This document shows positions 1 through 64,000 of a stretch of DNA of 64,000 bases, piece after piece (the first letter of the stretch is position 1; every line of letters begins with the position of its first letter). Source of the stretch: an uncultured Bacilli bacterium. GTDB taxonomy: Bacteria > Bacillota_I > Bacilli_A > RF39 > UBA660. Below the pieces are notes generated by a model, which did not search any database, had not been told where the DNA came from, and was given only the letters and a program-made list of their open reading frames with translations. The translations under genes were made by a program, and so were the position numbers. The stretch spans positions 9,475 through 73,474 of the forward strand of contig CAKPHC010000007.1 in the NCBI GenBank assembly GCA_934155645.1, in the 5' to 3' direction.

Positions 1-226
1 CACCTGTTGCTTTATCAATAGCTTTTTGAATATTATCTTTAGGCATATTGTTACTTCTTGCTTTTTCTAGTACCGCGCGAAGAGCTGGATTATGTTCAGG
101 ATTACCATCTGTACCTCTTGCTGCTACATAAATCTCTTTAGCAATTTTTTGAAAAACTTTTCCTCTTTGTTGGTCTAATTCACCTTTTTTTCTATGAATA
201 GTCGCCCACTTTGAATGTCCACTCAT
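1..226 (-). CDS. YebC/PmpR-family transcriptional regulator, partial (N-terminal part only, continues beyond window start)
   Basis: Reverse-complement translation from the ATG at 224-226 gives [32 protein letters not shown]..., the hallmark N-terminus of the YebC/TACO1 family. The ORF runs off the window edge. Confidence 0.75.
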
Positions 227-236
227 AAATTCACTC

Positions 237-947
237 CTAACTTAAAAATTGTATTATTATTGGGGATAAAATTAGTAATAGTATTAATGGTATAAAGAAT
301 ATTACTGATATTACTGATACCTTTAATGGAATCTTACTAATTTTTGCTTTAGCATTTAATATTTGTTTATCCCTTATATAATCTATTTGATTATACATGG
401 TATCTATAATACTATTACCAAAGATATTTGATTGTGAAATATTTAAGATAATATTATTAATAGTATCTGATGGTATTCTTAGTTTTAAATTTTCTAATGC
501 TTCATTAAGACTTTTACCATATTTTACTTCTCTTAGTGCTTGCCTGAATTCATAAGATAATTCAGAATCAATACTGTTAGAAGTTATTTCTAATGCTGTT
601 TTTAAATTACGCCCAGTCTCTAATGATAATGTTAAAACTTCGAAAAAATACATTGCATCATTATCTAATTTTTCACTTCTTGCAGCAACTTTTTTATCTA
701 TTACTATTTTAGGTAAAACATTAAAATAAATAATTGATATTAAAGGTGCGGTAATATATCCCAATTTAGATATATATAATATCATAAAAAATATTAATAT
801 GGTAGTTAAAAATCTAATATTTAAGAAAATTACTGCATTATATGTATCTTTATACCCTAATAAATCTATTTTCTTTTGATATTTATTGATTGTTTCGGTA
901 CTGTATATTTTATATGCTAAGTTAAGATTTTTACTATTTCTTTTCAT
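237..947 (-). CDS. tadC: Tad/Flp pilus assembly membrane protein TadC-like (T2SS-F domain)
   Basis: 236 aa polytopic membrane protein with a GspF-like cytoplasmic domain. Last gene of the tadZ-tadA-tadB-tadC order and overlaps tadB by the ATGA start/stop. Confidence 0.7.
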
Positions 948-1963
948 TACATCATCACCTTAACTTTCATTACTCGTTTGATTACTATTATGTATAGGAT
1001 ATAGATAAGTATTATTATGAACAATATCATTATACCTATAGGATTAGTAAATAATGGGGTAAAATAATTAGGATTTAGAATAAATATTCCTAAGAAAAGT
1101 AATACTGGAATAAATACTAGTATTTGGAATATTGCTTTCGCTGATGCGGTTAATGCGCCTAGTTCTTCTTGTAGTTTTTTTCTAGTAAATGAATTACGCT
1201 CTACTGAAGCAAAAACTTGAACTATGTTACCACCTGTTTTATTTAAAACATTTAATGATGTAGTTATATATCTTGCTTCTTTCGTATCTATTCTTTTAGT
1301 AAATCTTTCGAATACAGTTTCCATATTCAATCCAAAAGATAAGTCGATGTACATTTTTTTAAATTCTTCACTGATAGGTCCATCTAATTCATTAGATACC
1401 ATATATATTGCTTGCATAATACTAAGACCAGATTTAAAGGAGTTGTTCATAATAATGATTGCCTTTAACATATCTTTCTCTATTTGTCTTTTGCGCATTT
1501 TTGTTTTAGATATTAATAATAAATCCGGAATATAGAACCCAATTAAGAAAGTTGTTACTAGTTGTAAAGATGTAATGTTTTTATATTGAAATATATTGGA
1601 TATAATAATTAGAATCATCATAGCAAATCCTGCTAATACTTTGGTTGAAATATAGTCCATTGCATCTTCTCTAATAATCTTAGTGTTATCACAATATTTT
1701 TCATATTTTTTGCTATAATCGTTAAAGATTTTCAGTTTATATAAGAGTTTAGATACTCTTTTTTTAATTCTATTATAAATTTTATGCACTTTATCAAATA
1801 AAGATAATTCTTCGTCTTTAATAACGTTTACAGCATATTTACTAAATCTTTTTTCTAATCTAGTTGCTCTATTTAATCTAATTAACCATAATACTACACC
1901 AAATAGTATTATAATCATTGTTATTTGTAGAATAAATAAATTCATATTGTAACCATTTGGCAT
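947..1963 (-). CDS. tadB: Tad/Flp pilus assembly membrane protein TadB-like (T2SS-F domain)
   Basis: 338 aa with an N-terminal TM helix, a central soluble domain and C-terminal TM helices typical of the T2SSF family. Lies between tadA and tadC. Confidence 0.7.
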   Translation of the reverse strand: MPNGYNMNLFILQITMIIILFGVVLWLIRLNRATRLEKRFSKYAVNVIKDEELSLFDKVHKIYNRIKKRVSKLLYKLKIFNDYSKKYEKYCDNTKIIREDAMDYISTKVLAGFAMMILIIISNIFQYKNITSLQLVTTFLIGFYIPDLLLISKTKMRKRQIEKDMLKAIIIMNNSFKSGLSIMQAIYMVSNELDGPISEEFKKMYIDLSFGLNMETVFERFTKRIDTKEARYITTSLNVLNKTGGNIVQVFASVERNSFTRKKLQEELGALTASAKAIFQILVFIPVLLFLGIFILNPNYFTPLFTNPIGIMILFIIILIYILYIIVIKRVMKVKVMM

Positions 1964-1974
1964 AATATTTCCTC

Positions 1975-3360
1975 CTAATCTTTTTTCTTTTTAGATTTTT
2001 GTTCTTTTTCTATAGCTTGGAAGATGTCATCTACTGAATGAACTCCCCTACTTACAATTTTCTTATATACACTTGGAATATAATTATAAAGAATAAATTC
2101 ACCATTTACTTCGCCTTTATCCGTTAATCCGTTTTGTTGGAAAGCAAAGATATCTTTTAAAATGATATTTTCACCATCAAATCCAGTTATTTCTGAGATT
2201 GATGTTACTTTACGGCGACCATCGCTCAATCTTTCGATATTTACTACTATATCTAAGGCTTTTTCAATATATTCACGTACTGCTTTTAAAGGAATATCTA
2301 TTCCACTCATTAAAATCATTGTTTCTAATCGATTTAGAGCATCGCTTGCAGAATTAGCATGTAGTGTAGTAAGTGAACCATCATGACCTGTGTTCATAGC
2401 TTGTAACATATCAAATGCTTCTTCACCACGAACTTCTCCTACTATAATACGGTCTGGTCTCATACGTAATGAGTTTCTTACAAGGTCTCTTATTGTTACT
2501 TCACCTTCACGTTCATAGTTAACATTTCTTGTTTCTAGTGAAATTACGTGAGTTTGTTTTAATCTTAATTCTACAGCATCTTCTATTGTTATAATACGTT
2601 CATCAGGATTAATAAAATTTGATAAAACATTTAATAGTGTTGTCTTACCAGAACCAGTTCCACCACACACTACCATGTTTAATTTAGCTTCAACACATGC
2701 ATCTAGAAATCTAGCCATATATGGAGTTAATGTACCATTACCAATTAAAGCTTCAATATTACTCATACTCTCTTTGAATTTACGAATTGTCATAACTGGA
2801 CCTTTAACTGATAAAGGTGGAATAATTGCATTGATTCTTGAACCATCTGGTAGGTGTGAGTCAACCATTGGATTAGTTGAATCTATAGTTCTACCTAGTG
2901 GTTGAACAATTCTTTGAATAGTTCTAATTATATGGTCATTATTGATAAATGAAACAGAATCATCTCTAATTAATTGACCATCTACTTCTATATATATTTC
3001 ATTTGGTCCGTTTACCATTATTTCAGTAACGTTTTTATCTTCCAATAATTCGGTAATTGGTCCATATCCATTAATTTCGTTTTCTATTAAGTTGAAGATG
3101 TGATTTCTTTCTACATTTGTTAAGTCATATCCTTCAGTAATTCTATCTATTTCTTCATTAATATATTGAGTTAAAACTTTTTCATCAGGTATTTGGTTAT
3201 CTATTAATTCTTGAATTATTGTATTTCTAAAGCGGTCAAGTAAATCTTTATCTTTAAAAATATCATAATCGTTAGTTATTTCTTTGCTATATTCTTTTTC
3301 GTTTTCATTTTTTTCTATTTCAAATTCTTCTAGCCAACTATTTTTCTTCATTTGCTTCAT
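1975..3360 (-). CDS. tadA: CpaF/TadA-type secretion ATPase (VirB11-like)
   Basis: 461 aa with Walker [14 protein letters not shown] and Walker B/Asp box motifs. Has the [10 protein letters not shown] and [14 protein letters not shown] motifs characteristic of the CpaF/TadA family. Confidence 0.85.
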
Positions 3361-4132
3361 CCCCTTTATAATCTTTTAATAGATTAAGTACAAAATTAGA
3401 AAGTTTAGCTGCCTCTTTAGCATTGTCTTTTAATACTTTTTCACATGCTTCTAGAAGGTTGCCATTTACAACGTATTTATCTAATCCCCTAATATAAAAT
3501 CTTTTTGGTATTGTATAGTTTATTTTGCTTTTTATAATACTTTCAATATCATAACTAGAATAGTAACCACGACCTTCATTAATTGCACTATTTAGTACTA
3601 GGACTAGGTTATCTACGTCCATATTTTTACATATTGAAATAAAGTTTTTAGTATTTTTTATATCAAATGAATCGTTTGTGAAAATATCTAAAATTACTTT
3701 GGAACACTCAAAAGCAACCATGTTTGTAACGCTTAGAATATGATTAGTATCTATTAGAATAACATCATATTTGTGAGAAAAACTTCTTAAAATTACTTCT
3801 AGATATTTACGGTCTATTTTAGATGCTTGTCTAGGATCTTTTGGAGAAGTAATTATATCAATGTATTCATCATATTTAATAACATAGTTTTCTTTAGAAT
3901 CTCCTTTGTAACGGTTGTTTGCAACATCATCACATAGATTGTATATACTTCCTTTAACATCAAGATTTAACGCAAAGGCAATATCGCCATTATATAAGTC
4001 TAAATCCATTATTAATACTCTTTTTTGAGCCTTTTTTAGAATAGCAGCAAGTTGTAAAACAGTTAAAGTTTTACCAACTCCACCTTTCATGGAAGTTACT
4101 GTTATTATTTTCCCTTTTTTTATTTTTGGCAT
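3338..4132 (-). CDS. ParA/MinD-type ATPase, TadZ/CpaE-like pilus localisation protein
   Basis: 264 aa with deviant Walker A SMKGGVGKT. Sits immediately upstream of tadA and overlaps it, as in tad loci. Confidence 0.7.
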   Translation of the reverse strand: MPKIKKGKIITVTSMKGGVGKTLTVLQLAAILKKAQKRVLIMDLDLYNGDIAFALNLDVKGSIYNLCDDVANNRYKGDSKENYVIKYDEYIDIITSPKDPRQASKIDRKYLEVILRSFSHKYDVILIDTNHILSVTNMVAFECSKVILDIFTNDSFDIKNTKNFISICKNMDVDNLVLVLNSAINEGRGYYSSYDIESIIKSKINYTIPKRFYIRGLDKYVVNGNLLEACEKVLKDNAKEAAKLSNFVLNLLKDYKGDEANEEK

Positions 4133-4147
4133 ATTTTCACATCCTCA

Positions 4148-4513
4148 TTATTGATATATTGGATTATCGTTATTTATTTTAAATGTTCTTTTAGAAGTAA
4201 TTGTATAGTTATTTCTACCAGTTACATTTCCAAAATAACTTGAAACTTCTTTTTTTAAGTTAATTTGTACTTCTTCAGCACTTACTAATATAAATTCCAC
4301 TTCAATGTCTTTATCATTTTTATTTATATAATCTTTTATTTCATCAACACTCATATTTCTTATTGCAGCATCTTTTATTACTAAATCATTTATTTGATTT
4401 AATTTATTTTTGTTATATGCAAGATAAGTGTTATCAATTATGTATACAGCACCTAGTAATAAAATTGGAATTATTAGAACAAATAAGATTAATACTTGAC
4501 CTTTATTATTCAT
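4148..4513 (-). CDS. TadE-like pseudopilin
   Basis: 121 aa. Short basic leader MNNKGQ followed by a hydrophobic helix VLILFVLIIPILLLGAVYIID, resembling the TadE N-terminal domain. Overlaps the next TadE-like gene. Confidence 0.5.
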   Translation of the reverse strand: MNNKGQVLILFVLIIPILLLGAVYIIDNTYLAYNKNKLNQINDLVIKDAAIRNMSVDEIKDYINKNDKDIEVEFILVSAEEVQINLKKEVSSYFGNVTGRNNYTITSKRTFKINNDNPIYQ

Positions 4514-4859
4514 ACTTAATCACCCTACTAGTGGATACTTTATATGGTGATGATAATATCAAGTTAAGTCCAGGTGTAATTATATCTATTTTTCTTGATA
4601 AAGTCACTGTCATGTATCCGTTTTCAGCATTACTTAGTGTTACTTCAATATTAGTTTTAGTATTTTGATTTACAGTTTTATTAATAGCATCGTAATCAAT
4701 TGAATCTCTATCAATGTCATTTATATAGCCTAAAGCTGTTTCTAATTCGTTTTTATTTACAAATATTCTACCAAAATCTATTACTGCAAATAAAAGCATA
4801 ATAAGAACTGGTAAAACTAAAATGAATTCAACTAATGCTTGACCTTTTTTATTGTTCAC
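4506..4859 (-). CDS. TadE-like pseudopilin with G/XXXXEF prepilin-peptidase motif
   Basis: 117 aa. MNNKKGQALVEFILVLPVLIMLLFAVIDFGRIF matches the TadE/TadF N-terminal domain and the Flp-type cleavage motif (G, four residues, E, F). Confidence 0.65.
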   Translation of the reverse strand: MNNKKGQALVEFILVLPVLIMLLFAVIDFGRIFVNKNELETALGYINDIDRDSIDYDAINKTVNQNTKTNIEVTLSNAENGYMTVTLSRKIDIITPGLNLILSSPYKVSTSRVIKYE

Positions 4860-4938
4860 TCTACCACCCCTATTATAGATTAATTATAGCACAGCACAAA
4901 AAAAAATAAAACTATAAAGTCTTATTTTTTTAATTCTA

Positions 4939-5517
4939 TTATGCTCCTGCTTGTGCATTGAAGAATTGTTGATAGTTAGCAGTAACTACAATGTTTTTAG
5001 TTAATTCATCAGGTTGTTCACCAGTTGTATCATCATAAGTAGCAACTAGTGTAATAGTTTCTCTACCTGTTGAAGCCGCTAATTTTGCTCTGTTAGTTAA
5101 ATCATCATCTGGAGATGGTGTTAATGTAAATGTAATTGGAGCTTCTCCTGTTTCAACTGCTGTGATTGATTTTAATACAGCATCTAGAGTTCCAGTGTTT
5201 TTAACTCCAATTGTACATGTTACTTGGTCTCCAGGTGTTTCTAATGAAACAGCTAATGTTGCAGTTGTACCAGATATTGCAATACCACTTCCATCTGAAC
5301 ATTTAGAAACAGTAGTATCTTGATCAAATTCTACCTTCCAAGTTGAACCAATTGTAGTAGTACCGTTTATTGTTAAGTTAGTTGTAAATGCAGCAAATGC
5401 TACAGCCATAACAATAACAACTGTACATAACATAACAATTAATATGCCTTTGTCCTTCATAATATCCTCCTTTATTATTACAAAATTATTGTAACATATT
5501 TTAGTAGTGTAATACAA
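4939..5517 (-). CDS. Secreted TasA/camelysin-like protein, paralog 1 of 5
   Basis: 192 aa. Signal peptide ending AFA|AF, then conserved LTINGTTTIGSTWKV and the (L/F)xxPGDxxxCxxxxxNxG(S/T)LDAxL motif, comparable to the B. subtilis TasA LKPGDKLTKDFQFENNGSLAIK segment. AGGAGG RBS. Confidence 0.6.
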   Translation of the reverse strand: MYYTTKICYNNFVIIKEDIMKDKGILIVMLCTVVIVMAVAFAAFTTNLTINGTTTIGSTWKVEFDQDTTVSKCSDGSGIAISGTTATLAVSLETPGDQVTCTIGVKNTGTLDAVLKSITAVETGEAPITFTLTPSPDDDLTNRAKLAASTGRETITLVATYDDTTGEQPDELTKNIVVTANYQQFFNAQAGA

Positions 5518-5539
5518 TATTTTTTGTAAAAAAAAGATA

Positions 5540-5575
5540 TAGGAAACTATATCTTTAATCCAAATTATTAGTTAA
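5540..5575 (-). terminator. Rho-independent terminator of paralog 2
   Basis: On the minus strand: AAAGATATAG-TTTC-CTATATCTTT stem-loop followed by TTTTTT. Confidence 0.6.
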
Positions 5576-5579
5576 AATC

Positions 5580-6149
5580 TTAACCTAATTTTTGTTCATA
5601 ACCGATAGTTACAGTTACAGTTTTTGTTTTAGTAGCTTCTGTTGCTGAACCAGTAGCATCAGCATCATAAGCAGCGTCAATTTTGTAAGTTTGAGTTTTA
5701 CCAGCTGCTAATGTATCACCTGTAGCTATGCCTGATAAGTTGTATTTAATTAAGTCAGCAGCTGTTACATCAAGTGAATTATCATCAGCAGTAACAGTTT
5801 TAGAAGCTCCTGAACCATCTTTTACAACTGTATCAATGCTTTTAACTTTAGCATCTAATGAACCAGTGTTAGAAATAGTTACATCACAGTGTCCTGTGTC
5901 TCCTGGTTGATTGAAAGTGAAGTCGAATTGAGCAGTTGTTGCTGTAAAGCTTTTAGTAACTGCTGCTGCTTGTCCACCTTCTACTGCAGTTGCATTGCAA
6001 TCGATTGCAGTAATAGCAACGTTCCATGTAGAACTGATTGTTGCTGTACCATTAATTGTTAATGTTGTTTGGAATGCTGCATAAGCTACTGCCATAACGC
6101 AAACTACTGCACATAGCATTCCGATTATAAGATTTTTGCTATCTTTCAT
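5580..6149 (-). CDS. Secreted TasA/camelysin-like protein, paralog 2
   Basis: 189 aa. MKDSKNLIIGMLCAVVCVMAVAYA|AFQTTLTINGTATISSTWNV ... FTFNQPGDTGHCDVTISNTGSLDAKVK. Has its own rho-independent terminator. Confidence 0.6.
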   Translation of the reverse strand: MKDSKNLIIGMLCAVVCVMAVAYAAFQTTLTINGTATISSTWNVAITAIDCNATAVEGGQAAAVTKSFTATTAQFDFTFNQPGDTGHCDVTISNTGSLDAKVKSIDTVVKDGSGASKTVTADDNSLDVTAADLIKYNLSGIATGDTLAAGKTQTYKIDAAYDADATGSATEATKTKTVTVTIGYEQKLG

Positions 6150-6185
6150 TTCTAATTTCCTCCCTTGTGTTTATCACACTATAAT

Positions 6186-6731
6186 TTATTTAATTTTTTG
6201 AGTAGCAACTGATGTGATTGATAATTTTGCTGTTTTAGCTGCTGCTGCTGGATCTTCAGTTATAGTACTCTTATATGTTCCTTGAACAGTGATTTCATGA
6301 GTAGCATTTTTACCAGCGTTTGCTAATAACTCTGTAGTTCCATTATTAGTAGCTCCTGTAACAACAAAGTCAATTGCATCTGTTCCATCAGCTCCAGTAA
6401 TTGTATGAGTTAATAATACGTCTACAGTACCACAGTTTTCATATACTACTTGGCAAGTAGCTGTGTCTCCAGGTTGAGTGAATCCCATAGTGATTGTAGC
6501 ATCTAATGCATTACCAGCAACTGATGCTTCAGCAGTAACTGAACCAGCAGCTCCACCTGAAACTGGTGTTTTAGTTGGGCAAGTTGCCTCCTTAATTCTT
6601 ACACACCATTCTGATGCGATTGTTGATGTACCATTAATTGTTAATGTTGTTGCGAATGCAGCGTAAGCTACAGCCATAACACAAACAACTGCACATAACA
6701 TACCAATTACTAAATTCTTACTATCCTTCAT
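6186..6731 (-). CDS. Secreted TasA/camelysin-like protein, paralog 3
   Basis: 181 aa with the same N-terminal module. Contains FTQPGDTATCQVVYENCGTVDVLL. Confidence 0.6.
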   Translation of the reverse strand: MKDSKNLVIGMLCAVVCVMAVAYAAFATTLTINGTSTIASEWCVRIKEATCPTKTPVSGGAAGSVTAEASVAGNALDATITMGFTQPGDTATCQVVYENCGTVDVLLTHTITGADGTDAIDFVVTGATNNGTTELLANAGKNATHEITVQGTYKSTITEDPAAAAKTAKLSITSVATQKIK

Positions 6732-6825
6732 TTTGTTTTTCTCCTTCCTTATCTTATAGATTGATTATAGCAAACATTATTTTAAAAGACAATACTTAAA
6801 ATATAAATTTGCATTTTTTTACACA

Positions 6826-6862
6826 AAATTTTCACAAAAAAACACGACCACTGTAAAGTCAT
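6826..6862 (-). terminator. Rho-independent terminator of paralog 4
   Basis: On the minus strand: AAACATGAC ... GTCGTGTTT stem with one G-U pair, followed by a T-run. Confidence 0.45.
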
Positions 6863-6874
6863 GTTTTTAAACAT

Positions 6875-7405
6875 TTAATTAAAGTTTTGAGTATAATTAG
6901 CAGTTACTTTTAATTCCTTAGTTTTATCGCTATCAAGAGGTTGTGATGTAATACTACTATCATATTTACCAGTTACAACTGCTGTATGTGTACCAGTTGT
7001 TTTTGATAAAACAGCGTTTTCAGTAAGACCTGTTACAGAAAGTCTTATTGGTCCTTCTTCATCTATTCCAGTTATTATTAATTCACTTAATTTTGCATCT
7101 ATATTTCCACAGTTTTCAAATATAATTGTACATACTGCTTGGTCTCCTGGTTGGGTAAACTCCATAGAAACTGTCGCTGTATTATTTGACACTTTACTAG
7201 CAGTAGCAGTAACTGATTCAGCACTTCCTCCGCTTACTGGAGTTGTAACACAAGTAGGATTATCTTTAATTCTTACACACCAATCTGATGTGATTGTTGC
7301 TGTACCGTTTATCTTTAAATTTGTTGCAAATGCTGCATAACCTACAGCCATGATTGCTATTAATGCACACAACAATCCAACTAGTAAACCTTTTTTATCT
7401 TTCAT
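6875..7405 (-). CDS. Secreted TasA/camelysin-like protein, paralog 4
   Basis: 176 aa with the same N-terminal module. Contains FTQPGDQAVCTIIFENCGNIDAKL. Own terminator downstream. Confidence 0.6.
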   Translation of the reverse strand: MKDKKGLLVGLLCALIAIMAVGYAAFATNLKINGTATITSDWCVRIKDNPTCVTTPVSGGSAESVTATASKVSNNTATVSMEFTQPGDQAVCTIIFENCGNIDAKLSELIITGIDEEGPIRLSVTGLTENAVLSKTTGTHTAVVTGKYDSSITSQPLDSDKTKELKVTANYTQNFN

Positions 7406-7443
7406 AATATACCCTCCTATTTTCTAAATTGATTATATCAAAA

Positions 7444-8616
7444 CTAACTGGCTATATCAACACCAAAACTCGTTTTATCATAATATTTAATCTGATTTTT
7501 ACTATGAACTATTTTAAATAACTCGTTATCTCTTAACATATAGTTTTCAATAACTGTTTTATCAAATAAGTTTTTTTCAATTCCTGCAATATTATATTGA
7601 GCTAGTCTATTACTGATTTTTCCAAACATAATATCACATTCTATTTCCATAGTATCATGTAACTTGTTATAAAAATTTTTAGGTTTTGTTTTAAATATTC
7701 TTTCTATTTCTCGAATCTCATTACAACCATTTCGTTCATTATACTGTGACAATAAGTAATCAAACTCAAAACTATTAGGAGCAGTCAATATTTTTAATAT
7801 TCCCTCTTCTTTTATATTGCTTTTCTGTTTTAAGAACTTGTCCAGTGTTATACCAAAAAAGTTATAATTAATTCTTCTTGCTAAGTTATTACGATATTGG
7901 TCTTTAGATATCGTATCAGATGATGGGTCAAATATATATAATCCCTCAATATCATTTTCTTTATCTTTTAGATGCGCTAAAGTAACATAGTTTATTTCAT
8001 TATCAACATTTACTTTTACTAATATTGCTGGTACATTGTTCATATTTAACAATTCTTTAAACAACAAATTGTATCCATAACTATTGGCTTTACCTTCACT
8101 TATTATTTCAGGTAATCTTCCATATTTATTTTTTCCATCATAGTCAAATAATTTAACTCTATCATACATTTTTAATACTTCATTAAAATTATTCTCACTA
8201 TCTTTTAAACATCTAGACTCATTAAACCACTCTTTTATCTTTCGATATTTTGCCATAGTAGTTATAGAACATCTATTTTCGTCTTTAGAATAAGCAATAT
8301 TCCAAGTATCAATGTTTAAGAAACTCATATTTGATAAAATCATATCATCATTTTCATCTATCTTTTTTAAAATGTATTTTTCAATTTTTGCATCATCAAT
8401 AGTTGGCAATCCTTCTAGTAGTAATTTTACTTTTTCGATACTCGCAATATCAATATCATCTTTAAAATATATTTGGGATAGATTAATTGGTGATGCTAGT
8501 AAGTTTATTAAATCACTTAGTTCAGAATCAGATAAAGGGTGGTCAAAAGATAAGTTGGATAATAACTTAGTTTTATTTTCTATATTTAAATCCATTAACT
8601 TAACCATTTCAACCAT
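7444..8616 (-). CDS. Hypothetical cytoplasmic protein (390 aa), first gene of the TasA-like/Tad cluster
   Basis: Long ORF with coding-like composition and no TM or signal peptide. I do not recognise a family. Confidence 0.4.
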   Translation of the reverse strand: MVEMVKLMDLNIENKTKLLSNLSFDHPLSDSELSDLINLLASPINLSQIYFKDDIDIASIEKVKLLLEGLPTIDDAKIEKYILKKIDENDDMILSNMSFLNIDTWNIAYSKDENRCSITTMAKYRKIKEWFNESRCLKDSENNFNEVLKMYDRVKLFDYDGKNKYGRLPEIISEGKANSYGYNLLFKELLNMNNVPAILVKVNVDNEINYVTLAHLKDKENDIEGLYIFDPSSDTISKDQYRNNLARRINYNFFGITLDKFLKQKSNIKEEGILKILTAPNSFEFDYLLSQYNERNGCNEIREIERIFKTKPKNFYNKLHDTMEIECDIMFGKISNRLAQYNIAGIEKNLFDKTVIENYMLRDNELFKIVHSKNQIKYYDKTSFGVDIAS

Positions 8617-8632
8617 CCCTTTATTTAATTAT

Positions 8633-9820
8633 TTATTTCTTTAAACCTTTCAACCCTTTTAGACCTTTACTTCCAGAAAATCCTTGTAAAATATTAGTAC
8701 TAAATGAGTGAACTTTATTTATTCTCTTTTTATAGTTTTTAATAGCAACATTTATCATTTCATCTAATAATTCTGAATAATTCTTATCAATAGGTTCCCA
8801 TAAATAGAACGCTAATGAACCAGGTATTGAATTAATCTCATTTACATATACTTTTTTCTTTTTCTTATCTATTAAGAAGTCTATTCTTACTACTCCAGAA
8901 CAGTTTAATGTTCTAAATACTTCTAAGGCATTAGATTGTACTTCTTCTTTTAATTTATCATCTATATCAGCTGGTATCTTTCTTGATGCAGAAGCCATAC
9001 CTTTACTTGCTCCACCTGTTTTTTTGCTAGAGCCAATATATTTGTCTTCGTATGTTAATAATTCGTTACCAGTCATTACTTGTTCAATAACACTGTATTG
9101 CATATGTTCATAGTTTCCTAAAACACTTATATTAACTTCTACTAAATTATCAACTACTTCTTCAACGATTACTTTATTATCGTAAGTAATAGCGTCTTCG
9201 ATAGCTCTTTGTAATTCATCACGATTGTGTGCTTTATTAATACCTACACTACTACCTAAAGTTGCTGGCTTAACCATTACTGGGTATTTTAATTTTTCAA
9301 TCATCTTTATAATTTTGTCATTGTCATCTAAGTATTCACTATCGAAAAACCATACAAAATCTGTTGTTGGTATGTTTGCTGATTGATAAATTTGCTTTTG
9401 GAAAATTTTATCTTGAGCTATAGCAGCAGAAGATACATCGCTTCCTACGAAAGGTATACCTATACTTTTTAAGTATCCTTGTAATACACCATCTTCAACG
9501 TTAGTTCCATGTACTATTGGGAAAGCCATATCAATTTCTTCTACTGTTCTTTTGAAGAAACCTTTAGATTGTAATACGAATTTCCCTTTTTTATGATATA
9601 GAACTACATTTTTACTATATCTTTTTAGAAGATCTAAGTCTTGATATACTTCAATATCTTTTAAAGATTTTCCAGTATACCACTCACCTTCCTTAGTAAT
9701 ATAGATTGGTATTACTTCATATTTTTCACTATCCATTTTATTCATTGCTTGGATAGCCGAAATAATACTAACCTCATGTTCAACTGATTCTCCACCAAAA
9801 ATAACACCTAATTTAATCAT
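8633..9820 (-). CDS. ddl: D-alanine--D-alanine ligase
   Basis: ATP-grasp protein with N-terminal GGxSxEHxVS and a C-terminal GLKGLKGLKK tail. Sits directly upstream of murF, the classical ddl-murF arrangement. Confidence 0.85.
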   Translation of the reverse strand: MIKLGVIFGGESVEHEVSIISAIQAMNKMDSEKYEVIPIYITKEGEWYTGKSLKDIEVYQDLDLLKRYSKNVVLYHKKGKFVLQSKGFFKRTVEEIDMAFPIVHGTNVEDGVLQGYLKSIGIPFVGSDVSSAAIAQDKIFQKQIYQSANIPTTDFVWFFDSEYLDDNDKIIKMIEKLKYPVMVKPATLGSSVGINKAHNRDELQRAIEDAITYDNKVIVEEVVDNLVEVNISVLGNYEHMQYSVIEQVMTGNELLTYEDKYIGSSKKTGGASKGMASASRKIPADIDDKLKEEVQSNALEVFRTLNCSGVVRIDFLIDKKKKKVYVNEINSIPGSLAFYLWEPIDKNYSELLDEMINVAIKNYKKRINKVHSFSTNILQGFSGSKGLKGLKGLKK

Positions 9821-9831
9821 ATATATTCCTC

Positions 9832-11433
9832 CTACTTCTCTGTATACGTGTCAGGTAAATCATTTTCAAATAATGCATATAAGTCTTTTCTACTTTTTAA
9901 TTCATTTAAAATAGTATATGCTTCTCTAACATCATTTGAAATATAAATATTTTTTTCTTTGAAACCTTTTTCTTTTAATCCTTCAAGAATTGGTTCTGTT
10001 CTTTTAGCACCAATTAGGATAACTTTATCGGCTACTTCCGATATTTGTTCACCAAATATTTTGTTTAGTTCTCTTTCTTCAGAACCTAATTCAACCATAC
10101 CTGGAGTTATTACTACTTTATCTCCATCCATCATAGCAAGTACATCTAATGCACTTTTAGCACCAACTGGATTAGAGTTGTATGCGTCATCTATTTGATA
10201 GAAGTTACCTAATTTTTTTAATTCTAATCGATGCTCTATAGGACGTACTTTTTTAACACCTAATTGTAAATCTTTAATACTAACACCAAATTCACGTCCT
10301 AGTGCTAGCGCTGATAAAATGTTATAAACGTTATGTTTTCCTAATAATTTAGTTTCAAATTTATAACTTTTAGAATCATTTTTAAATGTTACATCAAAAA
10401 TAGTTCCTTCACCACTACACTTGATATTAGTAGCTGATACATCAACATCTTTGTTATCAATACCTATCCACAATATTTTGCAGTTGTTTTTTATTTTATA
10501 GCTCTTTTGCATTTTATCATCAGCATTTAATACCCCTATTCCATCACTAGGTAAATACTCAATTAATTCCATTTTACCTTTTTGAATATTCTCTTCACTT
10601 CCAAAAGTTTCTAAATGGGCTTTACCAATTGATGTAATAATTCCATATTTAGGATTTACAAGGCAACATAATCTGTGAATTTCACCAGGAACATATGCTC
10701 CCATCTCTGCTATAAAAATATCATCAAATTTACTTAATTTATTATTAATTGTAATCATAAGTCCATTAAAAGTATTTAGACTTTTTGGAGTTGGTAAGGC
10801 ATTATATTTTACATTTAAAATATCGGCTAAAATATTTTTACAACTTGTTTTACCATAACTACCTGTTATACCAACTATCTTTAATGATGGCATACTCTTT
10901 AATTTTTCTTTTGCAAGTCTTTCATAATGATGATATACCATCCTCTCTATTGGATGATTAATTATTAAAGCTAGGAATACTACATAGAAATTTAGACTAG
11001 CCATAATAGTTAAAATTAATAAACAAATAGCTGCGTATTGATTAGCAAATATAGCTGTTAATATTGGTATAAGATATAAAATATTAGTTGTTATTGCTAA
11101 TCTTTTTATTCTCTTAGTAGCAACAAGTGGTTTCTTATTTTGGTCTTTCTTTTTTTGTTCTTGAAATTTAAAGTAAGATACTAAATATACAAACATTAAT
11201 ACTACTAAGAAGAAATTAATTAGTGATTCATTTTTGGTAAACATAATAAGTATTGCAAATACTATTCCATATAAATCAATATTTTTAAGTATTAATTTTT
11301 TATTTTTCCATACCCATTTAAGATATCGATTATTTTCGTTATATATATTTTGTTGTAACATATGATAAGAACGCATACTTACATCAATAACATACATAAT
11401 AATCAAAAAATATAAGATATAATACAAAACCAT
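9832..11433 (-). CDS. murF: Mur ligase (MurF-like, UDP-MurNAc-pentapeptide synthetase) with an unusual N-terminal polytopic membrane domain
   Basis: GITGSYGKTS P-loop at about residue 190, with Mur ligase middle and C-terminal domains. The first ~150 aa are 4-5 predicted TM helices instead of the usual N-terminal substrate-binding domain. Adjacent to ddl. Confidence 0.6.
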   Translation of the reverse strand: MVLYYILYFLIIMYVIDVSMRSYHMLQQNIYNENNRYLKWVWKNKKLILKNIDLYGIVFAILIMFTKNESLINFFLVVLMFVYLVSYFKFQEQKKKDQNKKPLVATKRIKRLAITTNILYLIPILTAIFANQYAAICLLILTIMASLNFYVVFLALIINHPIERMVYHHYERLAKEKLKSMPSLKIVGITGSYGKTSCKNILADILNVKYNALPTPKSLNTFNGLMITINNKLSKFDDIFIAEMGAYVPGEIHRLCCLVNPKYGIITSIGKAHLETFGSEENIQKGKMELIEYLPSDGIGVLNADDKMQKSYKIKNNCKILWIGIDNKDVDVSATNIKCSGEGTIFDVTFKNDSKSYKFETKLLGKHNVYNILSALALGREFGVSIKDLQLGVKKVRPIEHRLELKKLGNFYQIDDAYNSNPVGAKSALDVLAMMDGDKVVITPGMVELGSEERELNKIFGEQISEVADKVILIGAKRTEPILEGLKEKGFKEKNIYISNDVREAYTILNELKSRKDLYALFENDLPDTYTEK

Positions 11434-11443
11434 AAATTACCTC

Positions 11444-12238
11444 CTATAAAAAGTTTTTTAAAATATTAGTAACGTGATTTAAGTTTTCTAAATATGCATA
11501 ATGTGTTGAATTAGGTAAAATTATTAATCCCGCATCTTCAATAAGTTTTTCTATTTCTTTAGCTTCATCTACGCTTACTGCTGTATCATTTTCTCCCCAA
11601 ATCAGAAGTGTTGGACATTTAATCTTTTTACAGCACTCACTTAAATCAGCATTAACTGTGTTAACTAGTATTTTTCTCATCATTGGGCTAGCACTTTTAT
11701 AATCACTTGAACCAATGTGTTTTTTAGCAAATTCTTCTAATTTATTTATACCAGGAACTTTCTTCATAAATTTAAGTACTTTTACTTTTAGTGATGGATT
11801 ACTCCTTTTAGCAAAACAAGGACTACCAAAAAGTACTAACTTATCGACTTCATATTTTGATGCATAAATAATAGATATTCTTCCACCAAAGGAGTGACCT
11901 ATTAAAGTTGGATTCTTAATCTTTAATCTAGTAACAAATTCTCTTAGAATTTCACAATAATCGTATACTGTTAATTCTTCGGTTGGTTCACTACTTTTAC
12001 CGAATCCAGGCAAATCAAGAATTGTTATTCTATGATTTTTTTGTAGTTTATCTCCAAGAGGTTGCATCATTTCAATATTCTGCCCCCAACCATGAAGTAG
12101 GATTATATCACTACCCTCACCATATTGTATGTAATTTATATCAATTGATTTAATGTTTATTCTCATATTTACACCCATTATCATTATATCACACATTGAA
12201 AATATTACAAAAAAAATAAGAAAAAAAGTAGTTTTCAC
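11444..12238 (-). CDS. Alpha/beta-fold hydrolase
   Basis: HGWGQN and GHSFGG nucleophile elbow. True start probably at the internal Met (MRINIKS...). Confidence 0.7.
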   Translation of the reverse strand: MKTTFFLIFFVIFSMCDIMIMGVNMRINIKSIDINYIQYGEGSDIILLHGWGQNIEMMQPLGDKLQKNHRITILDLPGFGKSSEPTEELTVYDYCEILREFVTRLKIKNPTLIGHSFGGRISIIYASKYEVDKLVLFGSPCFAKRSNPSLKVKVLKFMKKVPGINKLEEFAKKHIGSSDYKSASPMMRKILVNTVNADLSECCKKIKCPTLLIWGENDTAVSVDEAKEIEKLIEDAGLIILPNSTHYAYLENLNHVTNILKNFL

Positions 12239-12242
12239 TACT

Positions 12243-13253
12243 TTAAATTAAAGAACGTCTTGTATATATTTCAACATTTTTATCAGCGTATACTGTTACT
12301 TTAGCTTTTTCTACTACTTTAACAAAACCTAGACCGTTTACTACAATATCCTCATGATATAAGACATCCATCTCATTTGGAAACAAGTCTTTTAATTTGT
12401 TTTGTCTATACATATTATATCTTTGAACTTTTATATCATTGGACATAAATACTGTAAAACTGTTTCTTTCCCCTTCAACATAATCTATTCTAACAAAGTC
12501 ACCAATTACTAAGCATTGACCTTTTTTTATTTGATATGTTTTAGGTTTAATTTCTTTTTTAGGATTTATCTTTTTTAATAGACTAGGTTCTACATAATTA
12601 ACTATGTTACCTCTATCAATTAAACCTGGAGTATCTATTAAAACTAAGTCATCATTTAATTTGATTGATATTTTATTTAATGTTGTAGAAGGAAGTGGTG
12701 ATATTGTTAATTCACACTCATTTTCTGAATAGTTTTTCATTAATTTATTTATAAGAGTAGATTTCCCTACGTTAGTATGTCCTACTACATATACATTTTT
12801 ACTAGTTTTATATTTTTTTATCATAAGTAATAAGTTGTCAATATTGTAGTTTTTATTTGGACTTACAACTACTACATCTTGGTAATCTAAATCAAGATTC
12901 TTAAAGTATTCTATTAGTTTTTCATCTTTTACACTTTTAGGTAGAACATCTCTTTTACTTAGAACTAGTAATACTTTATTACTTATATAATTTCTTATAT
13001 ATTTTAAATCTCTATCTAAGTTAAGTAAGTCAACAATATATAAAACTAAATCATTAGTTTTTCCAACGCTTTGTAGAATTTTAATGTAATCTTCATTAGA
13101 TTTAGTAACTATTTGATATTCACCATAGTTTTTCATCCTGAAGCATCTAGCGCATATATCATTTTCAATACTTGCTGTATATCCTTCCATAGTCATGTTT
13201 TCATCTTGTAAAAGAACGCCACAACCAATACAATATTTTTTCTCTTTACTCAT
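12243..13253 (-). CDS. yqeH: Ribosome biogenesis GTPase YqeH
   Basis: N-terminal CxGCG...C zinc ribbon plus a circularly permuted GTPase (GHTNVGKSTLIN). Overlaps yqeG. Confidence 0.8.
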   Translation of the reverse strand: MSKEKKYCIGCGVLLQDENMTMEGYTASIENDICARCFRMKNYGEYQIVTKSNEDYIKILQSVGKTNDLVLYIVDLLNLDRDLKYIRNYISNKVLLVLSKRDVLPKSVKDEKLIEYFKNLDLDYQDVVVVSPNKNYNIDNLLLMIKKYKTSKNVYVVGHTNVGKSTLINKLMKNYSENECELTISPLPSTTLNKISIKLNDDLVLIDTPGLIDRGNIVNYVEPSLLKKINPKKEIKPKTYQIKKGQCLVIGDFVRIDYVEGERNSFTVFMSNDIKVQRYNMYRQNKLKDLFPNEMDVLYHEDIVVNGLGFVKVVEKAKVTVYADKNVEIYTRRSLI

Positions 13254-13770
13254 AATAAATTCCTCTTTCTAAAAATCCTTTAGCTGCTAACTTCTTAAAA
13301 ATCAAGTTTTCTATTACTCTGTTTAATTTAGTTATTTTTAAATCATTATTATTTAGTGGTTCAACTAATATAGTTTTAATACCATAATTATTCCCACCTA
13401 ATACATCTGTTAATAATTGGTCACCTATTATACACATCTCTTTTTTATTATAACCATACTTCTTACTTACTTTTTTAAAACACCTAGAAGTGGGTTTCAT
13501 AGAGAAACTAATAAAGGCAATATCAATTATACTACAAACATTACTAATTTTCCTCTTAAAATTATTAGAAATTGCAATTATTTGAAAATCTTTCTTTAAT
13601 TTTTCTATTAATTCTCTTCTTTCTTCAGACAATTTATAGCCTGGTAACTCTAAAAGAGTATTATCAAGGTCAAATAATAAGCATTTGGTTCCTTGTTCTT
13701 TTAGTTTTTTATAATTGATATCTAATACACTCTTTTTATAAATTATAGGAACAAATCTTTGTACTTTCAT
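13246..13770 (-). CDS. yqeG: YqeG-family HAD phosphatase
   Basis: FDLDNTL HAD motif I and conserved yqeG-yqeH synteny. Confidence 0.75.
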   Translation of the reverse strand: MKVQRFVPIIYKKSVLDINYKKLKEQGTKCLLFDLDNTLLELPGYKLSEERRELIEKLKKDFQIIAISNNFKRKISNVCSIIDIAFISFSMKPTSRCFKKVSKKYGYNKKEMCIIGDQLLTDVLGGNNYGIKTILVEPLNNNDLKITKLNRVIENLIFKKLAAKGFLERGIYYE

Positions 13771-13808
13771 AAATCCCCCTATAAAAGCAAAGAATAAACT
13801 AAGACAGC

Positions 13809-15359
13809 TTATTCTTCATTAACATTGTTAATCTTATCTAATTCATCATCACTTATAACTTTAGTTTTTTCTATTTCATTTTTAATTTGTTCTTCTTTTA
13901 CTTCTTCTACTTTTTCAGTTTTTTGTGATGCTTTTTTCTTGTTATTTTCAAGAATTTTTTTTCTTTTAAATATTTGAATAACAATTAATATAACTAGTAC
14001 TAAAGTAATAAATAGTTCTAATACTAAATAGAAGCTTACTCTTTTATCTTTAACTATTGTGATTGTATAAGTAGTAGTATCGCTATCATCGCCTTCTTCT
14101 AATCCGATTGGTGATACTTTTATTTCGTATTTATCTCCTACTTTTAAATCAATTTTAGTATTATCATCAACTTTAACACCATTATAGTAAATTGTATATG
14201 TTACAGCTTTATCTCCTGATACAGTAACAATACTCATATCAAGGCCTTTTTTAAATTTCTTATTGAAAGTTACTTCATAAACCATAGTGTTTTTATCAAA
14301 GTCAAGTTTGTATCCTTTGATATATAAGGTTTTAATCTTAGTATCTACTGCTTTATCAGTATTGTCAAATGTTATAGTGTATTTCTTTTCTTCACCATTT
14401 TCTGAAGTAACAGTAATAATTACAACGTTTTCTCCAACAATTATTTGTTCTGGTATTTCTACTTTTACGGTTGCTTTAGAATCAACTGCTACAGCATCTA
14501 CTTCTAATTTTTTTAATTTATAAGTCTTAATTGTATAATCTGTTTTATTTTTAGATAATTCTAATTTTATTTTACCTGAATTAATTAATACTTCTTTTAA
14601 ATTATTATTAGTATTTCTATTATCTTCACGAGTAACTAGTATTTTATATACTTGAATATCGCCAGCTTCACTTTTTACTTTAATTAAGAATTCATTTTCA
14701 CCATACTTAACATCTACTTCTCTTGAACCAAAACCGTCTACAAATGTTGCATTAGCGTTGTTAGGAGTTGCTTTTAATTCGATTTTATCAGTATCAGATG
14801 ATACTTCCATTTCGTATTCATAAACATCACTTTTAAATTCAGCAACAGTTACACCATCTACTTTTAAATCTTTTAGTGAGTTATCAGTAGACTTTATAGC
14901 AAGTGAAACTTTATGAGAAGCACTTTCTGATACAGCAACTAAATTCTTACTATTATTCTCATCTAAAGTAGTAATTTTGATATTTTTTAATGTAATTATT
15001 GTAGTTTGCTTTGGAACATTATTCTTAACTTTAAAAGTTACAGTAGCAATAGTAGAAGTTCCACTTATACCGTCTTTATAGGTAAAAGTTAGATTGTTAG
15101 ATGAGTTATTGCCGTTCCATGATTTAGCAGTAACTCCTTTTAAATCTAAAATTTCTTTATCATATGATAATTCTGCTTCATATTTAATTGCTTTTTCTTC
15201 ATCAGGAGAAGTAATTTTAATATCATATGCTACAGTATCACCTGGACGAGCATATATAACTCCTGTTAATTCAGTTGTTGGTGCAGCAAGAACAGTTATT
15301 GGTAATAATAATGCTCCTACTATCAGTAAAAATAACCCCTTAATCTTTTTCATAAACAC
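13809..15359 (-). CDS. Cell-surface protein with cohesin/cadherin-like beta-sandwich domains and a C-terminal TM anchor
   Basis: Signal peptide, repeated beta-rich modules (LKDLKVDGVTV...YEYEMEV), then a C-terminal hydrophobic helix and charged tail. Confidence 0.55.
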   Translation of the reverse strand: MFMKKIKGLFLLIVGALLLPITVLAAPTTELTGVIYARPGDTVAYDIKITSPDEEKAIKYEAELSYDKEILDLKGVTAKSWNGNNSSNNLTFTYKDGISGTSTIATVTFKVKNNVPKQTTIITLKNIKITTLDENNSKNLVAVSESASHKVSLAIKSTDNSLKDLKVDGVTVAEFKSDVYEYEMEVSSDTDKIELKATPNNANATFVDGFGSREVDVKYGENEFLIKVKSEAGDIQVYKILVTREDNRNTNNNLKEVLINSGKIKLELSKNKTDYTIKTYKLKKLEVDAVAVDSKATVKVEIPEQIIVGENVVIITVTSENGEEKKYTITFDNTDKAVDTKIKTLYIKGYKLDFDKNTMVYEVTFNKKFKKGLDMSIVTVSGDKAVTYTIYYNGVKVDDNTKIDLKVGDKYEIKVSPIGLEEGDDSDTTTYTITIVKDKRVSFYLVLELFITLVLVILIVIQIFKRKKILENNKKKASQKTEKVEEVKEEQIKNEIEKTKVISDDELDKINNVNEE

Positions 15360-15367
15360 ACACTCCT

Positions 15368-16804
15368 TTAATTATTTACCCTGTGTTTTACCATTGGTGT
15401 ATCCATATCTATTGCTGCAAATTGATATCCATTTGCTATTCCATAATCTATTATATCATTTAATGCCTCTACTGTCTTGTCATTATTTTGAAAATCATGC
15501 ATCAAAACTACATTTGTTTGATTATGGCTTAAATGATTAACGACATTATTATAAACATCTTCCTTACTTTTAGCACTTCCAGCATCACCGCAATCAACGT
15601 TCCAATCGAAATAATGATATCCTTTAGTTATTACTTCTTTAGTTAACGTTTTCATAATTCCATGAGAATAGTTTTTACTTATAGTGTTAGAACCACCCCC
15701 TGGAAAACGAATTATTGTAGGTTTTACTCCTGTTATACCTTGAACTTTTTTACTTATCGCATCTAAGTCATTAAAGTATTTATCAACAGAAGTATATATT
15801 ATGTCATAACGATGTGTATAAGAGTGAAGCGCTACAGTATGACCTTCATTATATTCTCTTTTAATCAAATCATTTAAATCATCTGAGTGATTAATAACAA
15901 AGAAAGTTGCTTTAACATTTTTCTTTTTCAAAATATCTAATATTTTACTTGTTACATTACTAGGTCCATCATCAAAAGTTAAATAAATCATACTATTCTT
16001 ATATATTCCATTAGAATTAGCTGTATGTCTTACATAAACAACTCTTGAAGTTGATGCGATATTACCTTTAGTATCTTTAACACTATAATTTATCTTATAA
16101 CTACCTATTTCATTAGTATTCACTTCTTCAGTTACTTCTGTTTTAGAAGTTACATCTCCATCACAGTTATCACTTGCAGTATAACCTGGCTCTATATACT
16201 TACCACCTTTTTCGATATATAAAACTTTATCTCCTTTTAAAGTTATTTCAGGTTTAACATCATCTATTCTTTTTAATGTTCTAGTAACAACTGTTTTATT
16301 ACCGCTAGAATCACTTACTGTATATGTTATCTTTTTATTAGTTTCTTCTATTTTCACTTTAGAAGTTATGTCTCCATCATAATTATCAATAGCTTTATAT
16401 CCTTGTTCTTTATATTTTTTACCAGGACATGCAGATACTTCATTTCCACCTTCTAAGGTTATTTCAGGTTTTATATCATCTATTACTTTAACAATTCTTT
16501 CAGCTTCAGTACTAAAAAGACCTTTCTTTACAGTATATGATATTTTATATGTTCCTATTTTTTGTGAATTAACTTTTCCATTTATTTTAACTTCATCAGT
16601 AACATCTTTTCCTTGATAAGTAGCTTTTACTCCATTGTCACTATATTTTTCATTTAATTTAATAGTAACTACTCTTTTACCTAATAATTCAACATTAGGT
16701 GTAAAAAATATAAAACATACTGATACTATAGCAAGTATTAAGAGTAAAGAGACAAGCAATATTACAAGATTTCTTTCTTTAACTTTTCGTCTTTTTTTTA
16801 ACAC
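15368..16804 (-). CDS. Polysaccharide deacetylase (NodB/CE4) with N-terminal TM and Ig-like domains
   Basis: TFDDGP and HSYTH motifs of CE4 deacetylases in the C-terminal half. Two Ig-like repeats ending ...KPEITL(E/K)G. Confidence 0.75.
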   Translation of the reverse strand: MLKKRRKVKERNLVILLVSLLLILAIVSVCFIFFTPNVELLGKRVVTIKLNEKYSDNGVKATYQGKDVTDEVKINGKVNSQKIGTYKISYTVKKGLFSTEAERIVKVIDDIKPEITLEGGNEVSACPGKKYKEQGYKAIDNYDGDITSKVKIEETNKKITYTVSDSSGNKTVVTRTLKRIDDVKPEITLKGDKVLYIEKGGKYIEPGYTASDNCDGDVTSKTEVTEEVNTNEIGSYKINYSVKDTKGNIASTSRVVYVRHTANSNGIYKNSMIYLTFDDGPSNVTSKILDILKKKNVKATFFVINHSDDLNDLIKREYNEGHTVALHSYTHRYDIIYTSVDKYFNDLDAISKKVQGITGVKPTIIRFPGGGSNTISKNYSHGIMKTLTKEVITKGYHYFDWNVDCGDAGSAKSKEDVYNNVVNHLSHNQTNVVLMHDFQNNDKTVEALNDIIDYGIANGYQFAAIDMDTPMVKHRVNN

Positions 16805-16896
16805 TTTTTATCACCGTTTTCCTATTTTATATACCTATATTATAGAGTTAAAGAATATAAATGTCAAAAAAAAGATAGTAAAAACTATCTTACAGG

Positions 16897-17589
16897 TTAC
16901 ATTTTCTTATTTTTCATAAATTCTCTTAATATTTTAGTAAGAGCGCGTTTTTCAATACGTGATACATAACTTCTCGAAATTTTTAAATCTTTAGCAATTT
17001 CTTTTTGAGTTTGTTCACTAGTATTATTAAGTCCATATCTTTTTATTAGTATTTCTTTTTCTCTTTTATTTAGTACTTTTATATAATCTTTTAGTAACTC
17101 AATATTATCTTTGGTTTGAATTTCTTCAGCAAAATCTGGTTTGGGCATTTTTAAGACATCTAAGATAGTAATTTCGTTACCTTCTTTATCAAAACCGATT
17201 GATTCATTAATTGATATATTTTTGTTGTTTTTATTATTACTTCTAAAGTACATTAGTATTTCATTTTCAATACATCTAGCACAATAAGTTGTTATTCTAG
17301 TACCATGGCGATTAGAGTATGAATCTACTCCTTTTATTAGTCCAATTGTACCTATACTTATTAAGTCATCTTGGTCTACATTTTTATAGTCAAATTTCTT
17401 TACGATGTGTGCGACTAATCTAAGATTATGTTCTATTAGCTTGTTTCTAGCATCTTTATCTCCTAATTTAGCAAGTTCTATATATTTATCCTCTTCTTCT
17501 TTTGTTAATGGGTCTGGGAAAATATTATTAGAATAGGACGCTGTAAAAAACATTAAACTTTTAATTAGTTCTAATAATGACAACCACAT
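16897..17589 (-). CDS. sigK: Sporulation sigma factor SigK (pro-sigma-K), uninterrupted
   Basis: NKLIEHNLRLVAHIVKKF, DLISIGTIGLIKG and YCARCIENEILM closely match the B. subtilis SigK regions. There is an N-terminal pro-sequence and no skin-like insertion. Confidence 0.9.
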   Translation of the reverse strand: MWLSLLELIKSLMFFTASYSNNIFPDPLTKEEEDKYIELAKLGDKDARNKLIEHNLRLVAHIVKKFDYKNVDQDDLISIGTIGLIKGVDSYSNRHGTRITTYCARCIENEILMYFRSNNKNNKNISINESIGFDKEGNEITILDVLKMPKPDFAEEIQTKDNIELLKDYIKVLNKREKEILIKRYGLNNTSEQTQKEIAKDLKISRSYVSRIEKRALTKILREFMKNKKM

Positions 17590-17628
17590 ATACTTCCTCC
17601 TAATAAAGTATATGTTTAGTTTTATAAT

Positions 17629-18909
17629 TTATTTTTCACTATTTAATAACCAGTCGATAACATTGATTTTAGTTATTCCGTCGTAATCAGCATCTAAGTC
17701 CATATCTAAAGTTAATAAATATTTTGGATAATGGTCTCCTGTTTTTTGTAATGATTTCAATTCTCTTTCAAGAACTTTTTCATCTCTTACTGATAATGCA
17801 ACTTGGTAATATCTTAATCCGTCTCTATTTTCAGCTACAAAGTCTACTTCTAAGTCATCTACTTTACCAACATATACTTTGTATCCTCGTCTTAGTAATT
17901 CTAAATACACTATATTTTCTAATACATGCCCCATATCACTATCAGCTTTTTTACCTAAAAGATAACTTCTAAGTCCTGTATCAACCGCATAGTATTTATA
18001 ATCTCTTACTAGAAGATTTTTACCTTTAACATCAAATCTTTCAGCTTTATATATCAAGAAACTTTCTAAAAATGATGTTAGGTAATTTTCTACAGTATGA
18101 TTACTTGTAGACATACCTTTACTTGTTAAAGTATCACTTATTTTTTTAGTGGATACTGGGCTTCCAATACTATCAAAAATAAATTTTAAAATATTTTCTA
18201 ACAGCATTTTATCGGTTATATTATTTCTTGCCATTATATCTTTATAAACAATAGTAGAAAATATTCCGTCTAGGTATTTGTCAACACCATCGGCATTAGT
18301 TTTTAATATATTTATATTTCCAGGCATACCACCATTTCTCATATATTCTAAGAATAATTTTTGGTAATTATCACTATCAAAAGCAGTGACATATTCTTTA
18401 AATGATAGTGGTAACATTTTTATTTCTATATATCTACCTGAAAGTAAAGTCGCAAGTTCACCAGATAATAAATATGCATTAGAACCAGTAATATATACAT
18501 CGACATTTTTCTTTATATATAAACTATCAACAGCTTTCTGAAAATTAGGAACGTTTTGAACTTCATCTAAAAAAACATAATATTGTTTATCAGAATCTAT
18601 TTTAGCATTTATATAATCATAAAGTTCTTTATATCCAGTAAATTCATAATCAACATCTTCTAAATTTATATGAATTATTTGGTCATCACTTATATTATCT
18701 TTTTTTAGATAATTTATGAATAATTCAAATAAAGTGGATTTTCCACATCTTCTTATTCCTGTGATTACTTTGATTAAATCTTTATCTCTCCATTTTTTTA
18801 ATTCTTCTAAATATTCAGGTCTTTCTATCATATCAATCACCTCTAGATAATTATATATCAGCTTTAACTCTAAGTCAAGTTTTGGAAATATTTTTCCAAA
18901 ACTTGACAA
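17629..18909 (-). CDS. AAA+ ATPase of the DUF4143/AAA_14 family
   Basis: Walker A GIRRCGKST and Walker B VFLDEVQ, with a C-terminal DUF4143-like region. Confidence 0.7.
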   Translation of the reverse strand: MSSFGKIFPKLDLELKLIYNYLEVIDMIERPEYLEELKKWRDKDLIKVITGIRRCGKSTLFELFINYLKKDNISDDQIIHINLEDVDYEFTGYKELYDYINAKIDSDKQYYVFLDEVQNVPNFQKAVDSLYIKKNVDVYITGSNAYLLSGELATLLSGRYIEIKMLPLSFKEYVTAFDSDNYQKLFLEYMRNGGMPGNINILKTNADGVDKYLDGIFSTIVYKDIMARNNITDKMLLENILKFIFDSIGSPVSTKKISDTLTSKGMSTSNHTVENYLTSFLESFLIYKAERFDVKGKNLLVRDYKYYAVDTGLRSYLLGKKADSDMGHVLENIVYLELLRRGYKVYVGKVDDLEVDFVAENRDGLRYYQVALSVRDEKVLERELKSLQKTGDHYPKYLLTLDMDLDADYDGITKINVIDWLLNSEK

Positions 18910-18911
18910 AA

Positions 18912-20333
18912 TCAGATACTTTTGGAAATACTATTGAAATAGTTTTCTACTACATCATAATCGCAATATTTAATATATTTATCTTCAACAGCCATATAAT
19001 TATCTCTACCTTTTCCTGCTATTAAGATAATATCTCCACTTCTAGCATGGTCTAATGCAAAGTTTATAGCTTCTTCTCTATCTATTATTACCTCATAACA
19101 ACCCTTATTATCTTTTATCATTTCATTTATTATTTCTTGGGGATTTTCATATCTAGGGTCATCAGTAGTAAAAATAACTAAATCAGAATTATCTAAAACT
19201 ACTTTTCCCATTTTATTACGTTTTTCTTTTTCTCTACCTCCAGCACTTCCAGTTATTGTAATAATTCTATTCTTTTTTATTTTGTTTAAATATTTAAGAA
19301 TTGATAATAAACCATTAGGAGTATGGGCATAATCAAGTACTATTTTATAAGGAGTATTAAAATCTAAAAACTCACATCTACCCTTAGGAATTGTTATGTT
19401 TTCTATACGAGGTAGAATATCTTCTATAGTAAAATCAAGAGACAACATACAAAGTATTGCTGCCATTAAGTTATAAACATTAAATTCACCTATTAAAGGA
19501 CTTGTTATATTATAAATATTATTTTTATAAGAAAAACTTATCTCCGTACTATTCTCTTTTTCAGTTATTTCTTTAATACATAAATCAGCATTTATATTTT
19601 TTCCATAAGTAATTTTATTTTTAGTAATATTAGAAAAATCATTATAATGTTCATCATCAATGTTAAGAATAGCTATTCCAGTATCTTTTATTTTTTTAAA
19701 TAAAAGCTTCTTACTATTAATATAATTTTCCATACTTTTATGAACATTTAAATGGTCTTCTGTAATATTAGTTAATATTCCTATATCAAAAAGAAATGAA
19801 TCTAATCTTCCATGTAAAAGACTTTCACTAGAAGTCTCCATTGCAACATATTTTAAGTCTTCTTTGTTAAACAAATATAAATACTTATATATAATGTGAC
19901 ACTCAGGAGTTGTATTTGATATTTTATCATTAATTTTTTTACCCATTACTCCATTAGTACCTATATAACCACATAAATCTTTACCTAATAAATCTCTTAT
20001 TATAGTAGCAGTTGTTGTTTTACCGTCGGTCCCAGTAATACCTATTAGTTTAAGTTTAGTATCAGGATAATCATAAAACTTTCTAGATAAGGTTGCTAAC
20101 TCTTTATTAGGATTAGATACTTTTATAAATGGTACTTTGTAATTACCAGTTTTTTTAACTATTAAAAAAGATGCACCATTAGATACTGCTTCATCAATAA
20201 AATCATGACGGTCACAACTAATTCCTTTAGTGCATACAAATAAATCTCCAGGATTAACTTCTTTAGAGTTAATCTTAATATCTTTTATTAAAGTATTGTA
20301 TTTACAATCATAAAGTTCATTTATTTTTTTCAT
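18912..20333 (-). CDS. murE: UDP-N-acetylmuramoyl-L-alanyl-D-glutamate ligase for the third amino acid
   Basis: GITGTDGKTTTA P-loop, Mur ligase domains and a DDPR-type motif near the C-terminus. Confidence 0.85.
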   Translation of the reverse strand: MKKINELYDCKYNTLIKDIKINSKEVNPGDLFVCTKGISCDRHDFIDEAVSNGASFLIVKKTGNYKVPFIKVSNPNKELATLSRKFYDYPDTKLKLIGITGTDGKTTTATIIRDLLGKDLCGYIGTNGVMGKKINDKISNTTPECHIIYKYLYLFNKEDLKYVAMETSSESLLHGRLDSFLFDIGILTNITEDHLNVHKSMENYINSKKLLFKKIKDTGIAILNIDDEHYNDFSNITKNKITYGKNINADLCIKEITEKENSTEISFSYKNNIYNITSPLIGEFNVYNLMAAILCMLSLDFTIEDILPRIENITIPKGRCEFLDFNTPYKIVLDYAHTPNGLLSILKYLNKIKKNRIITITGSAGGREKEKRNKMGKVVLDNSDLVIFTTDDPRYENPQEIINEMIKDNKGCYEVIIDREEAINFALDHARSGDIILIAGKGRDNYMAVEDKYIKYCDYDVVENYFNSISKSI

Positions 20334-20627
20334 TATATCACCACTATATTATAAGTAATTAACCTATAGAGGTGATTTATAGTTAATTATAATTGTAAAC
20401 AAAATCTTTTAATTCTTCACTAATCATTACTCTATATTTAGTTCTTTTATCTTATTCATTAGAAAAAATTATAAAAAAAACAAACGCCCTTTCGATAATA
20501 TTTACCTACTAACACGCTTGTTCTCAGTTACTTCTATTTAGCATTACTGCTAGGAAAATACTTGTTTCTTCAAGAATCGTTTTACCATAACTTACGTTAT
20601 AAATTCATCCACAATCTGAAGAAATTC

Positions 20628-20740
20628 CAGAGGCGCACACCCAACTCGTTGTCCACGTTGTCGTTGTTCACGTTACCATTGTCGTTCACGTTCCACACGT
20701 TAGCGTTAGAGTCAGAGTTGTCGGGCCTATTGTAGCATTT
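20628..20740 (-). repeat. Candidate DGR template repeat (TR)
   Basis: GC-rich, AAC-codon-rich intergenic near-copy of the 3' end of the 547-aa gene. Translates on the minus strand as SDSNANVWNVNDNGNVNNDNVDNELGVRL. Confidence 0.6.
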
Positions 20741-20782
20741 CCCTATATATATAAATTTTATATATACCATAGTTTTGGAAGG

Positions 20783-20808
20783 CCAGTTGCAAAGGGTTTT
20801 GCAACTGG
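20783..20808. other. Perfect 11-bp inverted repeat (CCAGTTGCAAA-GGGT-TTTGCAACTGG) between VR and TR
   Basis: Read directly from the sequence. Lies just 3' of the target gene stop and has no T-run, so it is not a classic terminator. Confidence 0.5.
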
Positions 20809-20833
20809 ATTTATTAGATTTTAGATAAATGTT

Positions 20834-22477
20834 TTAGTTAACTTTTATAACGTACGGATTATTAAGAGTTCCATCACCACTTGTAATTTCTGCAGTAGAT
20901 TTCAGATTGATGGTCGGGCGCACGCCATTCCTGATGTCCACGTAGTCGATGTCCACGCGACCCCCGGCCACGTTCCACACGATAGCGTCAGAGGCAGAGC
21001 GGTAGGGCGACATTGTCCAGGAAGGACTTCCATTTACTAGATAATAACTTTTATTCTCTATACCATATACTCCACCCGCATATGCTACTTCATCTGCTGT
21101 TATTAACCCTATTGGATATGTTAATGCTTTATTACCTTTTGTTGAAGTTGCTGTTGTATATAAATCATTACTTTGTGGACATTTAAATTGTGGTGTTTTA
21201 TTTAAATAAAGTCTATAATCAGCACCATAAATAGTAAGACCATCAACGCCATCACCACCACTTCTATCTCCACAAAATCCTATATCTACTAAATATGATG
21301 AATAAGTACTTAAATTTGCACTATACCATGTATCTATTGTTGTTTTTATTGCACTTGAATTGGTATTTTTATGAGTTTCAGCATATGTCGATGCACCTGT
21401 TGTTCCATACATATACCCTACATATGTAGCATCATTAGAGTTAGTATTAAACGCACTATTACCTATTGAATCTTGTTTGATTAATCTTATACTTCCATCT
21501 TCATTTATTCTTACTATTCGCCACAAAATTTCTTTTTTTCCCCATGTAGCGTATTCATTTGTATATGTTGTGCCTTCAAATTGAGAACACTTTTCACCAT
21601 TTACATCTCCTGAAATAATTGCACCTACACCATTTCTAGCAAGACAAACCTTTGATTCCTTACATTGACTCTCATTTGTCGTTGGATATTCACCTGCACC
21701 ATTAACATAGACAACCTCATTTCCATTATAAGTACATACATTTACTTTTCCAAATGATACATAGTTATTCTCCACTGCTCCTCTAAAGTAATATGTTGTT
21801 TTATTATCTTCGGTATTTGTACTTGTATAATATAGTCCTTTTCCATTTGTATCACTACTTATTTGTGAAAAATCTATATTTGTATCAGGCTGTGCTGTAT
21901 TATCTTTTAATATTGCTGCTGATAATCTTGTTGTTTTTATTATAGGGTTTTCTGGTGTCACGGTTTCGCTCATATCTTGTACATAATTAATATCAATGGT
22001 TAAAGTATTATCTGTTAAGGCTGGTTGAGTTGTTACATTAGAATCATAACTAATTGTTACGTTAAATGTAGAGGTTTGAGATTTTGCTAATTTGTCTCCT
22101 TTTTTTATTCCAGTTATTTCAAATTTAATAGCATCGCTTCCAGTTTCACTTGCTGTTATATCATTTATTATTGCATCTAATGTTCCTTGATTTGCTACTG
22201 TTATTTTGTAAACTATCTTATCCCCTGGACTTATTAAGTCAACATCAAAAGTAGCACTTGTACCTTCTGCTGTTGGAGCACTTGTTATTGTTACTCCACT
22301 TGTTTTAGATACTTCCTCAATTTTTGTAAATACTACTTTCCAAGTTGATGTAATATTTGCTGTACCATTAATAGTTAGATTCGTTGCAAAAGCTGCATAT
22401 CCTATTGCCATTACACATATTAAACAGCACATTGTTATCATAATTATTTTCTTACTCTTCATATACTTTTCTTCCAT
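20834..22477 (-). CDS. Secreted TasA-like N-domain protein with C-terminal DUF1566/Lcl-like domain; candidate DGR target (paralog 5)
   Basis: N-terminal MKSKKIIMITMCCLICVMAIGYA|AFATNLTINGTANITSTWKV plus LISPGDKIVYKITVANQGTLDAII, as in the four cluster paralogs. C-terminus has YPIGLITADEVAYAGG ... SWTMSPYRSASDAIVWNVAGGRVDIDYVDIRNGVRP, typical of DUF1566-type DGR variable domains. An alternative start at the second Met (22462) is possible. Confidence 0.7.
   Translation of the reverse strand: MEEKYMKSKKIIMITMCCLICVMAIGYAAFATNLTINGTANITSTWKVVFTKIEEVSKTSGVTITSAPTAEGTSATFDVDLISPGDKIVYKITVANQGTLDAIINDITASETGSDAIKFEITGIKKGDKLAKSQTSTFNVTISYDSNVTTQPALTDNTLTIDINYVQDMSETVTPENPIIKTTRLSAAILKDNTAQPDTNIDFSQISSDTNGKGLYYTSTNTEDNKTTYYFRGAVENNYVSFGKVNVCTYNGNEVVYVNGAGEYPTTNESQCKESKVCLARNGVGAIISGDVNGEKCSQFEGTTYTNEYATWGKKEILWRIVRINEDGSIRLIKQDSIGNSAFNTNSNDATYVGYMYGTTGASTYAETHKNTNSSAIKTTIDTWYSANLSTYSSYLVDIGFCGDRSGGDGVDGLTIYGADYRLYLNKTPQFKCPQSNDLYTTATSTKGNKALTYPIGLITADEVAYAGGVYGIENKSYYLVNGSPSWTMSPYRSASDAIVWNVAGGRVDIDYVDIRNGVRPTINLKSTAEITSGDGTLNNPYVIKVN
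20881..21010 (-). other. Candidate DGR variable repeat (VR) at the 3' end of the CDS
   Basis: About 58% GC in a ~27% GC genome. Aligns to the downstream TR with differences almost only at TR adenines. Confidence 0.6.
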
Positions 22478-22509
22478 TTCCTTCTCCGTATTTTATTTTA
22501 TCTATACTC

Positions 22510-22539
22510 ATTATACCCCCCCCCCTAGGAGTTTTGCAA
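22510..22539 (-). promoter_or_regulatory. Sigma-A-type promoter of the DGR-target gene with a G10 (plus-strand C10) homopolymer in the spacer
   Basis: On the minus strand: TTGCAA (22534-22539), then the 18-nt spacer aactcctaGGGGGGGGGG, then TATAAT (22510-22515). The RBS GGAGAAGGA and ATG lie about 25 nt downstream. Confidence 0.6.
22516..22525. repeat. C10 homopolymeric tract
   Basis: The only long G/C homopolymer in the window. It sits inside the promoter spacer. Confidence 0.9.
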
Positions 22540-22630
22540 GCATAAATTTTTTTCACTATTATATATAACCCATTATAATCTATAATTATGGAGAATTTTG
22601 TTGGTAAATTTTGCCATAAAAAAAACAATA

Positions 22631-23488
22631 TCAATTGATATTGCCTTTGCTTAAAAACTTTTTCATAGCTTTGTAATAGACTATTTCAATAATTCCTATT
22701 ACTAGAGTAATTACTCCTGCTTTACTAAAGATAACTGAAATATCTTTAGCAATGAAATCTGTAAATGCTTGTGGATAATTAGTAATTGTTATCATATTAC
22801 CAAGGGCATATCCTAGTGCGGTAAATATAGCTCCTGATATTGCAGTTGGTATTCCTATCCATATAGCAAATTTATAGGTTGACCAATTTATAAGAGCGAT
22901 TATTACAATTATTACTATTAGTATTACTAGGGTAACTATTTTAATTGTATCACTAAAGATAGTCCTTATTACTTTGATGTTGTTTAGTGCTTCAGTAGTC
23001 ATATTGTCTTCAATATCAATATTAGCAATTGCTTCTTTTGCTACTTTATCTACTTCATTTAGAATACCTTCTTTTTGTTCTTTACTTAGAGTGTATCCCA
23101 TTTCATTAGCAACGATATCTAAGTTTTTTTCTACAATATTGACTATTTCAGTGCTTGTTATTTTTTTTATTTCATTACCATATAAAATATTTTCTACTAC
23201 ACTTCCTGAATATTCTCCTAGTAATTCTTTAAATTCTTTTGAATTAACTACTCCATCGATTATTCCTCTATCAATATTATTATCATCTGCGATAGAATAT
23301 AAAGAATCTGATAAGTCATCTCCTAGCATTTCATTAATATTTGAGTATTCTACTAGTTCTTTTACATTTTCTTTAGTAAGTACTTTAGTTGATATTGTTA
23401 ATACTAAGTAAAGTACTATTCCTAGAAATAAGGTTATTGATAAAATGAAACTTAATACTTTTGATATAATATTCCATACTTTTTTCAT
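22631..23488 (-). CDS. Membrane protein, unknown function
   Basis: 285 aa with N- and C-terminal TM segments flanking a hydrophilic domain. Confidence 0.5.
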   Translation of the reverse strand: MKKVWNIISKVLSFILSITLFLGIVLYLVLTISTKVLTKENVKELVEYSNINEMLGDDLSDSLYSIADDNNIDRGIIDGVVNSKEFKELLGEYSGSVVENILYGNEIKKITSTEIVNIVEKNLDIVANEMGYTLSKEQKEGILNEVDKVAKEAIANIDIEDNMTTEALNNIKVIRTIFSDTIKIVTLVILIVIIVIIALINWSTYKFAIWIGIPTAISGAIFTALGYALGNMITITNYPQAFTDFIAKDISVIFSKAGVITLVIGIIEIVYYKAMKKFLSKGNIN

Positions 23489-24084
23489 TACTTTTCACCT
23501 CTATTTTTTATAATTAATTCTTTTACTTTTTCCATTAATTCATTATTTGCTGTTGTTAAATCATCTGTTTTAATTTTATATGGTTCTCCAAAACATATAG
23601 TTATACTGTTTTTCTTAAATAATTTATATTTACCAGTTATGGAGAAAGGTACTATAGTACTGTTGGTTTTAGTTGCCATAGAAACAGCTCCATATTTAAA
23701 TGGCATAATTATATCTTTAGTTTTATTAAATGTTCCTTCTGGAAATATTCCAATTAATTCATCTTTGTTTAAAACTTCTATAGCTTTTTCTAAAGCATTA
23801 TGGTCTTTAGTCCTTCTATTTACAGGAATACACGCCATGGCTTTAAAGAAATATTTACCTAGTCCTTTAAACAATTCATCTTTAGCAAGAAAGTGAATTG
23901 TTCTTTTAGTAGTACAAAATAATAATGGTATATCCATAATATTAGTATGATTACCACATATTACTACTCTTCCTTTTTTAGGAATATTTTCTTTACCTAG
24001 AATTCTTGGCCTATAAAATATTAGAAATAAATATTTAGTAATTGGTCTTAATATTCGATATAAAATATTATGTTCTTTTTTCAT
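23488..24084 (-). CDS. plsC: 1-acyl-sn-glycerol-3-phosphate acyltransferase
   Basis: NHxxxxD acyltransferase motif (CGNHTNIMDIPLL) and the FPEGT motif. Confidence 0.8.
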   Translation of the reverse strand: MKKEHNILYRILRPITKYLFLIFYRPRILGKENIPKKGRVVICGNHTNIMDIPLLFCTTKRTIHFLAKDELFKGLGKYFFKAMACIPVNRRTKDHNALEKAIEVLNKDELIGIFPEGTFNKTKDIIMPFKYGAVSMATKTNSTIVPFSITGKYKLFKKNSITICFGEPYKIKTDDLTTANNELMEKVKELIIKNRGEK

Positions 24085-24117
24085 ATTCAGTCTCCTAATA
24101 ATAATATAATAACACTT

Positions 24118-24146
24118 AAATGTTCAAAAAAAAAGACCTTGCGGTC
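24118..24146 (-). terminator. Rho-independent terminator
   Basis: On the minus strand: AAGACC-GCAA-GGTCTT stem followed by T9. Downstream of the 668-aa surface protein gene. Confidence 0.65.
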
Positions 24147-26153
24147 TTAATTCCAATTATAGCTATATTCTACAACTGTTTCATTACCTTTTAGGTCTTT
24201 TATTGTAACGCTTCCTTGTTGTTCTTCAGTTGGTTCTGCTACACCTCTATTAATTATTTTTGTAAGAGTTGTTTTATCTTCTGATAATGCCCAACCTTCA
24301 ACTGCTTGGATTTCTTCATCTGCAATTACTGTAATAATTACTGAAGTTTTATCATCATTTTCATCTTTTAAGTAAGTAATAGATGCATTTGCAACTGGTG
24401 CAGTTTTATCAATTGAATCGATAATGATTGTTGCTGCATAATGTTTAGATTCAGTTAAGAATTCAACTAGTTCGTATTCTACATTTTCACTATAGTTTTT
24501 GTAGTATACAAATTTGTTTTCATCTGATAATGTTTCATCTAATGCCCAACCTTCCGGAATATCTTTTACTTCTTCTAGAGTTGTTACATATGCAGTTACT
24601 TCTTGAGTTACAGCATCTTGTTTATATTCTACAAATAATTCATCTAATTCAATGTCAATATTTATTTCAATTATACCTGTGTTGTTATCACTGTCAGTAT
24701 AAGATACTTCATATTTACCATTTGTACTATATATTTTTTCATATTTATATAGTTCGTTTTCTATTATTTCTTTCCAACCTTCTTCATCAAGAGTTAATTG
24801 TTTTAATGAAGTAATTGTTGCTTTTACTTTATTTGCTACTAGGTTTTCTAGTGTTAGGCTTGGATTATAAGTAACTTTATTTCCAATATAATTTAAATCT
24901 ATTGTTACATTAACTTTATTACCTGCAAGGTCTGATACTTGTAATTCTTCATAAGTATTACTTGTATATTCTCTAGTTAGAGTTAATCCATCTTCTGATA
25001 ATGTCCATCCTTGTAGTTCTTGTAATTTTTCATTAGAAGTAATAGTAACTGTTACTTTTTCAACTAATTCTGTTCCATCAGCAGAATATTCTACATTTAT
25101 TATTGGTGCTGTTCTATCGATTGTGAAAGTAACTATTGTTTTATTTCCTGCTTTATCTGTTGCAGTAATAACATAAATTCCTTCTTCTGATAAAACTGTT
25201 TCATCATTAACGAAACTTATTTCTTCACCATTTCGTGTTACAACTATTGTATCTAAGTTAACATCTTCGATTAGAACTGTATCACCATCTGGGTAATATT
25301 CTCCATCTCTTGGTCCATTTATTACGGGAGCAGTCTTATCAATAGTAAATGTTACTTGAATTGCTTTAGCTTCTTCACTATCTTCTACCACTATTAATGT
25401 ATAAGTTCCTTCTTCTGTAATAGCTTCTCCATTATATTCTTGTCCATTTAATAACATTGTATATGGTCCAAATTCAATAATTTCTGGTGTTACATCAGTA
25501 TTGAAGTATTGTCCATCAACAATATTATTAATTACTGGTTCTTTAGTATCTACTATTTTAATTTTAACTTCTTTAGACTCTACTCTACCATCACTAAATG
25601 TAAATGTATAAGTAATAGTAAATTCTCCTAAAGTTTCAGTAAAGAATTCATCTACTTCTGCTATTTCGTTCATATATTCAAATACGATTTTTTTAGTTGC
25701 AGTTATTTTATTACCATTATCATCTGTAGTTGCATCTGGTAAGTTGAATTCACTACCTAATTCTACTTCACTAGGTAAGTCTTTTAAATCTGACCAGATA
25801 TCCACTTCTTCTTTTACTGGTGTTACACTCGGTGTTGTTGGATTATTATTTACTGGTGGTTTTACTTCTTCTTCTTCTGTTGGTTTCTTATCATCATCTG
25901 GTTTTACAACAGGTTCTTCATTTTTCTTATCATCGTCTTTTGGTTTATTATCTAAACTTCTTACGTATGCAAAACCTCCAATTAAGATAGCTAATATTAA
26001 TATGATAATAAGTATTTTTTTCTTATCGTCAGAATCTTCATAATCACTATCTTTTATTATGTCTTGTTCTTTGACTATTTTTGTCTTCTTATTTTTTTCT
26101 TTCTCCATAGTATTTCCCCCTCTACTATACATACTGTAATTTAATTCTAGCAA
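24147..26153 (-). CDS. Surface protein with Pro/Thr-rich linker and repeated Ig-like domains
   Basis: Signal-anchor, a PTTPSVTP linker and three or more repeats starting DKTAPVINGPRDGEYY / DRTAPIINVEYS / TKEPVINNIVDGQYF. Likely true start at MEKEKNKK (GAGGGGG RBS). Confidence 0.6.
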   Translation of the reverse strand: MLELNYSMYSRGGNTMEKEKNKKTKIVKEQDIIKDSDYEDSDDKKKILIIILILAILIGGFAYVRSLDNKPKDDDKKNEEPVVKPDDDKKPTEEEEVKPPVNNNPTTPSVTPVKEEVDIWSDLKDLPSEVELGSEFNLPDATTDDNGNKITATKKIVFEYMNEIAEVDEFFTETLGEFTITYTFTFSDGRVESKEVKIKIVDTKEPVINNIVDGQYFNTDVTPEIIEFGPYTMLLNGQEYNGEAITEEGTYTLIVVEDSEEAKAIQVTFTIDKTAPVINGPRDGEYYPDGDTVLIEDVNLDTIVVTRNGEEISFVNDETVLSEEGIYVITATDKAGNKTIVTFTIDRTAPIINVEYSADGTELVEKVTVTITSNEKLQELQGWTLSEDGLTLTREYTSNTYEELQVSDLAGNKVNVTIDLNYIGNKVTYNPSLTLENLVANKVKATITSLKQLTLDEEGWKEIIENELYKYEKIYSTNGKYEVSYTDSDNNTGIIEINIDIELDELFVEYKQDAVTQEVTAYVTTLEEVKDIPEGWALDETLSDENKFVYYKNYSENVEYELVEFLTESKHYAATIIIDSIDKTAPVANASITYLKDENDDKTSVIITVIADEEIQAVEGWALSEDKTTLTKIINRGVAEPTEEQQGSVTIKDLKGNETVVEYSYNWN

Positions 26154-26206
26154 AGGTCTTAATTTAAAGTCAATATTCTTTACATAAAGTTTACAAAAAA
26201 TAGTAG

Positions 26207-26968
26207 TTATTGTCGAAAATACTTAGATAATTCTTCTTTTTCACTCCTAGTTTTATTTTTATCAAATATGACGTGTTTGTAATCTCTTGACATATTGCCA
26301 ATACTCTTAATAACCTTTATTTTGGGGAATTTATAATCTTTTATATATCTTTCAAGTAAGAATTTATTAAAGTAAAACTTCTCTTTTTTTAACTCATCTG
26401 TCAATTTACAAAATACTAGGATTATAACCATGAATAAACTTAAGGATAAATCCATTTCTTTTTTAAAAATAATTATAATAATACTAAGTATTACTAAGTA
26501 AGATATTCCTATAGTCATTTTAAAACTCTTTCTAAAAGATAGAAAATAATTCAAAACTATATTAAGAAGTTTTCCTCCATCTAATGGATATATAGGTAAT
26601 AGATTAAAAAATAAAATAGATAAATGATAACTCTTAAATAATTCTAAATTATTGTTTTCTAGAAAAAAAGTCATGATAAAAAAATATATAATTTGAATAA
26701 TAGGTCCTGCTAACATAATTAACAGTTCCTCTTTTTTAGGTTTATTTAAATCGTCATTAAATTTAGTGTATCCCCCATATGGATAGAAATATATTTTATC
26801 TACGTTCCATCCTAACAACTTGGCCATAGAATAATGTCCTAATTCATGAATAAAAATTATACTTGAAAAGAATATTACGTTTTTAAATAGTCCTGATGCT
26901 AAGGAAATAATAATGATACCTAAGTATAATGGATGAATATAACTTATTTTAAATATAGTCTTTATAAT
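26207..26968 (-). CDS. spoIVFB: SpoIVFB-like site-2 (M50) metalloprotease; HELGH motif lies upstream of the annotated ATG and there is no canonical start codon
   Basis: The C-terminal motif NLLPIYPLDGGKLL is in the listed ORF. Extending the frame upstream gives ...KISYIHPLYLGIIISLASG...IIFIHELGHYS, matching the B. subtilis SpoIVFB N-terminus, up to a stop at 26969-26971. Only ATT/ATA codons are available as starts, and the 5' end overlaps spoIVFA. Confidence 0.55.
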   Translation of the reverse strand: MIKTIFKISYIHPLYLGIIIISLASGLFKNVIFFSSIIFIHELGHYSMAKLLGWNVDKIYFYPYGGYTKFNDDLNKPKKEELLIMLAGPIIQIIYFFIMTFFLENNNLELFKSYHLSILFFNLLPIYPLDGGKLLNIVLNYFLSFRKSFKMTIGISYLVILSIIIIIFKKEMDLSLSLFMVIILVFCKLTDELKKEKFYFNKFLLERYIKDYKFPKIKVIKSIGNMSRDYKHVIFDKNKTRSEKEELSKYFRQ

Positions 26969-27554
26969 CTAGATATTTCCCTTCTTTTTGAAATACTAAG
27001 TAAAGTTTATCATCTATAGTTTCCCCTAATAAAGCACCTTTACTAACATAATCATATATTTTTATATCACCAATTGATACATTTCCATACCATACATCTA
27101 TTCCATTAATTTGTTGTACTATAATAGTATTACCATAGTTTTCTTTATTACCAATGAATACTACTATACCACTTTCAATAATAGGTACTAAATAATTATT
27201 ATTAACACTTAATTTAACTCCATCTTTGTATAAACTAGCTTCATTATATTTTAATTTCTCATTAAATACTTTCTCATCAGTAGGTGCTATATTATCAAAA
27301 GGTAATATATTTCCAAAATACTTTTTATATAAGTTATTGATATAAGCAAAAGAAAATTGGTCTTCATAAACAACCTTACCTATTTTATCTTTTAGTTTTG
27401 GATTTATTTTTATTACTATTAATAAACTAACGAATATAATTAGACATATTAATATTTTAGTTATCATTTTATAAAGAAATTTATGATTATTTGTACTTTC
27501 TTTAATATTCTTTTTCTTATTGTAAAATTTACTTAATTCTTCCACTATTATCAC
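26949..27554 (-). CDS. spoIVFA: SpoIVFA-like membrane protein with degenerate M23/LytM domain
   Basis: N-terminal TM and a C-terminal LytM-like GNTIIVQQINGIDVWYGNV segment. Upstream partner of spoIVFB as in Bacillus. Confidence 0.5.
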   Translation of the reverse strand: MIIVEELSKFYNKKKNIKESTNNHKFLYKMITKILICLIIFVSLLIVIKINPKLKDKIGKVVYEDQFSFAYINNLYKKYFGNILPFDNIAPTDEKVFNEKLKYNEASLYKDGVKLSVNNNYLVPIIESGIVVFIGNKENYGNTIIVQQINGIDVWYGNVSIGDIKIYDYVSKGALLGETIDDKLYLVFQKEGKYLDYKDYI

Positions 27555-27571
27555 CCATTATAAGGTATTAT

Positions 27572-28045
27572 CTAATAGTTAAATTTAGAACTTTTTTTAG
27601 TTATCTTATATAAAATTAATCCATATACTATGTTTAATAGTAATGAGTGTGTAAATTTATATAAGTAATTATTAAAGATAAAGTTATTGCTTAGTATTGA
27701 TAATATTAGAAAATATATTCCATCAAAGATAGTCATTACTATTAGTATTTCTAAAATTATGATGAAAAGATTATCTTCCAATATTTTTTTCATTAGTTTT
27801 ATACTTATCATTACACAAAAGAATAATATAAAAGATAATAATATATTACTCATGTATAGACTTCCATAAATAATAGATACCTCTAAATATAATTTTATAA
27901 AGTCTTTGTCATTATATAAGAATATTAAACATATTACTGTACACATTGGAGTAAAGTAAGTAAGATTATTTATATTATATAAAGTAATGTTAGGAATTAA
28001 TCCATCTAATAAAAGTGATATTAGTAATATTATTATCTTTTTCAT
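27572..28045 (-). CDS. mreD: Rod shape-determining protein MreD (putative)
   Basis: 157 aa polytopic membrane protein immediately downstream of and overlapping mreC. Confidence 0.5.
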   Translation of the reverse strand: MKKIIILLISLLLDGLIPNITLYNINNLTYFTPMCTVICLIFLYNDKDFIKLYLEVSIIYGSLYMSNILLSFILFFCVMISIKLMKKILEDNLFIIILEILIVMTIFDGIYFLILSILSNNFIFNNYLYKFTHSLLLNIVYGLILYKITKKSSKFNY

Positions 28046-28782
28046 TTAGATTTCCTTATTAAGACTGATACAAATCTAATATCATCTAAATTGCTTGTTC
28101 TTGTTATATAGGCTTTCTTACTTAGTCCAAATTTATCACTTTCTATTTTTGATACTTTTCCTATTGTAATACCTGATGGATATATATCACTTAATCCACT
28201 AGTGGTTACTATATCTCCAATGTTAAAAACATAATTATTATCTATTCCACTAATTATTAAATTATTATTATCATCTTGTTCTAAAATCTTATTGATACTG
28301 TTATTGTTACTCCAAAGTTTTACTGATATTTTATTATTACTTAAGTTACTAGTAATTAATTTTACTACTGAAGTAGTTAATCCTGGTTTTTCTATTCTTC
28401 CTACTAATCCATAACCATCTATTACTGCCATACCTTCTTTTAGATTATCTTTTGTTCCTTTATTAATAGTAATTTCGCTATTCCAATATGAGGTATTTCT
28501 ATTTATTACAGTCGCATTAACTATATCGAATTCTGTTAAGGTGTTATCTATTTTTAATACTTCTTTCATATCTTTTAGTTCTTGTTCTAATTCATTTTCT
28601 CTTTTAGAGAATACTATTTTTTCATTATTACTAGGTATGGCATGAATGGGAAAATAAAATATATCTTTAAGTATATAGGAAAAGTTCCAATTATATTTAA
28701 TAGAAAAAAATAGCATTATAAAAGATAATAATGCGGTTAAAATAATCATAATTATTCTTCGTTTAATTGCTAGTTTTTTCAT
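28042..28782 (-). CDS. mreC: Rod shape-determining protein MreC
   Basis: N-terminal TM, coiled coil, then beta-rich domain (GDIVTTSGLSDIYPSGITIGKV). Confidence 0.75.
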   Translation of the reverse strand: MKKLAIKRRIIMIILTALLSFIMLFFSIKYNWNFSYILKDIFYFPIHAIPSNNEKIVFSKRENELEQELKDMKEVLKIDNTLTEFDIVNATVINRNTSYWNSEITINKGTKDNLKEGMAVIDGYGLVGRIEKPGLTTSVVKLITSNLSNNKISVKLWSNNNSINKILEQDDNNNLIISGIDNNYVFNIGDIVTTSGLSDIYPSGITIGKVSKIESDKFGLSKKAYITRTSNLDDIRFVSVLIRKSK

Positions 28783-28790
28783 TAATCCTC

Positions 28791-29471
28791 CTAAATTATG
28801 CCATGGTCATTAAAACTGTAATAATCTTCATCCCCCATTATTATGTGGTCAAGAATAGGAATATTTTGGATTCTTCCTACTTCTACTAATGCTTTAGTAA
28901 ATACAATATCATCTTTAGATGGCGTTACATCTCCACTTGGATGATTATGCATACATATAATCCCTGTTGCTGATGATAAATATGCATATTTAAATACTTC
29001 CCTTGGATGTACTACACTTCGATTTACTGTTCCCATAAATAATAGTTTCCTTTCAATAAACTCATTTTTATTATTTAAATAAATGCAGTAGAAATATTCT
29101 TGTTTTTTATCAAGAAAGAGATTTTTATTATTTAAGTAAATATCTCTAGGATTGTTGTATTTTATTTTACTTGTTCTTTTCTCAATATTTATTCTTTTTC
29201 CTAATTCAATTGTTGCTAGAAGTTCTATTGCTTTTACTTTTCCTATTCCTTTTACTTCTAATAATTTATTTATTGTCATTTCTTTTAAATCAGTTATATT
29301 GTCAACTAAATTTAAGATATCTAGTGCTAGTAGTTTTACCGACTTGTTTTTTGTTCCTGTTTTTAAGATAATTGCTAATAATTCTTCATTTGATAAAGCA
29401 TTTACTCCTTGACTAAGCAATCTTTCTCTAGGACGTTCTTCTTCTTTTATGTCTTTTATAAGATAATTCAT
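28791..29471 (-). CDS. radC: RadC-like JAB/MPN domain protein
   Basis: HhH N-terminus and JAMM motif HNHPSG. radC precedes the mre genes as in Bacillus. Confidence 0.8.
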   Translation of the reverse strand: MNYLIKDIKEEERPRERLLSQGVNALSNEELLAIILKTGTKNKSVKLLALDILNLVDNITDLKEMTINKLLEVKGIGKVKAIELLATIELGKRINIEKRTSKIKYNNPRDIYLNNKNLFLDKKQEYFYCIYLNNKNEFIERKLLFMGTVNRSVVHPREVFKYAYLSSATGIICMHNHPSGDVTPSKDDIVFTKALVEVGRIQNIPILDHIIMGDEDYYSFNDHGII

Positions 29472-29514
29472 ATAATCCCCCCAATTATATTATTATCTTT
29501 ATCTTTTGAATTTC

Positions 29515-29964
29515 CTAATCTTCTAGGACGATTTCTTCATAACTTGATAGAATTACATCATTAATCGACATTATGTCTTCATTACTTGTTGCAGTATCTA
29601 ATAGAATATCAAATTGCTCTAAATTACTTATAAATTCTATATTATTAATTACACTTTTTTTGATAGTTACATCAATATTTTGTTCATGAAAGACATTAGC
29701 TACTTTTTTAGCATTATCTTTTTTGGTACTCATCCCTACATATACATAGTATTTTTTATTATTTTCAATTACTGTATAGTTTTCAATGTTAGTAATATGT
29801 TTTTGCATTTCTTCCTTGGAATCATATACACCTAATTGTAATAGATATGAATTGTATTTATTGTCTAGGTGTTGTTCTTTTTCATATTGTTTGTAAAAGG
29901 CGTTTCCTAGAATAAGTCCTGATAAGATAGCTAGAATTGTTAGAATTAAAAACTTTTTATTCAT
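29515..29964 (-). CDS. SPOR-domain membrane protein
   Basis: Signal-anchor plus LQLGVYDSKEEMQKH...YYVYVGM, which is SPOR-like. Confidence 0.5.
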   Translation of the reverse strand: MNKKFLILTILAILSGLILGNAFYKQYEKEQHLDNKYNSYLLQLGVYDSKEEMQKHITNIENYTVIENNKKYYVYVGMSTKKDNAKKVANVFHEQNIDVTIKKSVINNIEFISNLEQFDILLDTATSNEDIMSINDVILSSYEEIVLED

Positions 29965-30053
29965 ATATTATCACCACTATTATGATACAAAAAATGATAA
30001 TCGAAATGTGTCGAATAAAAAGGCAAAAGAAAAAAGTTCTTACGAACTTTTAA

Positions 30054-31502
30054 TTAATATTGTTTTCCAAAGTAAATTTTAGTAACAGCTTTATCGCCAC
30101 AGCAAACGCAAGGTCCATCTGGCGCTTCATCATCAATTATACAACGTGATTTGATTCCTAATTCTTCTTTGATTTTATCTTCGCAGGCTTGGTTACCACA
30201 CCAATTAACTTTGATAAATCCATTTTTATTAGTTGCAATATCTTTCATTTCTTCATAATTATTTGCTGTATAAATCATACTGTTACGTCTTGATAATGCT
30301 TTATCATACATATCTTTTTGAATTGTCACTAGTAATTCTTGTACTTTAGGTAGTACTTCAGTAGTATTAACTTGGATTTTTTCTAAAGTATCACGTCTTA
30401 CAAGTGTTACTACATTAGTTTCTAAATCTCTTTTACCTATTTCTATTCTTATTGGGTATCCTTTTACCTCAGCTTCTGCAAATCTAAATCCTGGTGTTTT
30501 ATCAGTATTATCTACTTTAACAGTTATATCGTTTTCTTTTAATTGATTTGTAATATTGTTAGTTAATTCTTCTATTCTAGAATCATTTCCGATAGGTATA
30601 ACAATTACTTGAGTTGGTGCGATATTAGGAGGTAATACTAGTCCTCTATCATCACCATGAGTCATTATTATGGCTCCTATCATCCTAGTAGAGCATCCCC
30701 ATGATGTTTGATATGGTGTTTCTAGTTTATTTTCTTTGTTTAAGAATTGAATATTAAATGCTTTAGCAAAATGGTTTCCAAAGTAATGACTTGTACCATT
30801 TTGTAGTGCTACTCCATTATACATCATCGCTTCAAGTGAGTATGTTTCTTCAGCACCTGCAAATTTTTCTTTATCAGTTTTTCTACCTACTATTACTGGA
30901 AGTGCTAGATAGTTTCTTTGAAAATTTTCATATACTCCTAGCATTTTTAGTGTTTCTTCTTTAGCCTCTTTGCTAGTTGCATGCATTGTATGACCTTCTT
31001 GCCATAGTATTTCTCTACTTCTTAAGAAAGGTCTAGTTTCTTTTTCCCATCTAACAATAGTGCACCATTGGTTATAAAGTTTAGGTAAATCACGATAAGA
31101 TTTAATTATTTTACTATAATGTTCACAAAATAAAACTTCACTAGTCGGTCTAACACACATTTTTTCATCTAGTTTTGCACTTCCGCCTTGAGTAACCCAT
31201 GCTACTTCTGGAGCAAAACCTTCTACGTGCTCTTTTTCAATATTTAATAGACTTTCTGGTATAAACATAGGCATTTGTACATTTTCATGTCCTGTATCTT
31301 TAAACATTTTGTCTAATACTTTTTGGATGTTCTCCCATATAGCATATCCGTATGGACGAATAATCATACTTCCTTTAACTGATGAGTAATCTACTAAATC
31401 AGCTTTTTTGCATACATCTGTATACCATTTTCCAAAGTCTTCATCACGACCAGTTATTTCTTTTACTTGTTTGTCATTCATAATAAATCTTCCCTTCAAC
31501 AT
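30054..31502 (-). CDS. proS: Proline--tRNA ligase (archaeal/eukaryotic-like short type)
   Basis: Class II aaRS motifs and a C-terminal zinc-binding CxxC...CxxC. Probable start at MNDKQVKE. Confidence 0.85.
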   Translation of the reverse strand: MLKGRFIMNDKQVKEITGRDEDFGKWYTDVCKKADLVDYSSVKGSMIIRPYGYAIWENIQKVLDKMFKDTGHENVQMPMFIPESLLNIEKEHVEGFAPEVAWVTQGGSAKLDEKMCVRPTSEVLFCEHYSKIIKSYRDLPKLYNQWCTIVRWEKETRPFLRSREILWQEGHTMHATSKEAKEETLKMLGVYENFQRNYLALPVIVGRKTDKEKFAGAEETYSLEAMMYNGVALQNGTSHYFGNHFAKAFNIQFLNKENKLETPYQTSWGCSTRMIGAIIMTHGDDRGLVLPPNIAPTQVIVIPIGNDSRIEELTNNITNQLKENDITVKVDNTDKTPGFRFAEAEVKGYPIRIEIGKRDLETNVVTLVRRDTLEKIQVNTTEVLPKVQELLVTIQKDMYDKALSRRNSMIYTANNYEEMKDIATNKNGFIKVNWCGNQACEDKIKEELGIKSRCIIDDEAPDGPCVCCGDKAVTKIYFGKQY

Positions 31503-31518
31503 ATTTCTTTTTTATTAT

Positions 31519-31546
31519 AAGGCATTTCTTGTTAAAAAAAAAGACT
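31519..31546 (-). terminator. Bidirectional-looking rho-independent terminator
   Basis: AAAAAAAAGACTTTTTAGTCTTTATT: an A-run, a 6-bp stem and a T-run. Confidence 0.55.
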
Positions 31547-31558
31547 TTTTAGTCTTTA

Positions 31559-31738
31559 TTAGTTAGCATTATTAGTTGCATTTCTTTTTTCTGCTTTTTT
31601 CTTATCACGACATGCTTTACATCTTTTTGGTTCATTAGTAAAACCTTTTTCAGCATAGAATTCTTGATCTCTTGCAGTAAAAGTAAATTCAGTACCACAA
31701 TCTACACATTTGATTGTTTTATCTTTATACTCAGCCAT
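31559..31738 (-). CDS. Small zinc-ribbon protein (59 aa; not in the ORF track because it is under 60 aa)
   Basis: Translation: MAEYKDKTIKCVDCGTEFTFTARDQEFYAEKGFTNEPKRCKACRDKKKAEKRNATNNAN. Perfect RBS AAGGAGGG 8 nt upstream and the terminator downstream. Confidence 0.7.
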   Translation of the reverse strand: MAEYKDKTIKCVDCGTEFTFTARDQEFYAEKGFTNEPKRCKACRDKKKAEKRNATNNAN

Positions 31739-31879
31739 CTTTTTTTCCCTCCTTAATTTAAATATTGGAACGTTCTAGAGACATTATTTTATCTTTTTTT
31801 AAATTAAGAGAGAATAATAGTCAAAATACAAGTTCAGTGAACTTCTTCACTTAGTTAAGTGTAGCACACTACTATAAAT

Positions 31880-32140
31880 TATGCAAGGAGTTTAACATTA
31901 ATTACAAAGAAGTATTTTTTGTAGAAGAAAAGAACTTTTATTGTAAAAGTCCTTTGCCTCATTTCTATAATTTTGCTACTATCTACTTTACTAGTATTGG
32001 TAATAGGAAAATAGACCCCTTTCATTTCTGATTAAGTGTCACCCTATATGAGACGACATTCAACGTAGCAAAGCTGAATGTTCCCTTTGTGTAAGCAAAG
32101 ACGATTGCTTACACATCAATAATAACATTGCCTATTTATA
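31880..32140 (+). repeat. Small-peptide cassette copy A (degenerate; peptide frame has no start codon)
   Basis: The frame ...KKRTFIVKVLCLISIILLLSTLLVLVIGK* is preceded by an in-frame TAG. It has the conserved terminator hairpin GACATTCAACG...CTGAATGTTCC plus a U-run, the second hairpin TGTAAGCAA/TTGCTTACA and the AATAACAT box. Confidence 0.55.
32055..32090 (+). terminator. Rho-independent terminator of cassette A
   Basis: Stem ACATTCA / TGAATGT followed by CCCTTTGTG. Confidence 0.5.
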
Positions 32141-32189
32141 TTGTCAAAATGAATTTAATAATTTTTATTAAAAAAATGTACTTGTTCGA

Positions 32190-32219
32190 TTGTTTTTATA
32201 AACACATCTATTATATAAT
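32190..32219 (+). promoter_or_regulatory. Promoter of cassette B
   Basis: TTGTTT, 18 nt, TATAAT. Conserved in position and sequence with cassette C. Confidence 0.5.
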
Positions 32220-32284
32220 TCTTTTTAGGAACATTTGGTTGTTGAGTGTCGTCCTCCAATCTTGATAAAGAAAGGAGGGATACA

Positions 32285-32377
32285 ATGAAGAAAAGAACTT
32301 TTATAATAAAAGTCCTTTGTCTTATTGCTATCATTTTATTACTCCTTACCTTATTGGTAATAGCAATAAAAATATAG
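32285..32377 (+). CDS. 30-aa hydrophobic peptide MKKRTFIIKVLCLIAIILLLLTLLVIAIKI (type I toxin-like)
   Basis: RBS AAAGGAGGG 5 nt upstream, a single TM helix after a KKR N-terminus, and a stem-loop immediately after the stop. Confidence 0.55.
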   Translation: MKKRTFIIKVLCLIAIILLLLTLLVIAIKI

Positions 32378-32417
32378 ACACTCTGTATTTGTAGAGTGTC
32401 TCCCCATCATAGAGGAT

Positions 32418-32456
32418 GACATTCAACGTGACAAAACTGAATGTTCCTCTTTTTTA
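32418..32456 (+). terminator. Rho-independent terminator of cassette B
   Basis: GACATTCAACG-loop-TGAATGTTC followed by TCTTTTTT. Confidence 0.6.
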
Positions 32457-32517
32457 TTATATGTAAGATTTCTTACTTACATACTAATAATAACATAAAT
32501 AATTATTCATGTCAAAA

Positions 32518-33723
32518 CTAGAAATTAAACATTATCCACTCTGGTTTTAATATTAGAAGGATTCCTATTATAAGCATAATTAATCCTCCAATTAAGTGAG
32601 TATATTTTGTATATTTAGTAGTTACTCCTGTTACCTTTAAAGTAAACATCGCTACATTGAATACAATTAAATCATCTAACATAAAGAAGAATATATAAAT
32701 TAATATATAAAGACTAGACATTTCCGTACTTACTTCATTAAGTGCTAAAATGTTAGTAAATAATACTGGTAGTCCTGCTGAACACGCTAGTTCTACAACA
32801 TTAACAGATACTGCTAATGCAATAACTCCTAAGCTTGCTAATAAAAGACTTTTTTCATGAGTAAATTTCTTTATTCTTTCAAATATTTTCTTTCTCTTTT
32901 TATCATCAACTACTTGGCAACCAGCATCTTTTTTTCTTTCTTTTAAATAACTTCTTATATTTATTAAGGCTCCTACTAAAGCTACAACGGCAATTACTAT
33001 TTGAATCCATCTTATCTCTGTTACTCGCATAACGAAGTTAAGCCATGCAACCATAAATAGTAAATAAACAGCGGCTGAAGTTGCTATAAATAATGAACCT
33101 AAATACCACATTTTCTTTTTATCTTTCATTCCTAATAACATACTTATTAAGAATATTAATACCCACATAGCACAAGGATTAAAGCCATCAACCAATCCTA
33201 TAACAACGGCGATTAATGGTAAACTAACTTTTTTAGGATCTACTTTTCCTAGTACCGGTAAGTCAACATGATTATCTACTTTAACATCACTTTGAGCTAT
33301 ATACTCTTCGGCATTTTCCTCAGTTATTTCACCTAATTCAATACCACCTACAATATCAATATAGCCACCTTTTCTATAAGACTTAATAATGTTTTCAATT
33401 TCTAATTTTGTTGAATTATTAAATCCTACACGATATTTGCTACCTATTACTGTATATGGTACATATGGAGTTTCTCCATTTATTAGTTTTTGTACTTTAT
33501 CTAATAATGCACTATTTTCTTTATTTTGAGTAACTTCATATAAATGAACTCTTATAGATTTATCACTTTTTTCAAGTTCAGATAAATACTCTTTTTCTTC
33601 TTTGCAGTGAGGACATGTAATTGAATAAAATAAATGAATATCAATAACTTCTTCCTCTGCTTTTACTCCTATTGGTAATAATAGAAATAAAAACATAAAA
33701 AATAATAATAATTTCTTTTTCAT
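32518..33723 (-). CDS. Thioredoxin-fold (CPHC) domain fused to a CcdA/DsbD-type thiol-disulfide transporter
   Basis: Signal peptide, thioredoxin-like CPHC motif, then a polytopic CcdA-like membrane domain. Confidence 0.65.
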   Translation of the reverse strand: MKKKLLLFFMFLFLLLPIGVKAEEEVIDIHLFYSITCPHCKEEKEYLSELEKSDKSIRVHLYEVTQNKENSALLDKVQKLINGETPYVPYTVIGSKYRVGFNNSTKLEIENIIKSYRKGGYIDIVGGIELGEITEENAEEYIAQSDVKVDNHVDLPVLGKVDPKKVSLPLIAVVIGLVDGFNPCAMWVLIFLISMLLGMKDKKKMWYLGSLFIATSAAVYLLFMVAWLNFVMRVTEIRWIQIVIAVVALVGALINIRSYLKERKKDAGCQVVDDKKRKKIFERIKKFTHEKSLLLASLGVIALAVSVNVVELACSAGLPVLFTNILALNEVSTEMSSLYILIYIFFFMLDDLIVFNVAMFTLKVTGVTTKYTKYTHLIGGLIMLIIGILLILKPEWIMFNF

Positions 33724-33731
33724 TGTGACAC

Positions 33732-33992
33732 CTACTTATATTTGTTTATTACTTCTTCTATTTCTTTTACTGTTTTCTCACCATTTAATCTATCTACTTC
33801 TATATCATCTTTATAAAAAATTGCTACTGGAAGTAAAGTGCCTGGATTATATGTTTTTACTATATCTTCATCCATATCATAATCATAATTAATTATTTCG
33901 ATATCTGAATGCTCTTCTTCTATTTTTTTCCATACTTTGTGCATTGATAGGCACCCACCACACCACATAGCATTAATTCTTATTATTTTCAT
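33732..33992 (-). CDS. Thioredoxin-like protein
   Basis: 86 aa with WCGGC active site. Confidence 0.6.
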   Translation of the reverse strand: MKIIRINAMWCGGCLSMHKVWKKIEEEHSDIEIINYDYDMDEDIVKTYNPGTLLPVAIFYKDDIEVDRLNGEKTVKEIEEVINKYK

Positions 33993-35131
33993 TATTTACT
34001 CCTTAACATTAATCTATCTACGGTATCAACAAATACTTTTAAGAACGTATCTATTTCTTCTTCTTTAGTAACATATGAAATACTGATACGAATACTTGTT
34101 TCTGCTAGTGCTTTACTGCCAGTTAATGAGTATACAGCTTTAGAATAGCTATTACTACTAGCACATGCAGTTTGAGTTGATATATATATTTCTTTTTCTT
34201 CTAAAGCATGAAGCATAGTTTCTGGTTTTACTTCTAAAACACTTAAATTTAATATATATGGTAAACATTTATCATTGCTATTGATATGAATAGTTGAATA
34301 TTTACCTAATTCATTTCTTAATTTATTATTAAGCTTTTCTACATATTTATAATTGTCTTCTATATTTTGATATGCTAGACGCATTGCTTTAGATAATGAT
34401 GCGATTAGCGCTACAGCTGGAGTACCACTTCTATATATAGTAGTACTTTTTCCACCATGGATTAGTGGTATTAAGTTAATCTTTTCTTTCTTTATAAGAC
34501 CACCAATTCCTTTTATACCAAATATTTTATGAGCTGAGAAACTTGCTAAATCAATATTTTCTAAATTTACTTTTTTCTTACCAATTATCTGGGTTAAATC
34601 AGAGTGAAAGAAACATTTTGGATAGTCTTTTAATATTTCACCAATTTCTTCAATTGGTTCAATTATTCCTATTTCACTATTTACTGCTGTTATAGAAACT
34701 AAAATAGTATCATCTCTTAATAGTTTTTTTAAATCATCTAAATCAACAACACCATTTTCATCTGTTTTTACAAAATCTACTTCAAATCCTAGAGTCTGTA
34801 AATAACTAAGTGGTCCATATATTGATGAGTGTTCAAAATTAGTAGTTATTATATGTTTACCTCTATTTTGATATTGTAAGCATATACCTTTTATAACTGT
34901 ATTGTTTGATTCACTTGCACCACTTGTATAAATAATCTCTTTTGGTTTTACTCCTAAGATATCGGCAATCTGTTTAGTAGCTGCATCTATTAAATCAGCT
35001 GATTTTCTTCCTAAAGTATGAAGTGAATTAGGATTCCCAATAAATTCTTTAGATACTTTTACAAATGTATCTAGTACTTCACCATTAGTTGGAGTTGTAG
35101 CTGAATAGTCTAAATATATCATTAATATCAC
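33992..35131 (-). CDS. Cysteine desulfurase-family class V aminotransferase (NifS/IscS-like)
   Basis: PLP-lysine region SFSAHKIFGIKGIGGL and SGASESNN. Confidence 0.75.
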   Translation of the reverse strand: MILMIYLDYSATTPTNGEVLDTFVKVSKEFIGNPNSLHTLGRKSADLIDAATKQIADILGVKPKEIIYTSGASESNNTVIKGICLQYQNRGKHIITTNFEHSSIYGPLSYLQTLGFEVDFVKTDENGVVDLDDLKKLLRDDTILVSITAVNSEIGIIEPIEEIGEILKDYPKCFFHSDLTQIIGKKKVNLENIDLASFSAHKIFGIKGIGGLIKKEKINLIPLIHGGKSTTIYRSGTPAVALIASLSKAMRLAYQNIEDNYKYVEKLNNKLRNELGKYSTIHINSNDKCLPYILNLSVLEVKPETMLHALEEKEIYISTQTACASSNSYSKAVYSLTGSKALAETSIRISISYVTKEEEIDTFLKVFVDTVDRLMLRSK

Positions 35132-35180
35132 CTCTTAAAATTATATCAAAAAAAAAGAGTAATGACTACCCTTTTACATT

Positions 35181-35807
35181 TTATTGACGTAATTTATATA
35201 TCTGATATTGAAAATCATCACTTGACGTAATATAACTACCACTTACTAAAATATCAGCACCTTTTAATTTTTTTGATACTTCATCATTTATTCCACCATC
35301 AACGCTTATTAAAATCTTTTTATTTTTTTCATCTAATAGTTTGCGTAATTTCTTTACTTTTGATATGGTATCTTCAATAAATGCTTGTCCACCTTTACCT
35401 GGATTAACAGACATAACAAGTATTAAATCAATTCTATCTAAGTATGGAATTAATGCTTCAATATCTGTTTCTGGTTTTATTGCAAGGCCTTTTCTTATTC
35501 CATAAGCTTCGATTAAATCAAGAGATTTATCAATGTTTTTTGTTTCAACATGAATTGTTATAAATTCCGTATTAAGTGATGCATAATTATCTATAAATTT
35601 AAGAGGTTTTTTTACCATTAAGTGTACATCTAATCTTTTATTAGTATAAGCAGATATATCTTTTATCTTTTTAAATGGAAGTGACTTATTTCTTACAAAG
35701 TGTCCATCCATAACATCAACATGAATAAAATCAGCATTTGTAATATTTAATTTTCTTAAATCTTCTTTAAAGTTTTTGCTAGATAAATACGAAACTGATA
35801 TTTTCAT
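35181..35807 (-). CDS. rpe: Ribulose-phosphate 3-epimerase
   Basis: HVDVMDGHFV and MSVNPGKGGQ motifs. Confidence 0.85.
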   Translation of the reverse strand: MKISVSYLSSKNFKEDLRKLNITNADFIHVDVMDGHFVRNKSLPFKKIKDISAYTNKRLDVHLMVKKPLKFIDNYASLNTEFITIHVETKNIDKSLDLIEAYGIRKGLAIKPETDIEALIPYLDRIDLILVMSVNPGKGGQAFIEDTISKVKKLRKLLDEKNKKILISVDGGINDEVSKKLKGADILVSGSYITSSDDFQYQIYKLRQ

Positions 35808-35811
35808 TTTA

Positions 35812-36639
35812 TCACCTACTACTTATAAATTTTTTATAATCTTCATATCTTGATTCTAAGATATTACCTTTTTCTACTTCTTTCTTTATTCTACACTCTT
35901 TTTCTGTTAAATGCATACAGTCCTTAAATGGACAAGGATAGTTTTTAAATTCTATAAAACAGTTTCTGATATCCTCTTTTGTCATTTTGCTAAATTCAAT
36001 AGCAGAAAAACCTGGGGTGTCTACTATTTTACCTCCATAAAGTTCTAGTAATTGAACAAATCTAGTTGTATGTTTGCCTCTTCCTAAAGCTTTAGATATT
36101 TCTCCTGTTTCTAAGTTTAGTTTTTTATCTAATTTATTGATTAAAGTACTTTTACCTGCTCCACTTTGACCAGTAAATACAGTTGTTTTACCTTTAAATA
36201 GTCTTTTTATACGGAATAGATTAGTATTATATAAAACTTTGTATCCTAATTTCTTATAGTATTTAACATATTTTTTTATATCTTTTTTCTCTTCTTTAGT
36301 TAATAAATCATTTTTAGTTAAGCAGATAATCGGTTTAATTTTATTAAATTCCATTACTACTAGTAATTTATCTAATAGATTAGGAGAAAAAAGAGGGTCT
36401 TTTAGACTTGTTACTATTAGACCCTGGTCTATATTACTTACTAATGGTCGTTCTAATTCATTATGTCTTGGTAATATTTCTAATATATAGTTGTTTTCTT
36501 TATCAAATTTAACAAAGTCACCAACCATTGGACTTATATTATCATTTCTAAATTTACCTCTACTGTGGCACTCATAGATTTTACCATTACTATTTACAGT
36601 GTATAAGTTACTAATTATTTTTATTATTTGTCCTTCCAT
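35812..36639 (-). CDS. rsgA: Ribosome small-subunit biogenesis GTPase RsgA (YjeQ)
   Basis: VFTGQSGAGKSTLIN and a C-terminal zinc finger (C..C..H..C). Confidence 0.85.
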   Translation of the reverse strand: MEGQIIKIISNLYTVNSNGKIYECHSRGKFRNDNISPMVGDFVKFDKENNYILEILPRHNELERPLVSNIDQGLIVTSLKDPLFSPNLLDKLLVVMEFNKIKPIICLTKNDLLTKEEKKDIKKYVKYYKKLGYKVLYNTNLFRIKRLFKGKTTVFTGQSGAGKSTLINKLDKKLNLETGEISKALGRGKHTTRFVQLLELYGGKIVDTPGFSAIEFSKMTKEDIRNCFIEFKNYPCPFKDCMHLTEKECRIKKEVEKGNILESRYEDYKKFISSR

Positions 36640-36654
36640 TAGTCCCCCTTATAA

Positions 36655-38427
36655 TTAGTTATTATCATCACTAGGTTTGCCATTATCACTAGGATTAATT
36701 TCTGGCGGTAATGTTATTTCTTTTGCTACTACTATTTTTAATGTTGCACCAGATACTACTTTACCAGTTCTAGATTGACTTATTATTTTTCCAGCTGGAT
36801 ATTGACTTGTTTCTTCATATTGAATATTTAGTTTAATGTTATTTTTAGTACAGAATTCTTCAATATCACTAACAGACCACTCTTCATTAACGAAATCTGG
36901 ATATTCTTCGTATACATCTGGAATATATAGTATGATTTCATCACCTTTTTTAAGTTCAGTACCCGCTTTTACACTTTGGTCAATTATAGCTTGTGGGTCT
37001 GTGTCATCAGTTAAAGTTACTGACTTTTTCTCAATTCTTACTTTTAATCCATGAACATTTTCAAGTAATGTTTGAATTTGAATATAGTTTTGTGTTGTAT
37101 AATCTTCTACTACATAAGTTTCAGTACCAATTGATTCATGTAATGTAACTGTACTTCCCTTTTTAATACTTCTTCCTATACCCGGGTCAGTTCTTGTAAC
37201 TTCTCCAACATCATATTTATCACTAGCTTCTTTTACAGTTTCTACATTTACTTTGAAACCTTTTTCTTGTAATATTTCTTCAGCATCCGCTACTAATAGT
37301 CCTGCAACATCTGGTATTTTTATATTTGGAACTTTTGTCAAGGCAGGAATTATAAATATGATTAAGGCCATTGCTATTAAAATAATTAGGAAAATTCCCG
37401 AAAGAATCCATATTACAGCATTGAATTTTTTCTCACCTTTAGTTGGAACTTCTTGGATAAAGTCTCCAGTGTCTTCTATTTCTTCTTCTTTATCTTTAGT
37501 TTTTTCTTTTTTCTCTTTTTTGATAGCAGGTATTACTCTTGTATCGTCAAGTTCATGTTCAGGATAAGGATAAACATAACGTTCTTGATTCATTACATCT
37601 GGATCTAATGCGCGTTTTAAATCATTATGCATTTCTTTAACATCGTTATATCTATTCTTAGGATTTTTTGCTGTTGCTTTTAATATTATATTTTCAATAC
37701 TTTGTGGCACACTTGGATTTTGTCTTCTAACACTAGGAAGAGGTTCTTTCATGTGTTTTAGGGCGATTTCTACAGCATTATCGCCTTTAAATGGTAATGT
37801 TCCTGTTAGTAATTCATAAAACAAAATTCCCATTGAGTATATATCGCATTTGATAGTTGAACCTTTACCTGTTGCTTGTTCTGGTGGTAAGTAATGAACA
37901 CTACCCATAACTGAATTAGTTTGTGTTAATTGGGTTGAATTTAGTGCCATAGCTATTCCAAAGTCAGTTATTTTTATCTTGCCATCATCTTGAATCATTA
38001 TATTTTGAGGTTTTAAATCTCTATGAATAATATAACTATCATGAGCATGTGCTATACCGTCAGTAAGTTGTAACATAATATCTACTGCTTCACTAACAGT
38101 TAAACGGCCATTTGCTCTTTTCTTTAGGTATTGTTTTAATGTCTTACCTTCTACATATTCCATTACTATATAATAATTTCCATTATCTTCACCAACATCA
38201 TACATCTCTACAATATTAGGGTGTGATAATGAAGAAGCTGATAAGGCCTCACGTTGAAAACGACGAATAAATTTTTCATCATTTGCTAAATCGCCTCTTA
38301 ATATTTTTATAGCAACACGTCTATCTAAAATAACATCTCTTGCTAGATAAACATTCGCCATACCACCTTCACCGATACTTTTAATTATTTCGTATCTATC
38401 ATTAATTTTTTGCCCCTTTGTTATCAA
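36655..38427 (-). CDS. prkC: Ser/Thr protein kinase with PASTA domains (PrkC-like)
   Basis: Hanks kinase motifs HRDLKPQN and DFG, a TM helix and three PASTA repeats. Confidence 0.85.
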   Translation of the reverse strand: MITKGQKINDRYEIIKSIGEGGMANVYLARDVILDRRVAIKILRGDLANDEKFIRRFQREALSASSLSHPNIVEMYDVGEDNGNYYIVMEYVEGKTLKQYLKKRANGRLTVSEAVDIMLQLTDGIAHAHDSYIIHRDLKPQNIMIQDDGKIKITDFGIAMALNSTQLTQTNSVMGSVHYLPPEQATGKGSTIKCDIYSMGILFYELLTGTLPFKGDNAVEIALKHMKEPLPSVRRQNPSVPQSIENIILKATAKNPKNRYNDVKEMHNDLKRALDPDVMNQERYVYPYPEHELDDTRVIPAIKKEKKEKTKDKEEEIEDTGDFIQEVPTKGEKKFNAVIWILSGIFLIILIAMALIIFIIPALTKVPNIKIPDVAGLLVADAEEILQEKGFKVNVETVKEASDKYDVGEVTRTDPGIGRSIKKGSTVTLHESIGTETYVVEDYTTQNYIQIQTLLENVHGLKVRIEKKSVTLTDDTDPQAIIDQSVKAGTELKKGDEIILYIPDVYEEYPDFVNEEWSVSDIEEFCTKNNIKLNIQYEETSQYPAGKIISQSRTGKVVSGATLKIVVAKEITLPPEINPSDNGKPSDDNN

Positions 38428-38429
38428 TA

Positions 38430-39170
38430 TTATTCACCACTTTCCTCTAGACTTAAGTAAGCTACTGATATATTGTCCGTTCCCCCTCGGTTATTACTTT
38501 TTCTAATTAATTTAATTACTTTATCTTCTATATCTAAATCACTTAATAATACTTTTTCTATTTGTTCTTGGTCTAACATATTTGTTAATCCATCACTACA
38601 TAGTAAAATTGACGAAATATCTAAATCACAATCAAATACATCTATGTCAATTGGGTCATTTGCTCCTAAAGCTTTCATTAAGACATTTTTCTTTGGATGG
38701 TCTTTTGCTTCTTCTTCAGTTAGTTCTCCTGCTTTTAATAGTAAATTTACTAAAGTATGGTCATATGTAACTTTATGTAAGTGACTATCTTTAATAACAA
38801 AACCAGAAGAATCTCCTATGTTACCAAATAAAATATAGTTTTTGGTTACTATGGCTACTACTAGAGTTGAACCCATACCACGTGATTCTGGATGGTCTTT
38901 TACATAACTAAATATTAATTCATTAATATCTAATACACTATCACGTAACCAGTTGACTGCTTTTACTTTTTCCATATTAGAAAATGTTTCATTAAAGCTT
39001 TTCCCTAAATAACTAATAGCGATGCTTGAAGCAACTTCACCGGCTGAGTGTCCACCCATACCATCAGCTACAGCCATTAAATAATCTCCATCTTTATTTT
39101 TAACTATAATAACGCTGTCTTCATTATGAGTTCTTACTTTACCAGCATCAGTTAAATAAAACGATTTCAT
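38430..39170 (-). CDS. prpC: PP2C-family Ser/Thr phosphatase (PrpC/Stp)
   Basis: MGGHSAGEVAS and DGLTNM motifs. Confidence 0.85.
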   Translation of the reverse strand: MKSFYLTDAGKVRTHNEDSVIIVKNKDGDYLMAVADGMGGHSAGEVASSIAISYLGKSFNETFSNMEKVKAVNWLRDSVLDINELIFSYVKDHPESRGMGSTLVVAIVTKNYILFGNIGDSSGFVIKDSHLHKVTYDHTLVNLLLKAGELTEEEAKDHPKKNVLMKALGANDPIDIDVFDCDLDISSILLCSDGLTNMLDQEQIEKVLLSDLDIEDKVIKLIRKSNNRGGTDNISVAYLSLEESGE

Positions 39171-40204
39171 AAATCCTCCTTCTTAGATCTAAGTTGTCCA
39201 CATGCAGCACTTATTTTACTGCCAAATTCTCTTCTTATTGTAACCCCTATATTTCTTTTCTTTATTATATCATAAAATTCCAAAATAGTATCTTTTTTAC
39301 TTCTTTTAAATTCAATGTTATTAGTTTCATTATAGGGAATTAAATTGACATAACAATTCATTCCTTTTAGTAGTTCACATAGATTAATTGCATCTTCTTT
39401 AGTATCGTTTACACCTTTTAACATTATATATTCAAAAGTTACTCTCCTGTTGGTCTTAGCAATATACTTCTTTACAGCATCTATTAATACTTCAATTGGA
39501 TAGGCTTTGTTAATTGGCATTATTAAATTTCTTTTTTCATTAGTAGGTGCATGAAGTGATATAGCTAAGTTAACTTGATATGGAAGAGATGCAAATTCTT
39601 GTATTTTAGGTACAAGTCCACAAGTTGATACAGTTATGTGACGAGAGCCTATTTGTAGTCCTTTTGCATGATTAACTATTTCGATAAACTTTACAATATT
39701 ATCGTAGTTATCAAAAGGTTCACCTATTCCCATTATAACAATGTGACTAATTCTATCATTTATTTCTTTTTCTATTTGTAATACTTGTAAAACCATTTCA
39801 CTGGCTTCTAGATTTCGTACTTTTTTTAATCTACCACTTTCACAGAATTTACAACCCATGTTACATCCTACTTGGCTAGATATGCATAAGCTTTTTCCAT
39901 AATCATGCATCATTAATACTGCTTCAATTAGGTTGCCATCTTTAAGTTCAAATAAATATTTATTTACTTCAACATCTTTCTCGGTTTTTTTAATAGTTAA
40001 TTCATCAATACAAAAATCTTCTTTTAGTTTTTCTATAACTTCTTTCTTCAGATTACTCATATCATCAAAGCTAGTAACTCTTTTTTTGTATAACCATTCG
40101 TATACTTGAGAGGCTTTGAATTTTTTTTCGTTTATTGATACAAAATATTCTTCTAAGTCATTGAAACTCTTATTATATATACTTTCCATTATATTCACAT
40201 CCAA
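39167..40204 (-). CDS. rlmN: 23S rRNA/tRNA m2A methyltransferase RlmN (radical SAM)
   Basis: CxxxCxxC radical SAM cluster (CNMGCKFC) and conserved rlmN-prpC-prkC synteny. Confidence 0.85.
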   Translation of the reverse strand: MDVNIMESIYNKSFNDLEEYFVSINEKKFKASQVYEWLYKKRVTSFDDMSNLKKEVIEKLKEDFCIDELTIKKTEKDVEVNKYLFELKDGNLIEAVLMMHDYGKSLCISSQVGCNMGCKFCESGRLKKVRNLEASEMVLQVLQIEKEINDRISHIVIMGIGEPFDNYDNIVKFIEIVNHAKGLQIGSRHITVSTCGLVPKIQEFASLPYQVNLAISLHAPTNEKRNLIMPINKAYPIEVLIDAVKKYIAKTNRRVTFEYIMLKGVNDTKEDAINLCELLKGMNCYVNLIPYNETNNIEFKRSKKDTILEFYDIIKKRNIGVTIRREFGSKISAACGQLRSKKEDL

Positions 40205-40274
40205 GAAAATTATATCATAGCGTAAAAAAAATATATATGAATTTTACACATATACATTTTTTTTACAACGTTTT

Positions 40275-42107
40275 TTACAATTTTTTCCCTTTATAGAATA
40301 TTCTAGTGGCATTTAATACCGTTATTACGGTTACACCAATATCTGCGAATACTGCCATAATGATTGATGATAAGCCAAATGCTCCTAGAGCTAGAACTAC
40401 AAATTTGATTATTAGAGCAAAAATAATATTTTCCCAAACTATTTTGTTTGTGTAATTGCTGATTTTAATGGCTTTAGTTATATTTAATAGGTTATCGTTC
40501 ATTACTACAATATCACTTGCTTCAATTGCGGCATCACTTCCGATACTACCCATTGATATTCCAAGGTCAGAGTTTAATAACACAATAGCGTCATTAATTC
40601 CATCACCAACAAAGCATACTTTACTATCACATCTTAATTCATTAACTACATCTTTCTTATCAATTGGTTTTAATCCAGATTTATACTGACTAATATTAAG
40701 AGTATTACAAACGTCTTTAACGATTGATTCATTATCTCCAGATAAAACAACTATATTATTTTTATTTAAATCTTTCATTTGTTTAAAGAATTCTTTTGCT
40801 TCCGCTTTAATAACATCACCAATTATAATATTTCCTATATATTTATTGTTTTTTACTACATATACGATAGAACCAACATCATTACACTCTTCTACTTTAA
40901 CTTTATTCTTTTTTAAATAATTGTAGTTACCAATTAAGACATCATCATTATCAATTTTTACTTTAATACCACCGTCTTGTTCTTTAAAATCAGTTATCTT
41001 TTTATTATCAATTTTTTTATTGTAATAAGTTTTAATAGAGTTTGCAATTGGATGATTAGAATGATATTCACTATATGCTGCTAGTTTAATTAATTCTTCT
41101 TTAGTTCCTTCTTTAACATTTATCTTTTTAACTTCAAAGTTTCCTTCGGTAATAGTACCTGTCTTATCAAAAACAAAAGTATCTATTTTTGCTAGTTGTT
41201 CTAAGTCACTACTACTTTTAATTAAAACTCCATGACGTGACGCTAGACCTATTCCACAGAAGTATCCTAAAGGTACTGATAATATTAAGGCACATGGACA
41301 TGATGCCACTAAAAAGATTAGTGCTCGATAAAGCCAAGTATTTAATTCTCCATTAAAGAATATTACTGGAACCAAGAAGATTAAAAGTGATGATATTACT
41401 ACAAATGGTGTATATTTACTAGCAAATTTATTAATAAATTTTTGAGTTCTAGATTTTTTTACATCTGACTCTTCGATAACTTTTAATATTCTTGAAGCGG
41501 TTGACTCTTTAAATAAAGTTGTAACTTTTACTTCTATAATTCCATTTAAATTTATATAACCGGAATAAACTTCTTTATCTTTTGATACATCTCTTGGAAT
41601 AGACTCTCCTGTAATACTAGAAGTATCAACACTACTGTTTCCTTTTACAACTATTCCATCTATTGGTACTCTTTCTCCTGGTCTTACTATTATGGTGTCA
41701 CCAATATTTAAATTTTCTGGTTTTATTACTTCTTCTTTACCATCTTTTAATATTGTTGCTTTGTCACTTCTTAAATCAACTAAGTTTTTAATTGAATCTT
41801 TTGATTTATCTATTCCTAAGTCATTAATATATTCACCTATCTCATAGAAAAGCATAACAGCAACACCTTCTTTATATTCTTTAATAAAGAAAGCACCTAT
41901 TGTTGCTAGAGTCATTAAAAAATTTTCTTCGAAAATTTCACCTTTTTTAAAGTTTTCGATAACTCTTATAAATGTTTCATATCCAATTATGATATATGTA
42001 ATTATTAATACTATTAAAGATAGTTTTTCATCTAGAAAGAAACTAATTATATATAGTATTAAGCTGATAATTATGCGAATTAAATCTTTATTAATAAATT
42101 TAAGCAT
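40275..42107 (-). CDS. cadA: Heavy-metal (Cd/Zn-type) P1B-type ATPase without N-terminal HMA domain
   Basis: CPC motif (SCPCAL), DKTGT phosphorylation site and GDGIND. Starts directly with TM helices. Overlaps the cadC-like gene. Confidence 0.8.
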   Translation of the reverse strand: MLKFINKDLIRIIISLILYIISFFLDEKLSLIVLIITYIIIGYETFIRVIENFKKGEIFEENFLMTLATIGAFFIKEYKEGVAVMLFYEIGEYINDLGIDKSKDSIKNLVDLRSDKATILKDGKEEVIKPENLNIGDTIIVRPGERVPIDGIVVKGNSSVDTSSITGESIPRDVSKDKEVYSGYINLNGIIEVKVTTLFKESTASRILKVIEESDVKKSRTQKFINKFASKYTPFVVISSLLIFLVPVIFFNGELNTWLYRALIFLVASCPCALILSVPLGYFCGIGLASRHGVLIKSSSDLEQLAKIDTFVFDKTGTITEGNFEVKKINVKEGTKEELIKLAAYSEYHSNHPIANSIKTYYNKKIDNKKITDFKEQDGGIKVKIDNDDVLIGNYNYLKKNKVKVEECNDVGSIVYVVKNNKYIGNIIIGDVIKAEAKEFFKQMKDLNKNNIVVLSGDNESIVKDVCNTLNISQYKSGLKPIDKKDVVNELRCDSKVCFVGDGINDAIVLLNSDLGISMGSIGSDAAIEASDIVVMNDNLLNITKAIKISNYTNKIVWENIIFALIIKFVVLALGAFGLSSIIMAVFADIGVTVITVLNATRIFYKGKKL

Positions 42108-42465
42108 TTTTCTCCTCCATTATATGTTCTATTCCAATATTTAGTATTACTTCTACGTGACTATCACCTAATGAGTAATACACTTCTTTTCCTTCTTTTC
42201 TAGTTTTAACCAAATCCATATCTCTTAATACTTTTAATTGATGACTTATTGCTGAATGAGTCATATTAAGTAAATTGGATATATCGCATACACAAAGTTC
42301 CTTGTTTAAAAGTGATAAAAGTATCCTTACTCTTGTATCATCTCCAAAAACTTTGAATAATAAAGATAATTTTGAAGAATAGTAATTATCTATCATGTTT
42401 TCTCTTACAAATTCAATGTTATCATTATGAATTTTTTCTTCTTGGCACTCTACTTGATTTTCCAT
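42100..42465 (-). CDS. cadC: ArsR/SmtB-family metalloregulator (CadC-like)
   Basis: HTH with metal-site Cys in CVCDIS and HQLKVL. Precedes cadA. Confidence 0.75.
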   Translation of the reverse strand: MENQVECQEEKIHNDNIEFVRENMIDNYYSSKLSLLFKVFGDDTRVRILLSLLNKELCVCDISNLLNMTHSAISHQLKVLRDMDLVKTRKEGKEVYYSLGDSHVEVILNIGIEHIMEEKNA

Positions 42466-42484
42466 GTATCCTCCTCATATGAAT

Positions 42485-42504
42485 AACTGTTCATATATTA
42501 TATT
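42485..42504. promoter_or_regulatory. Candidate CadC/ArsR operator (ATATGAA-N6-TTCATAT)
   Basis: Imperfect palindrome with TGAA...TTCA half sites about 20 nt upstream of the cadC start. Confidence 0.45.
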
Positions 42505-42579
42505 ATACGCTATCAATAAAAAAATACAATACCAAAAAGATATTGTATTATTAAATATTTCCTATTTACGTAAATATTG

Positions 42580-42912
42580 TTAGAAAGGATTAGCCATTAT
42601 CTTAATAACTAAATCCATATTATCATCATGAGCCATAATGTTTCGCTTTATTGCACCACATTTATTACATTTATAAACGATTTTATATTTTCCCTTTTTA
42701 GCATTTTCTACTCCTATTGGTTCTAGAATACCATGACAAGGCGATAATCTGTCACCTGGGTTAATATCTAAGTGCTTTGATGATAAGCAATAAGGACAAT
42801 GGTCCCTTGCTGTATAACCTAATGGTTCTATTTTTTTACCACATACTTCACATAAAAAACTTTCGTCAATCATTTTAAATCTTTTCTGTTGTTCCATAAT
42901 TACTAACTCCAT
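42580..42912 (-). CDS. RNHCP-domain zinc-ribbon protein
   Basis: RDHCPYCLSSKH and CNKCG motifs. Confidence 0.6.
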   Translation of the reverse strand: MELVIMEQQKRFKMIDESFLCEVCGKKIEPLGYTARDHCPYCLSSKHLDINPGDRLSPCHGILEPIGVENAKKGKYKIVYKCNKCGAIKRNIMAHDDNMDLVIKIMANPF

Positions 42913-42989
42913 AATTCATACTTCTAGTATATAACATATTTTCTTCTCTTCCAACAGTTTTTAAATAGAAAAAAAAGACTTATAGTCTT

Positions 42990-43202
42990 CTACATTTCAA
43001 TGTGACACATTGGTTTTATACATTCATTAACTGTTCGATATTGTACATAAGCAAGTTCTAAATCAACGCATTCATTTTTCAGATACTTTTTTCTTCCAAC
43101 AGCGTAATAAGATGCATCTGGTCTTAATAAATTTTCATGTGTTGAAAAATGCACTATATTAACTTTATTTGCCGTATTTGTGAAAATATTTGAATTGTTC
43201 AT
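42990..43202 (-). CDS. Small hypothetical protein (70 aa from MNNSN)
   Basis: Strong RBS GGAGGTAATA before the second Met and a rho-independent terminator downstream. No recognisable family. Confidence 0.45.
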   Translation of the reverse strand: MNNSNIFTNTANKVNIVHFSTHENLLRPDASYYAVGRKKYLKNECVDLELAYVQYRTVNECIKPMCHIEM

Positions 43203-43309
43203 TATTACCTCCACTTTCTATTATTACAAGTTCCTCTTCCTTGCTTCTATATATTAACAAATAAAGTCGATGATTGTATCTTTTTGTGCTAAAGTGTCTG
43301 TTTTTTTAC

Positions 43310-44587
43310 TTAAATGGAAATAATTATGTCTTGAACAAAGAAATTTTGAAATATTTTAGTCTCTAATTGATATATATCTTTATTCTTTGTTATATTTCTT
43401 ATTATTTCCTTCTTTATATTTTCTTCGGTTGTGGAATATTTAATTTTATTGAGTTGTTTAGGTATCGGTTCATCATCAAAGCTATTGGCAACTGTAATAT
43501 GAATTTTTCCGTTTTCTTCATACATTTGAATACTTACCATTTTTTCTTTGTTATTCTTAGATGACTCAATGGCACTGTCTAGTAAGATTCCCATTATTGT
43601 ATATAAGTCATTAACATCTTCTTTTGATAATTCTTTCATTCTTGCGACCGATGGACTCACTAAAATTTCAGGAGTAATTCCGGCGGTTTTCATTTCGGTC
43701 ATCTTTAAATTAATGAATCCTTTCATCCCTAAAATAGGAATATTATTAAATTCTTTTAGCCACTCAGAAGTAATACTTTCTTTTTCATTAACTAGTTTGT
43801 CGACGTACTGGCTAGCTTCTTTTTTATTCTTACTAAGGAGTTTTTTTATAGTTATTAAGTTGTTTTCCCTTTCTCTTAGAGTACGATGGTATTCTTCCAT
43901 TAAAGTTCCATTTGATTTAGCATAGCTAGATATTTCAACATACATTTTTGAAATCATATCCATTTTATTTTCCTTATCGATAATGGCTCCAGTAATTATA
44001 GTTATTAATACTATGATAACAATATCATATAATAGATTAAAATCACGTTTCATGTATGGCATTCTTATTAAGAACACAGATATTAAAGAGAAATAAATTA
44101 ATGTAAATATAACAAAACTATGGCAAGGTTCATTGTTAACTTTTTTAATAACTTTATTCATTATTCTTTGCATTAATATAAAGATTTCTAATGCGATAAT
44201 GGCAGAACAAACATTAGAATTAAATTTTTCTATTGGCAACAAGTTTGTAGCATATATAACACTCGGATGAAATAATCCAAATGCAATTAATACAATTTCT
44301 ACTAACATACGAATTACGTATATAAACAGTGATACTAATAATGTTTTGGCTAACTTTTGTTTAAAAATAATTTTTTGAAACACAACTACTGACATATAAT
44401 AGAAAAATATAGTAAATAGTGGTGTAAAATTATAAATATTTATTACAAAAGATGTAACATATATTACAAACGCTATTATTATATCGCTGTGATTTAATTT
44501 CTGCTTTGGATAAATGATTTTGCTTTTTAGAAATATAGTTAAAGCAAAAATAGTACCATTAATTATACTTAAAATAAACTGCTGCAT
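43310..44587 (-). CDS. Membrane sensor histidine kinase, AgrC/ComD-like (HPK10)
   Basis: Six or more N-terminal TM helices plus a C-terminal GHKL ATPase domain. Paired with the LytTR regulator. Confidence 0.65.
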   Translation of the reverse strand: MQQFILSIINGTIFALTIFLKSKIIYPKQKLNHSDIIIAFVIYVTSFVINIYNFTPLFTIFFYYMSVVVFQKIIFKQKLAKTLLVSLFIYVIRMLVEIVLIAFGLFHPSVIYATNLLPIEKFNSNVCSAIIALEIFILMQRIMNKVIKKVNNEPCHSFVIFTLIYFSLISVFLIRMPYMKRDFNLLYDIVIIVLITIITGAIIDKENKMDMISKMYVEISSYAKSNGTLMEEYHRTLRERENNLITIKKLLSKNKKEASQYVDKLVNEKESITSEWLKEFNNIPILGMKGFINLKMTEMKTAGITPEILVSPSVARMKELSKEDVNDLYTIMGILLDSAIESSKNNKEKMVSIQMYEENGKIHITVANSFDDEPIPKQLNKIKYSTTEENIKKEIIRNITKNKDIYQLETKIFQNFFVQDIIISI

Positions 44588-44594
44588 GATAAAC

Positions 44595-45320
44595 CTATAA
44601 CCTTTCTTTTAATTCTCTTTTTTTATTTCTAGCAATTAAATCTATTTGTTTATTTGGGAAAAAAATAATATTATTTGCTAAGTCAACACTTGATACATTA
44701 CTTAAGTTAACAATGCAACTTCTATGTGTCTTCATGAATCGTTGGTCATTTGATAACGTTTCTTCTAAATGTTGAATTGTATCTCTTGTAAAGTATTCTC
44801 CATCGTTAGTAACAATCTTACAGTTGTTATTATTTAGGCTTTTTTCAATATACAAAATTTGATTGTATGGTATTTGATATAGTTCGCCATTTAGTGTAAA
44901 AGTTATAGATTTTTGTTTAGTAAAAATACCTACAGCTACCCCCAATGTTTCTCTTAATTCTTTTTCTATATCAGAGTATTTTGATATAAAATCTAACATC
45001 AATAATTTACTTGTATATCCAATATTACTGTATTGTTCATGACTGGTAATAACTATTATTTGACTACTCCAATCACCATTATTTCGTATTTGTCTTGCCA
45101 AATCTAGACCTGATTTACCTGGAACCTCTACATCTAATAGATATATTTTGTTACCATCAATGTTATTTAGTTTCTTCTCTGCCTCTTGGTCATATTTATC
45201 TATTTCTATAATTTTGAAATTATTGTTATTAGCACCAATTAGTTTTAAAATTATTTTTTTGTATCTTTCACGCATTTCTTTGCCATCTTCATATAACACA
45301 AAATTAATCATTATGTACAC
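44595..45320 (-). CDS. LytTR-family response regulator (AgrA-like)
   Basis: Receiver domain (LLDVEVPGKSGLDLA) plus a C-terminal LytTR DNA-binding domain. Confidence 0.7.
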   Translation of the reverse strand: MYIMINFVLYEDGKEMRERYKKIILKLIGANNNNFKIIEIDKYDQEAEKKLNNIDGNKIYLLDVEVPGKSGLDLARQIRNNGDWSSQIIVITSHEQYSNIGYTSKLLMLDFISKYSDIEKELRETLGVAVGIFTKQKSITFTLNGELYQIPYNQILYIEKSLNNNNCKIVTNDGEYFTRDTIQHLEETLSNDQRFMKTHRSCIVNLSNVSSVDLANNIIFFPNKQIDLIARNKKRELKERL

Positions 45321-45451
45321 CTTCGCTTTTCAAAAAAGATTGTATCATAGCATTTTTAAAAAATATGAAAACGTGGCTCAAATGTTAATATTTGGCTGGC
45401 AAATGTATTTTTTGACGAAAAAAAGCACTTTTTGTGCATTTAAGCACAACT

Positions 45452-45480
45452 TTTCAACCAAAAAAAGAACGGCTCACGCT
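45452..45480 (-). terminator. Rho-independent terminator
   Basis: On the minus strand: AAGAACAGCGTGAGCCGTTCTT hairpin followed by TTTTTTT. Confidence 0.5.
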
Positions 45481-45484
45481 GTTC

Positions 45485-45949
45485 TTATTCACAAGTACAT
45501 TTTTTACCTTCGTGGCAACCGCATGTACACTCTTCATCGCAATTTTCTTCTTTATTATCATTGCAACCACAAGTGCATTCGCTTCCGCATTGGCAATTGT
45601 CATCACATGTGCATTCCTTTCCTTCATGACAACCACAAGTGCAGTTTTCATCACATTTTTTATCTTTTTCCATTTCCATAATTTCACCTCCAATTATTTT
45701 TTCTATGTATTTGCTTATTCTTGCAAAATTTTCTTTTTCTAGTTGATATACTACTTTGTTTCCTTTTTTAATTGGCATAACTAATCTAGCATCTGTTAAA
45801 GCTTTCATATGATGCGACAATGTTGGCTGAGTTACGTTCAAATTTTCCAGAATATTGCAACCGCAGACATTGTGTTTTGATAATATTTCTATTATCTTTA
45901 ACCTATTCTCATCAGCTAAAATTTTAAATAATTCAGATAAATTTGTCAT
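45485..45949 (-). CDS. ArsR/SmtB-family regulator fused to a C-terminal Cys-rich metallothionein-like repeat tail
   Basis: N-terminal HTH (LADENRLKIIEIL ... TLSHHMKAL). C-terminal about 60 aa made of three repeats of CTCGC(H/N)(E/D)GK(E/K)CTC containing 20 Cys. Confidence 0.7.
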   Translation of the reverse strand: MTNLSELFKILADENRLKIIEILSKHNVCGCNILENLNVTQPTLSHHMKALTDARLVMPIKKGNKVVYQLEKENFARISKYIEKIIGGEIMEMEKDKKCDENCTCGCHEGKECTCDDNCQCGSECTCGCNDNKEENCDEECTCGCHEGKKCTCE

Positions 45950-45972
45950 AGTTATCCTCTAATCTATATAGA

Positions 45973-45992
45973 TGAACATCTATATACTTATA
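45973..45992. promoter_or_regulatory. Candidate ArsR-type operator: perfect 9-2-9 palindrome ATATAGATG-AA-CATCTATAT
   Basis: Located about 25 nt upstream of the ArsR-metallothionein gene start. Confidence 0.5.
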
Positions 45993-46025
45993 TATTAATA
46001 CTTTTAAGTTTAAAATTCAAGATAT

Positions 46026-46056
46026 AACTAAAAAAAGTTTCTAAATTATAGAAACT
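46026..46056 (-). terminator. Rho-independent terminator
   Basis: AGTTTCTA-loop-TAGAAACT followed by TTTTTTT on the minus strand. Confidence 0.55.
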
Positions 46057-46728
46057 TTACAAAATTTTCTTTTTAACTTTTTGAATTACTTCATCTTTTA
46101 AATGGCTTTTATTCAAGTAATTTGGATGATATGTCCATATTACTCCTTTGTTACTATCTATTAATACTGGATTTTGAACAGTTGGACGATTATCTACTAA
46201 ATCTGAACTAAGATTTTTTAAGACTTCATTTGTTATTGTCAAATAAGGCTTTTTAGGTCCATTTACAAATATTGTATATTCTGGTTTAAAATAATCATGT
46301 AAATAAATTAAATATTTAATACTTATATCTTCTAGTTCTTGAGTCATTTTAGGATTACCGATACTAGTTCTTTTACTAGAGATAATAGTGTTATTCCAAA
46401 TAACATTTTTAGATAACTCTTCTCTTGATATTTCCAAGCAATCTCTAATAAATCTCCAAAAGTCCTTGTTATTAGCGCATCTTTGGGCTAAGAAGTCAAA
46501 GTATTCTTGTTCAACTTTCTCTACATCAGGCATATAATTAATATTTTCATGATTCAACCAGCAATTTGTTTCTTGACCAATATATAAGATTTTTCTATTT
46601 AGTCCATTTATATAATTATCATCTGATGATACTAATAATGGAATTGCCAAATCTTGTGCTTGTATAAAATTATAGCAACGCTTTAACACATATTTATTAC
46701 GCTCTCTTAATTCACTCACAAAACCCAT
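46057..46728 (-). CDS. Hypothetical protein (223 aa)
   Basis: Long ORF with a terminator downstream and no recognisable motif. Confidence 0.4.
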   Translation of the reverse strand: MGFVSELRERNKYVLKRCYNFIQAQDLAIPLLVSSDDNYINGLNRKILYIGQETNCWLNHENINYMPDVEKVEQEYFDFLAQRCANNKDFWRFIRDCLEISREELSKNVIWNNTIISSKRTSIGNPKMTQELEDISIKYLIYLHDYFKPEYTIFVNGPKKPYLTITNEVLKNLSSDLVDNRPTVQNPVLIDSNKGVIWTYHPNYLNKSHLKDEVIQKVKKKIL

Positions 46729-46799
46729 CCCCTTTGAGTTCTGTTATTATACCACAAATGGCTAAAAAAAGCAAAAAAGCCTTTTTCAGGCTTTTATAA

Positions 46800-47687
46800 C
46801 TATTTAGTTCTCCTTTTAATGATATCATCACTTTCTAGCTCGCCAATCAATAGACTTGATTTAGGATTATGATTTTTAAAGTTATTTTTTATCTGTTTTT
46901 CATCATAATTAGCATAACAATATTTACAAAAATGCATACACGAATTATATGCTCCGATATCTACCATTTGAACACAATTACATTTTTTCTCTTTTCTTGC
47001 TGTCCAATTTTTATAAGTTTTACCAGTTAATTTGTATGCTAACTCGTGTGATAGGCACTCTCCTTTAGTAAAACCATATTCCACTAAATTTCTATCTTCA
47101 AAACATGTTTGAACTGTCATATTATGAAGTTTTGCTATTCTACTAAAATTTTCTCCTATTATTTTGTAATCTTCTTCATTAAATTCTCTATAATTTAAAA
47201 CTTTTCTATTATTCCTAACGTTTTTATAATCATCAATAAAAGATACTATTATAGTGTTTACATAGCCATCTAATAAAGAACACAACTTATCAAAGGCTTT
47301 AATATGATAATCAACATTATATTTATTGCTTAGAAATATTGGGTCATATCTTATACATAAATTTTCTTTTCCTATGATATTAGATAATTTTTTAACAGCA
47401 TCTATTATTTCTCTTTTAGATGGTACGTAAGGTTCTATATCTTTATTGTAAGGAGTTACAGTTACATGGAATAGTATTGGTTTATTTATCTTGTTTATTT
47501 TATCTAAAATAGGAATAGGATTTTTTGTACAAAATAGAATTAAATCAACATCTTCAAAATATATTCTGCTAACTAATTTAGGATTAAAAGGGTTTCTTAC
47601 ATCAGCAAAGCCTTCTTCTAATCTATTCATAAACCAATTAGAGTAAAAAGCAATTATATCCGTTCTACCACTTACGTTTAATATCAT
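46800..47687 (-). CDS. Conserved hypothetical protein with Cys-rich C-terminus (DUF1848-like?)
   Basis: Likely start MILNVSGRTD with RBS GAAGGTGA. C-terminal CNC...C..C..C cluster. Confidence 0.45.
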   Translation of the reverse strand: MILNVSGRTDIIAFYSNWFMNRLEEGFADVRNPFNPKLVSRIYFEDVDLILFCTKNPIPILDKINKINKPILFHVTVTPYNKDIEPYVPSKREIIDAVKKLSNIIGKENLCIRYDPIFLSNKYNVDYHIKAFDKLCSLLDGYVNTIIVSFIDDYKNVRNNRKVLNYREFNEEDYKIIGENFSRIAKLHNMTVQTCFEDRNLVEYGFTKGECLSHELAYKLTGKTYKNWTARKEKKCNCVQMVDIGAYNSCMHFCKYCYANYDEKQIKNNFKNHNPKSSLLIGELESDDIIKRRTK

Positions 47688-47740
47688 GATATCACCTTCA
47701 TTTTCTTTTATTTTGATTATTAAAATTTTAATATAAATCA

Positions 47741-47769
47741 TTGTTTTTAAAACAAATGTTTGATATAAT
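47741..47769 (+). promoter_or_regulatory. Promoter of cassette C (extended -10)
   Basis: TTGTTT, 17 nt, then TGaTATAAT. Confidence 0.55.
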
Positions 47770-47832
47770 CTTTTTTAGGAACGTTTGATAAGTTGGGTGG
47801 AGCCGAACTTCAAAAAGAAGGGAGGCGATATT

Positions 47833-47916
47833 ATGAATAAGAAGGACTTTTTAATTCTATCTCTAGTAATAATTATCTTCCTTTTATTATTATTACTATT
47901 TGTAGTATTAATATAA
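47833..47916 (+). CDS. 27-aa hydrophobic peptide MNKKDFLILSLVIIIFLLLLLLFVVLI (type I toxin-like)
   Basis: RBS GAAGGGAGG upstream. A perfect 10-bp hairpin (AATCACCTAA...TTAGGTGATT) follows the stop. Confidence 0.55.
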   Translation: MNKKDFLILSLVIIIFLLLLLLFVVLI

Positions 47917-48082
47917 AAGAAAAATCACCTAACTCAGCAATGATTTAGGTGATTACCCAATTAATAAGGTAACACTCAACACTGCAATATCGAATGTTCC
48001 TCTTTTTATTTTATGCAAACTTTCTTGCTAGATACATAATAACATAAAAACGACTTTTTTACAAGTCGTTTTAAAATCAATT

Positions 48083-48168
48083 TGGTGCCTGAAGTGGGAC
48101 TTGAACCCACACAGTATTGCTACCATCGGATTTTGAGTCCGACGCGTCTACCATTCCACCATTCAGGC
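48083..48168 (-). tRNA. tRNA-Leu (anticodon CAA), CCA encoded
   Basis: The reverse complement folds as a class II tRNA: GCCTGAATGGTGGAATGGTAGACGCGTCGGACTCAAAATCCGATGGTAGCAATACTGTGTGGGTTCAAGTCCCACTTCAGGCACCA, with anticodon loop CTCAAAA. Confidence 0.85.
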
Positions 48169-48193
48169 AAGTACGAATATTATTATACAATAA

Positions 48194-48772
48194 TTAATTC
48201 GCATCGTCAATTTCTTCTTTATACTTTGAATCATATAAATCAACAGAATCAGTAGTAGCTTCTTCTACAATATTATCGAATTTTGGTAATTCATCCTTAG
48301 ACGATAATCCAAAATAATCTAAAAACTCACTAGTAGTTTGATATAGTATTGGCCTACCTGGTAATTCGCTTCTTCCTACTTCTTTAACTAGTCCTTTAGC
48401 AACTAGTTTTTTTATCATTTCTCTACTACTTACTCCTCTTATCTCATCAACCATTAAACGTGTAATTGGTTCATTATAAGCAATAATTGCTAGAGTTTCT
48501 AATGCCGACTGAGATAAAACATTAGTCTCTGGATTTTCAATTAGTTTTTGATAATATTCCTTATGCTCCTTCTTAGTAGTAAGTTTAAATGTATTACCTA
48601 GAAAATTAATTCTGATTCCCCTATCATCTTTTTCATATTTTTCTTTTAATGACATTATTAATTCTTTTGCTTCATCATCATTTAGTGACATTATATCTTT
48701 TATTTGTTGCATTGTTAATCCATCATCACCTACTACAAATAAAAGTCCTTCTAAAACTGCTTCTAAATTCAT
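48194..48772 (-). CDS. scpB: Segregation and condensation protein B
   Basis: Winged-helix ScpB signature and scpA-scpB synteny. Confidence 0.85.
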   Translation of the reverse strand: MNLEAVLEGLLFVVGDDGLTMQQIKDIMSLNDDEAKELIMSLKEKYEKDDRGIRINFLGNTFKLTTKKEHKEYYQKLIENPETNVLSQSALETLAIIAYNEPITRLMVDEIRGVSSREMIKKLVAKGLVKEVGRSELPGRPILYQTTSEFLDYFGLSSKDELPKFDNIVEEATTDSVDLYDSKYKEEIDDAN

Positions 48773-49486
48773 CTATATCCCCTCACACATAATTTCACCA
48801 AAGTTTGATTCTTGTACAATAATTAATTCATTTTGTCTTGCCATCTCTAAAATAGCTAGAAACGTTACTACTACATATTCTTTGGTTAATACATCAAATA
48901 ATTCTAAGAAATTAAATTTATGTTTTTTCTTTAAAATATTTCTTATGGATTTTCTTCTATCCTCTACTGACATTTCTTTTTTTGTAACTTTTGTAGATAA
49001 AGGTTCGTTTTCTTTTTGCCTTTCTAAAAACTTTTGAAAAGCCTTAATTAAGTCATCTAAAGTTACATCTGTATTACTAATCACTTCTACTTCTGGTAGA
49101 TATTCTTTAATATTTTCTGGTGACTTAGTATATACTTTGTGTCGTTCTTCTTCTAATTCTTTAAACTCTTTAGTTAAATCTTTATATCTTTGATATTCAA
49201 TAAGTCTATTTACCAATTGTTCTTGTGGGTCTTCTTCTTGTTCTTCATCTTCATCATGTCTTGGTAAGAGCATCCTTGATTTCATTTCAATAAGTTCTGC
49301 AGCCATCACTAAGTAACTGCTTGCAATATCTAAATTCATTTCTTCCATTTTATTTATATATTCTAAATACTGGTCTGTAATTACTTCTATTTTTAAATCA
49401 AAAATATCCATTTTTGACTCTTTTATTAGATGTAATAATAAGTCTAATGGACCTTCAAACTCATTGATTTTAATTTCTATATTCAT
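48773..49486 (-). CDS. scpA: Segregation and condensation protein A
   Basis: N-terminal FEGPLDLLLHLI motif. Confidence 0.85.
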   Translation of the reverse strand: MNIEIKINEFEGPLDLLLHLIKESKMDIFDLKIEVITDQYLEYINKMEEMNLDIASSYLVMAAELIEMKSRMLLPRHDEDEEQEEDPQEQLVNRLIEYQRYKDLTKEFKELEEERHKVYTKSPENIKEYLPEVEVISNTDVTLDDLIKAFQKFLERQKENEPLSTKVTKKEMSVEDRRKSIRNILKKKHKFNFLELFDVLTKEYVVVTFLAILEMARQNELIIVQESNFGEIMCEGI

Positions 49487-49561
49487 CTTACCACTTCCAA
49501 TTGTTAATACAATTATAACACAACTTGCTTTTAGGCAAAAGAAAAAAGTTCTTACGAACTC

Positions 49562-49912
49562 TTAATTTTTAGGCCTACAGAATAATGAGAATACAAAAGT
49601 AAAGATAATTGCTGCTGTTATTCCGGATGCAGTTAAATCAAACATTCCCATTAGTATTCCAATAATGCCATACTCACTTGCTTTAGCTAATGCTCCATGG
49701 ATTAGGGAGTGTCCGAAACTAGTAATTGGTACCATTGCTCCTCCACCAACGCACATAATAATTTTATCATAAATGTTAAAAGTATCTAAGGCGGCCCCTA
49801 TAACTACAAATAAACTTGTAATGTGACCTGCAGTTAATTTGGTGTTATCAAGTATTATTTGCCCAGCCATAGATACTAATCCCGCAAAGAGAAATGAATA
49901 AACGTAAATCAT
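49562..49912 (-). CDS. spoVAEB: Stage V sporulation protein AE (SpoVAEB)
   Basis: 116 aa membrane protein downstream of spoVAD. Confidence 0.7.
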   Translation of the reverse strand: MIYVYSFLFAGLVSMAGQIILDNTKLTAGHITSLFVVIGAALDTFNIYDKIIMCVGGGAMVPITSFGHSLIHGALAKASEYGIIGILMGMFDLTASGITAAIIFTFVFSLFCRPKN

Positions 49913-50904
49913 CTTATCGCCTCCAAACTAATTGCATGTGCAATTGAATTTATATGTTCATGTTGATATACAAATGTTGGAGAAAATAATGCTCCAGTTG
50001 CTACAAATAAAACTCTATCAAGTTCCCCTTTTTCCATTTTAGGTAATATTTTTGAATAATTTACTAAAGCACTACAGACTGGACCTGAGCCACCTGCCAT
50101 TACTTCTTCTTGTTTAGATAAATCATAAAGCATTGTTCCAGCATCATCATAATTATTACTAATATCCATGCCATACTCACTGTGCATATAATCAATTAGA
50201 ATTTCTTTTCCATATACTCCTAGGTCTCCTGTAATAATTAGGTCATAATAATTTGGTTCTCTTTTTAATGCTTTTAAATGTTCATATATTGTGTTGCCTG
50301 CTGCTACTGCCATAACTGCTCCCATATTAAACGGGTCTGTTTGACCCATATCAGCTACTCTTCCTATTGTGGAAGATTCAATTTTAATTTTTCCTTTTTC
50401 ATTAGTTAGATAAATACTTGCTCCACCTGTCGAAGTAAAAGTTGCTGTTTTAGGTTTTGGAGCACCATACTCAGTAGGATTTCTAAATTGTTTTTCGCTA
50501 GACATATTATGAGACGAAGTTGCTGCTATACAATTTTTTACTTTACCTCCATCAATTAAACTAGAACCTAATATTATTCCTTCAGCACTAGATGCGCAAG
50601 CACTATATATTCCAAAGAAAGGTATGTCAAACTTTAAAGCAGCATAACTTGATGATGTTACTTGATTTAATAAATCTCCAGATATTAATACATCTATATT
50701 TTTCTTATCTTTATTTACTTTTTTTAACAAGATATCAATACTGTCAGTAAGCAATCTAACTTCTGCTTGTTCCCATGTTTCTTCGCCATTATATAAATTG
50801 GAATAACATTTATCAAAACCCTTTGATAATGGTCCATCTTTTTCGTATGGTCCAGTTACTGTTGAATATCCTCCAACGTATACATTGTTATATTCGTATG
50901 TCAT
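49909..50904 (-). CDS. spoVAD: Stage V sporulation protein AD
   Basis: Thiolase-like fold and the MTYEYNNVYVGGYSTVTGPYE N-terminus typical of SpoVAD. Confidence 0.8.
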   Translation of the reverse strand: MTYEYNNVYVGGYSTVTGPYEKDGPLSKGFDKCYSNLYNGEETWEQAEVRLLTDSIDILLKKVNKDKKNIDVLISGDLLNQVTSSSYAALKFDIPFFGIYSACASSAEGIILGSSLIDGGKVKNCIAATSSHNMSSEKQFRNPTEYGAPKPKTATFTSTGGASIYLTNEKGKIKIESSTIGRVADMGQTDPFNMGAVMAVAAGNTIYEHLKALKREPNYYDLIITGDLGVYGKEILIDYMHSEYGMDISNNYDDAGTMLYDLSKQEEVMAGGSGPVCSALVNYSKILPKMEKGELDRVLFVATGALFSPTFVYQHEHINSIAHAISLEAIR

Positions 50905-50905
50905 G

Positions 50906-51358
50906 TTATAGTCCTCCTAACAATAAATATCTTAGTGTTCCAAAAATCCATGCTGCTACTATTCCATATAGTATTACTGAACCTGCAAGTTTGAAGATAT
51001 TCATACCAAGTCCATATATTGGTCCTTCTTTGCGGTATTCTATTCCAGCACTTGTCATTGAATGAGCAAAACCTGTAATAGGTATTATTAATCCACATCT
51101 TGCAAATGTTACCCATTTATCAAAAAAGCCTAAGGCTGTAAATAGTGATGCTATAAATACTAACGTAACAATCATAAAAACTGAAGCATCTTTGGTAGAT
51201 ATCTCTAACCATGTTGAATAAAAATCAATTAATCCTTGCCCAATTATTCCTACTAATCCACCTACTAAAAAACTTATAAAGGCATTTTGTACCCTATTTT
51301 CTTTTGGTTTATGTCTATCAACAATTTTTTGGTATTCTTTCTTTTCCATTTTTATCAC
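50906..51358 (-). CDS. spoVAC: Stage V sporulation protein AC
   Basis: 150 aa membrane protein with the conserved SpoVAC N-terminus. Confidence 0.75.
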   Translation of the reverse strand: MIKMEKKEYQKIVDRHKPKENRVQNAFISFLVGGLVGIIGQGLIDFYSTWLEISTKDASVFMIVTLVFIASLFTALGFFDKWVTFARCGLIIPITGFAHSMTSAGIEYRKEGPIYGLGMNIFKLAGSVILYGIVAAWIFGTLRYLLLGGL

Positions 51359-51403
51359 CTATCAATATTTTCTCTAATATTGATATTTTTATACAAAAAA
51401 ATA

Positions 51404-52054
51404 CTAACTTGCTAATTTAGTTCTTAGCTTTGTTAGTATTTTAGTTTCATTTCTAGATACTTGAACTTGACTCATCCCTAGAATTTCAGATGTTTCTTGT
51501 TGACTTTTGTCATCATAATACCTAGCTTTTATTAATTTCTTTTCTTCTTCTGATAGTTTTGATATTTCTTCTCTTAAATCTAAGATGTTGTCATCATAAC
51601 CTTTTTCATTGTAACTTATTGAATCATATAAAGTCATTTCTTTACCATCATCATTTAATTCATAATCTAAGCTTTTTACATATTCACTAGCAATTGATGC
51701 TTCATTTATTTTTTCTAATGGTATTTCCAAGAAAAGTGATAATTCTTCATCCGTTGGAGTCCTCATCATTTTTTGTGCTAAAACTTCTCTTGCCTTAGTA
51801 ATAGAATTGTTTAAAGAAATCAAATCTTTACTTATTTTTATTACATTATTCTCTCTTATATATTTAAGTATTTCTCCTTTTATATACAAATATACATATG
51901 AAGATAAGTTATTACTTCCCTTACTTGCATCATAATTTTCCATAGCTTTCATGCAACCAATTCTTCCTTGTTGGCACAAATCTTCAAAATCATTACCAAA
52001 ACTATACTTGTGTGCAATACTGTAAATCATTTTTTCATAATCTTGTCCGTTCAT
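51404..52054 (-). CDS. sigF: SigF/SigB-group sigma factor, N-terminally short (216 aa)
   Basis: Region 4 ETSEILGMSQVQVSRNETKIL closely matches SigF. About 40 residues of region 1.2/2.1 appear to be missing relative to SigF. Confidence 0.65.
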   Translation of the reverse strand: MNGQDYEKMIYSIAHKYSFGNDFEDLCQQGRIGCMKAMENYDASKGSNNLSSYVYLYIKGEILKYIRENNVIKISKDLISLNNSITKAREVLAQKMMRTPTDEELSLFLEIPLEKINEASIASEYVKSLDYELNDDGKEMTLYDSISYNEKGYDDNILDLREEISKLSEEEKKLIKARYYDDKSQQETSEILGMSQVQVSRNETKILTKLRTKLAS

Positions 52055-52063
52055 ATTATCTCC

Positions 52064-52402
52064 TTAAATATTAATTATATTAAATGCACTAATTTCTCTT
52101 TCTGATAAATATATTTTATTTAATTCTCCTTGTTTTATATTAAGCTTTAGTGGACTATAATAACCACATATTAATAATCTTCCATCTTTTCCAATTAGCA
52201 TTTTATAACGCTCAACCATATTATTTAATTCATTGTTATTTATAATAGTAGTTTTTTCTAAGTTTATTAATAAATACTTAATACCAGCTTTCCTTATAGT
52301 ATCATCAATTATTTTTAATTTAGATGCTGTACTTTTATTTAATTCTCCTATCAATCTTACAAATAGTATTCCTCTTTTAAATTCAAATTCTATTTTAAGC
52401 AT
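52064..52402 (-). CDS. spoIIAA: SpoIIAA-like STAS-domain protein (anti-anti-sigma) lacking the phosphorylatable Ser
   Basis: ILFVRLIGELNKSTASKL aligns with the SpoIIAA N-terminus. The DSSG phosphosite is replaced by NNNE. Confidence 0.55.
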   Translation of the reverse strand: MLKIEFEFKRGILFVRLIGELNKSTASKLKIIDDTIRKAGIKYLLINLEKTTIINNNELNNMVERYKMLIGKDGRLLICGYYSPLKLNIKQGELNKIYLSEREISAFNIINI

Positions 52403-52467
52403 ATTATCTCCTCGCTATTAAATATAGTTTATATTTGTTTTATTTTATACCAATTCGACAAAACTAT

Positions 52468-53310
52468 TTATTTTTTTCGTACGACAAAAATCGACATTAG
52501 AATTAAAAAGATTACATAAAAGGCACAAGTACTATAATAAAACCATGTTATATCACTCTTACAATAAATTATTTTTGGTAAAGTAATTGGTTCTATTTTT
52601 AAAGGAGTTTCTACTATTTTAATTGTCTCTTCAGGATAATATTCACTAATATATTTGTTTTCTGTATAATTATTTGTAATGTTATTTACTGGCTCAGTAA
52701 CAATCGGTTCTTTAACATCATTTTTAGAAATATTTACAACTAAAGATACCTTTCTTTCTATATCAGAAGCCGATATTACTAATTCATATATATCATTTTT
52801 CTTTAAATCATATTCTCCTTTTATTTTTATTTCATCTTTCTTAAAATTAGTGTTCATATAACTATAAATGTCAAAGTCATAATCGTTGACAATTATTACT
52901 TCTGGTATTATTAAATACTCAGCCTTTTCAATTAAAACCTTCTTAGACATAACTGTACCTTGATAGATAAAATCTATTGAAGATTCACAATGATTCATTG
53001 TATCTAAATCATAATATAGTATTACATCTATTTCTTCTAGTGGAATATTAGTATATAAATAACTTTTGGGGTCAACATCTTTAGAATATACAACAAATTC
53101 ATCAGGAATTTCTATAAATCTTCTATACCTATATTTATATCTTAAGAAGCCAAATTCATAGTCTTTTTCTACTTCCACATCATAGCTTTCTTCTATTTCA
53201 AAGTCAGCATATTCGTATTCACTTTCATTAAAATAATAAACTTCTCCTTTTACTTCTTGCGGTATTATGAACATTAGAAAAAGAAAAGCAAATAAAAATA
53301 TTTTCTTCAT
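52468..53310 (-). CDS. Hypothetical secreted protein with C-terminal TM anchor
   Basis: Signal peptide, acidic Tyr/Glu-rich body and a C-terminal hydrophobic helix. Confidence 0.45.
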   Translation of the reverse strand: MKKIFLFAFLFLMFIIPQEVKGEVYYFNESEYEYADFEIEESYDVEVEKDYEFGFLRYKYRYRRFIEIPDEFVVYSKDVDPKSYLYTNIPLEEIDVILYYDLDTMNHCESSIDFIYQGTVMSKKVLIEKAEYLIIPEVIIVNDYDFDIYSYMNTNFKKDEIKIKGEYDLKKNDIYELVISASDIERKVSLVVNISKNDVKEPIVTEPVNNITNNYTENKYISEYYPEETIKIVETPLKIEPITLPKIIYCKSDITWFYYSTCAFYVIFLILMSIFVVRKK

Positions 53311-53393
53311 AAAATCACCTCAATAATATATAAAACATTTATGAAGTGTTTTCCTAAAAAAAAGAAAAAGATTTTTTCTTTTTCGATATAATA

Positions 53394-53693
53394 TTATTTT
53401 AAATTGCTGTAGTAAATAATTTCTTTGCCTAGCTTTTTCGCATACTCTATTTCAGAGTTTGTACTATCGCCAATATAATCATTAACATTTACTACTAAGA
53501 TAGCATCTGCTAATTCTATTCTTTTTAAGTGTTCATTTTTCAAGTTATTTAATTGTTCATCTGTTCTTTGATAGTTTTCCAACACAGGATAAATTGGTGT
53601 AAGAACACAATTTCCTTCTAACGCCATCTTTTCAGCAATTGTCATCATTTCCTTTTGAAATTTTAAACTTCCACATAAAGTAATTATTTTCAT
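53394..53693 (-). CDS. Small conserved hypothetical protein (possibly nucleoside 2-deoxyribosyltransferase-like fold)
   Basis: 99 aa with the pattern CGSLKF...ADAILVVNVNDYIGDST.EIEYA. Confidence 0.3.
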   Translation of the reverse strand: MKIITLCGSLKFQKEMMTIAEKMALEGNCVLTPIYPVLENYQRTDEQLNNLKNEHLKRIELADAILVVNVNDYIGDSTNSEIEYAKKLGKEIIYYSNLK

Positions 53694-53694
53694 T

Positions 53695-54177
53695 TTATAA
53701 CCTCTTTACATCAATCAACATTCGTGAGTGATACCCATCTTTTTTATAAAATTCAACAGCATTTTTGTTATATGCGAAAACATCTAAAAAAACATATTCA
53801 CAATTAATTGATTTAAAATAGTTTTCCATTTTCTTCATTAATTGTTTTCCAATTCCTTTACCTCTAGCTTCTTTAGAAATAATTAATTCTGATATTTCAC
53901 CACTTTTTGGACACTTGTAATCTAAATAATCATACTCATCATAAGTTCTAACATATCCCATAATTAATCCGATTGCTTTTTCGTTTTCAACTACTAAATA
54001 ACATTTACCATTATTATTTTTGACTTTTTCTAAATCTAAAACAGCCATTTTATCTCTATATTCTGGATGAAGTCTATCTAAGCTATCTTCATCTATACTG
54101 ATAATATATTCTTCTAATTCTACTAATAAATCTTTAATATCTCCTAAATACTTATCTTCATATTCAATTATTTGCAT
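53695..54177 (-). CDS. GNAT-family N-acetyltransferase
   Basis: Acetyl-CoA binding motif ARGKGIGKQLM. Confidence 0.75.
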   Translation of the reverse strand: MQIIEYEDKYLGDIKDLLVELEEYIISIDEDSLDRLHPEYRDKMAVLDLEKVKNNNGKCYLVVENEKAIGLIMGYVRTYDEYDYLDYKCPKSGEISELIISKEARGKGIGKQLMKKMENYFKSINCEYVFLDVFAYNKNAVEFYKKDGYHSRMLIDVKRL

Positions 54178-54277
54178 TAATAATTACTCCTTTTAAACCA
54201 ATTTCTTATTAATGTATTATATCATGGTTTTGAAAATAAAAAAAACACCTAGAATTGTTATTCTAAGTGTTCCTTTT

Positions 54278-55426
54278 TTAAATCATATTTCCTAGTAGTA
54301 TGTCTTTTAATGTTACTAGTATTGTTTTAAAGTATCCTAGTTTTTTTACATCTTCGTTTACAATTAAATCAACTTTTTTTATTGTTTTATTATTATCTTT
54401 AACTAATACTTTACCTATTACATCACCTTTTTTAAGAGGTAATTTTATTTCTTCTAGTTTAACATCTAAATCATATTTTTTACTTATCTCAGATTTTTTC
54501 TTTAATACTACTATATCTTCTTTAGGTGATAAACTAACCTTATTTTTAGTACCTTTATCTATTTTTATTTCTTGAATAATATCACTTTTATTCTTTACCA
54601 CATCTACTTTATATAAATTAAATCCATAATCCAGTAATTCTGAAGTCTCTTGATTCCTTACTTTTCCTGATACTTCCCCTAATACGATTGCAACTAAACG
54701 CATACCATCTCTTTTGGCAGTAACAGCCATACAATATCCAGCATTGTCAGTAAATCCTGTTTTTAAGCCATCGGCACCTTCATAGAATCTTACTAATTTA
54801 TTAGTATTAACAACCCAGTATTTATTAGGAGTATCTTGTCTTATATAATCTTCATATACTTTGGAAAATTCTAATATTTGTTCATGTTTTAATAATTCCT
54901 TAGCAATTAATCCCATATCGTATGCACTTGAATAATGATTTTCTTCATCTAGACCAGTTGGATTAACAAAATGAGTGTTTTTTAATCCTAGTTCTTTAAC
55001 TTTGTCGTTCATCTGTTTTACAAATGCATCTTCAGTTCCTGCTATTCGTTCTGCCATTGCTACTGTTGCATCATTAGCACTTGCCATAGTAATACCTTTC
55101 ATTAAATCTCTTACAGTCATTTCTTCACCTGGTTGTAACCATATTTGGGAACCGCCCATACCTGCGGCATTACTACTTACTTTTATTTTTTCATCCCAAG
55201 TTAAGGTCCCTTTTTCGATGTTTTCTAGAATTATAATTTGTGCAACCATTTTAGTCATAGAAGCAACTGATACTTTTTCATTTTTGTTTTTTTCATATAA
55301 TATTTCACCAGTACTAGCTTCTATTAATAATCCATTTTTAGCATTTGGTAATAACTCTTCCGCTTTAGTACTTAATGGAAATAAAAGAATCGTCATTAAT
55401 AATATAATAAATAATTTCTTTAACAT
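54278..55426 (-). CDS. dacF: D-alanyl-D-alanine carboxypeptidase (PBP5/DacF-type serine peptidase S11)
   Basis: Signal peptide, SMTKM (SxxK), SAN and KTG motifs, and a C-terminal beta domain. Confidence 0.8.
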   Translation of the reverse strand: MLKKLFIILLMTILLFPLSTKAEELLPNAKNGLLIEASTGEILYEKNKNEKVSVASMTKMVAQIIILENIEKGTLTWDEKIKVSSNAAGMGGSQIWLQPGEEMTVRDLMKGITMASANDATVAMAERIAGTEDAFVKQMNDKVKELGLKNTHFVNPTGLDEENHYSSAYDMGLIAKELLKHEQILEFSKVYEDYIRQDTPNKYWVVNTNKLVRFYEGADGLKTGFTDNAGYCMAVTAKRDGMRLVAIVLGEVSGKVRNQETSELLDYGFNLYKVDVVKNKSDIIQEIKIDKGTKNKVSLSPKEDIVVLKKKSEISKKYDLDVKLEEIKLPLKKGDVIGKVLVKDNNKTIKKVDLIVNEDVKKLGYFKTILVTLKDILLGNMI

Positions 55427-55565
55427 TATTTCACCTCTATTAAATTATTATGTAATACATCTGACTTATATTTCTATTTTATTTTTGTCTTATTTTGTAA
55501 TATAAACAGTAATCGGTTGACATATAATTTAGTAACCATATAATTATTTTTACGGAGGTTATCTA

Positions 55566-56423
55566 ATGACAAAGAAAATTACTATAGCAGTAGTAATAGC
55601 AGTTCTTGTAGGTAGTATCCTTATTAGTACTAAAGTTTTTTCTAAAAGTAAAAGTGGAAATTCTAAAGGTGAAGAAATAACTTTAAAAGAAAAATATAAA
55701 TTACTTGGCAACATCAATAAAAAAATTAATTATTTTAATGACGATTACATAGATAGGTATTTGGAATATAAAAAAAAGAATAAAGATTTATCGAATTTTG
55801 ATATTGTTTTAAGGGTTAATATTGGTCTTGATCAGGAATTTTATACTAATTTTAAAAAAGCTTTAAATATAGATACAACCTATGTATTAGTTAACAAGTA
55901 TTATAATTTAGATAGCGATTATGTTCCAAAAAATTTGGAAGTTATTGACTCTAAATATTCAGTTCCCGGTAAAAAGTTAGTAAATGTTGCTAGAATATCA
56001 TTTGAACATCTTGCTAAAAAAGCCGAAAGTGAAGGATATAGCATTAGAGCAGCATCAACATATAGAAGTTATTCTTATCAATCAAACTTATATGATAATT
56101 ATGTAAAACAAGATGGTGTTAGTAATGCTGATAAGTATTCAGCAAGACCTGGATTTTCTGAGCATCAAACAGGATTAGCAGTTGATGTTGATAATGGTAA
56201 AAGTAGTTTTAATAACTTTGAAAACACTAAAGAGTATAAATGGTTACTTGATAACGCTTATAAATATGGTTTTATTTTAAGATACCCCAAAGGCAAAGAA
56301 GATATAACTGGTTATATGTATGAAGCATGGCATTATCGTTATGTAGGTGTTGAGATAGCAGCTTTAATTCATGAGAATAATATGACATACGAAGAATATT
56401 ATTTTAAATATATTGCAAAGTAA
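55566..56423 (+). CDS. VanY-like zinc D-Ala-D-Ala carboxypeptidase (peptidase M15B); the only plus-strand gene
   Basis: N-terminal TM helix, SEHQTGLAVDV and WHYRYVG motifs. RBS GGAGG. Confidence 0.75.
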   Translation: MTKKITIAVVIAVLVGSILISTKVFSKSKSGNSKGEEITLKEKYKLLGNINKKINYFNDDYIDRYLEYKKKNKDLSNFDIVLRVNIGLDQEFYTNFKKALNIDTTYVLVNKYYNLDSDYVPKNLEVIDSKYSVPGKKLVNVARISFEHLAKKAESEGYSIRAASTYRSYSYQSNLYDNYVKQDGVSNADKYSARPGFSEHQTGLAVDVDNGKSSFNNFENTKEYKWLLDNAYKYGFILRYPKGKEDITGYMYEAWHYRYVGVEIAALIHENNMTYEEYYFKYIAK

Positions 56424-56436
56424 AAAGAAGCGATTA

Positions 56437-57663
56437 CTAATCTATAGTAAAAGCTTCTTTTATATTAAACTCTTCTTCTTTTTTATTTACATGTAATGTA
56501 CAAAGTACATCTCCTATATCTACTTTGTCCCCTACTTTTTTATGAAGAACAATTCCAACTGTGTGGTCTATTTCATCGTCTTTAGTTATTCTTCCTGCTC
56601 CTAATAGCATTGATACTTCTCCTACTATTTTAGCGTCTATTCCTGTAATTGTTCCTTTTTTATCACTTTTAATTTTTATCATTTTATTACTAATTGTTAG
56701 CTTAGATAAATCACCATGTTGATATTCAACAAATTCAATGAATTTATTATACGCCTTTCCTGTTTTAATAGAATCTAATACTTCTTCTTTTGCTTTTTCT
56801 AAGCTTATATCTTTACCCATACTAACCATATTGCTAGATAGTTCAATACACAATTCACCGAAGTCATTAGAAATATTACCTTTTAACGTATCAATAGCTT
56901 CTAGTACTTCAACACTGTTTCCTATACATCTACCTAATGGTGTATTCATTTCTGTAATAATAACTCTTGTTTCTTTATTAAAACCTTTACCTATTTTAAT
57001 CAATATCTCTTTTAATTTGTTAGCATCTTCTAAAGTATGAATTAATGCTCCAGTACCTAATTTTAAATCTATTAATATCTTATCAGCACCACTAGCTATT
57101 TTTTTACTCATTATAGACGATGCGATTAAAGGATAAGATTCAACTGTTCCAGTAACATCTCTTAAGGCATATATTTTTTTATCTAATGGTGCTAAATCCT
57201 TAGTTTGACTAGATATAACCATTCCTACTTGTTTTATTTCATTCATAAATTCATCTGTTTCAAGGGAAGTAACAAATCCTGGAATACTTTCTAATTTATC
57301 AATAGTACCACCGGTATAACCTAGTCCTCTTCCAGACATCTTGGCTACTTTTACTCCACAACTAGCAACGATTGGTGCGATTACTAAAGTAGTTTTATCT
57401 CCTACTCCTCCGGTTGAATGCTTATCTACTTTTACTCCTTCAATATCACTTAAATCTAATATTTCACCACTATCTATAAATATTTTTGTTAAATTAATTA
57501 TTTCTTCATCTTGCATTCCATTAATACATATTGCCATTAAAAGAGCGGACATTTGATAGTTTGTGATTTCATCATTTAAGTATCCCATGAAACTGTATTC
57601 TAATTCTTCATAACTTAGAGACTTTCCAACTCTTTTTTTATTAATAATATCAATTATATTCAT
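56437..57663 (-). CDS. pdp: Pyrimidine-nucleoside (thymidine) phosphorylase
   Basis: KHSTGGVGDK phosphate-binding motif. Glycosyltransferase family 3 fold. Confidence 0.85.
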   Translation of the reverse strand: MNIIDIINKKRVGKSLSYEELEYSFMGYLNDEITNYQMSALLMAICINGMQDEEIINLTKIFIDSGEILDLSDIEGVKVDKHSTGGVGDKTTLVIAPIVASCGVKVAKMSGRGLGYTGGTIDKLESIPGFVTSLETDEFMNEIKQVGMVISSQTKDLAPLDKKIYALRDVTGTVESYPLIASSIMSKKIASGADKILIDLKLGTGALIHTLEDANKLKEILIKIGKGFNKETRVIITEMNTPLGRCIGNSVEVLEAIDTLKGNISNDFGELCIELSSNMVSMGKDISLEKAKEEVLDSIKTGKAYNKFIEFVEYQHGDLSKLTISNKMIKIKSDKKGTITGIDAKIVGEVSMLLGAGRITKDDEIDHTVGIVLHKKVGDKVDIGDVLCTLHVNKKEEEFNIKEAFTID

Positions 57664-58322
57664 ACATTACCTTCTTTCTTATTAAAGTTTAATTTATTTA
57701 CTTGTCTTTCTCTTGCTATAGCTAAAGCATCTTCTTCTACATCTCTAGTAATTACTGAACCTGCTCCTATTAAACAATTTTTATTTAAAACAAGTGGCGC
57801 TACTAGAACAGTATTTGCTCCAATATAACTATTGTCACATATAACAGTTTTATTTTTTACTTTATCTTTACCATTTAGATTAGCAGTTATTGTACCACCG
57901 CCAATATTAACATTATTTCCTATAGTAGCATCACCTAAATATGATAGATGTTTTGCTTTGACATTTTCGTTTAAAGTACTATTCTTAATCTCTACAAAGT
58001 TTCCAATTACAACGTTATCCTTAATAATTGCATTTCCTCTTAATCTAGCATAAGGTCCTATATTGTTGTTATTACCTATTGTTGAGTTTTCAATATAAGA
58101 ATTAATTATCACGTTATTAGTTCCTATATTACTATTTATAATGATAGACCCCATATCAATTGTATTGTTTTCACCTATTATGGTGTTTCCTCTTATAGCT
58201 GTGTTAGGATATATTATAGTTCCTTTTTTTATTACTACTTCTTCATCAATATAAGTATTATTAATATCTATTATATTAACGCCGTTTTCTATTAGTTTTT
58301 TACAAATATCTTTATAATTCAT
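57660..58322 (-). CDS. Left-handed beta-helix acetyltransferase equivalent to the C-terminal domain of GlmU only
   Basis: VEIKNSTLNENVKAKHLSYLGDATIGNNVNIGGGTITANLNGKDKVKNKTVI aligns with the GlmU acetyltransferase domain. There is no uridyltransferase domain. Confidence 0.6.
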   Translation of the reverse strand: MNYKDICKKLIENGVNIIDINNTYIDEEVVIKKGTIIYPNTAIRGNTIIGENNTIDMGSIIINSNIGTNNVIINSYIENSTIGNNNNIGPYARLRGNAIIKDNVVIGNFVEIKNSTLNENVKAKHLSYLGDATIGNNVNIGGGTITANLNGKDKVKNKTVICDNSYIGANTVLVAPLVLNKNCLIGAGSVITRDVEEDALAIARERQVNKLNFNKKEGNV

Positions 58323-58370
58323 ATTATCACCATATTAAGTATATCAAAAAAAAGATACCTTTAGTATCTT

Positions 58371-58751
58371 TTATCTTAATTTTTTATTTATTAATTCTAT
58401 TGTTCTTTTAGGGTCGTTTATTAACTTGTTATATAAATCTTCATTATTTGTTTTTCTTAATTCATTAATTATTGCTATTTCTTCTTTAGAAATTCCATAT
58501 TTGTCATTTTCTTCTGATATAGCAAATGTGTCATTACCAACAAAATAATCTAATCCTACATTAAATATGTTTGATAAATCTATTAATGTGTCTAGTGATG
58601 GAATTCTCGTTCCTTTTTCATAACAACAAACACTTACTTTGGTTACATTTAGTCTTTTACCTAATTCTAGTTGTGTCATATTATTAGCTTTACGTAGATC
58701 TTTAATTCTTTGTCCAATAACAGTCATACCATCACTCCCAAGTACCATCAT
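58371..58751 (-). CDS. XRE-family HTH transcriptional regulator
   Basis: N-terminal MTQLELGKRLNVTKVSVCCYEKG helix-turn-helix. Confidence 0.7.
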   Translation of the reverse strand: MMVLGSDGMTVIGQRIKDLRKANNMTQLELGKRLNVTKVSVCCYEKGTRIPSLDTLIDLSNIFNVGLDYFVGNDTFAISEENDKYGISKEEIAIINELRKTNNEDLYNKLINDPKRTIELINKKLR

Positions 58752-58848
58752 TATAATTAATTACTACTTAAGTTTGGCCGAAGTTAACTAAATAGTAACT
58801 TTTAATAGTGTGTACTAAATTTGTTAGATGATACTAAAAAGAAGCAGA

Positions 58849-59193
58849 TTATTCTGCCTCCTTCTTTGAACTGTTATTACTTGATAGAAATGTAGTTCTT
58901 TCTGCTATAACATCTAAGCAATATTTTTTTGTTCCATCTTCTTTTTCGATTGTTCTACTCTGAATTCTACCTTTTATACCTACTATATCACCTTTATGAC
59001 AATATTTTGCAGTAGAACGCGCTACACTATCCCACATAATGCAATCAACGAAATCTGTTTCATATTCACCGTTTATGTTTTTAAAACTTCTAGGTACTGC
59101 TAAAGTAATATAAGAATAATCCTTATTGTTATCCGACTTGTTAACTATCGGATCTTTTGTTAATCTTCCAACTAAAACCACCTGATTTAACAT
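58849..59193 (-). CDS. ssb: Single-stranded DNA-binding protein (short, no acidic tail)
   Basis: OB-fold: MLNQVVLVGRLTKDP...FVDCIMWDSVA. RBS AGGAGG before MLNQ. Confidence 0.75.
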   Translation of the reverse strand: MLNQVVLVGRLTKDPIVNKSDNNKDYSYITLAVPRSFKNINGEYETDFVDCIMWDSVARSTAKYCHKGDIVGIKGRIQSRTIEKEDGTKKYCLDVIAERTTFLSSNNSSKKEAE

Positions 59194-59357
59194 GCTCTTA
59201 CCTCCTTTCAAATGTAATGTATCATAATAGATTTAACTACTCAAATTGCTAAAATTAGGTTTTGATAAGCAAATAAAAAAAGAATATTAACTTTTGCAAT
59301 TACACAAAAATTGATATTCCAAAATAAAATAGTAATAATGTCTTAAAACTAATAAAT

Positions 59358-60665
59358 TTATAAATTTTGTTTTAATAATTGATTTAATTCTACTGCATAT
59401 TCCATTGGCAATTCTTCTCTAAATTTTTCAATAAATCCTAGAACAATTAATTCAATCGCTTTTTCTTTTTCAATACCTCTTGTTGCAAAATAGAATAGTT
59501 TGTCATCACTAATTTTAGATACTGTTGCCTCATGTTCTAAGTTACTTGATGAGTTAGAACATATATTAGTAGGAAAAGTATCACTTTTTGATAATTCATC
59601 TAATATAAGAGTATCACACTTAACTATTGCTTCACTATTTAAAGCAGTCTTCTTAATATCTACTTTACCTCTATAACTAGCATTACCACCACTTCTTGCT
59701 ATACTCTTAGAAATAATGGTACTTTTAGTATTTTTACCCAAATGAATCATTCTAGCACCACTATCTTGTTGTTGATTATTAGTTGCAACACTTATAGTAA
59801 TGCATGTTCCTTGTGAATAATCACCTTTTAAGATACAAGCAGGATATTTCATAGTAACTTTAGAACCAATATTGCCATCAATCCATTCCATGGTACCATT
59901 TTCTTCTACTAAAGCTCGTTTAGTAACTAAGTTCAAAACATTATGAGCCCAGTTTTGAATAGTACTGTAACGACATTTACTATTTTTCCCAACGTATATT
60001 TCTACTACGGCGGCATGAAGAGATGAATCACTATAATTTGGTGCGGTACAACCTTCTATATAATGAAGTTCACTATTATCATCTACAATAATTAAAGTTC
60101 TTTCGAATTGGCCCATACTTCTAGAATTAATTCTAAAATAACTATGTAGTGGTCTATCTAACTTTGTGTTTTTAGGTATATATATAAAACTGCCTCCACT
60201 AAAGACTGCACTATTTAAAGCAGCAAATTTGTTTTCATCATTTTTTACAATAGTTGAGAAATATTTCTTTACTAAATCAGGGTATTTCTTCATTGCATCT
60301 TCAATTGATGTAAATATTACGTTCTTTTTTTCTAGTTCCTCTATCATGTTATGATAGATTACTTCACTTTCATATTGAACACCTATACCATCAACTTTTT
60401 TTTCACTATCAATAACACCTAGATTACTAAATTCACATTTAATATTAGAATTTACTTTATCCCAACTATTTTCTAGTTTTTCGTCTGTTTTTTTATAATA
60501 AATTATTTTATCAAAATCAATATCATACTTTGGTCCAAAAGAAGGCATACCTAAATTGCAGAACTTTTTATAACTATCAAGTCGGTAGTTTAATATCCAT
60601 TCATCTTCTTGTTTTACCTTAGATATTTCTTTTACTTTTGCTTCGTCTATTCCTACAATCTCCAT
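59358..60665 (-). CDS. sufB: Fe-S cluster assembly protein SufB
   Basis: SufB/SufD family beta-helix. Last gene of the suf cluster. Confidence 0.8.
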   Translation of the reverse strand: MEIVGIDEAKVKEISKVKQEDEWILNYRLDSYKKFCNLGMPSFGPKYDIDFDKIIYYKKTDEKLENSWDKVNSNIKCEFSNLGVIDSEKKVDGIGVQYESEVIYHNMIEELEKKNVIFTSIEDAMKKYPDLVKKYFSTIVKNDENKFAALNSAVFSGGSFIYIPKNTKLDRPLHSYFRINSRSMGQFERTLIIVDDNSELHYIEGCTAPNYSDSSLHAAVVEIYVGKNSKCRYSTIQNWAHNVLNLVTKRALVEENGTMEWIDGNIGSKVTMKYPACILKGDYSQGTCITISVATNNQQQDSGARMIHLGKNTKSTIISKSIARSGGNASYRGKVDIKKTALNSEAIVKCDTLILDELSKSDTFPTNICSNSSSNLEHEATVSKISDDKLFYFATRGIEKEKAIELIVLGFIEKFREELPMEYAVELNQLLKQNL

Positions 60666-60679
60666 ATTGCCCTCCTTTA

Positions 60680-61048
60680 TTATTTGTTTTTTTGAAGTAC
60701 TTTTGCTTTATCTTTTTTTATGTATTCTTCACCAAAGAATCCTGAATTTCTAATAATTCTTTCAATATCATAATCACTATATTTTTTACTGTCAGAAAGT
60801 CTAATCACATTATCTTGAACAGCATAAACATTTCCAATTTTAATATCACTACGATATGCATTTAAGCTACCATCTTTATCTCTTCCTATAAAATCATATT
60901 GTTGTCCACTGCGGTAGTCATAAACTGCATTATCTACTATAACTCCTATAGCATATTTAATATGAACCCATGCATCAGTACCATCACGTACTCCTAAATA
61001 CTCTCTTACTGATAATCCAACTATTTCTTTTACTCCCTGATATTTCAT
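60680..61048 (-). CDS. Hypothetical protein (122 aa) inserted between sufU and sufB
   Basis: No recognisable motif. Interrupts the sufS-sufU-sufB order that is otherwise conserved. Confidence 0.4.
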   Translation of the reverse strand: MKYQGVKEIVGLSVREYLGVRDGTDAWVHIKYAIGVIVDNAVYDYRSGQQYDFIGRDKDGSLNAYRSDIKIGNVYAVQDNVIRLSDSKKYSDYDIERIIRNSGFFGEEYIKKDKAKVLQKNK

Positions 61049-61057
61049 ATAACCCTC

Positions 61058-61483
61058 CTAGTTATTTATTTCATCTATAATACGTTTTATTGATTCAAAA
61101 GGTAATGTTGCGCATTTCTTTCTACTAGGTTGTTTAGAGATAGTATCATATACGATTAAATCTCCTAATACTGCTTTATCGTATTCCTCTTCGTTAATCA
61201 TTTTTTCATAATTATCGATGATATTTTTAACTTCAGCAACTGTTTTTCCAATCAAAGTTCTTATCATAATAGATGTAGCTGAAGTAGATATAGCACATGC
61301 TTCTCCATCAAATCTTATGTCTATAAATACACCATTTTCTAGTTTGGCCATTACGTCAATGTTATCTACACAAGATGAATTTCTTGTATTAACTTTAATA
61401 TATCCACTACTATCAGTTAATCCTCTATTAACGGGATTTTGATAATTATCTAGAATAATATCTCTTTTTAGTTTTTCGTCCAT
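61058..61483 (-). CDS. sufU: SufU/IscU-like Fe-S scaffold (sulfur acceptor)
   Basis: Conserved Cys in CVDNIDV and GEACAIS. Confidence 0.8.
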   Translation of the reverse strand: MDEKLKRDIILDNYQNPVNRGLTDSSGYIKVNTRNSSCVDNIDVMAKLENGVFIDIRFDGEACAISTSATSIMIRTLIGKTVAEVKNIIDNYEKMINEEEYDKAVLGDLIVYDTISKQPSRKKCATLPFESIKRIIDEINN

Positions 61484-61497
61484 TATTACACCTCTTT

Positions 61498-62694
61498 TTA
61501 TAAAATAATATTAAATATATCTTTTTGTTTTTTTAATGCATCTACTAGTAAGTCAATTTCTTCTTTGGTATTGTATAAATAAAAACTAGCTCTACATGTA
61601 TTAGTTACATTTATTTCATCTTTCACTATTTTAGCGCAATGATTCCCAGCTCTTACACATATATTAAAATGATTTAAGAATACTGCTGTATCTTGACTAA
61701 ATATTTTATCAAGGTTAAATATAACAATACCTGATTTAGAATATTTGTTATAAATTTTAATATTAGGTACTTCTTCCAATCTTTTTACTGCATACTCTTT
61801 TAATTCAAGTTCATGCTTATGTATATTTTCTAGTCCTATTGTTTCTAGATATTCTATTGCTTTTCCCATTCCTAAGACACCAGCAATATTTTGAGTTCCC
61901 GCTTCTAATCTTTCCGGAAGCATTTTGTACTCTAATTGACCATCACTCTCAAAGAAAGAATTCATTCCGCCACCATATTCTAGAGGGATTAATTTATTTA
62001 AAAGTTCGTATTTACCATATAAAACTCCTACTCCAGTTGGTCCTAGCATCTTATGAGCAGAAAAGCCTAGGAAAGAGATATTATCTTCAACAACATTAAT
62101 TGGAATATGTCCTATACTTTGAGCAGCATCTACTACAAATACAATGTTTTTTTCTTTACAAATTTGCCCTATTTCTTTTATTGGTCTAATATCACCTATT
62201 GCATTAGTTACATGAGCAATTGAAATAACTTTAGTATTACTAGTTATTACGTTGTTTAAGTTTTCAATAGTTAATTCATGATTACTATTCAGTGGAATAT
62301 ATTTAACTATAACTCCTTTTCTTTTAGATAATTCAAGCCAAGGAAGTACATTAGAAGCATGTTCACTTTTAGTAATTAATACTTCATCGCCAGTTTTTAA
62401 ATAATTATCCATAAATCCAAATACGATGGTATTTAATGATTCAGTAGTTCCTTTAGTAAAAATTATTTCATCTCTATTAGACGCTTTAATAAAATTTTTG
62501 ACTTTATCTCGTACTCCTTCGTATTTGTTATCTACTATTTGACTTATATTATAGTCACCTCTATGAGCATTAGAGGTATATTTTGTATAGTAATCAATTA
62601 CTTCATCAACTACACATTTAGGTTTTAATGTGGTTGCACCATTGTCAAAGTAAATGATATTGTCATTTAACATTTCAAAATCATTTCTATTCAC
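61498..62694 (-). CDS. sufS: Cysteine desulfurase SufS
   Basis: PLP-lysine FSAHKMLGPTG and class V aminotransferase fold. Confidence 0.85.
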   Translation of the reverse strand: MNRNDFEMLNDNIIYFDNGATTLKPKCVVDEVIDYYTKYTSNAHRGDYNISQIVDNKYEGVRDKVKNFIKASNRDEIIFTKGTTESLNTIVFGFMDNYLKTGDEVLITKSEHASNVLPWLELSKRKGVIVKYIPLNSNHELTIENLNNVITSNTKVISIAHVTNAIGDIRPIKEIGQICKEKNIVFVVDAAQSIGHIPINVVEDNISFLGFSAHKMLGPTGVGVLYGKYELLNKLIPLEYGGGMNSFFESDGQLEYKMLPERLEAGTQNIAGVLGMGKAIEYLETIGLENIHKHELELKEYAVKRLEEVPNIKIYNKYSKSGIVIFNLDKIFSQDTAVFLNHFNICVRAGNHCAKIVKDEINVTNTCRASFYLYNTKEEIDLLVDALKKQKDIFNIIL

Positions 62695-62705
62695 TTTGTC
62701 ACCTC

Positions 62706-63431
62706 CTATATATAATTTTTGATGAACGCATTTACTTTGTCCTTTTCATCATTAGTTAATTCCATTTTTTCTAGTAAAAATCCTAACATTAATAATTCTT
62801 TTATTTCATCAAGCATTATTCCCCTAGTTTGTAAATAGAATATAATGTCTTTATTAAAGTTACCAATATACGCTGAATGAGTTGCAGTTATTAAATTATT
62901 ATCCACAAGTAGATTTGGTTTTATTTCGTTTTTTCCACTACCTAAGTTAATAATTCGGTTATCTTGACTTGTATTACAGTCATTGCTATCATTTAAAACC
63001 TTAGCGTCTATATCAAAGACGAAATCAGCATCTTTCATGTTTATAGCATGATTTGATATAGAACTAATAGTATTTGAAGCATTATGATTAATTCTTTCAT
63101 AATAATTATTATTTACATCATTAATAATACTACTGTTGTAAATTATATTGGCATCTTTACCATTTAAGTTAATATTAATATTATCACTTGTATTATAAGA
63201 TATTTTATTTATTATAACTTTACTATTATCTTTTAGATTATATATAATTTCATTTTTAGTATTGTTACCAAATTCTAATACATATAAACACATATTATCC
63301 ATTACATCTATATGTACAAAACCTGATTCATCTTTTAAATTAATTAAAAGTGCTGTATCTTCAGTTATTATTAAATCACTTAATTCATCTACATTATCTA
63401 TTATTAGTTTATTCATTATTAACAGAACCAC
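62706..63431 (-). CDS. sufD: SufD-like protein (short form)
   Basis: C-terminal SufB/D-family helix region. Lies between sufC and sufS. Confidence 0.6.
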   Translation of the reverse strand: MVLLIMNKLIIDNVDELSDLIITEDTALLINLKDESGFVHIDVMDNMCLYVLEFGNNTKNEIIYNLKDNSKVIINKISYNTSDNININLNGKDANIIYNSSIINDVNNNYYERINHNASNTISSISNHAINMKDADFVFDIDAKVLNDSNDCNTSQDNRIINLGSGKNEIKPNLLVDNNLITATHSAYIGNFNKDIIFYLQTRGIMLDEIKELLMLGFLLEKMELTNDEKDKVNAFIKNYI

Positions 63432-64000
63432 CTATATTATTTATCTTGATATAACCATTTTTTTCTATTTCAAGTGCTAATTCGTAGTTACCTGTCGCTA
63501 CTATATTTCCATGATTTAGGACATGAACATACTTAGGTTTTATATATTCTAATATTCTTGGATAATGAGTAATTATTAAAACTGAAGTATTAGGATTTTC
63601 ATTTAAGTAAGCATTTATATTATCACAAACTATTTTTAGGCTATCTACATCAAGTCCAGAGTCTAGTTCGTCTAGTATTAAGAATTTAGGCTTTAGTAGT
63701 TTCATTTGTAAAATTTCGTTCTTTTTTCTCTCTCCACCTGAAGCGCCACTATTTATAGACCTATGTAACATATCGTTACTCATTTTTAAATCTTCTACTC
63801 CTTTATCTAATTGTTTGATAAATTCGTATAATCCAATTGGAGTTTCATTTTTCGCATTTATAGCCGTTCTTAAAAATTCACTATTAGATACACCTTCAAT
63901 ACTAAGTGGACTTTGAAATGATAAAAATAATCCTTTTCTTGCTCTTTCATCTGGACTCATATTATTGATTATTTCACCATTAAAAGAAATAGTTCCATCT
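63409..64000 (-). CDS. sufC: SufC ABC ATPase, partial (N-terminus beyond window end)
   Basis: ABC signature ASGGERKK and Walker B FLILDELDSGLD. The frame is open to the window edge. Confidence 0.8.
   Translation of the reverse strand, partial: DGTISFNGEIINNMSPDERARKGLFLSFQSPLSIEGVSNSEFLRTAINAKNETPIGLYEFIKQLDKGVEDLKMSNDMLHRSINSGASGGERKKNEILQMKLLKPKFLILDELDSGLDVDSLKIVCDNINAYLNENPNTSVLIITHYPRILEYIKPKYVHVLNHGNIVATGNYELALEIEKNGYIKINNIGGSVNNE

Follow-up and report, generated by a model that had tools for sequence, protein, structure and literature searches.

A tandem array of paralogs beside a pilin-less Tad operon: probable TasA-like fibre subunits in an uncultured Bacilli bacterium

The 64,000-nucleotide stretch of DNA analysed here (the window), taken from a contig of an uncultured Bacilli bacterium, carries a tandem array of four related genes, and the question it raises is what kind of proteins these genes encode and how they might be exported. 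All four were confirmed on the minus strand, and a fifth, long-form paralog lies elsewhere in the window:

6875 to 7405, minus strand: P4, 176 aa, Cys-rich with four Cys in the mature part, own promoter and terminator
6186 to 6731, minus strand: P3, 181 aa, Cys-rich paralog
5580 to 6149, minus strand: P2, 189 aa
4939 to 5460, minus strand: P1, 173 aa, true start the ATG at 5460
20834 to 22477, minus strand: long-form paralog, 547 aa, likely start the MKSKK codon at 22462

P1 had been listed as an open reading frame of 4939-5517 with a TTG start, and was corrected to begin at the ATG at 5460 (MKDKGIL...) because this ATG aligns with the paralogs. P3 and P2 lie in the same frame, with three stop codons interrupting a read-through from one to the other. 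Pairwise phmmer comparison of the window paralogs gives E-values of 1e-20 to 5e-48, far beyond chance, and the mature proteins are acidic, with a pI of 4.1-4.8. Searches of the four array proteins against Pfam and NCBIfam returned nothing above cut-off. The long form has a signal peptide, conserved segment and beta-sandwich as in the short paralogs, so that the same N-terminal domain of ~170 aa is followed by a C-terminal extension of ~360-370 aa; this C-terminal domain has no family match and is common to 12 other long forms, all from genomes that carry the family in a Tad context (described below).

The array appears to form three transcription units, P4, P3-P2 and P1, with extended -10 promoter-like sites upstream of P4, P3 and P1. 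The signals around them are:

7432 to 7460, minus strand: promoter-like site before P4, TTGATA-17-TATAAT with TG, 11/12 matches
6831 to 6868, minus strand: terminator-like hairpin after P4, 12-bp stem and U-run, -12.3 kcal/mol, z -2.8
6764 to 6792, minus strand: promoter-like site before P3, TTGTCT-17-TATAAT with TG
5527 to 5556, minus strand: terminator-like hairpin after P2, 10-bp stem and U8, -10.8 kcal/mol, z -2.75
4895 to 4931, minus strand: A/U-rich hairpin and U-run after P1, -10.2 kcal/mol, z about -3
downstream of the P1 hairpin, before the first Tad gene: extended -10 TGTGCTATAAT

An earlier note on this DNA had assigned each gene its own promoter-like region and terminator. This holds for P4 but not for P3 and P2, which are separated by a 36-bp gap with no terminator in it and, judging from the sequence, are probably co-transcribed, leaving three units rather than four.

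The paralogs are tightly conserved at one end and divergent over the rest. Residues 2-42 are 59-88% identical among the window paralogs and the remainder 27-46%, while column entropy across 28 array members from seven genomes is 0.5-0.8 bits over the first 40 residues and 1.2-2.2 bits thereafter, dipping at a PGD...N.G..D motif common to all five paralogs. The near-identical signal peptide, early mature residues and PGD core described in the earlier note are thus borne out, with ~42 N-terminal residues common to the five. The divergence it placed in the last 80-100 residues is also real, but begins at about residue 43 and takes in the whole mature domain, which remains alignable throughout and folds as one beta-sandwich (AF2 pLDDT 87). 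Recent gene conversion as the source of the N-terminal identity was considered and rejected: synonymous divergence in the conserved N-terminal codons is as high as in the rest of the gene (dS 0.76 to saturated), and the identity is therefore kept by purifying selection. Paralog-against-paralog dN/dS comparisons were saturated, and omega was taken from orthologues at the level of gene regions; between the window and the related genome L006 it is 0.11-0.23 in the N-terminal module and 0.39-0.50 in the mature part, which makes no case for positive selection. Mature-domain omega between orthologues ranges from 0.24 to 0.50, 4-7 times that of the Tad core genes (0.07-0.09) yet below 1, so that the diversifying selection proposed earlier finds no support in that form. 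The companion proposals fared better. The same dS range, together with orthogroups conserved across seven species (the window and six Tad-context genomes), supports the view that these are not recent simple duplicates, and the preserved order of those orthogroups fits subunit specialisation. The P2 orthogroup is present in 7/7 of these genomes, and the P1 type is the last array gene in 6/7, being absent from L008. Copy number does vary, as had been suggested for checking, from 2 to 7 copies between species; among 23 contigs with an identical P4 it is constant at 4 in the four distinct gene arrangements listed, where the one difference seen lies in P2, with alleles of 185 and 189 aa. At the sequence level, the evidence supports an old origin and a specialisation of the paralogs.

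The conserved N-terminal module has a recognisable architecture. A putative Sec signal peptide ends in a signal peptidase I (SPase I) site, [GA][YF][AS]↓A[FL] (arrow, predicted cleavage), followed by a predicted x-aromatic mature N-terminus. We scored the site in 140 sequences, those bearing the motif among 152 non-redundant family N-termini taken from the window and the fetched loci. G/A/S stands at -3 in 99% of them, A/S at -1 in 99% and A at +1 in 87%; at +2, F (77%), L (19%) and Y (2%) together make up 98%. From +2 to +22, hydrophobic or small residues recur at every second place (F,T,L,I,G,A,I,S,W,V,I), most of them conserved at 77-98%, and mature position 4 is T/Q/S, not acidic. In the AF2 model of P4, a signal helix (residues 4-29) is followed by a low-confidence coil (30-43) and the beta-sandwich (44-173); pLDDT is ~60 over the 21-residue segment in the monomer model and 92-97 in the sandwich, as one would expect for a strand dependent on a partner. 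The alternating pattern and the model together make this 21-residue stretch a candidate donor strand.

The genomic context of relatives points the same way. At 35/77 genome loci, a tandem run of one to five short paralogs leads into genes for a polytopic signal peptidase I of 380 aa and a DUF5305 protein; a long paralog is often present as well, and the surroundings hold no pilus genes. Against the TIGR02228 model (cut-off 51.9) the peptidase reaches 92.7 bits, against SipW 73 bits, and the DUF5305 protein has an E-value of 5e-19. A dedicated SipW/archaeal-type SPase I thus accompanies the family at large, but not the window locus: motif and phmmer --max searches found no signal peptidase in the 64-kb window, and both SPase I and DUF5305 are absent from the window, from all loci fetched from the six related Tad-context genomes and from the further family loci fetched from Tad-context genomes (0/21). 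The N-terminal module is nevertheless the same in peptidase-context and Tad-context members.

The family itself is large, a profile search returning 595 clusters (50% identity) at E <= 1e-30 and 4,833 at E <= 1e-10, and is without a Pfam or NCBIfam label. Among solved structures, the best sequence matches are AbpX and TasA, at borderline E-values of 0.002-0.16 that rest largely on the PGD...N.G region, a region that generic Ig-like repeats also carry; a larger profile of 64 sequences gives no better E-values. When single members were searched (n=64), 39 matched a DUF11 repeat, 38 choice-of-anchor D, 8 BsaA (TIGR04090) and 5 TasA. The best DUF11 repeat match, among relatives, has an E-value of 2.5e-6, and DUF7507, DUF11 and CARDB lie at or just above cut-off in one homologue; the window proteins fall below all cut-offs of the curated DUF11, CARDB and choice-of-anchor D models. 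The likeness to these last modules is at the level of fold only.

AbpX-like biomatrix fibril loci of the TasA superfamily are described from Bacillota, Chloroflexota and Thermoproteota, each AbpX-type locus comprising a 10-TM SPase I, a DUF5305 accessory protein, minor subunits and tip proteins; AbpX homologues are reported to be acidic and to have a conserved, calcium-binding acidic residue at mature position 4 (bioRxiv 10.64898/2026.01.04.697558). AbpX is, though remote, the best sequence match among solved structures (E 0.002-0.05), and the relatives' locus is of the same type, with putative major/minor subunits in tandem, a polytopic TIGR02228 SPase I, DUF5305 and longer 'tip' paralogs. 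An aromatic residue in mature position 2 and an acidic composition are further common traits, as is the amphipathic strand at the N-terminus, which is putative in the window family. In contrast to AbpX, the window family lacks an acidic residue at position 4, and a calcium-binding donor-strand mechanism is therefore not expected in it; its conserved extension is longer and contains an invariant N-G, its locus in the window clade lacks the peptidase and DUF5305 and adjoins a Tad operon, and no SLH, LPXTG or sortase partner lies near the window genes. A second comparison is with Bacillus subtilis TasA (tapA-sipW-tasA) and Clostridium perfringens BsaA/BsaB (sipW-bsaABC), with which the family shares the PGD...N.G.L motif, a SipW-type peptidase in relatives, several paralogous subunits in one locus and the weak TIGR04090 and TasA matches given above. 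The predicted cut of the signal peptide falls before A-F, and the mature end of TasA likewise reads AF.., chain 8aur_A starting at DIKS at residue 4. Here too there are differences: no match reaches a curated cut-off, there is no TapA-like gene, the stretch from the N-terminus to PGD is ~25 residues longer in the window family's domain, and the BsaA-type Asn-Lys isopeptide lock is unlikely, as the window family has no conserved Lys.

The resemblance to Ig modules of non-fibre surface proteins, of the DUF11/CARDB type, raises the question of whether these proteins polymerise at all. They could instead constitute a surface family in which a common signal/anchor module, uncleaved or cleaved and then wall-associated, carries variable ectodomains for adhesion or antigenic variety. 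The fast evolution of the mature domains would suit such a role, as would the very high copy numbers of some genomes (at least 14 loci in one MAG and at least 7 in another), for the most part solitary long forms whose C-terminal domains differ. However, a dedicated signal peptidase encoded beside the genes speaks for cleavage, the strictly alternating segment is the most conserved part and would be left disordered and without a role in the monomer, and the tandem short forms in conserved order resemble sets of major and minor subunits. We consider a non-polymerising family quite unlikely.

Immediately downstream of the array lies a second system, which the earlier note overlooked, as it did the signal-peptidase context of the relatives. 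Its genes form a set of the Tad (type IVc) type:

237 to 4859, minus strand: Tad-type module adjoining the array
4506 to 4859, minus strand: TadE-like pseudopilin (TadE1), with a canonical G↓QALVEF
4148 to 4513, minus strand: second pseudopilin, without E5
3338 to 4132, minus strand: TadZ/ParA-like ATPase
1975 to 3360, minus strand: CpaF/TadA ATPase
947 to 1963, minus strand: TadB
237 to 947, minus strand: TadC

The TadE Pfam match scores 50 bits (cut-off 22.9), the T2SSF domains 43 and 63 bits, and the ATPase 323 bits on TIGR03819, below the cut-off of 373. No Flp pilin or TadV was found in the locus or the window, and no prepilin peptidase in the Tad locus; a regular-expression scan of the window and the six related genomes for small ORFs resembling Flp gave a single match, a lipoprotein in L010, and no Flp candidate. 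A 390-aa gene upstream (7444-8616), which precedes the array in all Tad-context loci, was considered as part of the system and rejected, because a distant homologue sits in a murF-ddl block followed by topA, without array or Tad genes.

The position of the genes, before a Flp-less Tad operon and next to CpaF, TadB and TadC, is that of pilins, and the paralogs might accordingly be pilins of the Tad machine in the archaeal style, retaining the helix as a core below an Ig-like head after a prepilin cut behind MKD(S)K(G/N). The predicted helix-plus-sandwich architecture is like that of archaeal pilins, and the Sulfolobus AAP pilin 8q30 is matched weakly (Foldseek rank 10, profile E 0.06), as is archaeal Pilin_N by one homologue (E 0.09). 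The N-termini argue otherwise. No class III signal peptide was found in the paralogs: directly behind the last leader charge stands N in 64% of members, against 16% for G and S combined, and Q/F at +1, E at +5 and the Flp G/XXXXEY motif are all missing, though TadE1 next door has a textbook site. The hydrophobic stretch ends instead in a strict SPase I site, the peptidase loci of relatives lie away from pilus genes, and a prepilin peptidase is missing from the locus, all of which makes a pilin identity very unlikely.

Another link would keep the paralogs as fibre subunits and couple their export or assembly to the Tad machine, the Flp-less Tad acting as a Gram-positive type II-secretion-like piston or platform across the wall. 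The array lies directly upstream of TadE1, a terminator and a promoter being all that separates them, not only in the window but also in six genomes at species level (L006-L011) and, further off, in contig L087, and the Tad module has neither Flp nor another candidate major subunit in its locus. The two contexts are also exclusive in the loci fetched: the family loci from Tad-context genomes have neither SPase I nor DUF5305, and no Tad gene lies within 10 kb of any peptidase-context locus. The Tad module with its two pseudopilins might then replace or supplement the SPase I/DUF5305 pair of other lineages. A precedent may exist in C. perfringens, where secretion is partly dependent on type IV pilus genes, that of BsaC and, less conclusively, that of the TasA-like BsaA oligomers (PMC11580942). 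Against this, array and Tad genes each have promoters of their own, separated by a terminator, and the same six-gene module persists beside yebC in more distant relatives (L083-L085) with no family member within 10 kb. Because these relatives keep the module alone, it predates the array and works without it as a neighbour. All Tad-context genomes form one clade, so that the linkage may be by descent. The position of the array upstream of a pilin-less Tad operon is unusual, but functional coupling is unproven, and we regard it as unlikely, if less so than the two alternatives above. The corresponding history, in which the clade lost its SipW/DUF5305 pair and the fibre became wired to the Flp-less Tad, with the pseudopilus helping to push or nucleate it through the wall, is similarly doubtful; if true, it would offer evidence from natural genomes that type IV filaments assist in secreting TasA-family matrix proteins, an idea for which C. 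perfringens has so far supplied no more than suggestive, noisy genetic data.

The reading we favour, and consider probable, is that the four genes and their long paralog encode Sec-exported subunits of a TasA-superfamily extracellular fibre, closest to the AbpX-like kind. The fibre-subunit interpretation of the earlier note thereby gains support from homology and genomic context. Under the proposed mechanism, the signal peptide would be cut after [GA]-[YF]-[AS] by a type I (SipW/archaeal-type) signal peptidase, leaving a mature N-terminus of the form AF(A/S/Q)T.L.INGTA.I...W.V. This amphipathic extension would act as the donor strand and insert into the beta-sandwich of the neighbouring subunit. 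It would therefore have to stay compatible among all paralogs, while the exposed sandwich surfaces would be free to drift. The short paralogs would be old specialised subunits, major and minor, and the long forms, which add an extra domain to the same polymerisation module, may be tip or adhesin subunits.

Donor-strand fibres of the TasA type are increasingly recognised as a principle on which biofilm matrices are built across domains of life, and the family described here would extend that principle to gut Bacilli with small genomes that are represented by MAGs only. With a curated model of the signal-plus-strand module, thousands of surface proteins now called 'hypothetical' would receive an annotation, and the array before a pilin-less Tad operon offers a place to test whether type IV-like machinery aids fibre export in Gram-positives.

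The window is low in GC (~27%) and carries nearly all of its genes on the minus strand, and its closest public relatives are MAGs from the guts of humans, rabbits and ruminants that carry the label uncultured Bacilli. Four tandem paralogs (P1-P4) and a fifth, long-form paralog are placed as follows.

Gene order, right to left
8633-9820: ddl, preceded by murF at the right end of the region
7444-8616: 390-aa gene, function unassigned, between ddl and P4
6875-7405, minus: P4, paralog of the array
6186-6731, minus: P3, paralog of the array
5580-6149, minus: P2, paralog of the array
4939-5460, minus: P1, paralog of the array; true start the ATG at 5460 rather than the TTG given by the automatic ORF call
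4506-4859, minus: TadE1, TadE-like, Tad module
4148-4513, minus: TadE2, TadE-like, Tad module
3338-4132, minus: ParA/TadZ-like ATPase, Tad module
1975-3360, minus: CpaF/TadA ATPase, Tad module
947-1963, minus: TadB, Tad module
237-947, minus: TadC, Tad module
20834-22477, minus: fifth paralog, with a ~170-aa N-terminal part as in P1-P4 and a ~370-residue extension

The highest-GC 2-kb bins of the window (6001-8000 and 20001-22000; 0.31-0.32 versus ~0.27) both overlap family genes, probably because the family proteins are 40-49% Thr/Ser/Ala/Gly. Upstream of the murF-ddl block lie two surface-protein genes (13809-16804, minus strand), for which Pfam annotations at the matching position in two relatives (L086, L087) suggest a cohesin/cadherin-like protein and an Ig-like polysaccharide deacetylase.

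The paralogs match one another at E 1e-20 to 5e-48. The shared N-terminus and variable remainder described in the earlier note are borne out by pairwise identity (59-88% over residues 2-42, 27-46% thereafter) and by column entropy across 28 array members from seven genomes (0.5-0.8 bits over the first 40 residues, later 1.2-2.2 bits with a dip at PGD...N.G), but these profiles place the onset of divergence at about residue 43 rather than halfway along the protein. The mature part is a single alignable beta-sandwich throughout; the AF2 monomer model (pLDDT 87) contains a helix at 4-29, coil at 30-43 (pLDDT ~60) and nine strands in 44-173. Mature P1 and P2 have two conserved-position cysteines and P3 and P4 have four, one lying just after PGD. 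Such cysteines are not usual in proteins that an anaerobic Firmicute secretes, and they point to disulfides or a different role.

To define the conserved N-terminal module, 168 members of the family, taken from the window and 82 fetched loci, were reduced to 152 non-redundant sequences, of which the 140 with the motif were scored. The module starts with a short K/R-rich stretch and a hydrophobic stretch (median 19 residues), followed by [GAS]-[YF]-[AS] at -3 to -1, with 99% compliance at both -3 and -1, A at +1 in 87% and F/L/Y at +2 in 98%. This pattern conforms to the classical signal peptidase I rule. Where prepilin-peptidase cleavage would fall, members have N in 64% and G or S in 16%, with E at +5 absent, whereas the neighbouring TadE1 carries the canonical G↓QALVEF. 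From +2 to +22, alternate residues are hydrophobic or small (F, T, L, I, G, A, I, S, W, V, I), and L6, I8, N9 and G10 are conserved at 91-98%; the invariant N-G-T here doubles as an N-glycosylation sequon. These 21 residues form the best-conserved portion of the mature protein yet are unstructured in the monomer model, as expected of strand pairing with another subunit, and the module would thus combine a signal peptide with a donor strand.

Between the window paralogs, the N-terminal codons have dS from 0.76 to saturated, which indicates that N-terminal identity is kept by selection rather than by gene conversion. In a neighbour-joining tree, orthogroups cut across genomes: the P1 type invariably closes the array, the P2 type occurs in every one of the seven genomes, the Cys-rich P3/P4 type has extra copies specific to particular lineages, and a further type is missing from the window. 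As the earlier note held, these are therefore not recent simple duplicates. Estimates of omega (Nei-Gojobori, window versus L006, a species with the same Tad context) were 0.11-0.23 for the N-terminal module, 0.067 for CpaF, 0.081 for TadB, 0.094 for TadC, 0.23 for TadE1 and 0.37 for TadE2; the mature domains of the paralogs gave 0.39-0.50, which does not demonstrate positive selection, and the proposed diversifying selection is not upheld. Sequence comparison supports paralogs that would be old and specialised, with fast-evolving exposed parts. Paralog number varies between species (2-7) but is constant at four in all four distinct arrangements shown, among 23 contigs with identical P4, where only the P2 allele differs (185 versus 189 aa, 94% identical; P4 and P1 100%).

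Extended -10 promoter-like sites precede P4, P3, P1 and also TadE1, and hairpin plus U-run terminators follow P4, P2 and P1 (-12.3, -10.8 and -10.2 kcal/mol; z about -3). The 36-bp P3-P2 gap contains only a ribosome-binding site, so the signals delimit three transcription units rather than a promoter and terminator for every gene, as had been proposed.

A word-indexed protein search found only 15 homologues, while an exhaustive profile search returned far more cluster representatives: 9,523 at E <= 1e-3 (including generic Ig repeats), 4,833 at E <= 1e-10 and 595 at E <= 1e-30. The 150 best representatives listed comprise short (~165-190 aa) and long (207-1,074 aa) forms, nearly all opening with the N-terminal module, apart from three giant multi-repeat proteins matching only via the PGD...N.G region. 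We recovered 77 loci from one-genome-per-species contigs and scanned them with the family HMM and neighbour sequences.

Locus contexts of the family
Context A, window and six species (L006-L011): 390-aa gene, then 3-7 short paralogs, then six Tad genes
Context B, 35 loci: 1-5 short paralogs, then a ~380-aa protein, then DUF5305; long paralog often nearby
Context C, the other 36 loci, many of them on short contigs: mostly long forms standing alone; the fetched flanks contain neither the context-A nor the context-B neighbours

Many members can share one context-C genome: two MAGs hold at least 14 and at least 7 loci, respectively. The ~370-residue extension of the fifth paralog matches no family. 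Its C-terminal domain (~300 aa), likewise without a library match, is shared by 12 further long-form members (L030, L033, L037, L039, L042, L044, L048, L050, L069, L006:18050-19441), every one of them from a Tad-context genome and at least six of them in a single MAG; compared with these, the window copy carries a ~75-residue insert. At L046:6979-10525, two near-identical short-paralog pairs between secA and ppdK are separated by an opposite-strand transposase-like gene, which looks like IS-associated duplication of a pair.

In the ~380-aa context-B protein, some 250 polytopic N-terminal residues precede a SipW/archaeal-type signal peptidase I domain (TIGR02228 92.7 bits, cut-off 51.9; SipW 73 bits), and the next protein matches DUF5305 at E 5e-19. 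These loci match those of bacterial and archaeal AbpX homologues, which encode a ten-TM signal peptidase I, a DUF5305 accessory protein, minor subunits and tip proteins (bioRxiv 10.64898/2026.01.04.697558); haloarchaeal Tafi pilus loci also include DUF5305 (PMC12337348). Against all PDB sequences, the family profile ranked AbpX 1-2 (E 0.002, 0.009), with an alignment starting at the conserved ATIS in the N-terminal segment and extending through PGD...N.G, and TasA 3-4 (0.09, 0.13); a 64-sequence profile ranked AbpX 1-2 (E 0.014, 0.047), the Sulfolobus AAP type IV pilin 3 (0.06) and TasA 4-5 (0.15, 0.16). The case for membership of the TasA superfamily is thus built mainly on the N-terminal motif combined with the locus type rather than solely on the core domain. 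The family is probably an unannotated, new member of the TasA/AbpX kind of putative donor-strand fibre. The major and minor fibre subunits suggested earlier are the best supported explanation, and a reasonably probable one.

The six-gene Tad-type module (237-4859, minus strand; also L083-L085 and L087) is always followed by yebC and is kept across a wide clade of uncultured Bacilli, with a canonical TadE1 site (G/A↓QAL(V/I)EF) and a TadE2 that lacks E5. Neither a Flp-like ORF nor a prepilin peptidase was found in the module, whose locus is bounded by ddl and yebC. It is conceivable that fibre export or assembly is coupled to this module, since a preprint on C. perfringens reports that secretion of BsaC and, less conclusively, TasA-like BsaA oligomers depend on type IV pilus genes (PMC11580942). 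The two contexts were also not seen together: the peptidase/DUF5305 pair occurs in none of 21 other family loci fetched from the Tad-context genomes, and Tad genes occur in no fetched peptidase-context locus. These Tad-context genomes are, however, all related, and contigs with TadB homologues at 57-61% identity carry the same six genes beside yebC and have no member of the family in the surrounding 10 kb, so that the module is older than its association with the array; we consider coupling unlikely. In one contig, whose homologue of the 390-aa gene is 44% identical, two members of the family separate that gene from TadE1; the adjacency thus spans a subclade. Genes with an N_methyl prepilin motif lie 3-5 kb downstream of the peptidase/DUF5305 pair in L001 (one, 15374-15739) and L004 (four in tandem, 16987-19843), which may be no more than chance synteny or may again hint at a type IV filament link. 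For a family read as TasA/AbpX-like fibre subunits, the one feature that might represent new biology is its placement before a pilin-less Tad operon.

What the first reader, a model, noticed from the sequence alone, without database searches (positions are those of the whole stretch)
20628..21010. Candidate DGR VR/TR pair at the 3' end of a TasA-like/DUF1566 protein, with adenine-specific divergence
Two GC-rich islands (about 55-60% GC in a ~27% GC region) are near-copies of each other. One (20881-21010) encodes the last ~40 residues of the 547-aa protein: ...SASDAIVWNVAGGRVDIDYVDIRNGVRP... The other (20628-20740) is intergenic, about 150 bp past the stop, and translates in the same orientation as SDSNANVWNVNDNGNVNNDNVDNELGVRL, with 12 AAC codons in about 25.

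In the codon alignment of the ~75 nt core, 15 of 17 substitutions fall at adenines of the downstream copy (for example AAC to GCC, CGC, GAC, ATC or TAC), and most adenines in invariant positions are kept. The non-adenine differences cluster at the 3' GC-rich end (GGCGTGCGCCCGACC versus GGTGTGCGCCTCTGG). That is where IMH and IMH* differ in known DGRs.

The C-terminal domain (YPIGLITADEVAYAGG ... SWTMSP ... VWNV ... NGVRP) resembles the DUF1566/Lcl and C-type-lectin-fold variable domains that DGRs target. A perfect 11-bp hairpin (20783-20808) sits between the two repeats.

No reverse transcriptase or avd is encoded in this 64 kb window, and there is a one-codon indel between the repeats. This is therefore either a trans-serviced target, a satellite VR/TR, or a decaying DGR.
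Basis: partly seen in the sequence, partly recalled or inferred. Interest (0 to 1): 0.9.

Follow-up and report, generated by a model that had tools for sequence, protein, structure and literature searches.

The report
DGR relic: reverse transcriptase deleted
This is a real diversity-generating retroelement (a system that rewrites the tip of a surface protein by error-prone reverse transcription), but in this gut bacterium a 1.8-kb deletion has removed its reverse transcriptase and helper gene, so it is most likely a switched-off relic, not a new kind of system.

Summary
On the minus strand, the 3' end of a 547-aa secreted protein (VR, 20917-21008) and an intergenic copy (TR, 20632-20726) align over 95 nt. 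15 of 26 TR adenines are changed against 7 of 66 other bases (Fisher p = 7e-6), and there is a 3-nt indel.

The TR runs directly into a structured RNA matching Rfam RT-14 (20477-20632). This is the TR-to-avd spacer in intact DGRs of related uncultured gut Bacilli.

Between that RNA and murE the window keeps only 12 codons of avd (20433-20468) and the last codons plus stop of the RT gene (20383-20414). A contig 98% identical in murE (L040) carries avd and a 511-aa RT exactly there. A fully syntenic sister-species locus (L044) has target, hairpin, TR, spacer, avd, RT and murE, with adenine-only TR/VR mismatches.

The window therefore holds a DGR whose avd-RT was deleted (about 1.8 kb). The non-adenine mismatches, the VR codon deletion and a 1-nt loss at the TR end fit decay.

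It is a new member of a known kind and of moderate interest. Trans-servicing by an RT outside the window is not excluded, but nothing supports it.

The parts
20834..22477 (-). Target gene, 547 aa. It has an N-terminal hydrophobic helix or signal, an Ig-like beta-sandwich, a middle region and a C-terminal C-type-lectin-fold domain that carries the VR.
22516..22525 (-). G10 tract inside the spacer of the target gene's promoter-like site (TTGCAA, 18 nt, TATAAT). This is a candidate phase-variation switch.
   Evidence: Sequence. The same tract is G10 to G13 in front of paralogs and orthologs.
20917..21008 (-). Variable repeat (VR), encoding ...SPYRSASDAIVWNVAGGRVDIDYVDIRNGVRP. It ends in GTGCGCC(C), the point where TR and VR homology stops in intact relatives.
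20783..20808 (.). Conserved 11-bp hairpin with an ACCC loop, lying between the target stop codon and the TR promoter region.
   Evidence: It is present at the same place in L008, L027, L031, L032 and L044, with compensatory stem changes.
20741..20770 (-). AT-rich palindromic, promoter-like block (TGGTATATATAAAATTTATATATATAGGG) directly upstream of the TR. It is the putative promoter of the TR-spacer RNA.
   Evidence: Conserved in the intact DGR loci. Promoter function is inferred, not shown.
20632..20726 (-). Template repeat (TR): 26 adenines, 10 AAC plus 1 AAT codons. It is one C shorter at its 3' end (GCGCC-T) than the VR and than the TRs of intact relatives (GCGCCC-T).
20477..20632 (-). Spacer RNA between TR and avd, matching Rfam RT-14 end to end. 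It has two hairpins plus a long closing stem followed by a T-run.
   Evidence: cmscan gives 35.7 bits (gathering score 48.1), E 0.003, model positions 1-144 of 144. It is 96% identical to the spacer of the intact L044 DGR. The structure is kept, with window-specific compensatory pairs.
20433..20468 (-). Remnant of avd: codons FFLMNKIKELNI, then E and a stop. The Shine-Dalgarno sequence and start codon are lost.
   Evidence: tblastn matches L044 Avd residues 4-15 (FILMNKIKELNI) at 92%. L040 nt 1-24 align to window 20457-20434.
20415..20432 (-). Deletion junction. About 1.75-1.8 kb (nearly all of avd and the RT gene) is missing here relative to L040 and L044.
   Evidence: L040 25-1812 and L044 7717-9464 have no counterpart in the window.
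20383..20414 (-). Remnant of the RT gene 3' end (..EELKDFVYNYN, then stop). The native RT-murE intergenic sequence follows it.
   Evidence: P0128 ends ..EKLKDFIYNYN. L040 1813-2279 aligns to window 20414-19948 at 98%.
18912..20333 (-). murE-type Mur ligase. It is the downstream neighbour of the DGR cassette in both the deleted and the intact alleles, and so anchors the synteny.
   Evidence: Pfam Mur_ligase_M and Mur_ligase_C. Synteny.

Best explanation
The locus is a chromosomal diversity-generating retroelement of an uncultured gut Bacilli bacterium that has lost its enzymes.

In intact relatives the order is: target gene with VR, hairpin, promoter-like block, TR, RT-14-type spacer RNA, avd, then an RT with a C-terminal MutS_I-like extension, then murE. 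By the established DGR mechanism (inferred here, not shown), the TR-spacer RNA is bound by Avd-RT. cDNA is primed from the spacer and copied across the TR with random bases opposite adenines. The cDNA then replaces the VR up to the GC-rich GTGCGCCC boundary. This rewrites the ligand-binding face of the C-type-lectin-fold tip of a secreted or surface protein.

In the window, a deletion of about 1.8 kb has fused avd codon ~16 to the last ~10-15 codons of the RT gene. No cDNA can be made from this locus. The VR is most likely locked in its present sequence, and TR, spacer RNA and hairpin survive as cis-acting leftovers.

Shown: the repeat pair and its adenine bias; the spacer RNA homology; the gene stubs; the intact alleles at the same locus; the lectin-like fold.

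Inferred: the homing mechanism, the promoter, and present-day inactivity.
For: 1. A-biased TR/VR pair: 15 of 26 A against 7 of 66 non-A, p = 7e-6.

2. The TR abuts an RNA that matches Rfam RT-14 over the full model. This RNA is 96% identical to the TR-avd spacer of L044 and homologous to the spacers of L008, L027, L031 and L034. L031's copy scores 44.3 bits.

3. Related loci are canonical DGRs. They have bAvd/DivGenRetAVD hits and RVT_1 RTs with the LPIGNMTSQ motif. Their mismatches are almost all at A: L008 16 A / 1 non-A, L027 19/2, L034 16/3. In L044 every mismatch I counted by eye in the printed TR and VR is at an adenine, and the lengths are equal.

4. The window keeps an avd stub and an RT stub flanking the gap.

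5. L040 is 98% identical to the window in murE and carries avd-RT at exactly this position. L044 is syntenic over 17 kb, and avd-RT is the segment missing from the window.

6. The deleted allele is real. The exact MurE protein is on 22 contigs from several assemblers, and all four contig arrangements returned for it run straight from the spacer or target side into murE with no RT gene.

7. Signs of decay: 7 non-A mismatches, a one-codon deletion in the VR, and a 1-nt loss at the TR 3' end.

8. No RT or second spacer copy elsewhere in the 64 kb.

9. C-type-lectin fold of the VR domain.
Against: Only 64 kb of the genome was searched, so an Avd-RT pair elsewhere that could act in trans is not excluded.

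DGR components are known to work in trans and on remote targets (Wu et al. 2018, PMC5758913).

TR, spacer RNA, hairpin and promoter-like block are all still intact. The TR keeps its 26 adenines.

VR invariance across assemblies cannot be used as proof of inactivity. The intact-RT allele (L044, L045, L046) also shows one identical consensus VR in three samples.

The 7% non-A divergence between TR and VR is larger than the 2% divergence between the deleted and intact strains in murE. Part of it therefore probably predates the deletion, for example through paralog gene conversion or an older TR version. It cannot all be post-deletion decay.
Confidence: 0.85

Rival explanations
1. Trans-serviced or 'satellite' TR. 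The TR-spacer RNA is still transcribed and is used by an Avd-RT pair encoded elsewhere in the genome, or brought in by a phage or another strain, so the VR still diversifies.
For: The cis elements are intact, and the spacer structure is kept with compensatory pairs. The TR keeps its adenines. Trans action and remote targets are documented for DGRs. A paralog at another locus in a related strain (L041) has a VR derived from a TR very like this one (about 14 A and 5 non-A mismatches by my count from the printed alignment, same length), with no TR next to it.
Against: No RT in the 64 kb. None of the RT homologs listed sits on a contig of the same length as the large contigs that carry this gene family; this is a weak negative. 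The VR is one codon shorter than the TR and has 7 non-A mismatches, and a homing event from this TR would erase both. The TR has a 1-nt deletion at its 3' end.
Confidence: 0.08
2. Ancestral empty site. The window shows the state before avd-RT was inserted, and the intact loci are later acquisitions.
For: Cassette sequences are more conserved between species than the flanks. The spacer is 96% identical against about 80% for flanking genes, which hints at horizontal exchange of the cassette.
Against: The window holds in-register fragments of both ends of the missing segment: avd codons 4-15 at 92%, and the RT C-terminus with its stop codon plus the native RT-murE spacer. An empty site would not contain them. 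TR and spacer RNA have no role without an RT.
Confidence: 0.03
3. Plain pseudogenised duplication of the gene end, with no link to retrohoming.
For: Paralogs of this family do exchange segments, and one TR x VR recombinant exists (L042).
Against: The strong adenine bias (p = 7e-6). The copy is followed by an RT-associated structured RNA and by avd/RT stubs. Canonical DGRs sit at the orthologous locus.
Confidence: 0.01

Closest known systems
Canonical DGRs with TR-avd-RT order and a C-type-lectin-fold target (Bordetella phage BPP-1 Mtd/Avd/Brt, Treponema denticola TvpA, Legionella LdtA)
   Different: In the window avd and RT are deleted. TR and VR differ in length by one codon and carry 7 non-A mismatches. 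The conserved hairpin lies about 110 nt downstream of the VR, after the stop codon. In BPP-1 the corresponding inverted repeat lies directly downstream of IMH (PMC5758913, PMC3240598). The host is an uncultured low-GC gut Bacilli lineage.
DGR RTs with a C-terminal MutS_I-like extension, and the MSL accessory class (Wu et al. 2018, PMC5758913)
   Same: The RTs of the intact alleles (L008, P0128, P0253 and others) carry a Pfam MutS_I match after the RT domain. Wu et al. reported this for three related RTs.
   Different: Here dozens of such RTs appear in gut metagenomes, always with avd upstream. None is present in the window itself.
Rfam RT-14 RNA (RF02921; Weinberg et al. 2017, PMC5737381)
   Same: A full-length match to the model. 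Location next to RT genes. The intact loci place it between TR and avd-RT. Weinberg et al. noted the same TR-to-RT position for RT-10 in BPP-1.
   Different: The scores are below Rfam's gathering threshold (35.7 bits in the window, 44.3 in L031, against 48.1). In the window the RNA has no RT gene beside it.
Legionella Lcl C-terminal domain / DUF1566 and DUF6273 variable domains
   Different: The window protein has no significant Pfam hit. It is not a sequence-level member of DUF1566.

Membership tests
Diversity-generating retroelement (DGR) | A TR/VR near-repeat whose differences fall at TR adenines | tested here: met
   15 of 22 substitutions are at A; 15 of 26 A against 7 of 66 non-A changed, p = 7e-6. 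The match is imperfect: 7 non-A mismatches and a 3-nt indel, against 1-3 non-A and no indel in intact relatives.
Diversity-generating retroelement (DGR) | A DGR-clade reverse transcriptase encoded with the TR | tested here: not met
   No RT in the 64 kb. Only the last codons plus stop remain at 20383-20414. An intact RT is present at the same locus in L040 and L044.
Diversity-generating retroelement (DGR) | An accessory variability determinant (Avd) | tested here: not met
   Only 12 codons remain (20433-20468). Intact avd in L040 and L044 hits bAvd and DivGenRetAVD weakly.
Diversity-generating retroelement (DGR) | The VR lies in a C-terminal variable domain of a tolerant fold (C-type lectin or Ig) | tested here: met
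   [not shown]
Diversity-generating retroelement (DGR) | A defined GC-rich 3' boundary of TR/VR homology (IMH/IMH*-like) | tested here: inconclusive
   TR and VR share GTGCGCC and diverge after it, as in L044 and L008. The window TR lacks one C there, and 5 non-A mismatches lie just upstream. Function is not testable here.
Diversity-generating retroelement (DGR) | Ongoing diversification of the VR | tested here: inconclusive
   There are only two VR alleles among 9 distinct proteins of the 90% cluster, and the window, P0001 and P0002 share an identical VR. However, the intact-RT allele also shows one consensus VR in three samples. Read-level data are needed.
Rfam RT-14 RNA (RF02921) | Score at or above the family's gathering threshold | tested here: not met
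   35.7 bits against 48.1, E 0.003, full model 1-144. L031's copy scores 44.3 bits. Homology to RT-adjacent spacers is clear from alignment and covariation, so it works like RT-14 and is probably a divergent member.
DUF1566 / Lcl-type domain (Pfam PF07603) | A significant match to the Pfam model | tested here: not met
   No Pfam family at E<=0.01, and at E<=10 only weak N-terminal hits. The similarity is at fold level only.

The most novel reading that the evidence does not exclude
The RT-less cassette (promoter, TR, RT-14-type spacer RNA, hairpin) is not dead. It would be a stand-alone template module still used in trans by an Avd-RT encoded elsewhere in the genome, or supplied by a co-resident strain or phage. 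RT presence or absence at this locus would then be a population-level switch between a diversifying and a locked surface protein.
Probability: 0.07. Interest if true: 0.7.

Novelty: new member of a known kind. Interest (0 to 1): 0.38.

Why it matters
It gives a clean natural example of how a DGR is switched off. Within what is essentially one species, one allele carries avd-RT and another has a precise ~1.8-kb deletion that leaves the target, TR and spacer RNA untouched. Recent theory on DGR maintenance names loss of the RT as a scenario still to be examined (bioRxiv 10.64898/2026.02.18.706561). The strain pair would allow a direct test of locked against diversifying surface proteins in the human gut.

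It also assigns a concrete context to the Rfam RT-14 motif, as the TR-to-avd spacer of a DGR lineage. And it documents a target family that appears to vary by three routes: DGR, paralog gene conversion, and a poly-G promoter tract.

None of this changes the known picture of DGRs.

Tried and rejected
1. A second VR in the target gene. The window and a second assembly (L024) differ at only 11 nt in 21.6 kb, all at 21208-21256 inside the target gene. The changes are not A-specific, the region is AT-rich, and the L024 version matches paralogs L025 and L026 better. I rejected a second VR in favour of short-patch gene conversion.

2. VR invariance as proof of inactivity. This was dropped after the control with the intact-RT allele, which also shows one identical VR in three contigs.

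3. Synteny through the AAA_14/DUF4143 gene, which lies next to the RT in L027 and next to murE here. The two copies are only 36% identical, so this is not informative.

4. Foldseek of the full-length model against PDB. It returned only Ig-like sandwich hits to the N-terminal domain, so a separate C-terminal model was needed.

5. Looking for the RT on the same large contigs by matching contig lengths. No match was found, and this is weak evidence only.

6. A blastn run with non-standard scoring returned nothing. It was replaced by a custom local alignment.

7. An Rfam scan of several related loci together lost the weaker spacer hits because of the larger search space.

8. Other paralogs in related genomes were tested as remote targets. 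L004, L011 and L007 show partial A-bias towards the L008 TR. Most paralogs show none.

Full report

Everything lies on the minus strand. A 547-aa ORF (20834-22477) ends about 90 nt past a GC-rich segment. A second GC-rich segment lies in the 500-nt gap before the next gene, a murE-type Mur ligase at 18912-20333.

blastn of either segment against the whole window finds only the other one (20917-21008 against 20632-20726, 74% over 95 nt, E 5e-11).

In my alignment there are 22 substitutions: 15 at adenines of the intergenic copy, 3 at G and 4 at T. There is also one 3-nt gap that makes the coding copy one codon shorter. Of 26 adenines, 15 are changed; of 66 other bases, 7 are changed (Fisher one-sided p = 7e-6).

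So is the clustering of the remaining non-A changes near the 3' end, and the 11-bp hairpin at 20783-20808. The only slip is the AAC count: 10 AAC plus 1 AAT in 31 codons.

**2. What flanks the template copy**

An Rfam scan gives one hit. RT-14 (RF02921) at 20477-20632 starts exactly where TR/VR homology stops and covers the whole model. The score is 35.7 bits, E 0.003, below the gathering score of 48.1.

Weinberg et al. 2017 found the RT-1 to RT-19 motifs next to reverse transcriptase genes. They noted that RT-10 sits between TR and brt in phage BPP-1, and they speculated that other RT motifs belong to DGRs (PMC5737381).

**3. Relatives with a complete system**

The window is a human-gut (Hadza) metagenome contig of an uncultured Bacilli bacterium. 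The target belongs to a large paralog family, with thousands of hits and several copies per genome.

In related MAGs and contigs the order is: target, hairpin, AT-rich block, TR, spacer RNA, avd, RT (L008, L027-L035). The RTs have RVT_1 with the LPIGNMTSQ...YMDD motifs and a C-terminal MutS_I-like stretch. Wu et al. 2018 noted this stretch for three DGR RTs (PMC5758913). The small upstream ORF hits bAvd and DivGenRetAVD weakly.

Their TR/VR pairs are canonical: 16-22 adenine mismatches, 1-3 non-adenine, and no indel.

The spacer RNAs align well with the window's copy. The consensus fold shows compensatory changes, two of them specific to the window (G-C to A-U and U-A to C-G in the closing stem). 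The post-stop hairpin also keeps its stem through compensatory changes across loci.

**4. The decisive comparison**

Between the spacer RNA and murE the window has only 144 nt. In one frame it reads FFLMNKIKELNIE-stop. Avd of L044 begins MNEFILMNKIKELNIYTE, so residues 4-15 match at 92%. In another frame it reads ..EELKDFVYNYN-stop. The RT P0128 ends ..EKLKDFIYNYN.

The contig carrying P0128 (L040) holds avd (partial), the 511-aa RT, and then murE. Its nt 1-24 equal window 20457-20434, and its nt 1813-2279 match window 20414-19948 at 98%. It is therefore the same, or nearly the same, species with the enzymes in place.

A longer contig from a sister species (L044, 79-85% nt identity) is syntenic over 17 kb. 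The shared order is: MreC, M23 peptidase, M50 peptidase, a 651-aa protein, an acyltransferase, a 282-aa protein, the target, TR and spacer, avd, RT, murE, a sigma factor, a deacetylase and a cohesin protein. The stretch L044 7717-9464 (avd and RT) has no counterpart in the window. In L044, every TR/VR mismatch I counted by eye in the printed sequences is at an adenine, and the lengths are equal.

The window allele is therefore a deletion of about 1.75-1.8 kb, with its junction at 20415-20432. The avd Shine-Dalgarno sequence and start codon are also gone.

The deleted allele is not an assembly artefact. The exact MurE protein sits on 22 contigs from different samples and assemblers. All four contig arrangements returned for it run straight from the spacer or target side into murE with no RT gene.

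**5. Is it still active?**

No RT, no avd and no second spacer copy are found elsewhere in the 64 kb.

The TR/VR pair carries marks that a homing event from this TR would erase: a one-codon deletion in the VR and 7 non-A mismatches. The TR itself has lost one C at its 3' end, reading GCGCC-T where the VR and all intact TRs read GCGCCC-T.

Among 9 distinct proteins of the 90% cluster only two VR alleles occur, each on several backgrounds. I do not count this as proof. The intact-RT allele also shows one identical consensus VR in three samples, so read-level data are needed.

The 7% non-A divergence exceeds the 2% strain divergence in murE. Part of it probably predates the deletion, through paralog gene conversion or an older TR.

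Trans servicing by an RT outside the window remains possible in principle, because DGRs can act in trans and on remote targets. A related strain has a remote paralog (L041) whose VR derives from a TR very like this one. I put this at under 10%.

**6. The target protein**

Sequence searches give nothing significant.

The AF2 model (pLDDT 82) has an N-terminal helix, an Ig-like sandwich, and a C-terminal domain. The full-length Foldseek search found only the sandwich.

The fold claim is therefore supported. Sequence membership in DUF1566 is not.

**7. Comparison with known systems and verdict**

In design this is a standard DGR with the target-TR-avd-RT architecture, a CLec-fold target and a structured spacer RNA. 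It comes from a lineage whose RTs carry a MutS_I-like tail. In the window it fails two defining tests, RT and Avd, because both genes were deleted.

It is best filed as a relic of a new member of a known kind. Its value is as a natural knockout, with an intact sister allele in the same species. That bears on when DGRs are lost, a scenario raised in recent modelling. It also anchors the RT-14 motif to a DGR spacer.

Noticed in passing
window 22516-22525 (minus strand), and the same position upstream of paralogs in L002-L044: A G10 tract fills the spacer between a TTGCAA -35-like hexamer and a TATAAT -10 hexamer in front of the target gene. The same tract is G10, G11, G12 or G13 in front of paralogs and orthologs, giving an 18-21 nt spacer. 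This looks like slipped-strand phase variation of the whole gene family.
   Followed up: partly
window 21208-21256 (inside the target gene, upstream of the VR): A second assembly of the same strain (L024) differs from the window at only 11 nt in 21.6 kb, all within this 49-nt stretch. The changes are not A-specific, and the L024 version resembles paralogs L025 and L026 more closely. This is most simply a short gene-conversion patch between paralogs.
   Followed up: partly
L042 7653-7950 (paralog locus MutS...thioredoxin-target-Impact_N in the same species): After the stop codon of paralog P0009 there is a second copy of the hairpin, the AT-rich block and the 5' half of the TR (90% identical to window 20640-20833). 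Within the TR/VR homology it is fused to the 3' half of an older VR and the old gene end. The orthologous locus in L041 lacks it. It looks like a TR x VR homologous recombination product.
   Followed up: partly
window 4939-7405 (minus strand): Four tandem genes of 176-192 aa encode stand-alone homologs (33-40% identity) of the N-terminal ~170 residues of the target protein. The same array is in L009.
   Followed up: no
window 17629-18909 (about 17637-18945 relative to L044): The AAA_14/DUF4143 ATPase gene between murE and the sigma-factor gene is absent from the otherwise syntenic L044 locus. A distant homolog (36% identity) lies directly after the RT in L027. It may be a mobile or variable insertion.
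   Followed up: partly
L008 12179-13708; P0121-P0144; P0128; P0253 (not in the window): The DGR RTs of this lineage are about 510 aa and carry a Pfam MutS_I match at about residues 378-431, after the RT domain. Dozens of such RTs are in gut metagenomes, mostly on short contigs.
   Followed up: partly
L038 and L039 (start at window coordinate 20503): Two independent Logan contigs carrying the exact murE both begin at the same base, inside the terminal loop of the spacer RNA's last hairpin. This suggests an assembly-graph branch, meaning a near-identical spacer copy or variant in those samples. L040 likewise starts exactly 24 nt before the deletion junction.
   Followed up: no
window 20477-20640 against L044 7490-7672: The spacer RNA is 96% identical between the window and the sister species, while flanking housekeeping genes are only about 79-82% identical. 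This points either to strong constraint on the RNA or to exchange of the cassette between species.
   Followed up: no
[not shown]
   Followed up: no

Follow-up and report, generated by a model that had tools for sequence, protein, structure and literature searches.

Most of the contingency loci known to vary through slippage in a homopolymer belong to pathogens, such as Neisseria, Haemophilus, Campylobacter, Helicobacter and the mycoplasmas, and a homopolymer becomes long enough to slip at about 8-9 nt or more. In Neisseria meningitidis, the -35/-10 spacer of the porA promoter contains a poly-G tract, and expression is high with 11 G's, 2.2-fold lower with 10 and 13-fold lower with 9 (PMC3639595). 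Phase variation through a poly-C promoter tract is described for the opc gene of the same species (Sarkari 1994). Insertions and deletions in the promoter spacer likewise switch vlp of Mycoplasma hyorhinis, maa2 of M. arthritidis and vmm of M. mycoides (PMC2268961). Proximity to a -10 box does not in itself make a homopolymer a switch: the T tract that adjoins the -10 box of the M. agalactiae vpma promoter is not one (PMC2268961).

The locus described here was found in a 64-kb stretch of DNA from an uncultured Bacilli bacterium of the human gut, hereafter the window. It resembles porA and opc in that a G/C homopolymer of about 9-13 nt separates the promoter boxes of a surface protein gene, both the boxes and the surface location being putative here. 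Unlike in those proteobacterial cases, the host is a low-GC Bacilli of the Gram-positive type and the tract belongs to a cassette that recurs in front of many paralogues in each genome. The resemblance to vlp, maa2 and vmm of the mycoplasmas lies in a Bacilli-related multigene surface family in which each gene has its own promoter, with a repeat in the spacer that is predicted here to be prone to slippage and to switch each gene independently; recombination among paralogues is a further likeness. It differs from vlp in that the repeat is poly-G rather than the poly-A or TA of mycoplasmas, in that the products are predicted to be secreted proteins with Ig-like and DUF6273-like regions rather than lipoproteins with repetitive C-termini, and in that some members are additionally DGR targets.

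On the minus strand, from 22539 to 22477, the window reads TTGCAA, AACTCCTA, ten G's, TATAAT, 22 nt, GGAG and ATG. The spacer between TTGCAA and TATAAT is thus 18 nt, 10 of them G, and TATAAT lies 32 nt upstream of the ATG at 22477 (Table 1). Related promoters have AATCCCTA, AAACCGAT or AATTCCT in place of AACTCCTA. Judging from the sequence, transcription would start near 22502-22503. The first-pass annotation had reported a C10/G10 run inside the -35/-10 spacer and had called it the only long G/C homopolymer of this AT-rich window. Both statements are correct: the GC content of the window is 27.4 %, and one C6 at 29477 is the only other G/C run of 6 nt or more. From base composition, 64 kb would be expected to contain about 8e-4 C runs and about 1e-5 G runs of 10 nt or longer.

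Table 1. Positions in the window of the predicted poly-G promoter, the gene behind it and the remnant of the DGR
Feature	Position	Strand	Basis
-35-like hexamer TTGCAA	22534..22539	(-)	sequence, promoter pattern scan and paralogue comparison
Non-repeat part of spacer, AACTCCTA	22526..22533	(-)	read from sequence
G10 homopolymer (C10 on + strand), proposed slippage-prone repeat	22516..22525	(-)	sequence and homopolymer count
-10 hexamer TATAAT	22510..22515	(-)	sequence and promoter pattern scan
Predicted 5' UTR, with RBS GGAG at 22484-22487	22478..22509	(-)	read from sequence; UTR conserved in paralogues
Gene for predicted secreted/surface protein of 547 aa (ORF)	20834..22477	(-)	ORF, homologue search, structure model, domains of relatives
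DGR variable region (VR), 3' end of 547-aa gene	20917..21008	(-)	95-nt match to TR
GC-rich hairpin between stop codon and TR	20783..20808	(-)	sequence analysis
Template repeat (TR) of the DGR, rich in AAC, about 110 nt past the stop codon	20632..20726	(-)	match to VR
Deletion scar: first 9 avd codons (20433-20459) and last 11 RT codons (20386-20418)	20386..20459	(-)	alignment with L099

A generic sigma-70 pattern scan gave the poly-G site 10 of 12 matches. The same scan returned 56 sites from the window as compared with 46 +/- 7 from shuffled sequence, which is not above background, and the promoter assignment therefore needed independent support. This was provided by the conservation of the site across 869 kb of related loci, which indicates that it is not random; a chance promoter-like match at 22510-22539 was rejected on these grounds. 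The window scan revealed no convincing terminator between the 547-aa gene and the upstream ORF, so read-through could add expression that does not depend on the tract.

The related loci were obtained in two ways. A scan with one genome per species identified 79 loci encoding relatives of the 547-aa protein, in uncultured Bacilli MAGs from Hadza and Brazilian humans, rabbits and goats, and in 'Clostridium sp. CAG:710'; together with look-ups of exact proteins, the full set comprises 99 loci (869 kb), designated here by L numbers. Searching metagenomes at the DNA level with a promoter pattern that lets the tract vary contributed one extra locus, L005; the pattern was too strict for a population survey. 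Each genome encodes many paralogues, at least 12 of them on contigs of MAG CAKOWQ01.

G/C runs of 8 nt or more number 39 in the 99 loci. In every case the coding strand of a family gene carries the G's, and 38 of the runs directly abut a -10 box, which reads TATAAT, TATACT or TGTATACT. The exception, in L057 (3498-3509), is a G12 followed by sequence that does not resemble a promoter, a context that may be due to misassembly. After duplicates were collapsed, 38 distinct tract-bearing promoters were counted; the MAGs that contribute them represent at least 8 species, with humans, rabbits and goats as hosts. In 36 of the 38, a TTG hexamer (TTGCCA, TTGAAA or TTGCAA) precedes the tract at a distance of 7-8 nt, and it is at this hexamer that sequence similarity among paralogues begins. 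In several paralogues a hairpin followed by a T-run, i.e., a terminator, is located immediately upstream of the -35 box, which suggests that the cassette is an independent transcription unit.

Pure tracts among the distinct promoters are mostly 10 or 11 nt long (G10 in 12, G11 in 10, G12 in six and G13 in three). The spacers of the pure-tract promoters (n=29) measure 17 nt in one case, 18 nt in 12, 19 nt in 12, 20 nt in three and 21 nt in one. In about 8 more promoters of this design the tract is interrupted, once or twice, by single bases, e.g., GGGGAGGGGGGG, GGGGGTGGGGGG and GGGAGGAGGGG; these locked variants have spacers of 18-20 nt and keep 11-12 G-rich positions. Other family promoters lack the tract: three relatives retain only GGG before TATAAT, with spacers of 17-18 nt, and some 17 genes of the family show ordinary A/T-rich spacers, for the most part likewise of 17-18 nt. 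The conserved TTG and TATAAT boxes, together with the 17-18-nt spacing of the tract-less promoters, support the promoter assignment. Of the 29 pure-tract promoters, 16 have spacers of at least 19 nt, compared with 4 of the 19 that lack a tract (Fisher p = 0.035). About half of the tract-bearing copies are outside the normal spacing range. The maintenance of uninterrupted G10-13 tracts in genomes of 27 % GC, alongside copies that have become locked, is the sequence pattern that would be expected of contingency loci.

The same survey bears on a different reading, in which the G tract is a fixed cis-element, either the site of a family-specific regulator or an extended -10-like structure, whose length drifts neutrally without any programmed switching. 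The conservation of the position and composition of the tract across species is compatible with such an element, and so are the narrow clustering of lengths at 10-12, the G-rich positions preserved in the interrupted variants, the G10 that the window allele has in three samples, and the precedent of M. agalactiae vpma, where a T tract beside the -10 box has no role in switching (PMC2268961). Nevertheless, the tract-less family promoters, with their ordinary A/T-rich spacers of 17-18 nt, argue that the G's are not required for the promoter. The distance between the -35 and -10 boxes is, moreover, a strong determinant of the strength of sigma-70-type promoters, and any change in the length of the tract alters it. 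Uninterrupted runs of 10-13 G's in genomes of 27 % GC are also what selection for mutability predicts. We therefore consider a fixed cis-element to be rather unlikely, albeit the likeliest of the alternatives.

The first-pass annotation had anticipated that the length of the tract would differ among related assemblies. To compare the window locus between samples, we used contigs from independent samples that encode an identical upstream 285-aa protein. Across the loci compared in this manner, 22, 17 and 12 contigs carry identical neighbouring proteins, and the per-locus tract lengths come from the minority of these that were inspected. At the window locus, L001/L004 (which match the window exactly) have G10, as do L002 and L085; the tract of L003 is G13. 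L003 is a different, recombinant allele of the window gene, with changes that start in the 5' UTR, whereas the exact window allele has G10 in all three independent assemblies. Since G13 is found only in the recombinant allele, slippage at the window's own copy was not observed. A second locus, behind a DUF421 gene, has G10 in L086 and G11 in L005, with allelic differences in the UTR.

The clearest comparison is that of L096 and L097, which originate from different studies. The two are identical over the 4542 nt that precede the tract and the 211 nt that follow it, and the tract itself is G11 in L096 and G10 in L097; a third sample of the same locus, L098, has G10. These three contigs carry tandem family genes from the same species group, with an interrupted tract at about 2940-3000 and a pure tract at 4543-4553. 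The interrupted tract, GGGGGAGGGGG, lies 1.5 kb upstream of the pure one and is invariant in L096, L097 and L098, so that the tandem pair constitutes a natural control for tract instability. The identical flanks and the invariant GGGGGAGGGGG demonstrate that the length polymorphism between samples is confined to the pure tract. Thus, the anticipated heterogeneity exists across the family (G10 to G13) and between L096 and L097, but not among the three assemblies of the window allele.

Poly-G artefacts do exist in two-colour Illumina chemistry, and in Illumina assemblies the consensus length of G runs of 10 nt or more can carry errors. That the tract is itself an artefact of sequencing or assembly might be suspected from contig L089, which begins inside a G tract (1-10) and hence points to an assembly break there. 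However, long contigs contain the tract in their interior, and the same promoter boxes surround it in assemblies that derive from independent studies and hosts (Hadza, MERR22, Brazilian, rabbit, goat and a JGI metagenome); its orientation and position are always the same. In view of this reproducibility an artefact was ruled out, and we assign it a negligible probability. The G tracts and the repeated cassettes do appear to break or scramble short-read assemblies of these genomes, as in L089 and L057.

Recombination appears to have affected the genes behind these promoters as well. The window and L085 differ only by a patch of 11 substitutions, at 21208-21256. One and the same 573-aa gene, with the ORFs downstream of it, is found in L002 (5012-7859) and in L097 (4591-7438) behind different upstream genes. 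These comparisons suggest that the bodies of the family genes are mosaic, either through gene conversion among paralogues or, in part, because the assemblies are chimeric. It might then be argued that the main function of the G tract is to promote recombination or gene conversion among the paralogues, loosely as the G4 upstream of gonococcal pilE does, the promoter spacing being incidental. The breakpoints of the mosaics do fall shortly downstream of the tract; L096 and L097, for instance, diverge 211 nt after it, L003 and L002 have different gene bodies behind an identical upstream gene, and the shared 573-aa gene of L002 and L097 could be read in the same manner. A single run of 10-13 G's is not a canonical intramolecular G4 motif, however, and transcription, which is predicted to start downstream of the tract, would not open it. 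Homology for recombination is already available from the conserved promoter, UTR and signal-peptide region, and some of the mosaics could be assembly chimeras at repeats. For these reasons a recombination element seems to us improbable.

Our preferred interpretation is therefore that of a promoter-spacer switch: the G10 tract is likely to be a hypermutable repeat in the spacer of a sigma-A-type promoter, operating by slipped-strand mispairing as in porA, opc and vlp. Slippage during replication would add G's to the tract or remove them, and each change in length would alter the distance and the angle between the -35 and -10 boxes, and with them transcription, upwards or downwards. The altered level would be heritable yet reversible, i.e., a phase or 'volume' switch. 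Because many paralogues in each genome share the promoter cassette, each cell could express a subset of the family, and this subset would change over time. The 17-18-nt spacers of the tract-less relatives suggest that G10, with its 18-nt spacer, is probably the expressing state; G11 to G13 (19-21 nt) would then be reduced or off. Most tracts, however, give spacers of 18-19 nt and not the canonical 17, and those of the locked variants are 18-20 nt, so the promoter may tolerate changes in length. GGG-TATAAT partly resembles an extended -10 box, which may confer such tolerance, and a G-rich spacer may also be structurally atypical.

A slipped-strand switch at this promoter was what the first-pass annotation had proposed from the window alone. 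The proposal is strengthened by the conserved position of the tract in about 38 promoters, by lengths that range from G10 to G13, by the G11/G10 pair in L096 and L097, by the locked variants and by the spacing of the tract-less promoters. The argument rests on comparison, and falls short of proof.

The first-pass annotation had further suggested that this switch is stacked on DGR hypervariation of the same gene. The VR/TR pair of the window is, to judge from its sequence, genuine: 15 of its 22 mismatches are at TR adenines, with most of the non-A differences at the 3' boundary; the VR and the TR differ in length by one codon, and the VR region has 63 % GC in a genome of 27 %. This is the arrangement known from the DGRs of Bordetella phage BPP-1 (Mtd), Treponema (TvpA) and Legionella (LdtA), in which a C-terminal VR is accompanied by a nearby TR and the two differ almost only at TR adenines. 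The hairpin between the stop codon and the TR could be either a terminator-like element or the target-side hairpin of a DGR.

Unlike in those DGRs, avd and the RT gene are deleted in the window and the VR is apparently static. A tblastn search of the 64-kb window with the RTs of L034 and L099 detected only an 11-codon C-terminal remnant, the window contains no YxDD-bearing ORF other than a Ddl-like one, and of avd only the first 9 codons are found. An RT encoded within the window was rejected on the basis of the tblastn result and inspection of ORF motifs. A search for homologues of the DGR RT returned many relatives, mostly on short contigs, none of them tied to the genome of the window. Three samples, represented by the window/L001, L085 and L086, share one and the same VR sequence.

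What was lost can be seen in L099, a locus of a related organism that is syntenic with the window (about 79-85 % DNA identity), with the same acyltransferase and 282-aa genes upstream and murE downstream. In L099 the order is G11 promoter, target, VR, TR, bAvd, RT and murE; all 17 mismatches between its TR and VR are at A, and its RT has the motifs IGNMTSQ and YMDD and a MutS_I-like C-terminus. The intact cassette at this syntenic locus explains why the window has a TR and a VR without avd and RT. The segment of L099 that encodes avd and RT (5118-6867) has no counterpart in the window, and both of its flanks align at 82-85 %. The sequence comparison thus indicates that avd and RT were lost from the window locus by a 1.75-kb deletion, the scar of which lies between the TR and murE. 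The DGR copy of the window is accordingly a relic and probably frozen, unless the orphan TR is served by an RT encoded elsewhere in the genome.

Other loci of the clade retain the complete system. L034, a paralogous locus, has a complete cassette behind a G10 promoter with a 17-nt spacer, and another is present in a rabbit MAG; avd is intact in L034, L090 and L099. As in described DGRs, related loci encode bAvd together with an RT that has IGNxxSQ and YMDD motifs. A TR that is 88 % identical is found behind a paralogue in L023. In L068 (7200-7968), avd lies behind a family target and a TR and is truncated by a Mutator-family IS transposase, which represents a second, independent way in which a DGR of this clade has been disabled.

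The RTs of the clade's DGRs also carry a C-terminal region like MutS domain I (PF01624), at 8176-9705 in L034, 5403-6938 in L099 and 2196-3728 in L090. Such an architecture is unusual among DGR RTs and sets these enzymes apart from the three systems named above, as does a target gene behind a proposed homopolymer promoter switch. A gene for an AAA_14/DUF4143 ATPase was noted after murE in the window (17629-18909, minus strand) and just downstream of the DGR cassette in L090 (3852-5105), which is from a rabbit MAG.

Some family members, the ancestor of the window locus among them, are DGR targets in addition to carrying the proposed switch. The sequences of L099 and L034, where both are intact, indicate that the proposed phase switch and a DGR on one gene are a real combination in this clade. 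As for the window, the suggestion of stacked hypervariation is borne out only in part: its VR/TR pair is real, but the genes that would act on it are gone.

In the protein encoded behind the promoter, a basic N-terminus leads into a hydrophobic segment (MKSKKIIMITMCCLICVMAIGYAAF...), a putative signal or anchor, and we infer that it is secreted or probably surface-exposed. Searches of Pfam and NCBIfam with the 547-aa protein of the window gave no significant match, and its 3828 homologues at E <=1e-3 are nearly all from gut metagenomes. DUF6273 is present in 5 of 24 relatives, and CBM_X2 in some. In the AlphaFold model (mean pLDDT 65.7), an N-terminal helix precedes a beta-sandwich at residues ~47-166, and the C-terminal half is poorly resolved. 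Foldseek comparison of the model with the PDB gave generic Ig-like matches only (TM ~0.1), and a profile search of PDB sequences gave nothing. The protein is therefore predicted, from the model and its relatives, to contain an Ig-like beta-sandwich, with a C-terminal region that in relatives is DUF6273-like. The C-type-lectin or FGE-like fold that would be expected of a DGR target was not confirmed by the AlphaFold model, Foldseek or the PDB profile search.

At its 5' end on the forward strand, the window contains a Tad-like secretion or pilus locus (237-4132, minus strand) with two T2SSF genes, one T2SSE ATPase gene and a CpaE-like ATPase gene. Four small paralogous genes, of 176-192 aa, adjoin it, the whole region being 237-7405 (minus strand). 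The first ~45 residues of the 547-aa protein are paralogous to these small genes (4939-7405), and the shared N-termini may link the variable protein family to a Tad-like system for export or assembly. Elsewhere in the window, two tandem non-coding units of ~363 nt, 73-81 % identical to each other and lacking an Rfam match, are located at 31924-32517, upstream of the gene at 30054-31502; the Rfam scan of the 64-kb window returned one tRNA and nothing else.

A broader picture can be drawn, to which we give slightly less than even chances. One secreted family, maybe associated with a Tad-like pilus, would be diversified in three layers: independent poly-G switches on at least 10 paralogues per genome, giving combinatorial ON/OFF expression; mosaic recombination among these paralogues; and, in some copies, DGR hypermutation of the C-terminal binding domain. 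Such a family would be the equivalent, in commensals, of Mycoplasma vlp and Neisseria opa/pil and, to our knowledge, would include the first DGR target under an SSR phase switch. A search of open-access text, which was not exhaustive, revealed no description of homopolymer promoter switching of a DGR target or of this gene family. The device itself is familiar; the lineage and the gene family are new, and the coupling to a DGR is notable.

The finding would place the same device that is known from pathogens in uncultured but abundant Bacilli that live as commensals in the gut of humans, rabbits and goats, where a promoter cassette carries it throughout a gene family. If it is correct, this clade bet-hedges its repertoire of surface proteins or adhesins, and the lengths of the G tracts would offer a simple way of telling from metagenomes which paralogues are probably expressed. 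It would also mean that a single gene can be subject both to switching of its expression and to targeted hypermutation.

Follow-up and report, generated by a model that had tools for sequence, protein, structure and literature searches.

What kind of genetic element is represented by the three related repeat units in the 64,000-nt stretch of Bacilli DNA analyzed here (the window)? A sequence-only reading had noticed two adjacent units and a third, distant copy, and had proposed that they are type I toxin-antitoxin modules, each with a gene for a small hydrophobic peptide and a convergent antisense RNA over its 3' end. The comparative analysis indicates that the two intact units (B and C) are probably chromosomal modules of this type, built from two convergent genes, whereas unit A is a remnant. 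Judged by their signals and relatives, they belong to a candidate family of type I toxin-antitoxin modules that is new and previously unannotated. The parts of the three units are as follows.

31924-32147, plus strand: unit A, remnant
31924-31926, plus strand: start-codon site of unit A, TAG where unit B has ATG
32053-32087 and 32091-32116: hairpins b and a, respectively, retained in unit A
32147-32119, minus strand: antisense promoter of unit A (11/12)
32190-32515: unit B, intact
32190-32219, plus strand: sense promoter of unit B, TTGTTT (32190-32195), 18-nt spacer, TATAAT (32214-32219)
~32227, plus strand: predicted transcription start of unit B
32227-32256, plus strand: leader of unit B, AGGAACATTTGG (32227-32238) and GTTGAGTGTCGTCCTC (32241-32256), pairing with the 3' region of its own mRNA
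32273-32278, plus strand: ribosome-binding site AGGAGG of unit B
32285-32377, plus strand: ORF of unit B, MKKRTFIIKVLCLIAIILLLLTLLVIAIKI, 30 aa, one hydrophobic helix; candidate toxin
32376-32401: hairpin c of unit B, directly after the stop codon and overlapping it, followed on the minus strand by ATATTTTTAT; intrinsic terminator of the antisense RNA as predicted by a terminator scan
32412-32455, plus strand: 3' partner of the leader of unit B, GAGGATGACATTCAAC (32412-32427) and CTGAATGTTCCT (32437-32448)
32419-32446, plus strand: hairpin b of unit B, then a T-run to 32455; predicted mRNA terminator
32462-32481: hairpin a of unit B, the third hairpin, with the adjoining AATAACAT box
32366-32481, minus strand: predicted antisense RNA of unit B, ~115 nt; candidate antitoxin
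32487-32515, minus strand: antisense promoter of unit B, TTGACA (32515-32510), 17-nt spacer, TATTAT (32492-32487), TG before the -10 (11/12)
47741-48073: unit C, intact
47741-47769, plus strand: sense promoter of unit C, TTGTTT (47741-47746), 17-nt spacer, TATAAT (47764-47769); TGATATAAT ends at 47769
~47777 to 48008, plus strand: predicted mRNA of unit C with the leader AGGAACGTTTGATAAGTTGGGTGGAGCC
47833-47916, plus strand: ORF of unit C, MNKKDFLILSLVIIIFLLLLLLFVVLI, 27 aa, with the ribosome-binding site GGGAGG
47924-47953 and 47968-48008: hairpin c and hairpin b/terminator of unit C, respectively
47908-48073, minus strand: antisense gene of unit C, predicted RNA from ~48030 to 47908
48064-48059 and 48041-48036, minus strand: -35 (TTGTAA) and -10 (TATTAT) of the antisense promoter of unit C
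48083-48168, minus strand: tRNA-Leu(caa) gene, next upstream of the antisense gene of unit C and read in the same direction

The ordered layout of related copies claimed at the outset was borne out by an alignment of A, B, and C with a mean column identity of 71%, and repeat finding returned the same pairs (families D3, D14, D17, and D19). Pairwise identities of 76% (A versus B) and about 60% (B versus C) characterize the copies as old and diverged. The sense promoters, the leaders starting with AGGAAC(A/G)TTTG, the strong ribosome-binding sites, and the ORFs of 27 to 30 aa can all be read in both intact units, and the hairpin after the stop codon, the terminator hairpin with its T-run, and the third hairpin were located in unit B. 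Copy A had been described as lacking its start codon; it does carry TAG for ATG, but the loss is more extensive and comprises the whole 5' half, i.e., promoter, leader, and ribosome-binding site. Its hairpin c is degenerate, and its homology is limited to positions 124 to 368 of the ~390-position nhmmer profile; the remainder of the reading frame is still open.

Related units occur far beyond the window. A search pattern of 20.5 bases from the second hairpin, with about 1 chance match expected per 596 Gb, matched at least 119 genome loci, all of which have the same ordered flanks; compared with the roughly one match expected, this is far beyond chance. The same ordered features are carried by at least 120 metagenome loci, and among the matches listed almost all carriers are uncultured gut Bacilli. 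Since the genome loci were collected with a pattern inside hairpin b, the apparent invariance of this stem is partly imposed. An nhmmer search of the listed genome loci and the window yielded 151 units, 108 of them full length, and the matches listed include tandem arrays, namely, 19 clusters of two to three units in which subfamilies are often mixed. Unit B had no blastn match in phage or plasmid collections, and the units are located on chromosomes and show no visible sign of belonging to prophages. Four matches to a looser pattern in viral contigs have no common flanks and were dismissed as chance.

The antisense gene is supported as real at the sequence level by its promoter, its terminator, and its hairpins. 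The promoter (TTGACA-17-TGnTATTAT) is stronger than the sense promoter, is also present in A and C, and lies at a fixed distance from the A-run; among the matches listed, it scores at least 9/12 in 111 of 134 units, and the TG is found in 113 of 134. The conserved AATAACAT box of the sequence-only reading is real and could now be identified as the extended -10 of this promoter read on the other strand. The antisense -10 originally suggested, CATATAAT at 32456 to 32463, was misplaced by ~30 nt and is not a conserved promoter; it was rejected because most units have CATAAAAT at this position without a usable -35, and because the promoter upstream is conserved. In unit B the predicted antisense RNA (fold z = -4.5) consists, in this order, of hairpin a, the A-run, hairpin b, a spacer, and terminator hairpin c. 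RNAalifold recovers hairpins b and c with double changes in 15 of 19 pairs, and hairpin c covaries in 11 pairs. Of 131 units among the matches listed, the antisense strand forms the more stable version of hairpin a in 103, of hairpin b in 125, and of hairpin c in 100; on this comparative evidence, the antisense-strand RNA structures are those under selection in all three hairpins. The overlap with the unit B mRNA extends from the last three sense codons and the stop codon through the 3' end, and the complementarity over these ~90 nt is perfect because the genes overlap. The separate antisense RNA expected of a type I system is thus present in the form of its signals.

The conservation of this half could also mean that the minus-strand small RNA acts in trans on other targets and that the ORF with its mRNA plays a secondary role. 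No other part of the unit is as well conserved as the antisense gene, the hairpins of this gene are selected on the minus strand, and among the matches listed it stands alone in 27 of 135 cases, with a promoter of at least 9/12 in 21 of the 27. Such a role is nevertheless very unlikely, since the ORF shows coding selection behind a strong ribosome-binding site, since no trans target was identified, and since the plus-strand co-evolution of the leader with the 3' region, in which G.U cells greatly outnumber A.C cells, would be left without explanation.

This co-evolution concerns the sense mRNA, which is predicted to be ~230 nt long and to start from a modest sigma-A promoter, mostly scoring 8 to 10/12 (98 units among the matches listed), which the family consensus retains at the same position. 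The initial ~30 nt of this transcript are complementary to both arms of its own terminator, and the second leader segment of unit B (GTTGAGTGTCGTCCTC) includes the anti-Shine-Dalgarno stretch CCTCC. Minimum-free-energy folds close the 5' end onto the 3' end in B (z = -7.5) and C (z = -6.4). Covariation between leader and 3' region was counted in an alignment of 51 sequences, where 84% of the cells are paired compared with 35 to 50% for slid partners, and double changes occur in 18 of 28 pairs. The covariation score of 0.297 (slid partners, 0.08 to 0.11) was reached by none of 500 shuffles. Cognate leader-3' duplexes have a mean energy of -32 kcal/mol, shuffled leaders reach -12.4 +/- 3, and the matrix of duplex energies between subfamilies is diagonal. 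Among the non-Watson-Crick cells, 156 are G.U and 39 are A.C, which indicates pairing in the plus-strand RNA and not a DNA inverted repeat. As judged from these substitutions, compensatory changes have preserved this 5'-3' pairing from one subfamily to the next, which is a new finding.

The same data bear on the question of whether the repeats are a MITE-like non-autonomous element, with leader and 3' region as its terminal repeats and an insertion preference for tRNA genes. A ~28-bp inverted repeat does lie inside the unit, the units are multi-copy, and 42 of 145 (among the matches listed) are located directly downstream of tRNA or tmRNA genes. But this repeat is internal and is flanked by conserved promoters on either side, and the strand-biased mismatches (156 versus 39) indicate RNA pairing. 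The copies in the window share 60 to 76% identity, whereas a transposition burst would leave near-identical ones; selection acts on the ORF, phage and plasmid collections returned no match, and true IS elements were found inserted into some units as foreign DNA. Membership in an IS or MITE, which the sequence-only reading had named as the finding that would speak against a toxin-antitoxin module, is hence extremely improbable.

With respect to translation, the first 25 nt are paired with a predicted probability of 0.94 in 92 mRNAs among the matches listed. The ribosome-binding site has a predicted unpaired probability of 0.17, and of 0.12 when the antisense-bound region is masked; this masking makes the site more closed in 39 and more open in 13 of the 92 mRNAs. 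On this prediction, binding of the antisense RNA would alter access to the site only slightly.

Two main peptide types, MKTKTFIIKVLKLIAIILFLLIIMIVVIKK and MNKKDFLILSLVIIIFLLLLLLFIVLI, recur behind strong ribosome-binding sites. The pN/pS ratios of 0.49 in the family of unit B and 0.29 in that of unit C (type 2) indicate purifying selection on the ORF, and within the codons of the ORF families position 2 varies least; at 0.3 to 0.5 the constraint is only moderate. With 27 to 30 aa and one hydrophobic helix, the peptides fall within the limit for type I toxins (<60 aa). Scans of Pfam, NCBIfam, PHROGs, and PADLOC gave nothing meaningful for the peptides, none of the eight commonest was present among 15 billion proteins in an exact look-up, and a homology search with a 43-aa GTG-extended ORF retrieved five unnamed short ORFs and nothing informative. 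Since the peptide has no match in a known toxin family, the designation as a toxin is derived solely from the architecture and the population pattern.

Small non-toxic membrane peptides with antisense regulators exist too, and the ORF might encode a harmless small membrane protein, e.g., a regulatory or accessory subunit, whose expression is tuned by the antisense RNA and the mRNA fold. Purifying selection on the peptide and its lack of a match in any toxin family would be in line with such a protein. We consider it unlikely, because the units are multi-copy with tandem arrays mixing subfamilies, the ORF is frequently knocked out with the antisense gene kept, and toxin-only units are almost absent. 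Furthermore, several layers of translational silencing are predicted for the mRNA, and the antisense promoter exceeds the sense promoter in strength. This combination of features is typical of type I modules and would be unexpected in a housekeeping membrane subunit.

The asymmetry of decay can be quantified. Compared with the 27 of 135 antisense genes without a toxin half among the matches listed, a set of 94 units ascertained from the toxin side contains just 1 that is missing the antisense region (Fisher p = 5e-6, for two samples that were ascertained differently). As a caveat on this asymmetry, an intact gene needs its own 3' end with or without an antitoxin. Start codons were lost independently in copy A of the window and in the loci L017 and L031, and the toxin is frameshifted in L009, L014, L015, and L024. 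L017 is a 92%-identical orthologue of unit C in which ATG is changed to ATA and the sense -10 is mutated, and its antisense gene differs by a single substitution only. To judge from such remnants, copy A and many others are modules with a destroyed toxin half and a persisting antisense gene, a population pattern that fits a toxin held in check. Overall, the proposed type I module with a 3'-overlapping antisense RNA, as in TxpA or BsrG systems, is supported by all expectations tested, i.e., ORF selection, antisense promoter and terminator, hairpin covariation, predicted sequestration of the ribosome-binding site, tandem arrays, and one-sided decay.

Is the family related to a described system? 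A search of the whole window against Rfam at the gathering threshold detected only tRNA, and in E-value mode the queries B, C, and a typical type 1 unit produced nothing above noise (MCS4, 28 bits versus a threshold of 56; ohsC, 21.5 versus 50). BsrG (RF01412) scored 10.3 bits against a 55-bit threshold (E = 4), and EF0408_EF0409 scored 10.5 bits against 440. A literature search retrieved nothing specific on such a system in these taxa.

The prophage toxins of Bacillus subtilis, BsrG (38 aa) and BsrE (30 aa), are small and hydrophobic as well (PMC3834814; PMC6562991). In the bsrG mRNA, nt 1 to 35 pair with nt 232 to 262, which are also the antisense target; SR4 binding frees nt 1 to 33, and the helix over the ribosome-binding site grows from 4 to 8 bp (PMC3834814). 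Binding of the antitoxin also promotes RNase III decay (PMC3834814; PMC6562991). As in bsrG/SR4 and the structurally similar bsrE/SR5, the genes studied here form a convergent pair in which the antisense RNA overlaps the ORF at its 3' end together with the 3' UTR; with bsrG/SR4 they further share a small hydrophobic toxin ORF, a ribosome-binding site in a helix, and the pairing of the mRNA 5' end with the 3' segment targeted by the antitoxin. This is a likeness of mechanism and not evidence of homology, because sequence or covariance-model similarity to bsrG/SR4 was not found, and the new peptide is basic at its N terminus and differs in sequence. The RNAs of bsrG/SR4 are longer (294 and 180 nt versus ~230 and ~115 nt), and this system is prophage-borne, whereas the new units are chromosomal and often located beside tRNA genes. 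The bsrG terminator SL4 is separate from helix P1; here the partner of the leader is both terminator arms, and 5'-3' closure and terminator are therefore mutually exclusive.

The Gram-positive layout with an antisense RNA at the 3' side over the ORF end is also known from txpA/RatA and SprG/SprF (T1TAdb paper), which share this arrangement and a hydrophobic membrane peptide as toxin; their toxins are longer (TxpA, 59 aa; PMC6562991), and no homology was detected. In the Fst/RNAII system (par of pAD1) and E. faecalis EF0408-EF0409, convergent transcripts share a terminator region as they do here, and Fst/RNAII likewise has a small membrane peptide toxin and a sequestered ribosome-binding site. 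The Fst antitoxin prevents translation through direct repeats that are complementary to the mRNA at its 5' end (T1TAdb paper; PMC3834814). The Fst overlap excludes the ORF, whereas that of the new units takes in the last codons, so that they do not conform to the Fst type. Moreover, leader and antisense RNA carry sequence of the same sense here and therefore, unlike in Fst, cannot pair with each other. Gram-negative hok/sok and aapA1/IsoA1 resemble the new family in the 5'-3' closure of the toxin mRNA but have no sequence relation to it. In hok, the long-distance pairing of the "fbi" element holds the full-length toxin mRNA closed and untranslatable, and 5'-3' pairing reportedly has the same effect on full-length aapA1 mRNA (Arnion et al., 2017). 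In both systems the antisense target is the 5' region, and the mRNA becomes active only after 3' trimming, whereas here the antisense RNA covers the 3' partner itself.

The type I reading can be formulated as a mechanism. The plus strand would give rise to a ~230-nt mRNA for a single-helix membrane peptide of 27 to 30 residues, the presumed toxin, and the minus strand, from its stronger promoter, to a structured RNA of ~115 nt, the presumed antitoxin, which would complement in full the final codons of the mRNA (three of them in unit B) as well as its 3' UTR. The message itself would be nearly untranslatable, with the leader closing the molecule and the ribosome-binding site predicted to be base-paired, and the target of the antisense RNA would be precisely the 3' segment to which the leader is bound. 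On the analogy of bsrG/SR4, pairing of the two RNAs would create a long duplex for RNase III cleavage, and the anti-Shine-Dalgarno stretch of the freed leader would tighten the block of the ribosome-binding site. The outcome, on the same analogy, would be a toxin neutralized through pairing with its mRNA. We infer transcription of both strands, toxicity of the peptide, RNase III cleavage, and antisense control of translation.

Uncultured gut Bacilli with small genomes, a lineage for which no such system is annotated, would thereby gain a well-defined and very widespread candidate type I toxin-antitoxin family. Its more than 200 natural variants provide unusually clear comparative evidence for 5'-3' closure of a toxin mRNA, a principle that has so far been derived mainly from a few experimentally probed cases (bsrG/SR4, hok, and aapA1), and also indicate an antitoxin that competes for the 3' segment of this closure. 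The covarying RNA pairs could be used for the design of orthogonal RNA regulators.

Beyond the module itself, its position raises the question of a link to tRNA transcription. A tRNA or tmRNA gene lies directly upstream of the antisense gene in the same direction in 29% of the units among the matches listed (42/145). The -35 of the antisense promoter of unit C is located in the loop of a hairpin with a T-run (48047 to 48073), placed to terminate the tRNA-Leu(caa) gene, and in the tRNA-adjoining units the antisense -35 box lies within the loop of the upstream gene's terminator; the hairpin around this box was assessed by a direct inverted-repeat test. From this position, the supply of antitoxin could depend on tRNA transcription, and it would be set by read-through or promoter occlusion from growth-rate-controlled tRNA transcription. 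If so, the peptide would be released upon a collapse of tRNA synthesis, e.g., in starvation or stringent control. The conserved stems and hypervariable loops of the antisense RNA may furthermore make tandem paralogues mutually orthogonal, and antisense-only copies could act in trans as "anti-toxin vaccines." We regard this extension, i.e., wiring to tRNA transcription together with orthogonal paralogues and vaccines, as speculative and quite unlikely to hold as a whole. Since the units adjoin tRNA genes, the usual place to look for genomic islands, the family should be masked or annotated in MAG pipelines. The neighboring tRNAs belong to at least nine different species, and tmRNA genes are found in the same position.

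Alignment of the three related stretches (mean column identity of 71%) and reading of the window regions 31500-32900 and 47500-48300 bear out the ordered features and three copies, two intact (B and C) and one remnant (A), proposed in the sequence-only reading. The units quite probably represent a new family of type I toxin-antitoxin-type modules with a bsrG/SR4-like mode of working, a reading by sequence and analogy that is supported by the layout, coding selection, the predicted antisense promoter and terminator, and hairpin covariation. The original observation was real and its interpretation is supported, with corrections on two points: where the antisense promoter lies and how far copy A has decayed.

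Features of the units in the window
32190-32195 and 32214-32219, plus strand: unit B sense promoter, TTGTTT and TATAAT with an 18-nt spacer (sequence reading)
~32227, plus strand: start of the unit B leader, AGGAACATTTGG
32273-32278, plus strand: unit B ribosome-binding site, AGGAGG
32285-32377, plus strand: unit B ORF, 30 codons, MKKRTFIIKVLCLIAIILLLLTLLVIAIKI
32376-32401: unit B hairpin c, 9 bp, overlapping the stop codon
32419-32455: unit B hairpin b and T-run
32462-32481: unit B hairpin a
3' of hairpin a: unit B conserved box, AATAACAT
32515-32487, minus strand: unit B antisense promoter, TTGACA-17-TATTAT with TG in front, 11/12 (promoter/terminator scan)
32481 to 32366, minus strand: unit B predicted antisense RNA, ~115 nt (promoter and terminator scan)
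47741-48073: unit C, part order as in unit B, with a 27-codon ORF at 47833-47916
48064-48036, minus strand: unit C antisense promoter, TTGTAA-17-TATTAT
48047-48073: unit C hairpin bearing the antisense -35, adjoining tRNA-Leu(caa) at 48083-48168
31924-32147: unit A, with TAG at the position of the unit B ATG
32147-32119, minus strand: unit A antisense promoter, site identical to that of unit B

A whole-window scan for intergenic, hydrophobic ORFs of 18 to 45 codons with an upstream Shine-Dalgarno sequence returned only those of B and C. The proposed start-codon loss of copy A holds insofar as TAG replaces ATG, but the decay is wider, homology being absent upstream of the TAG (nhmmer match to profile positions 124-368 only). 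A 59-aa zinc-ribbon-like ORF with two CxxC pairs (31559-31738, minus strand) separates copy A from the prolyl-tRNA synthetase gene (30054-31502) and is followed after its stop by an apparent hairpin, seen by eye only (~31535-31553). Elsewhere in the window, a 143-nt direct repeat (5321-7405 and 22323-22465; five copies, spacing 580 to 690 nt, 60 to 77% identity to the reference copy) probably reflects repeated domains of one large protein.

A search pattern derived from hairpin b (ACAYTCAAC-N11-GAATGTTCCYYTT; chance expectation, about one match per 596 Gb) recovered at least 119 stretches from a species-representative genome collection, and a toxin-side pattern (leader plus ribosome-binding site) at least 120 from metagenome contigs. 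The flanking hairpins, T-run, and box are common to all genome matches listed. These stem nearly all from MAGs that carry the label uncultured Bacilli, Tenericutes, or Erysipelotrichaceae, along with Coprobacillus sp. CAG:605, Firmicutes bacterium CAG:582, and Candidatus Ventrenecus; the source guts are those of rabbit, human (Hadza), chicken, mouse, and ruminants. Four looser matches on viral contigs do not share these flanks and are unrelated to the units, and neither the phage nor the plasmid collection yielded a blastn match to unit B. Synteny with the unit C region, at 92% identity, is seen in locus L017 of a Hadza MAG.

Among the matches listed, almost every full unit carries one of two peptide types upstream of the hairpin, preceded by a strong ribosome-binding site: type 1, like B (MKTKTFIIKVLKLIAIILFLLIIMIVVIKK), or type 2, like C (MNKKDFLILSLVIIIFLLLLLLFIVLI); rarer subfamilies include MTKREFSQFIIILLLFLVVIILLLK and MKKKDLLISFLILIIILLIVSLMILSIKK. 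Pooled pN/pS was 0.49 for type 1 (49 distinct ORFs) and 0.29 for type 2 (24 ORFs), conservation is strongest at codon position 2, and frame +1 was open in none of the ORFs tested; judged by this coding selection, the ORF is a gene. Exact look-up of eight common peptides in a 15-billion-protein collection found none, and no family in Pfam, NCBIfam, PHROG, or PADLOC matched.

The only terminator-like site in the unit B region is on the minus strand, namely, hairpin 32401-32376 followed by ATATTTTTAT. Given this terminator and the minus-strand promoter, the AATAACAT box is read as an extended -10, and the perfect hairpin noticed earlier after the stop codon, which is indeed present, as the terminator of a convergent ~115-nt RNA. 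The antisense -10 suggested previously (CATATAAT, 32456-32463) is not a conserved element; the conserved promoter is that at 32515-32487. Among the matches listed, the minus-strand promoter scores at least 9/12 in 111 of 134 units, TG stands at -15/-14 in 113/134, and the distance from the -10 end to the A-run is 32 to 34 nt in 105/134; the sense promoter is weaker (mostly 8 to 10/12, TG in 31/98). The predicted fold of the unit B antisense RNA has three hairpins (z = -4.5), and RNAalifold recovered hairpins b and c from 28 diverse antisense sequences, with 15 of 19 pairs maintained via two-sided changes; for hairpin a, covariation is visible by eye (CAAG/CTTG, GAAG/CTTC, GAGAG/CTCTC, TAAG/CTTA). 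Hairpins a, b, and c have the greater stability on the antisense strand in 103, 125, and 100 of 131 units, respectively (among the matches listed), the signature of G.U pairs turning into C.A mismatches on the opposite strand. By these comparative signals, the predicted antisense RNA is selected as RNA. In type 1 units, e.g., locus L083 (1991-2360), the C-terminal Lys-Lys and stop (AAA AAA TGA) are the complement of the antisense terminator U-tract, so that both genes constrain each other there.

A new feature, beyond the sequence-only reading, is the predicted self-closing of the mRNA. As derived from the family consensus and from divergent copies that nhmmer picked up independently of the search pattern, the first ~30 nt of the mRNA repeat, in the same sense and with a shortened loop, the hairpin b region of the antisense RNA, which makes them the complement of both terminator arms in the same mRNA. 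In unit B, AGGAACATTTGG pairs with CTGAATGTTCCT and GTTGAGTGTCGTCCTC with GAGGATGACATTCAAC (28 bp including G.U), and the minimum-free-energy folds of both full-length mRNAs use the closure (z = -7.5 for B and -6.4 for C; 0/200 shuffles as stable). Compensatory changes preserve it across subfamilies (GGATACATTTGA/TCAAATGTATCC, GGGAAATATTTAAC/GTTAAGTATTCCC, CTTGCC/GGCAAG, GGAGCC/GGCTAC). When 51 leader-plus-3' constructs were aligned with plain MAFFT, 84% of the cells pair versus 35 to 50% for slid partners, double changes occur in 18 of 28 pairs, and the covariation score is 0.297 versus 0.08 to 0.11, observed values that 0/500 shuffles reached. Non-Watson-Crick cells comprise 156 G.U and 39 A.C, which argues for selection in the plus-strand RNA and not for a DNA inverted repeat. 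The mean leader-to-3' duplex energy is -32.1 kcal/mol for cognate and -12.4 +/- 3.0 for shuffled leaders, and the subfamily matrix has a diagonal of -33, -26, -26, and -32 with off-diagonal values as weak as -9. Partition-function folds of 92 distinct mRNAs gave a pairing probability of 0.94 for the first 25 nt and an unpaired probability of only 0.17 for the ribosome-binding site, or 0.12 with the antisense-covered region masked.

The units share the layout of the Gram-positive systems TxpA/RatA, BsrG/SR4, BsrE/SR5, and SprG/SprF (T1TAdb paper), in which the antisense RNA lies 3' and overlaps the ORF end. By analogy, bsrG/SR4 comes closest in mechanism. Helix P1 of bsrG mRNA is formed by nt 1-35 and nt 232-262, SR4 is complementary to the 3' arm of P1, and in the complex nt 1-33 are single-stranded while the helix covering the ribosome-binding site lengthens from 4 to 8 bp (PMC3834814); SR4 thus acts on both translation, by inhibition, and decay, by promoting RNase III cleavage (PMC3834814; table in PMC6562991). 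The units would work likewise, with a putative toxin mRNA and a candidate antitoxin antisense RNA. What is shared is the principle of a leader closed on the antisense-targeted 3' segment, but the units are not family members: the Rfam BsrG model gave 10.3 bits on them (threshold, 55 bits), and scans of the peptide against family libraries showed no sequence relation. Moreover, the leader partner in the units is the terminator hairpin itself, so that closure and terminator are mutually exclusive. The Fst/RNAII type, whose antitoxin binds the mRNA 5' end via repeats, is ruled out because leader and antisense RNA of the units have the same sense.

Beyond the antisense promoter, 42 of 145 units have a tRNA or tmRNA gene at a distance of no more than 120 nt, invariably oriented like the antisense RNA (Leu, Met, Thr, Arg, Ala, Cys, Phe, Lys, His, and tmRNA; e.g., loci L001, L006, L010, L017, L026, and L034); on the 5' side, only 2/112 have one (both counts among the matches listed). 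The antisense -35 sits in the loop of a perfect 7- to 9-bp hairpin followed by Ts in 25/35 tRNA-adjacent versus 17/99 other units (p = 1e-8); this hairpin is evidently the predicted terminator of the upstream gene. One syntenic site holds different subfamilies in different species.

Full length was found for 108 of 151 units (genome loci among the matches listed plus the window), at least 95 of them with an intact ORF. Decay includes frameshifts (L009, L014, L015, and L024) and start-codon losses (L017, ATG to ATA; L031, ATG to CTG); in L017 (5476-5830), the orthologue of unit C (47700-48085), the sense -10 TATAAT has become TGCAAT, and the antisense gene differs by one substitution only. Among the matches listed, 27 of 135 antisense genes have no toxin half, 21 of the 27 with a promoter of at least 9/12; window copy A is one such gene, its terminator hairpin eroding. 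On the toxin side, the hairpin b/antisense region is present in 93 of 94 evaluable units and absent in one (L175; among the matches listed). Antisense-only (27/135) and toxin-only (1/94) units thus differ in frequency (Fisher p = 5e-6), in two differently ascertained samples and with an intact gene requiring its own 3' end regardless. Tandem duplication is a classic type I locus trait, and 19 clusters of two to three head-to-tail units, often of differing subfamilies, occur among the matches listed. In locus L090 (~520-960), an antisense-only copy lies right behind a 93-aa ORF resembling a RelE/YafQ-type type II toxin, 5 kb from two intact tandem units.

Foreign DNA lies in or near hairpin c in L002 (4528-4677), L007 (5342-5469), L052 (197-421 and 2201-2338), L004, L040, and L095, and hairpin c may be a preferred insertion target. 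Three loci including L052, whose ~1.8-kb insert holds a 226-aa IS3-like ORF, have in common a junction ending ...AAATTGTACCC, and three others a second type, ...AAATGGGG(C/T). In L026 (1223-1409 and 3307-3497), a unit is split by a 604-aa transposase-like ORF.
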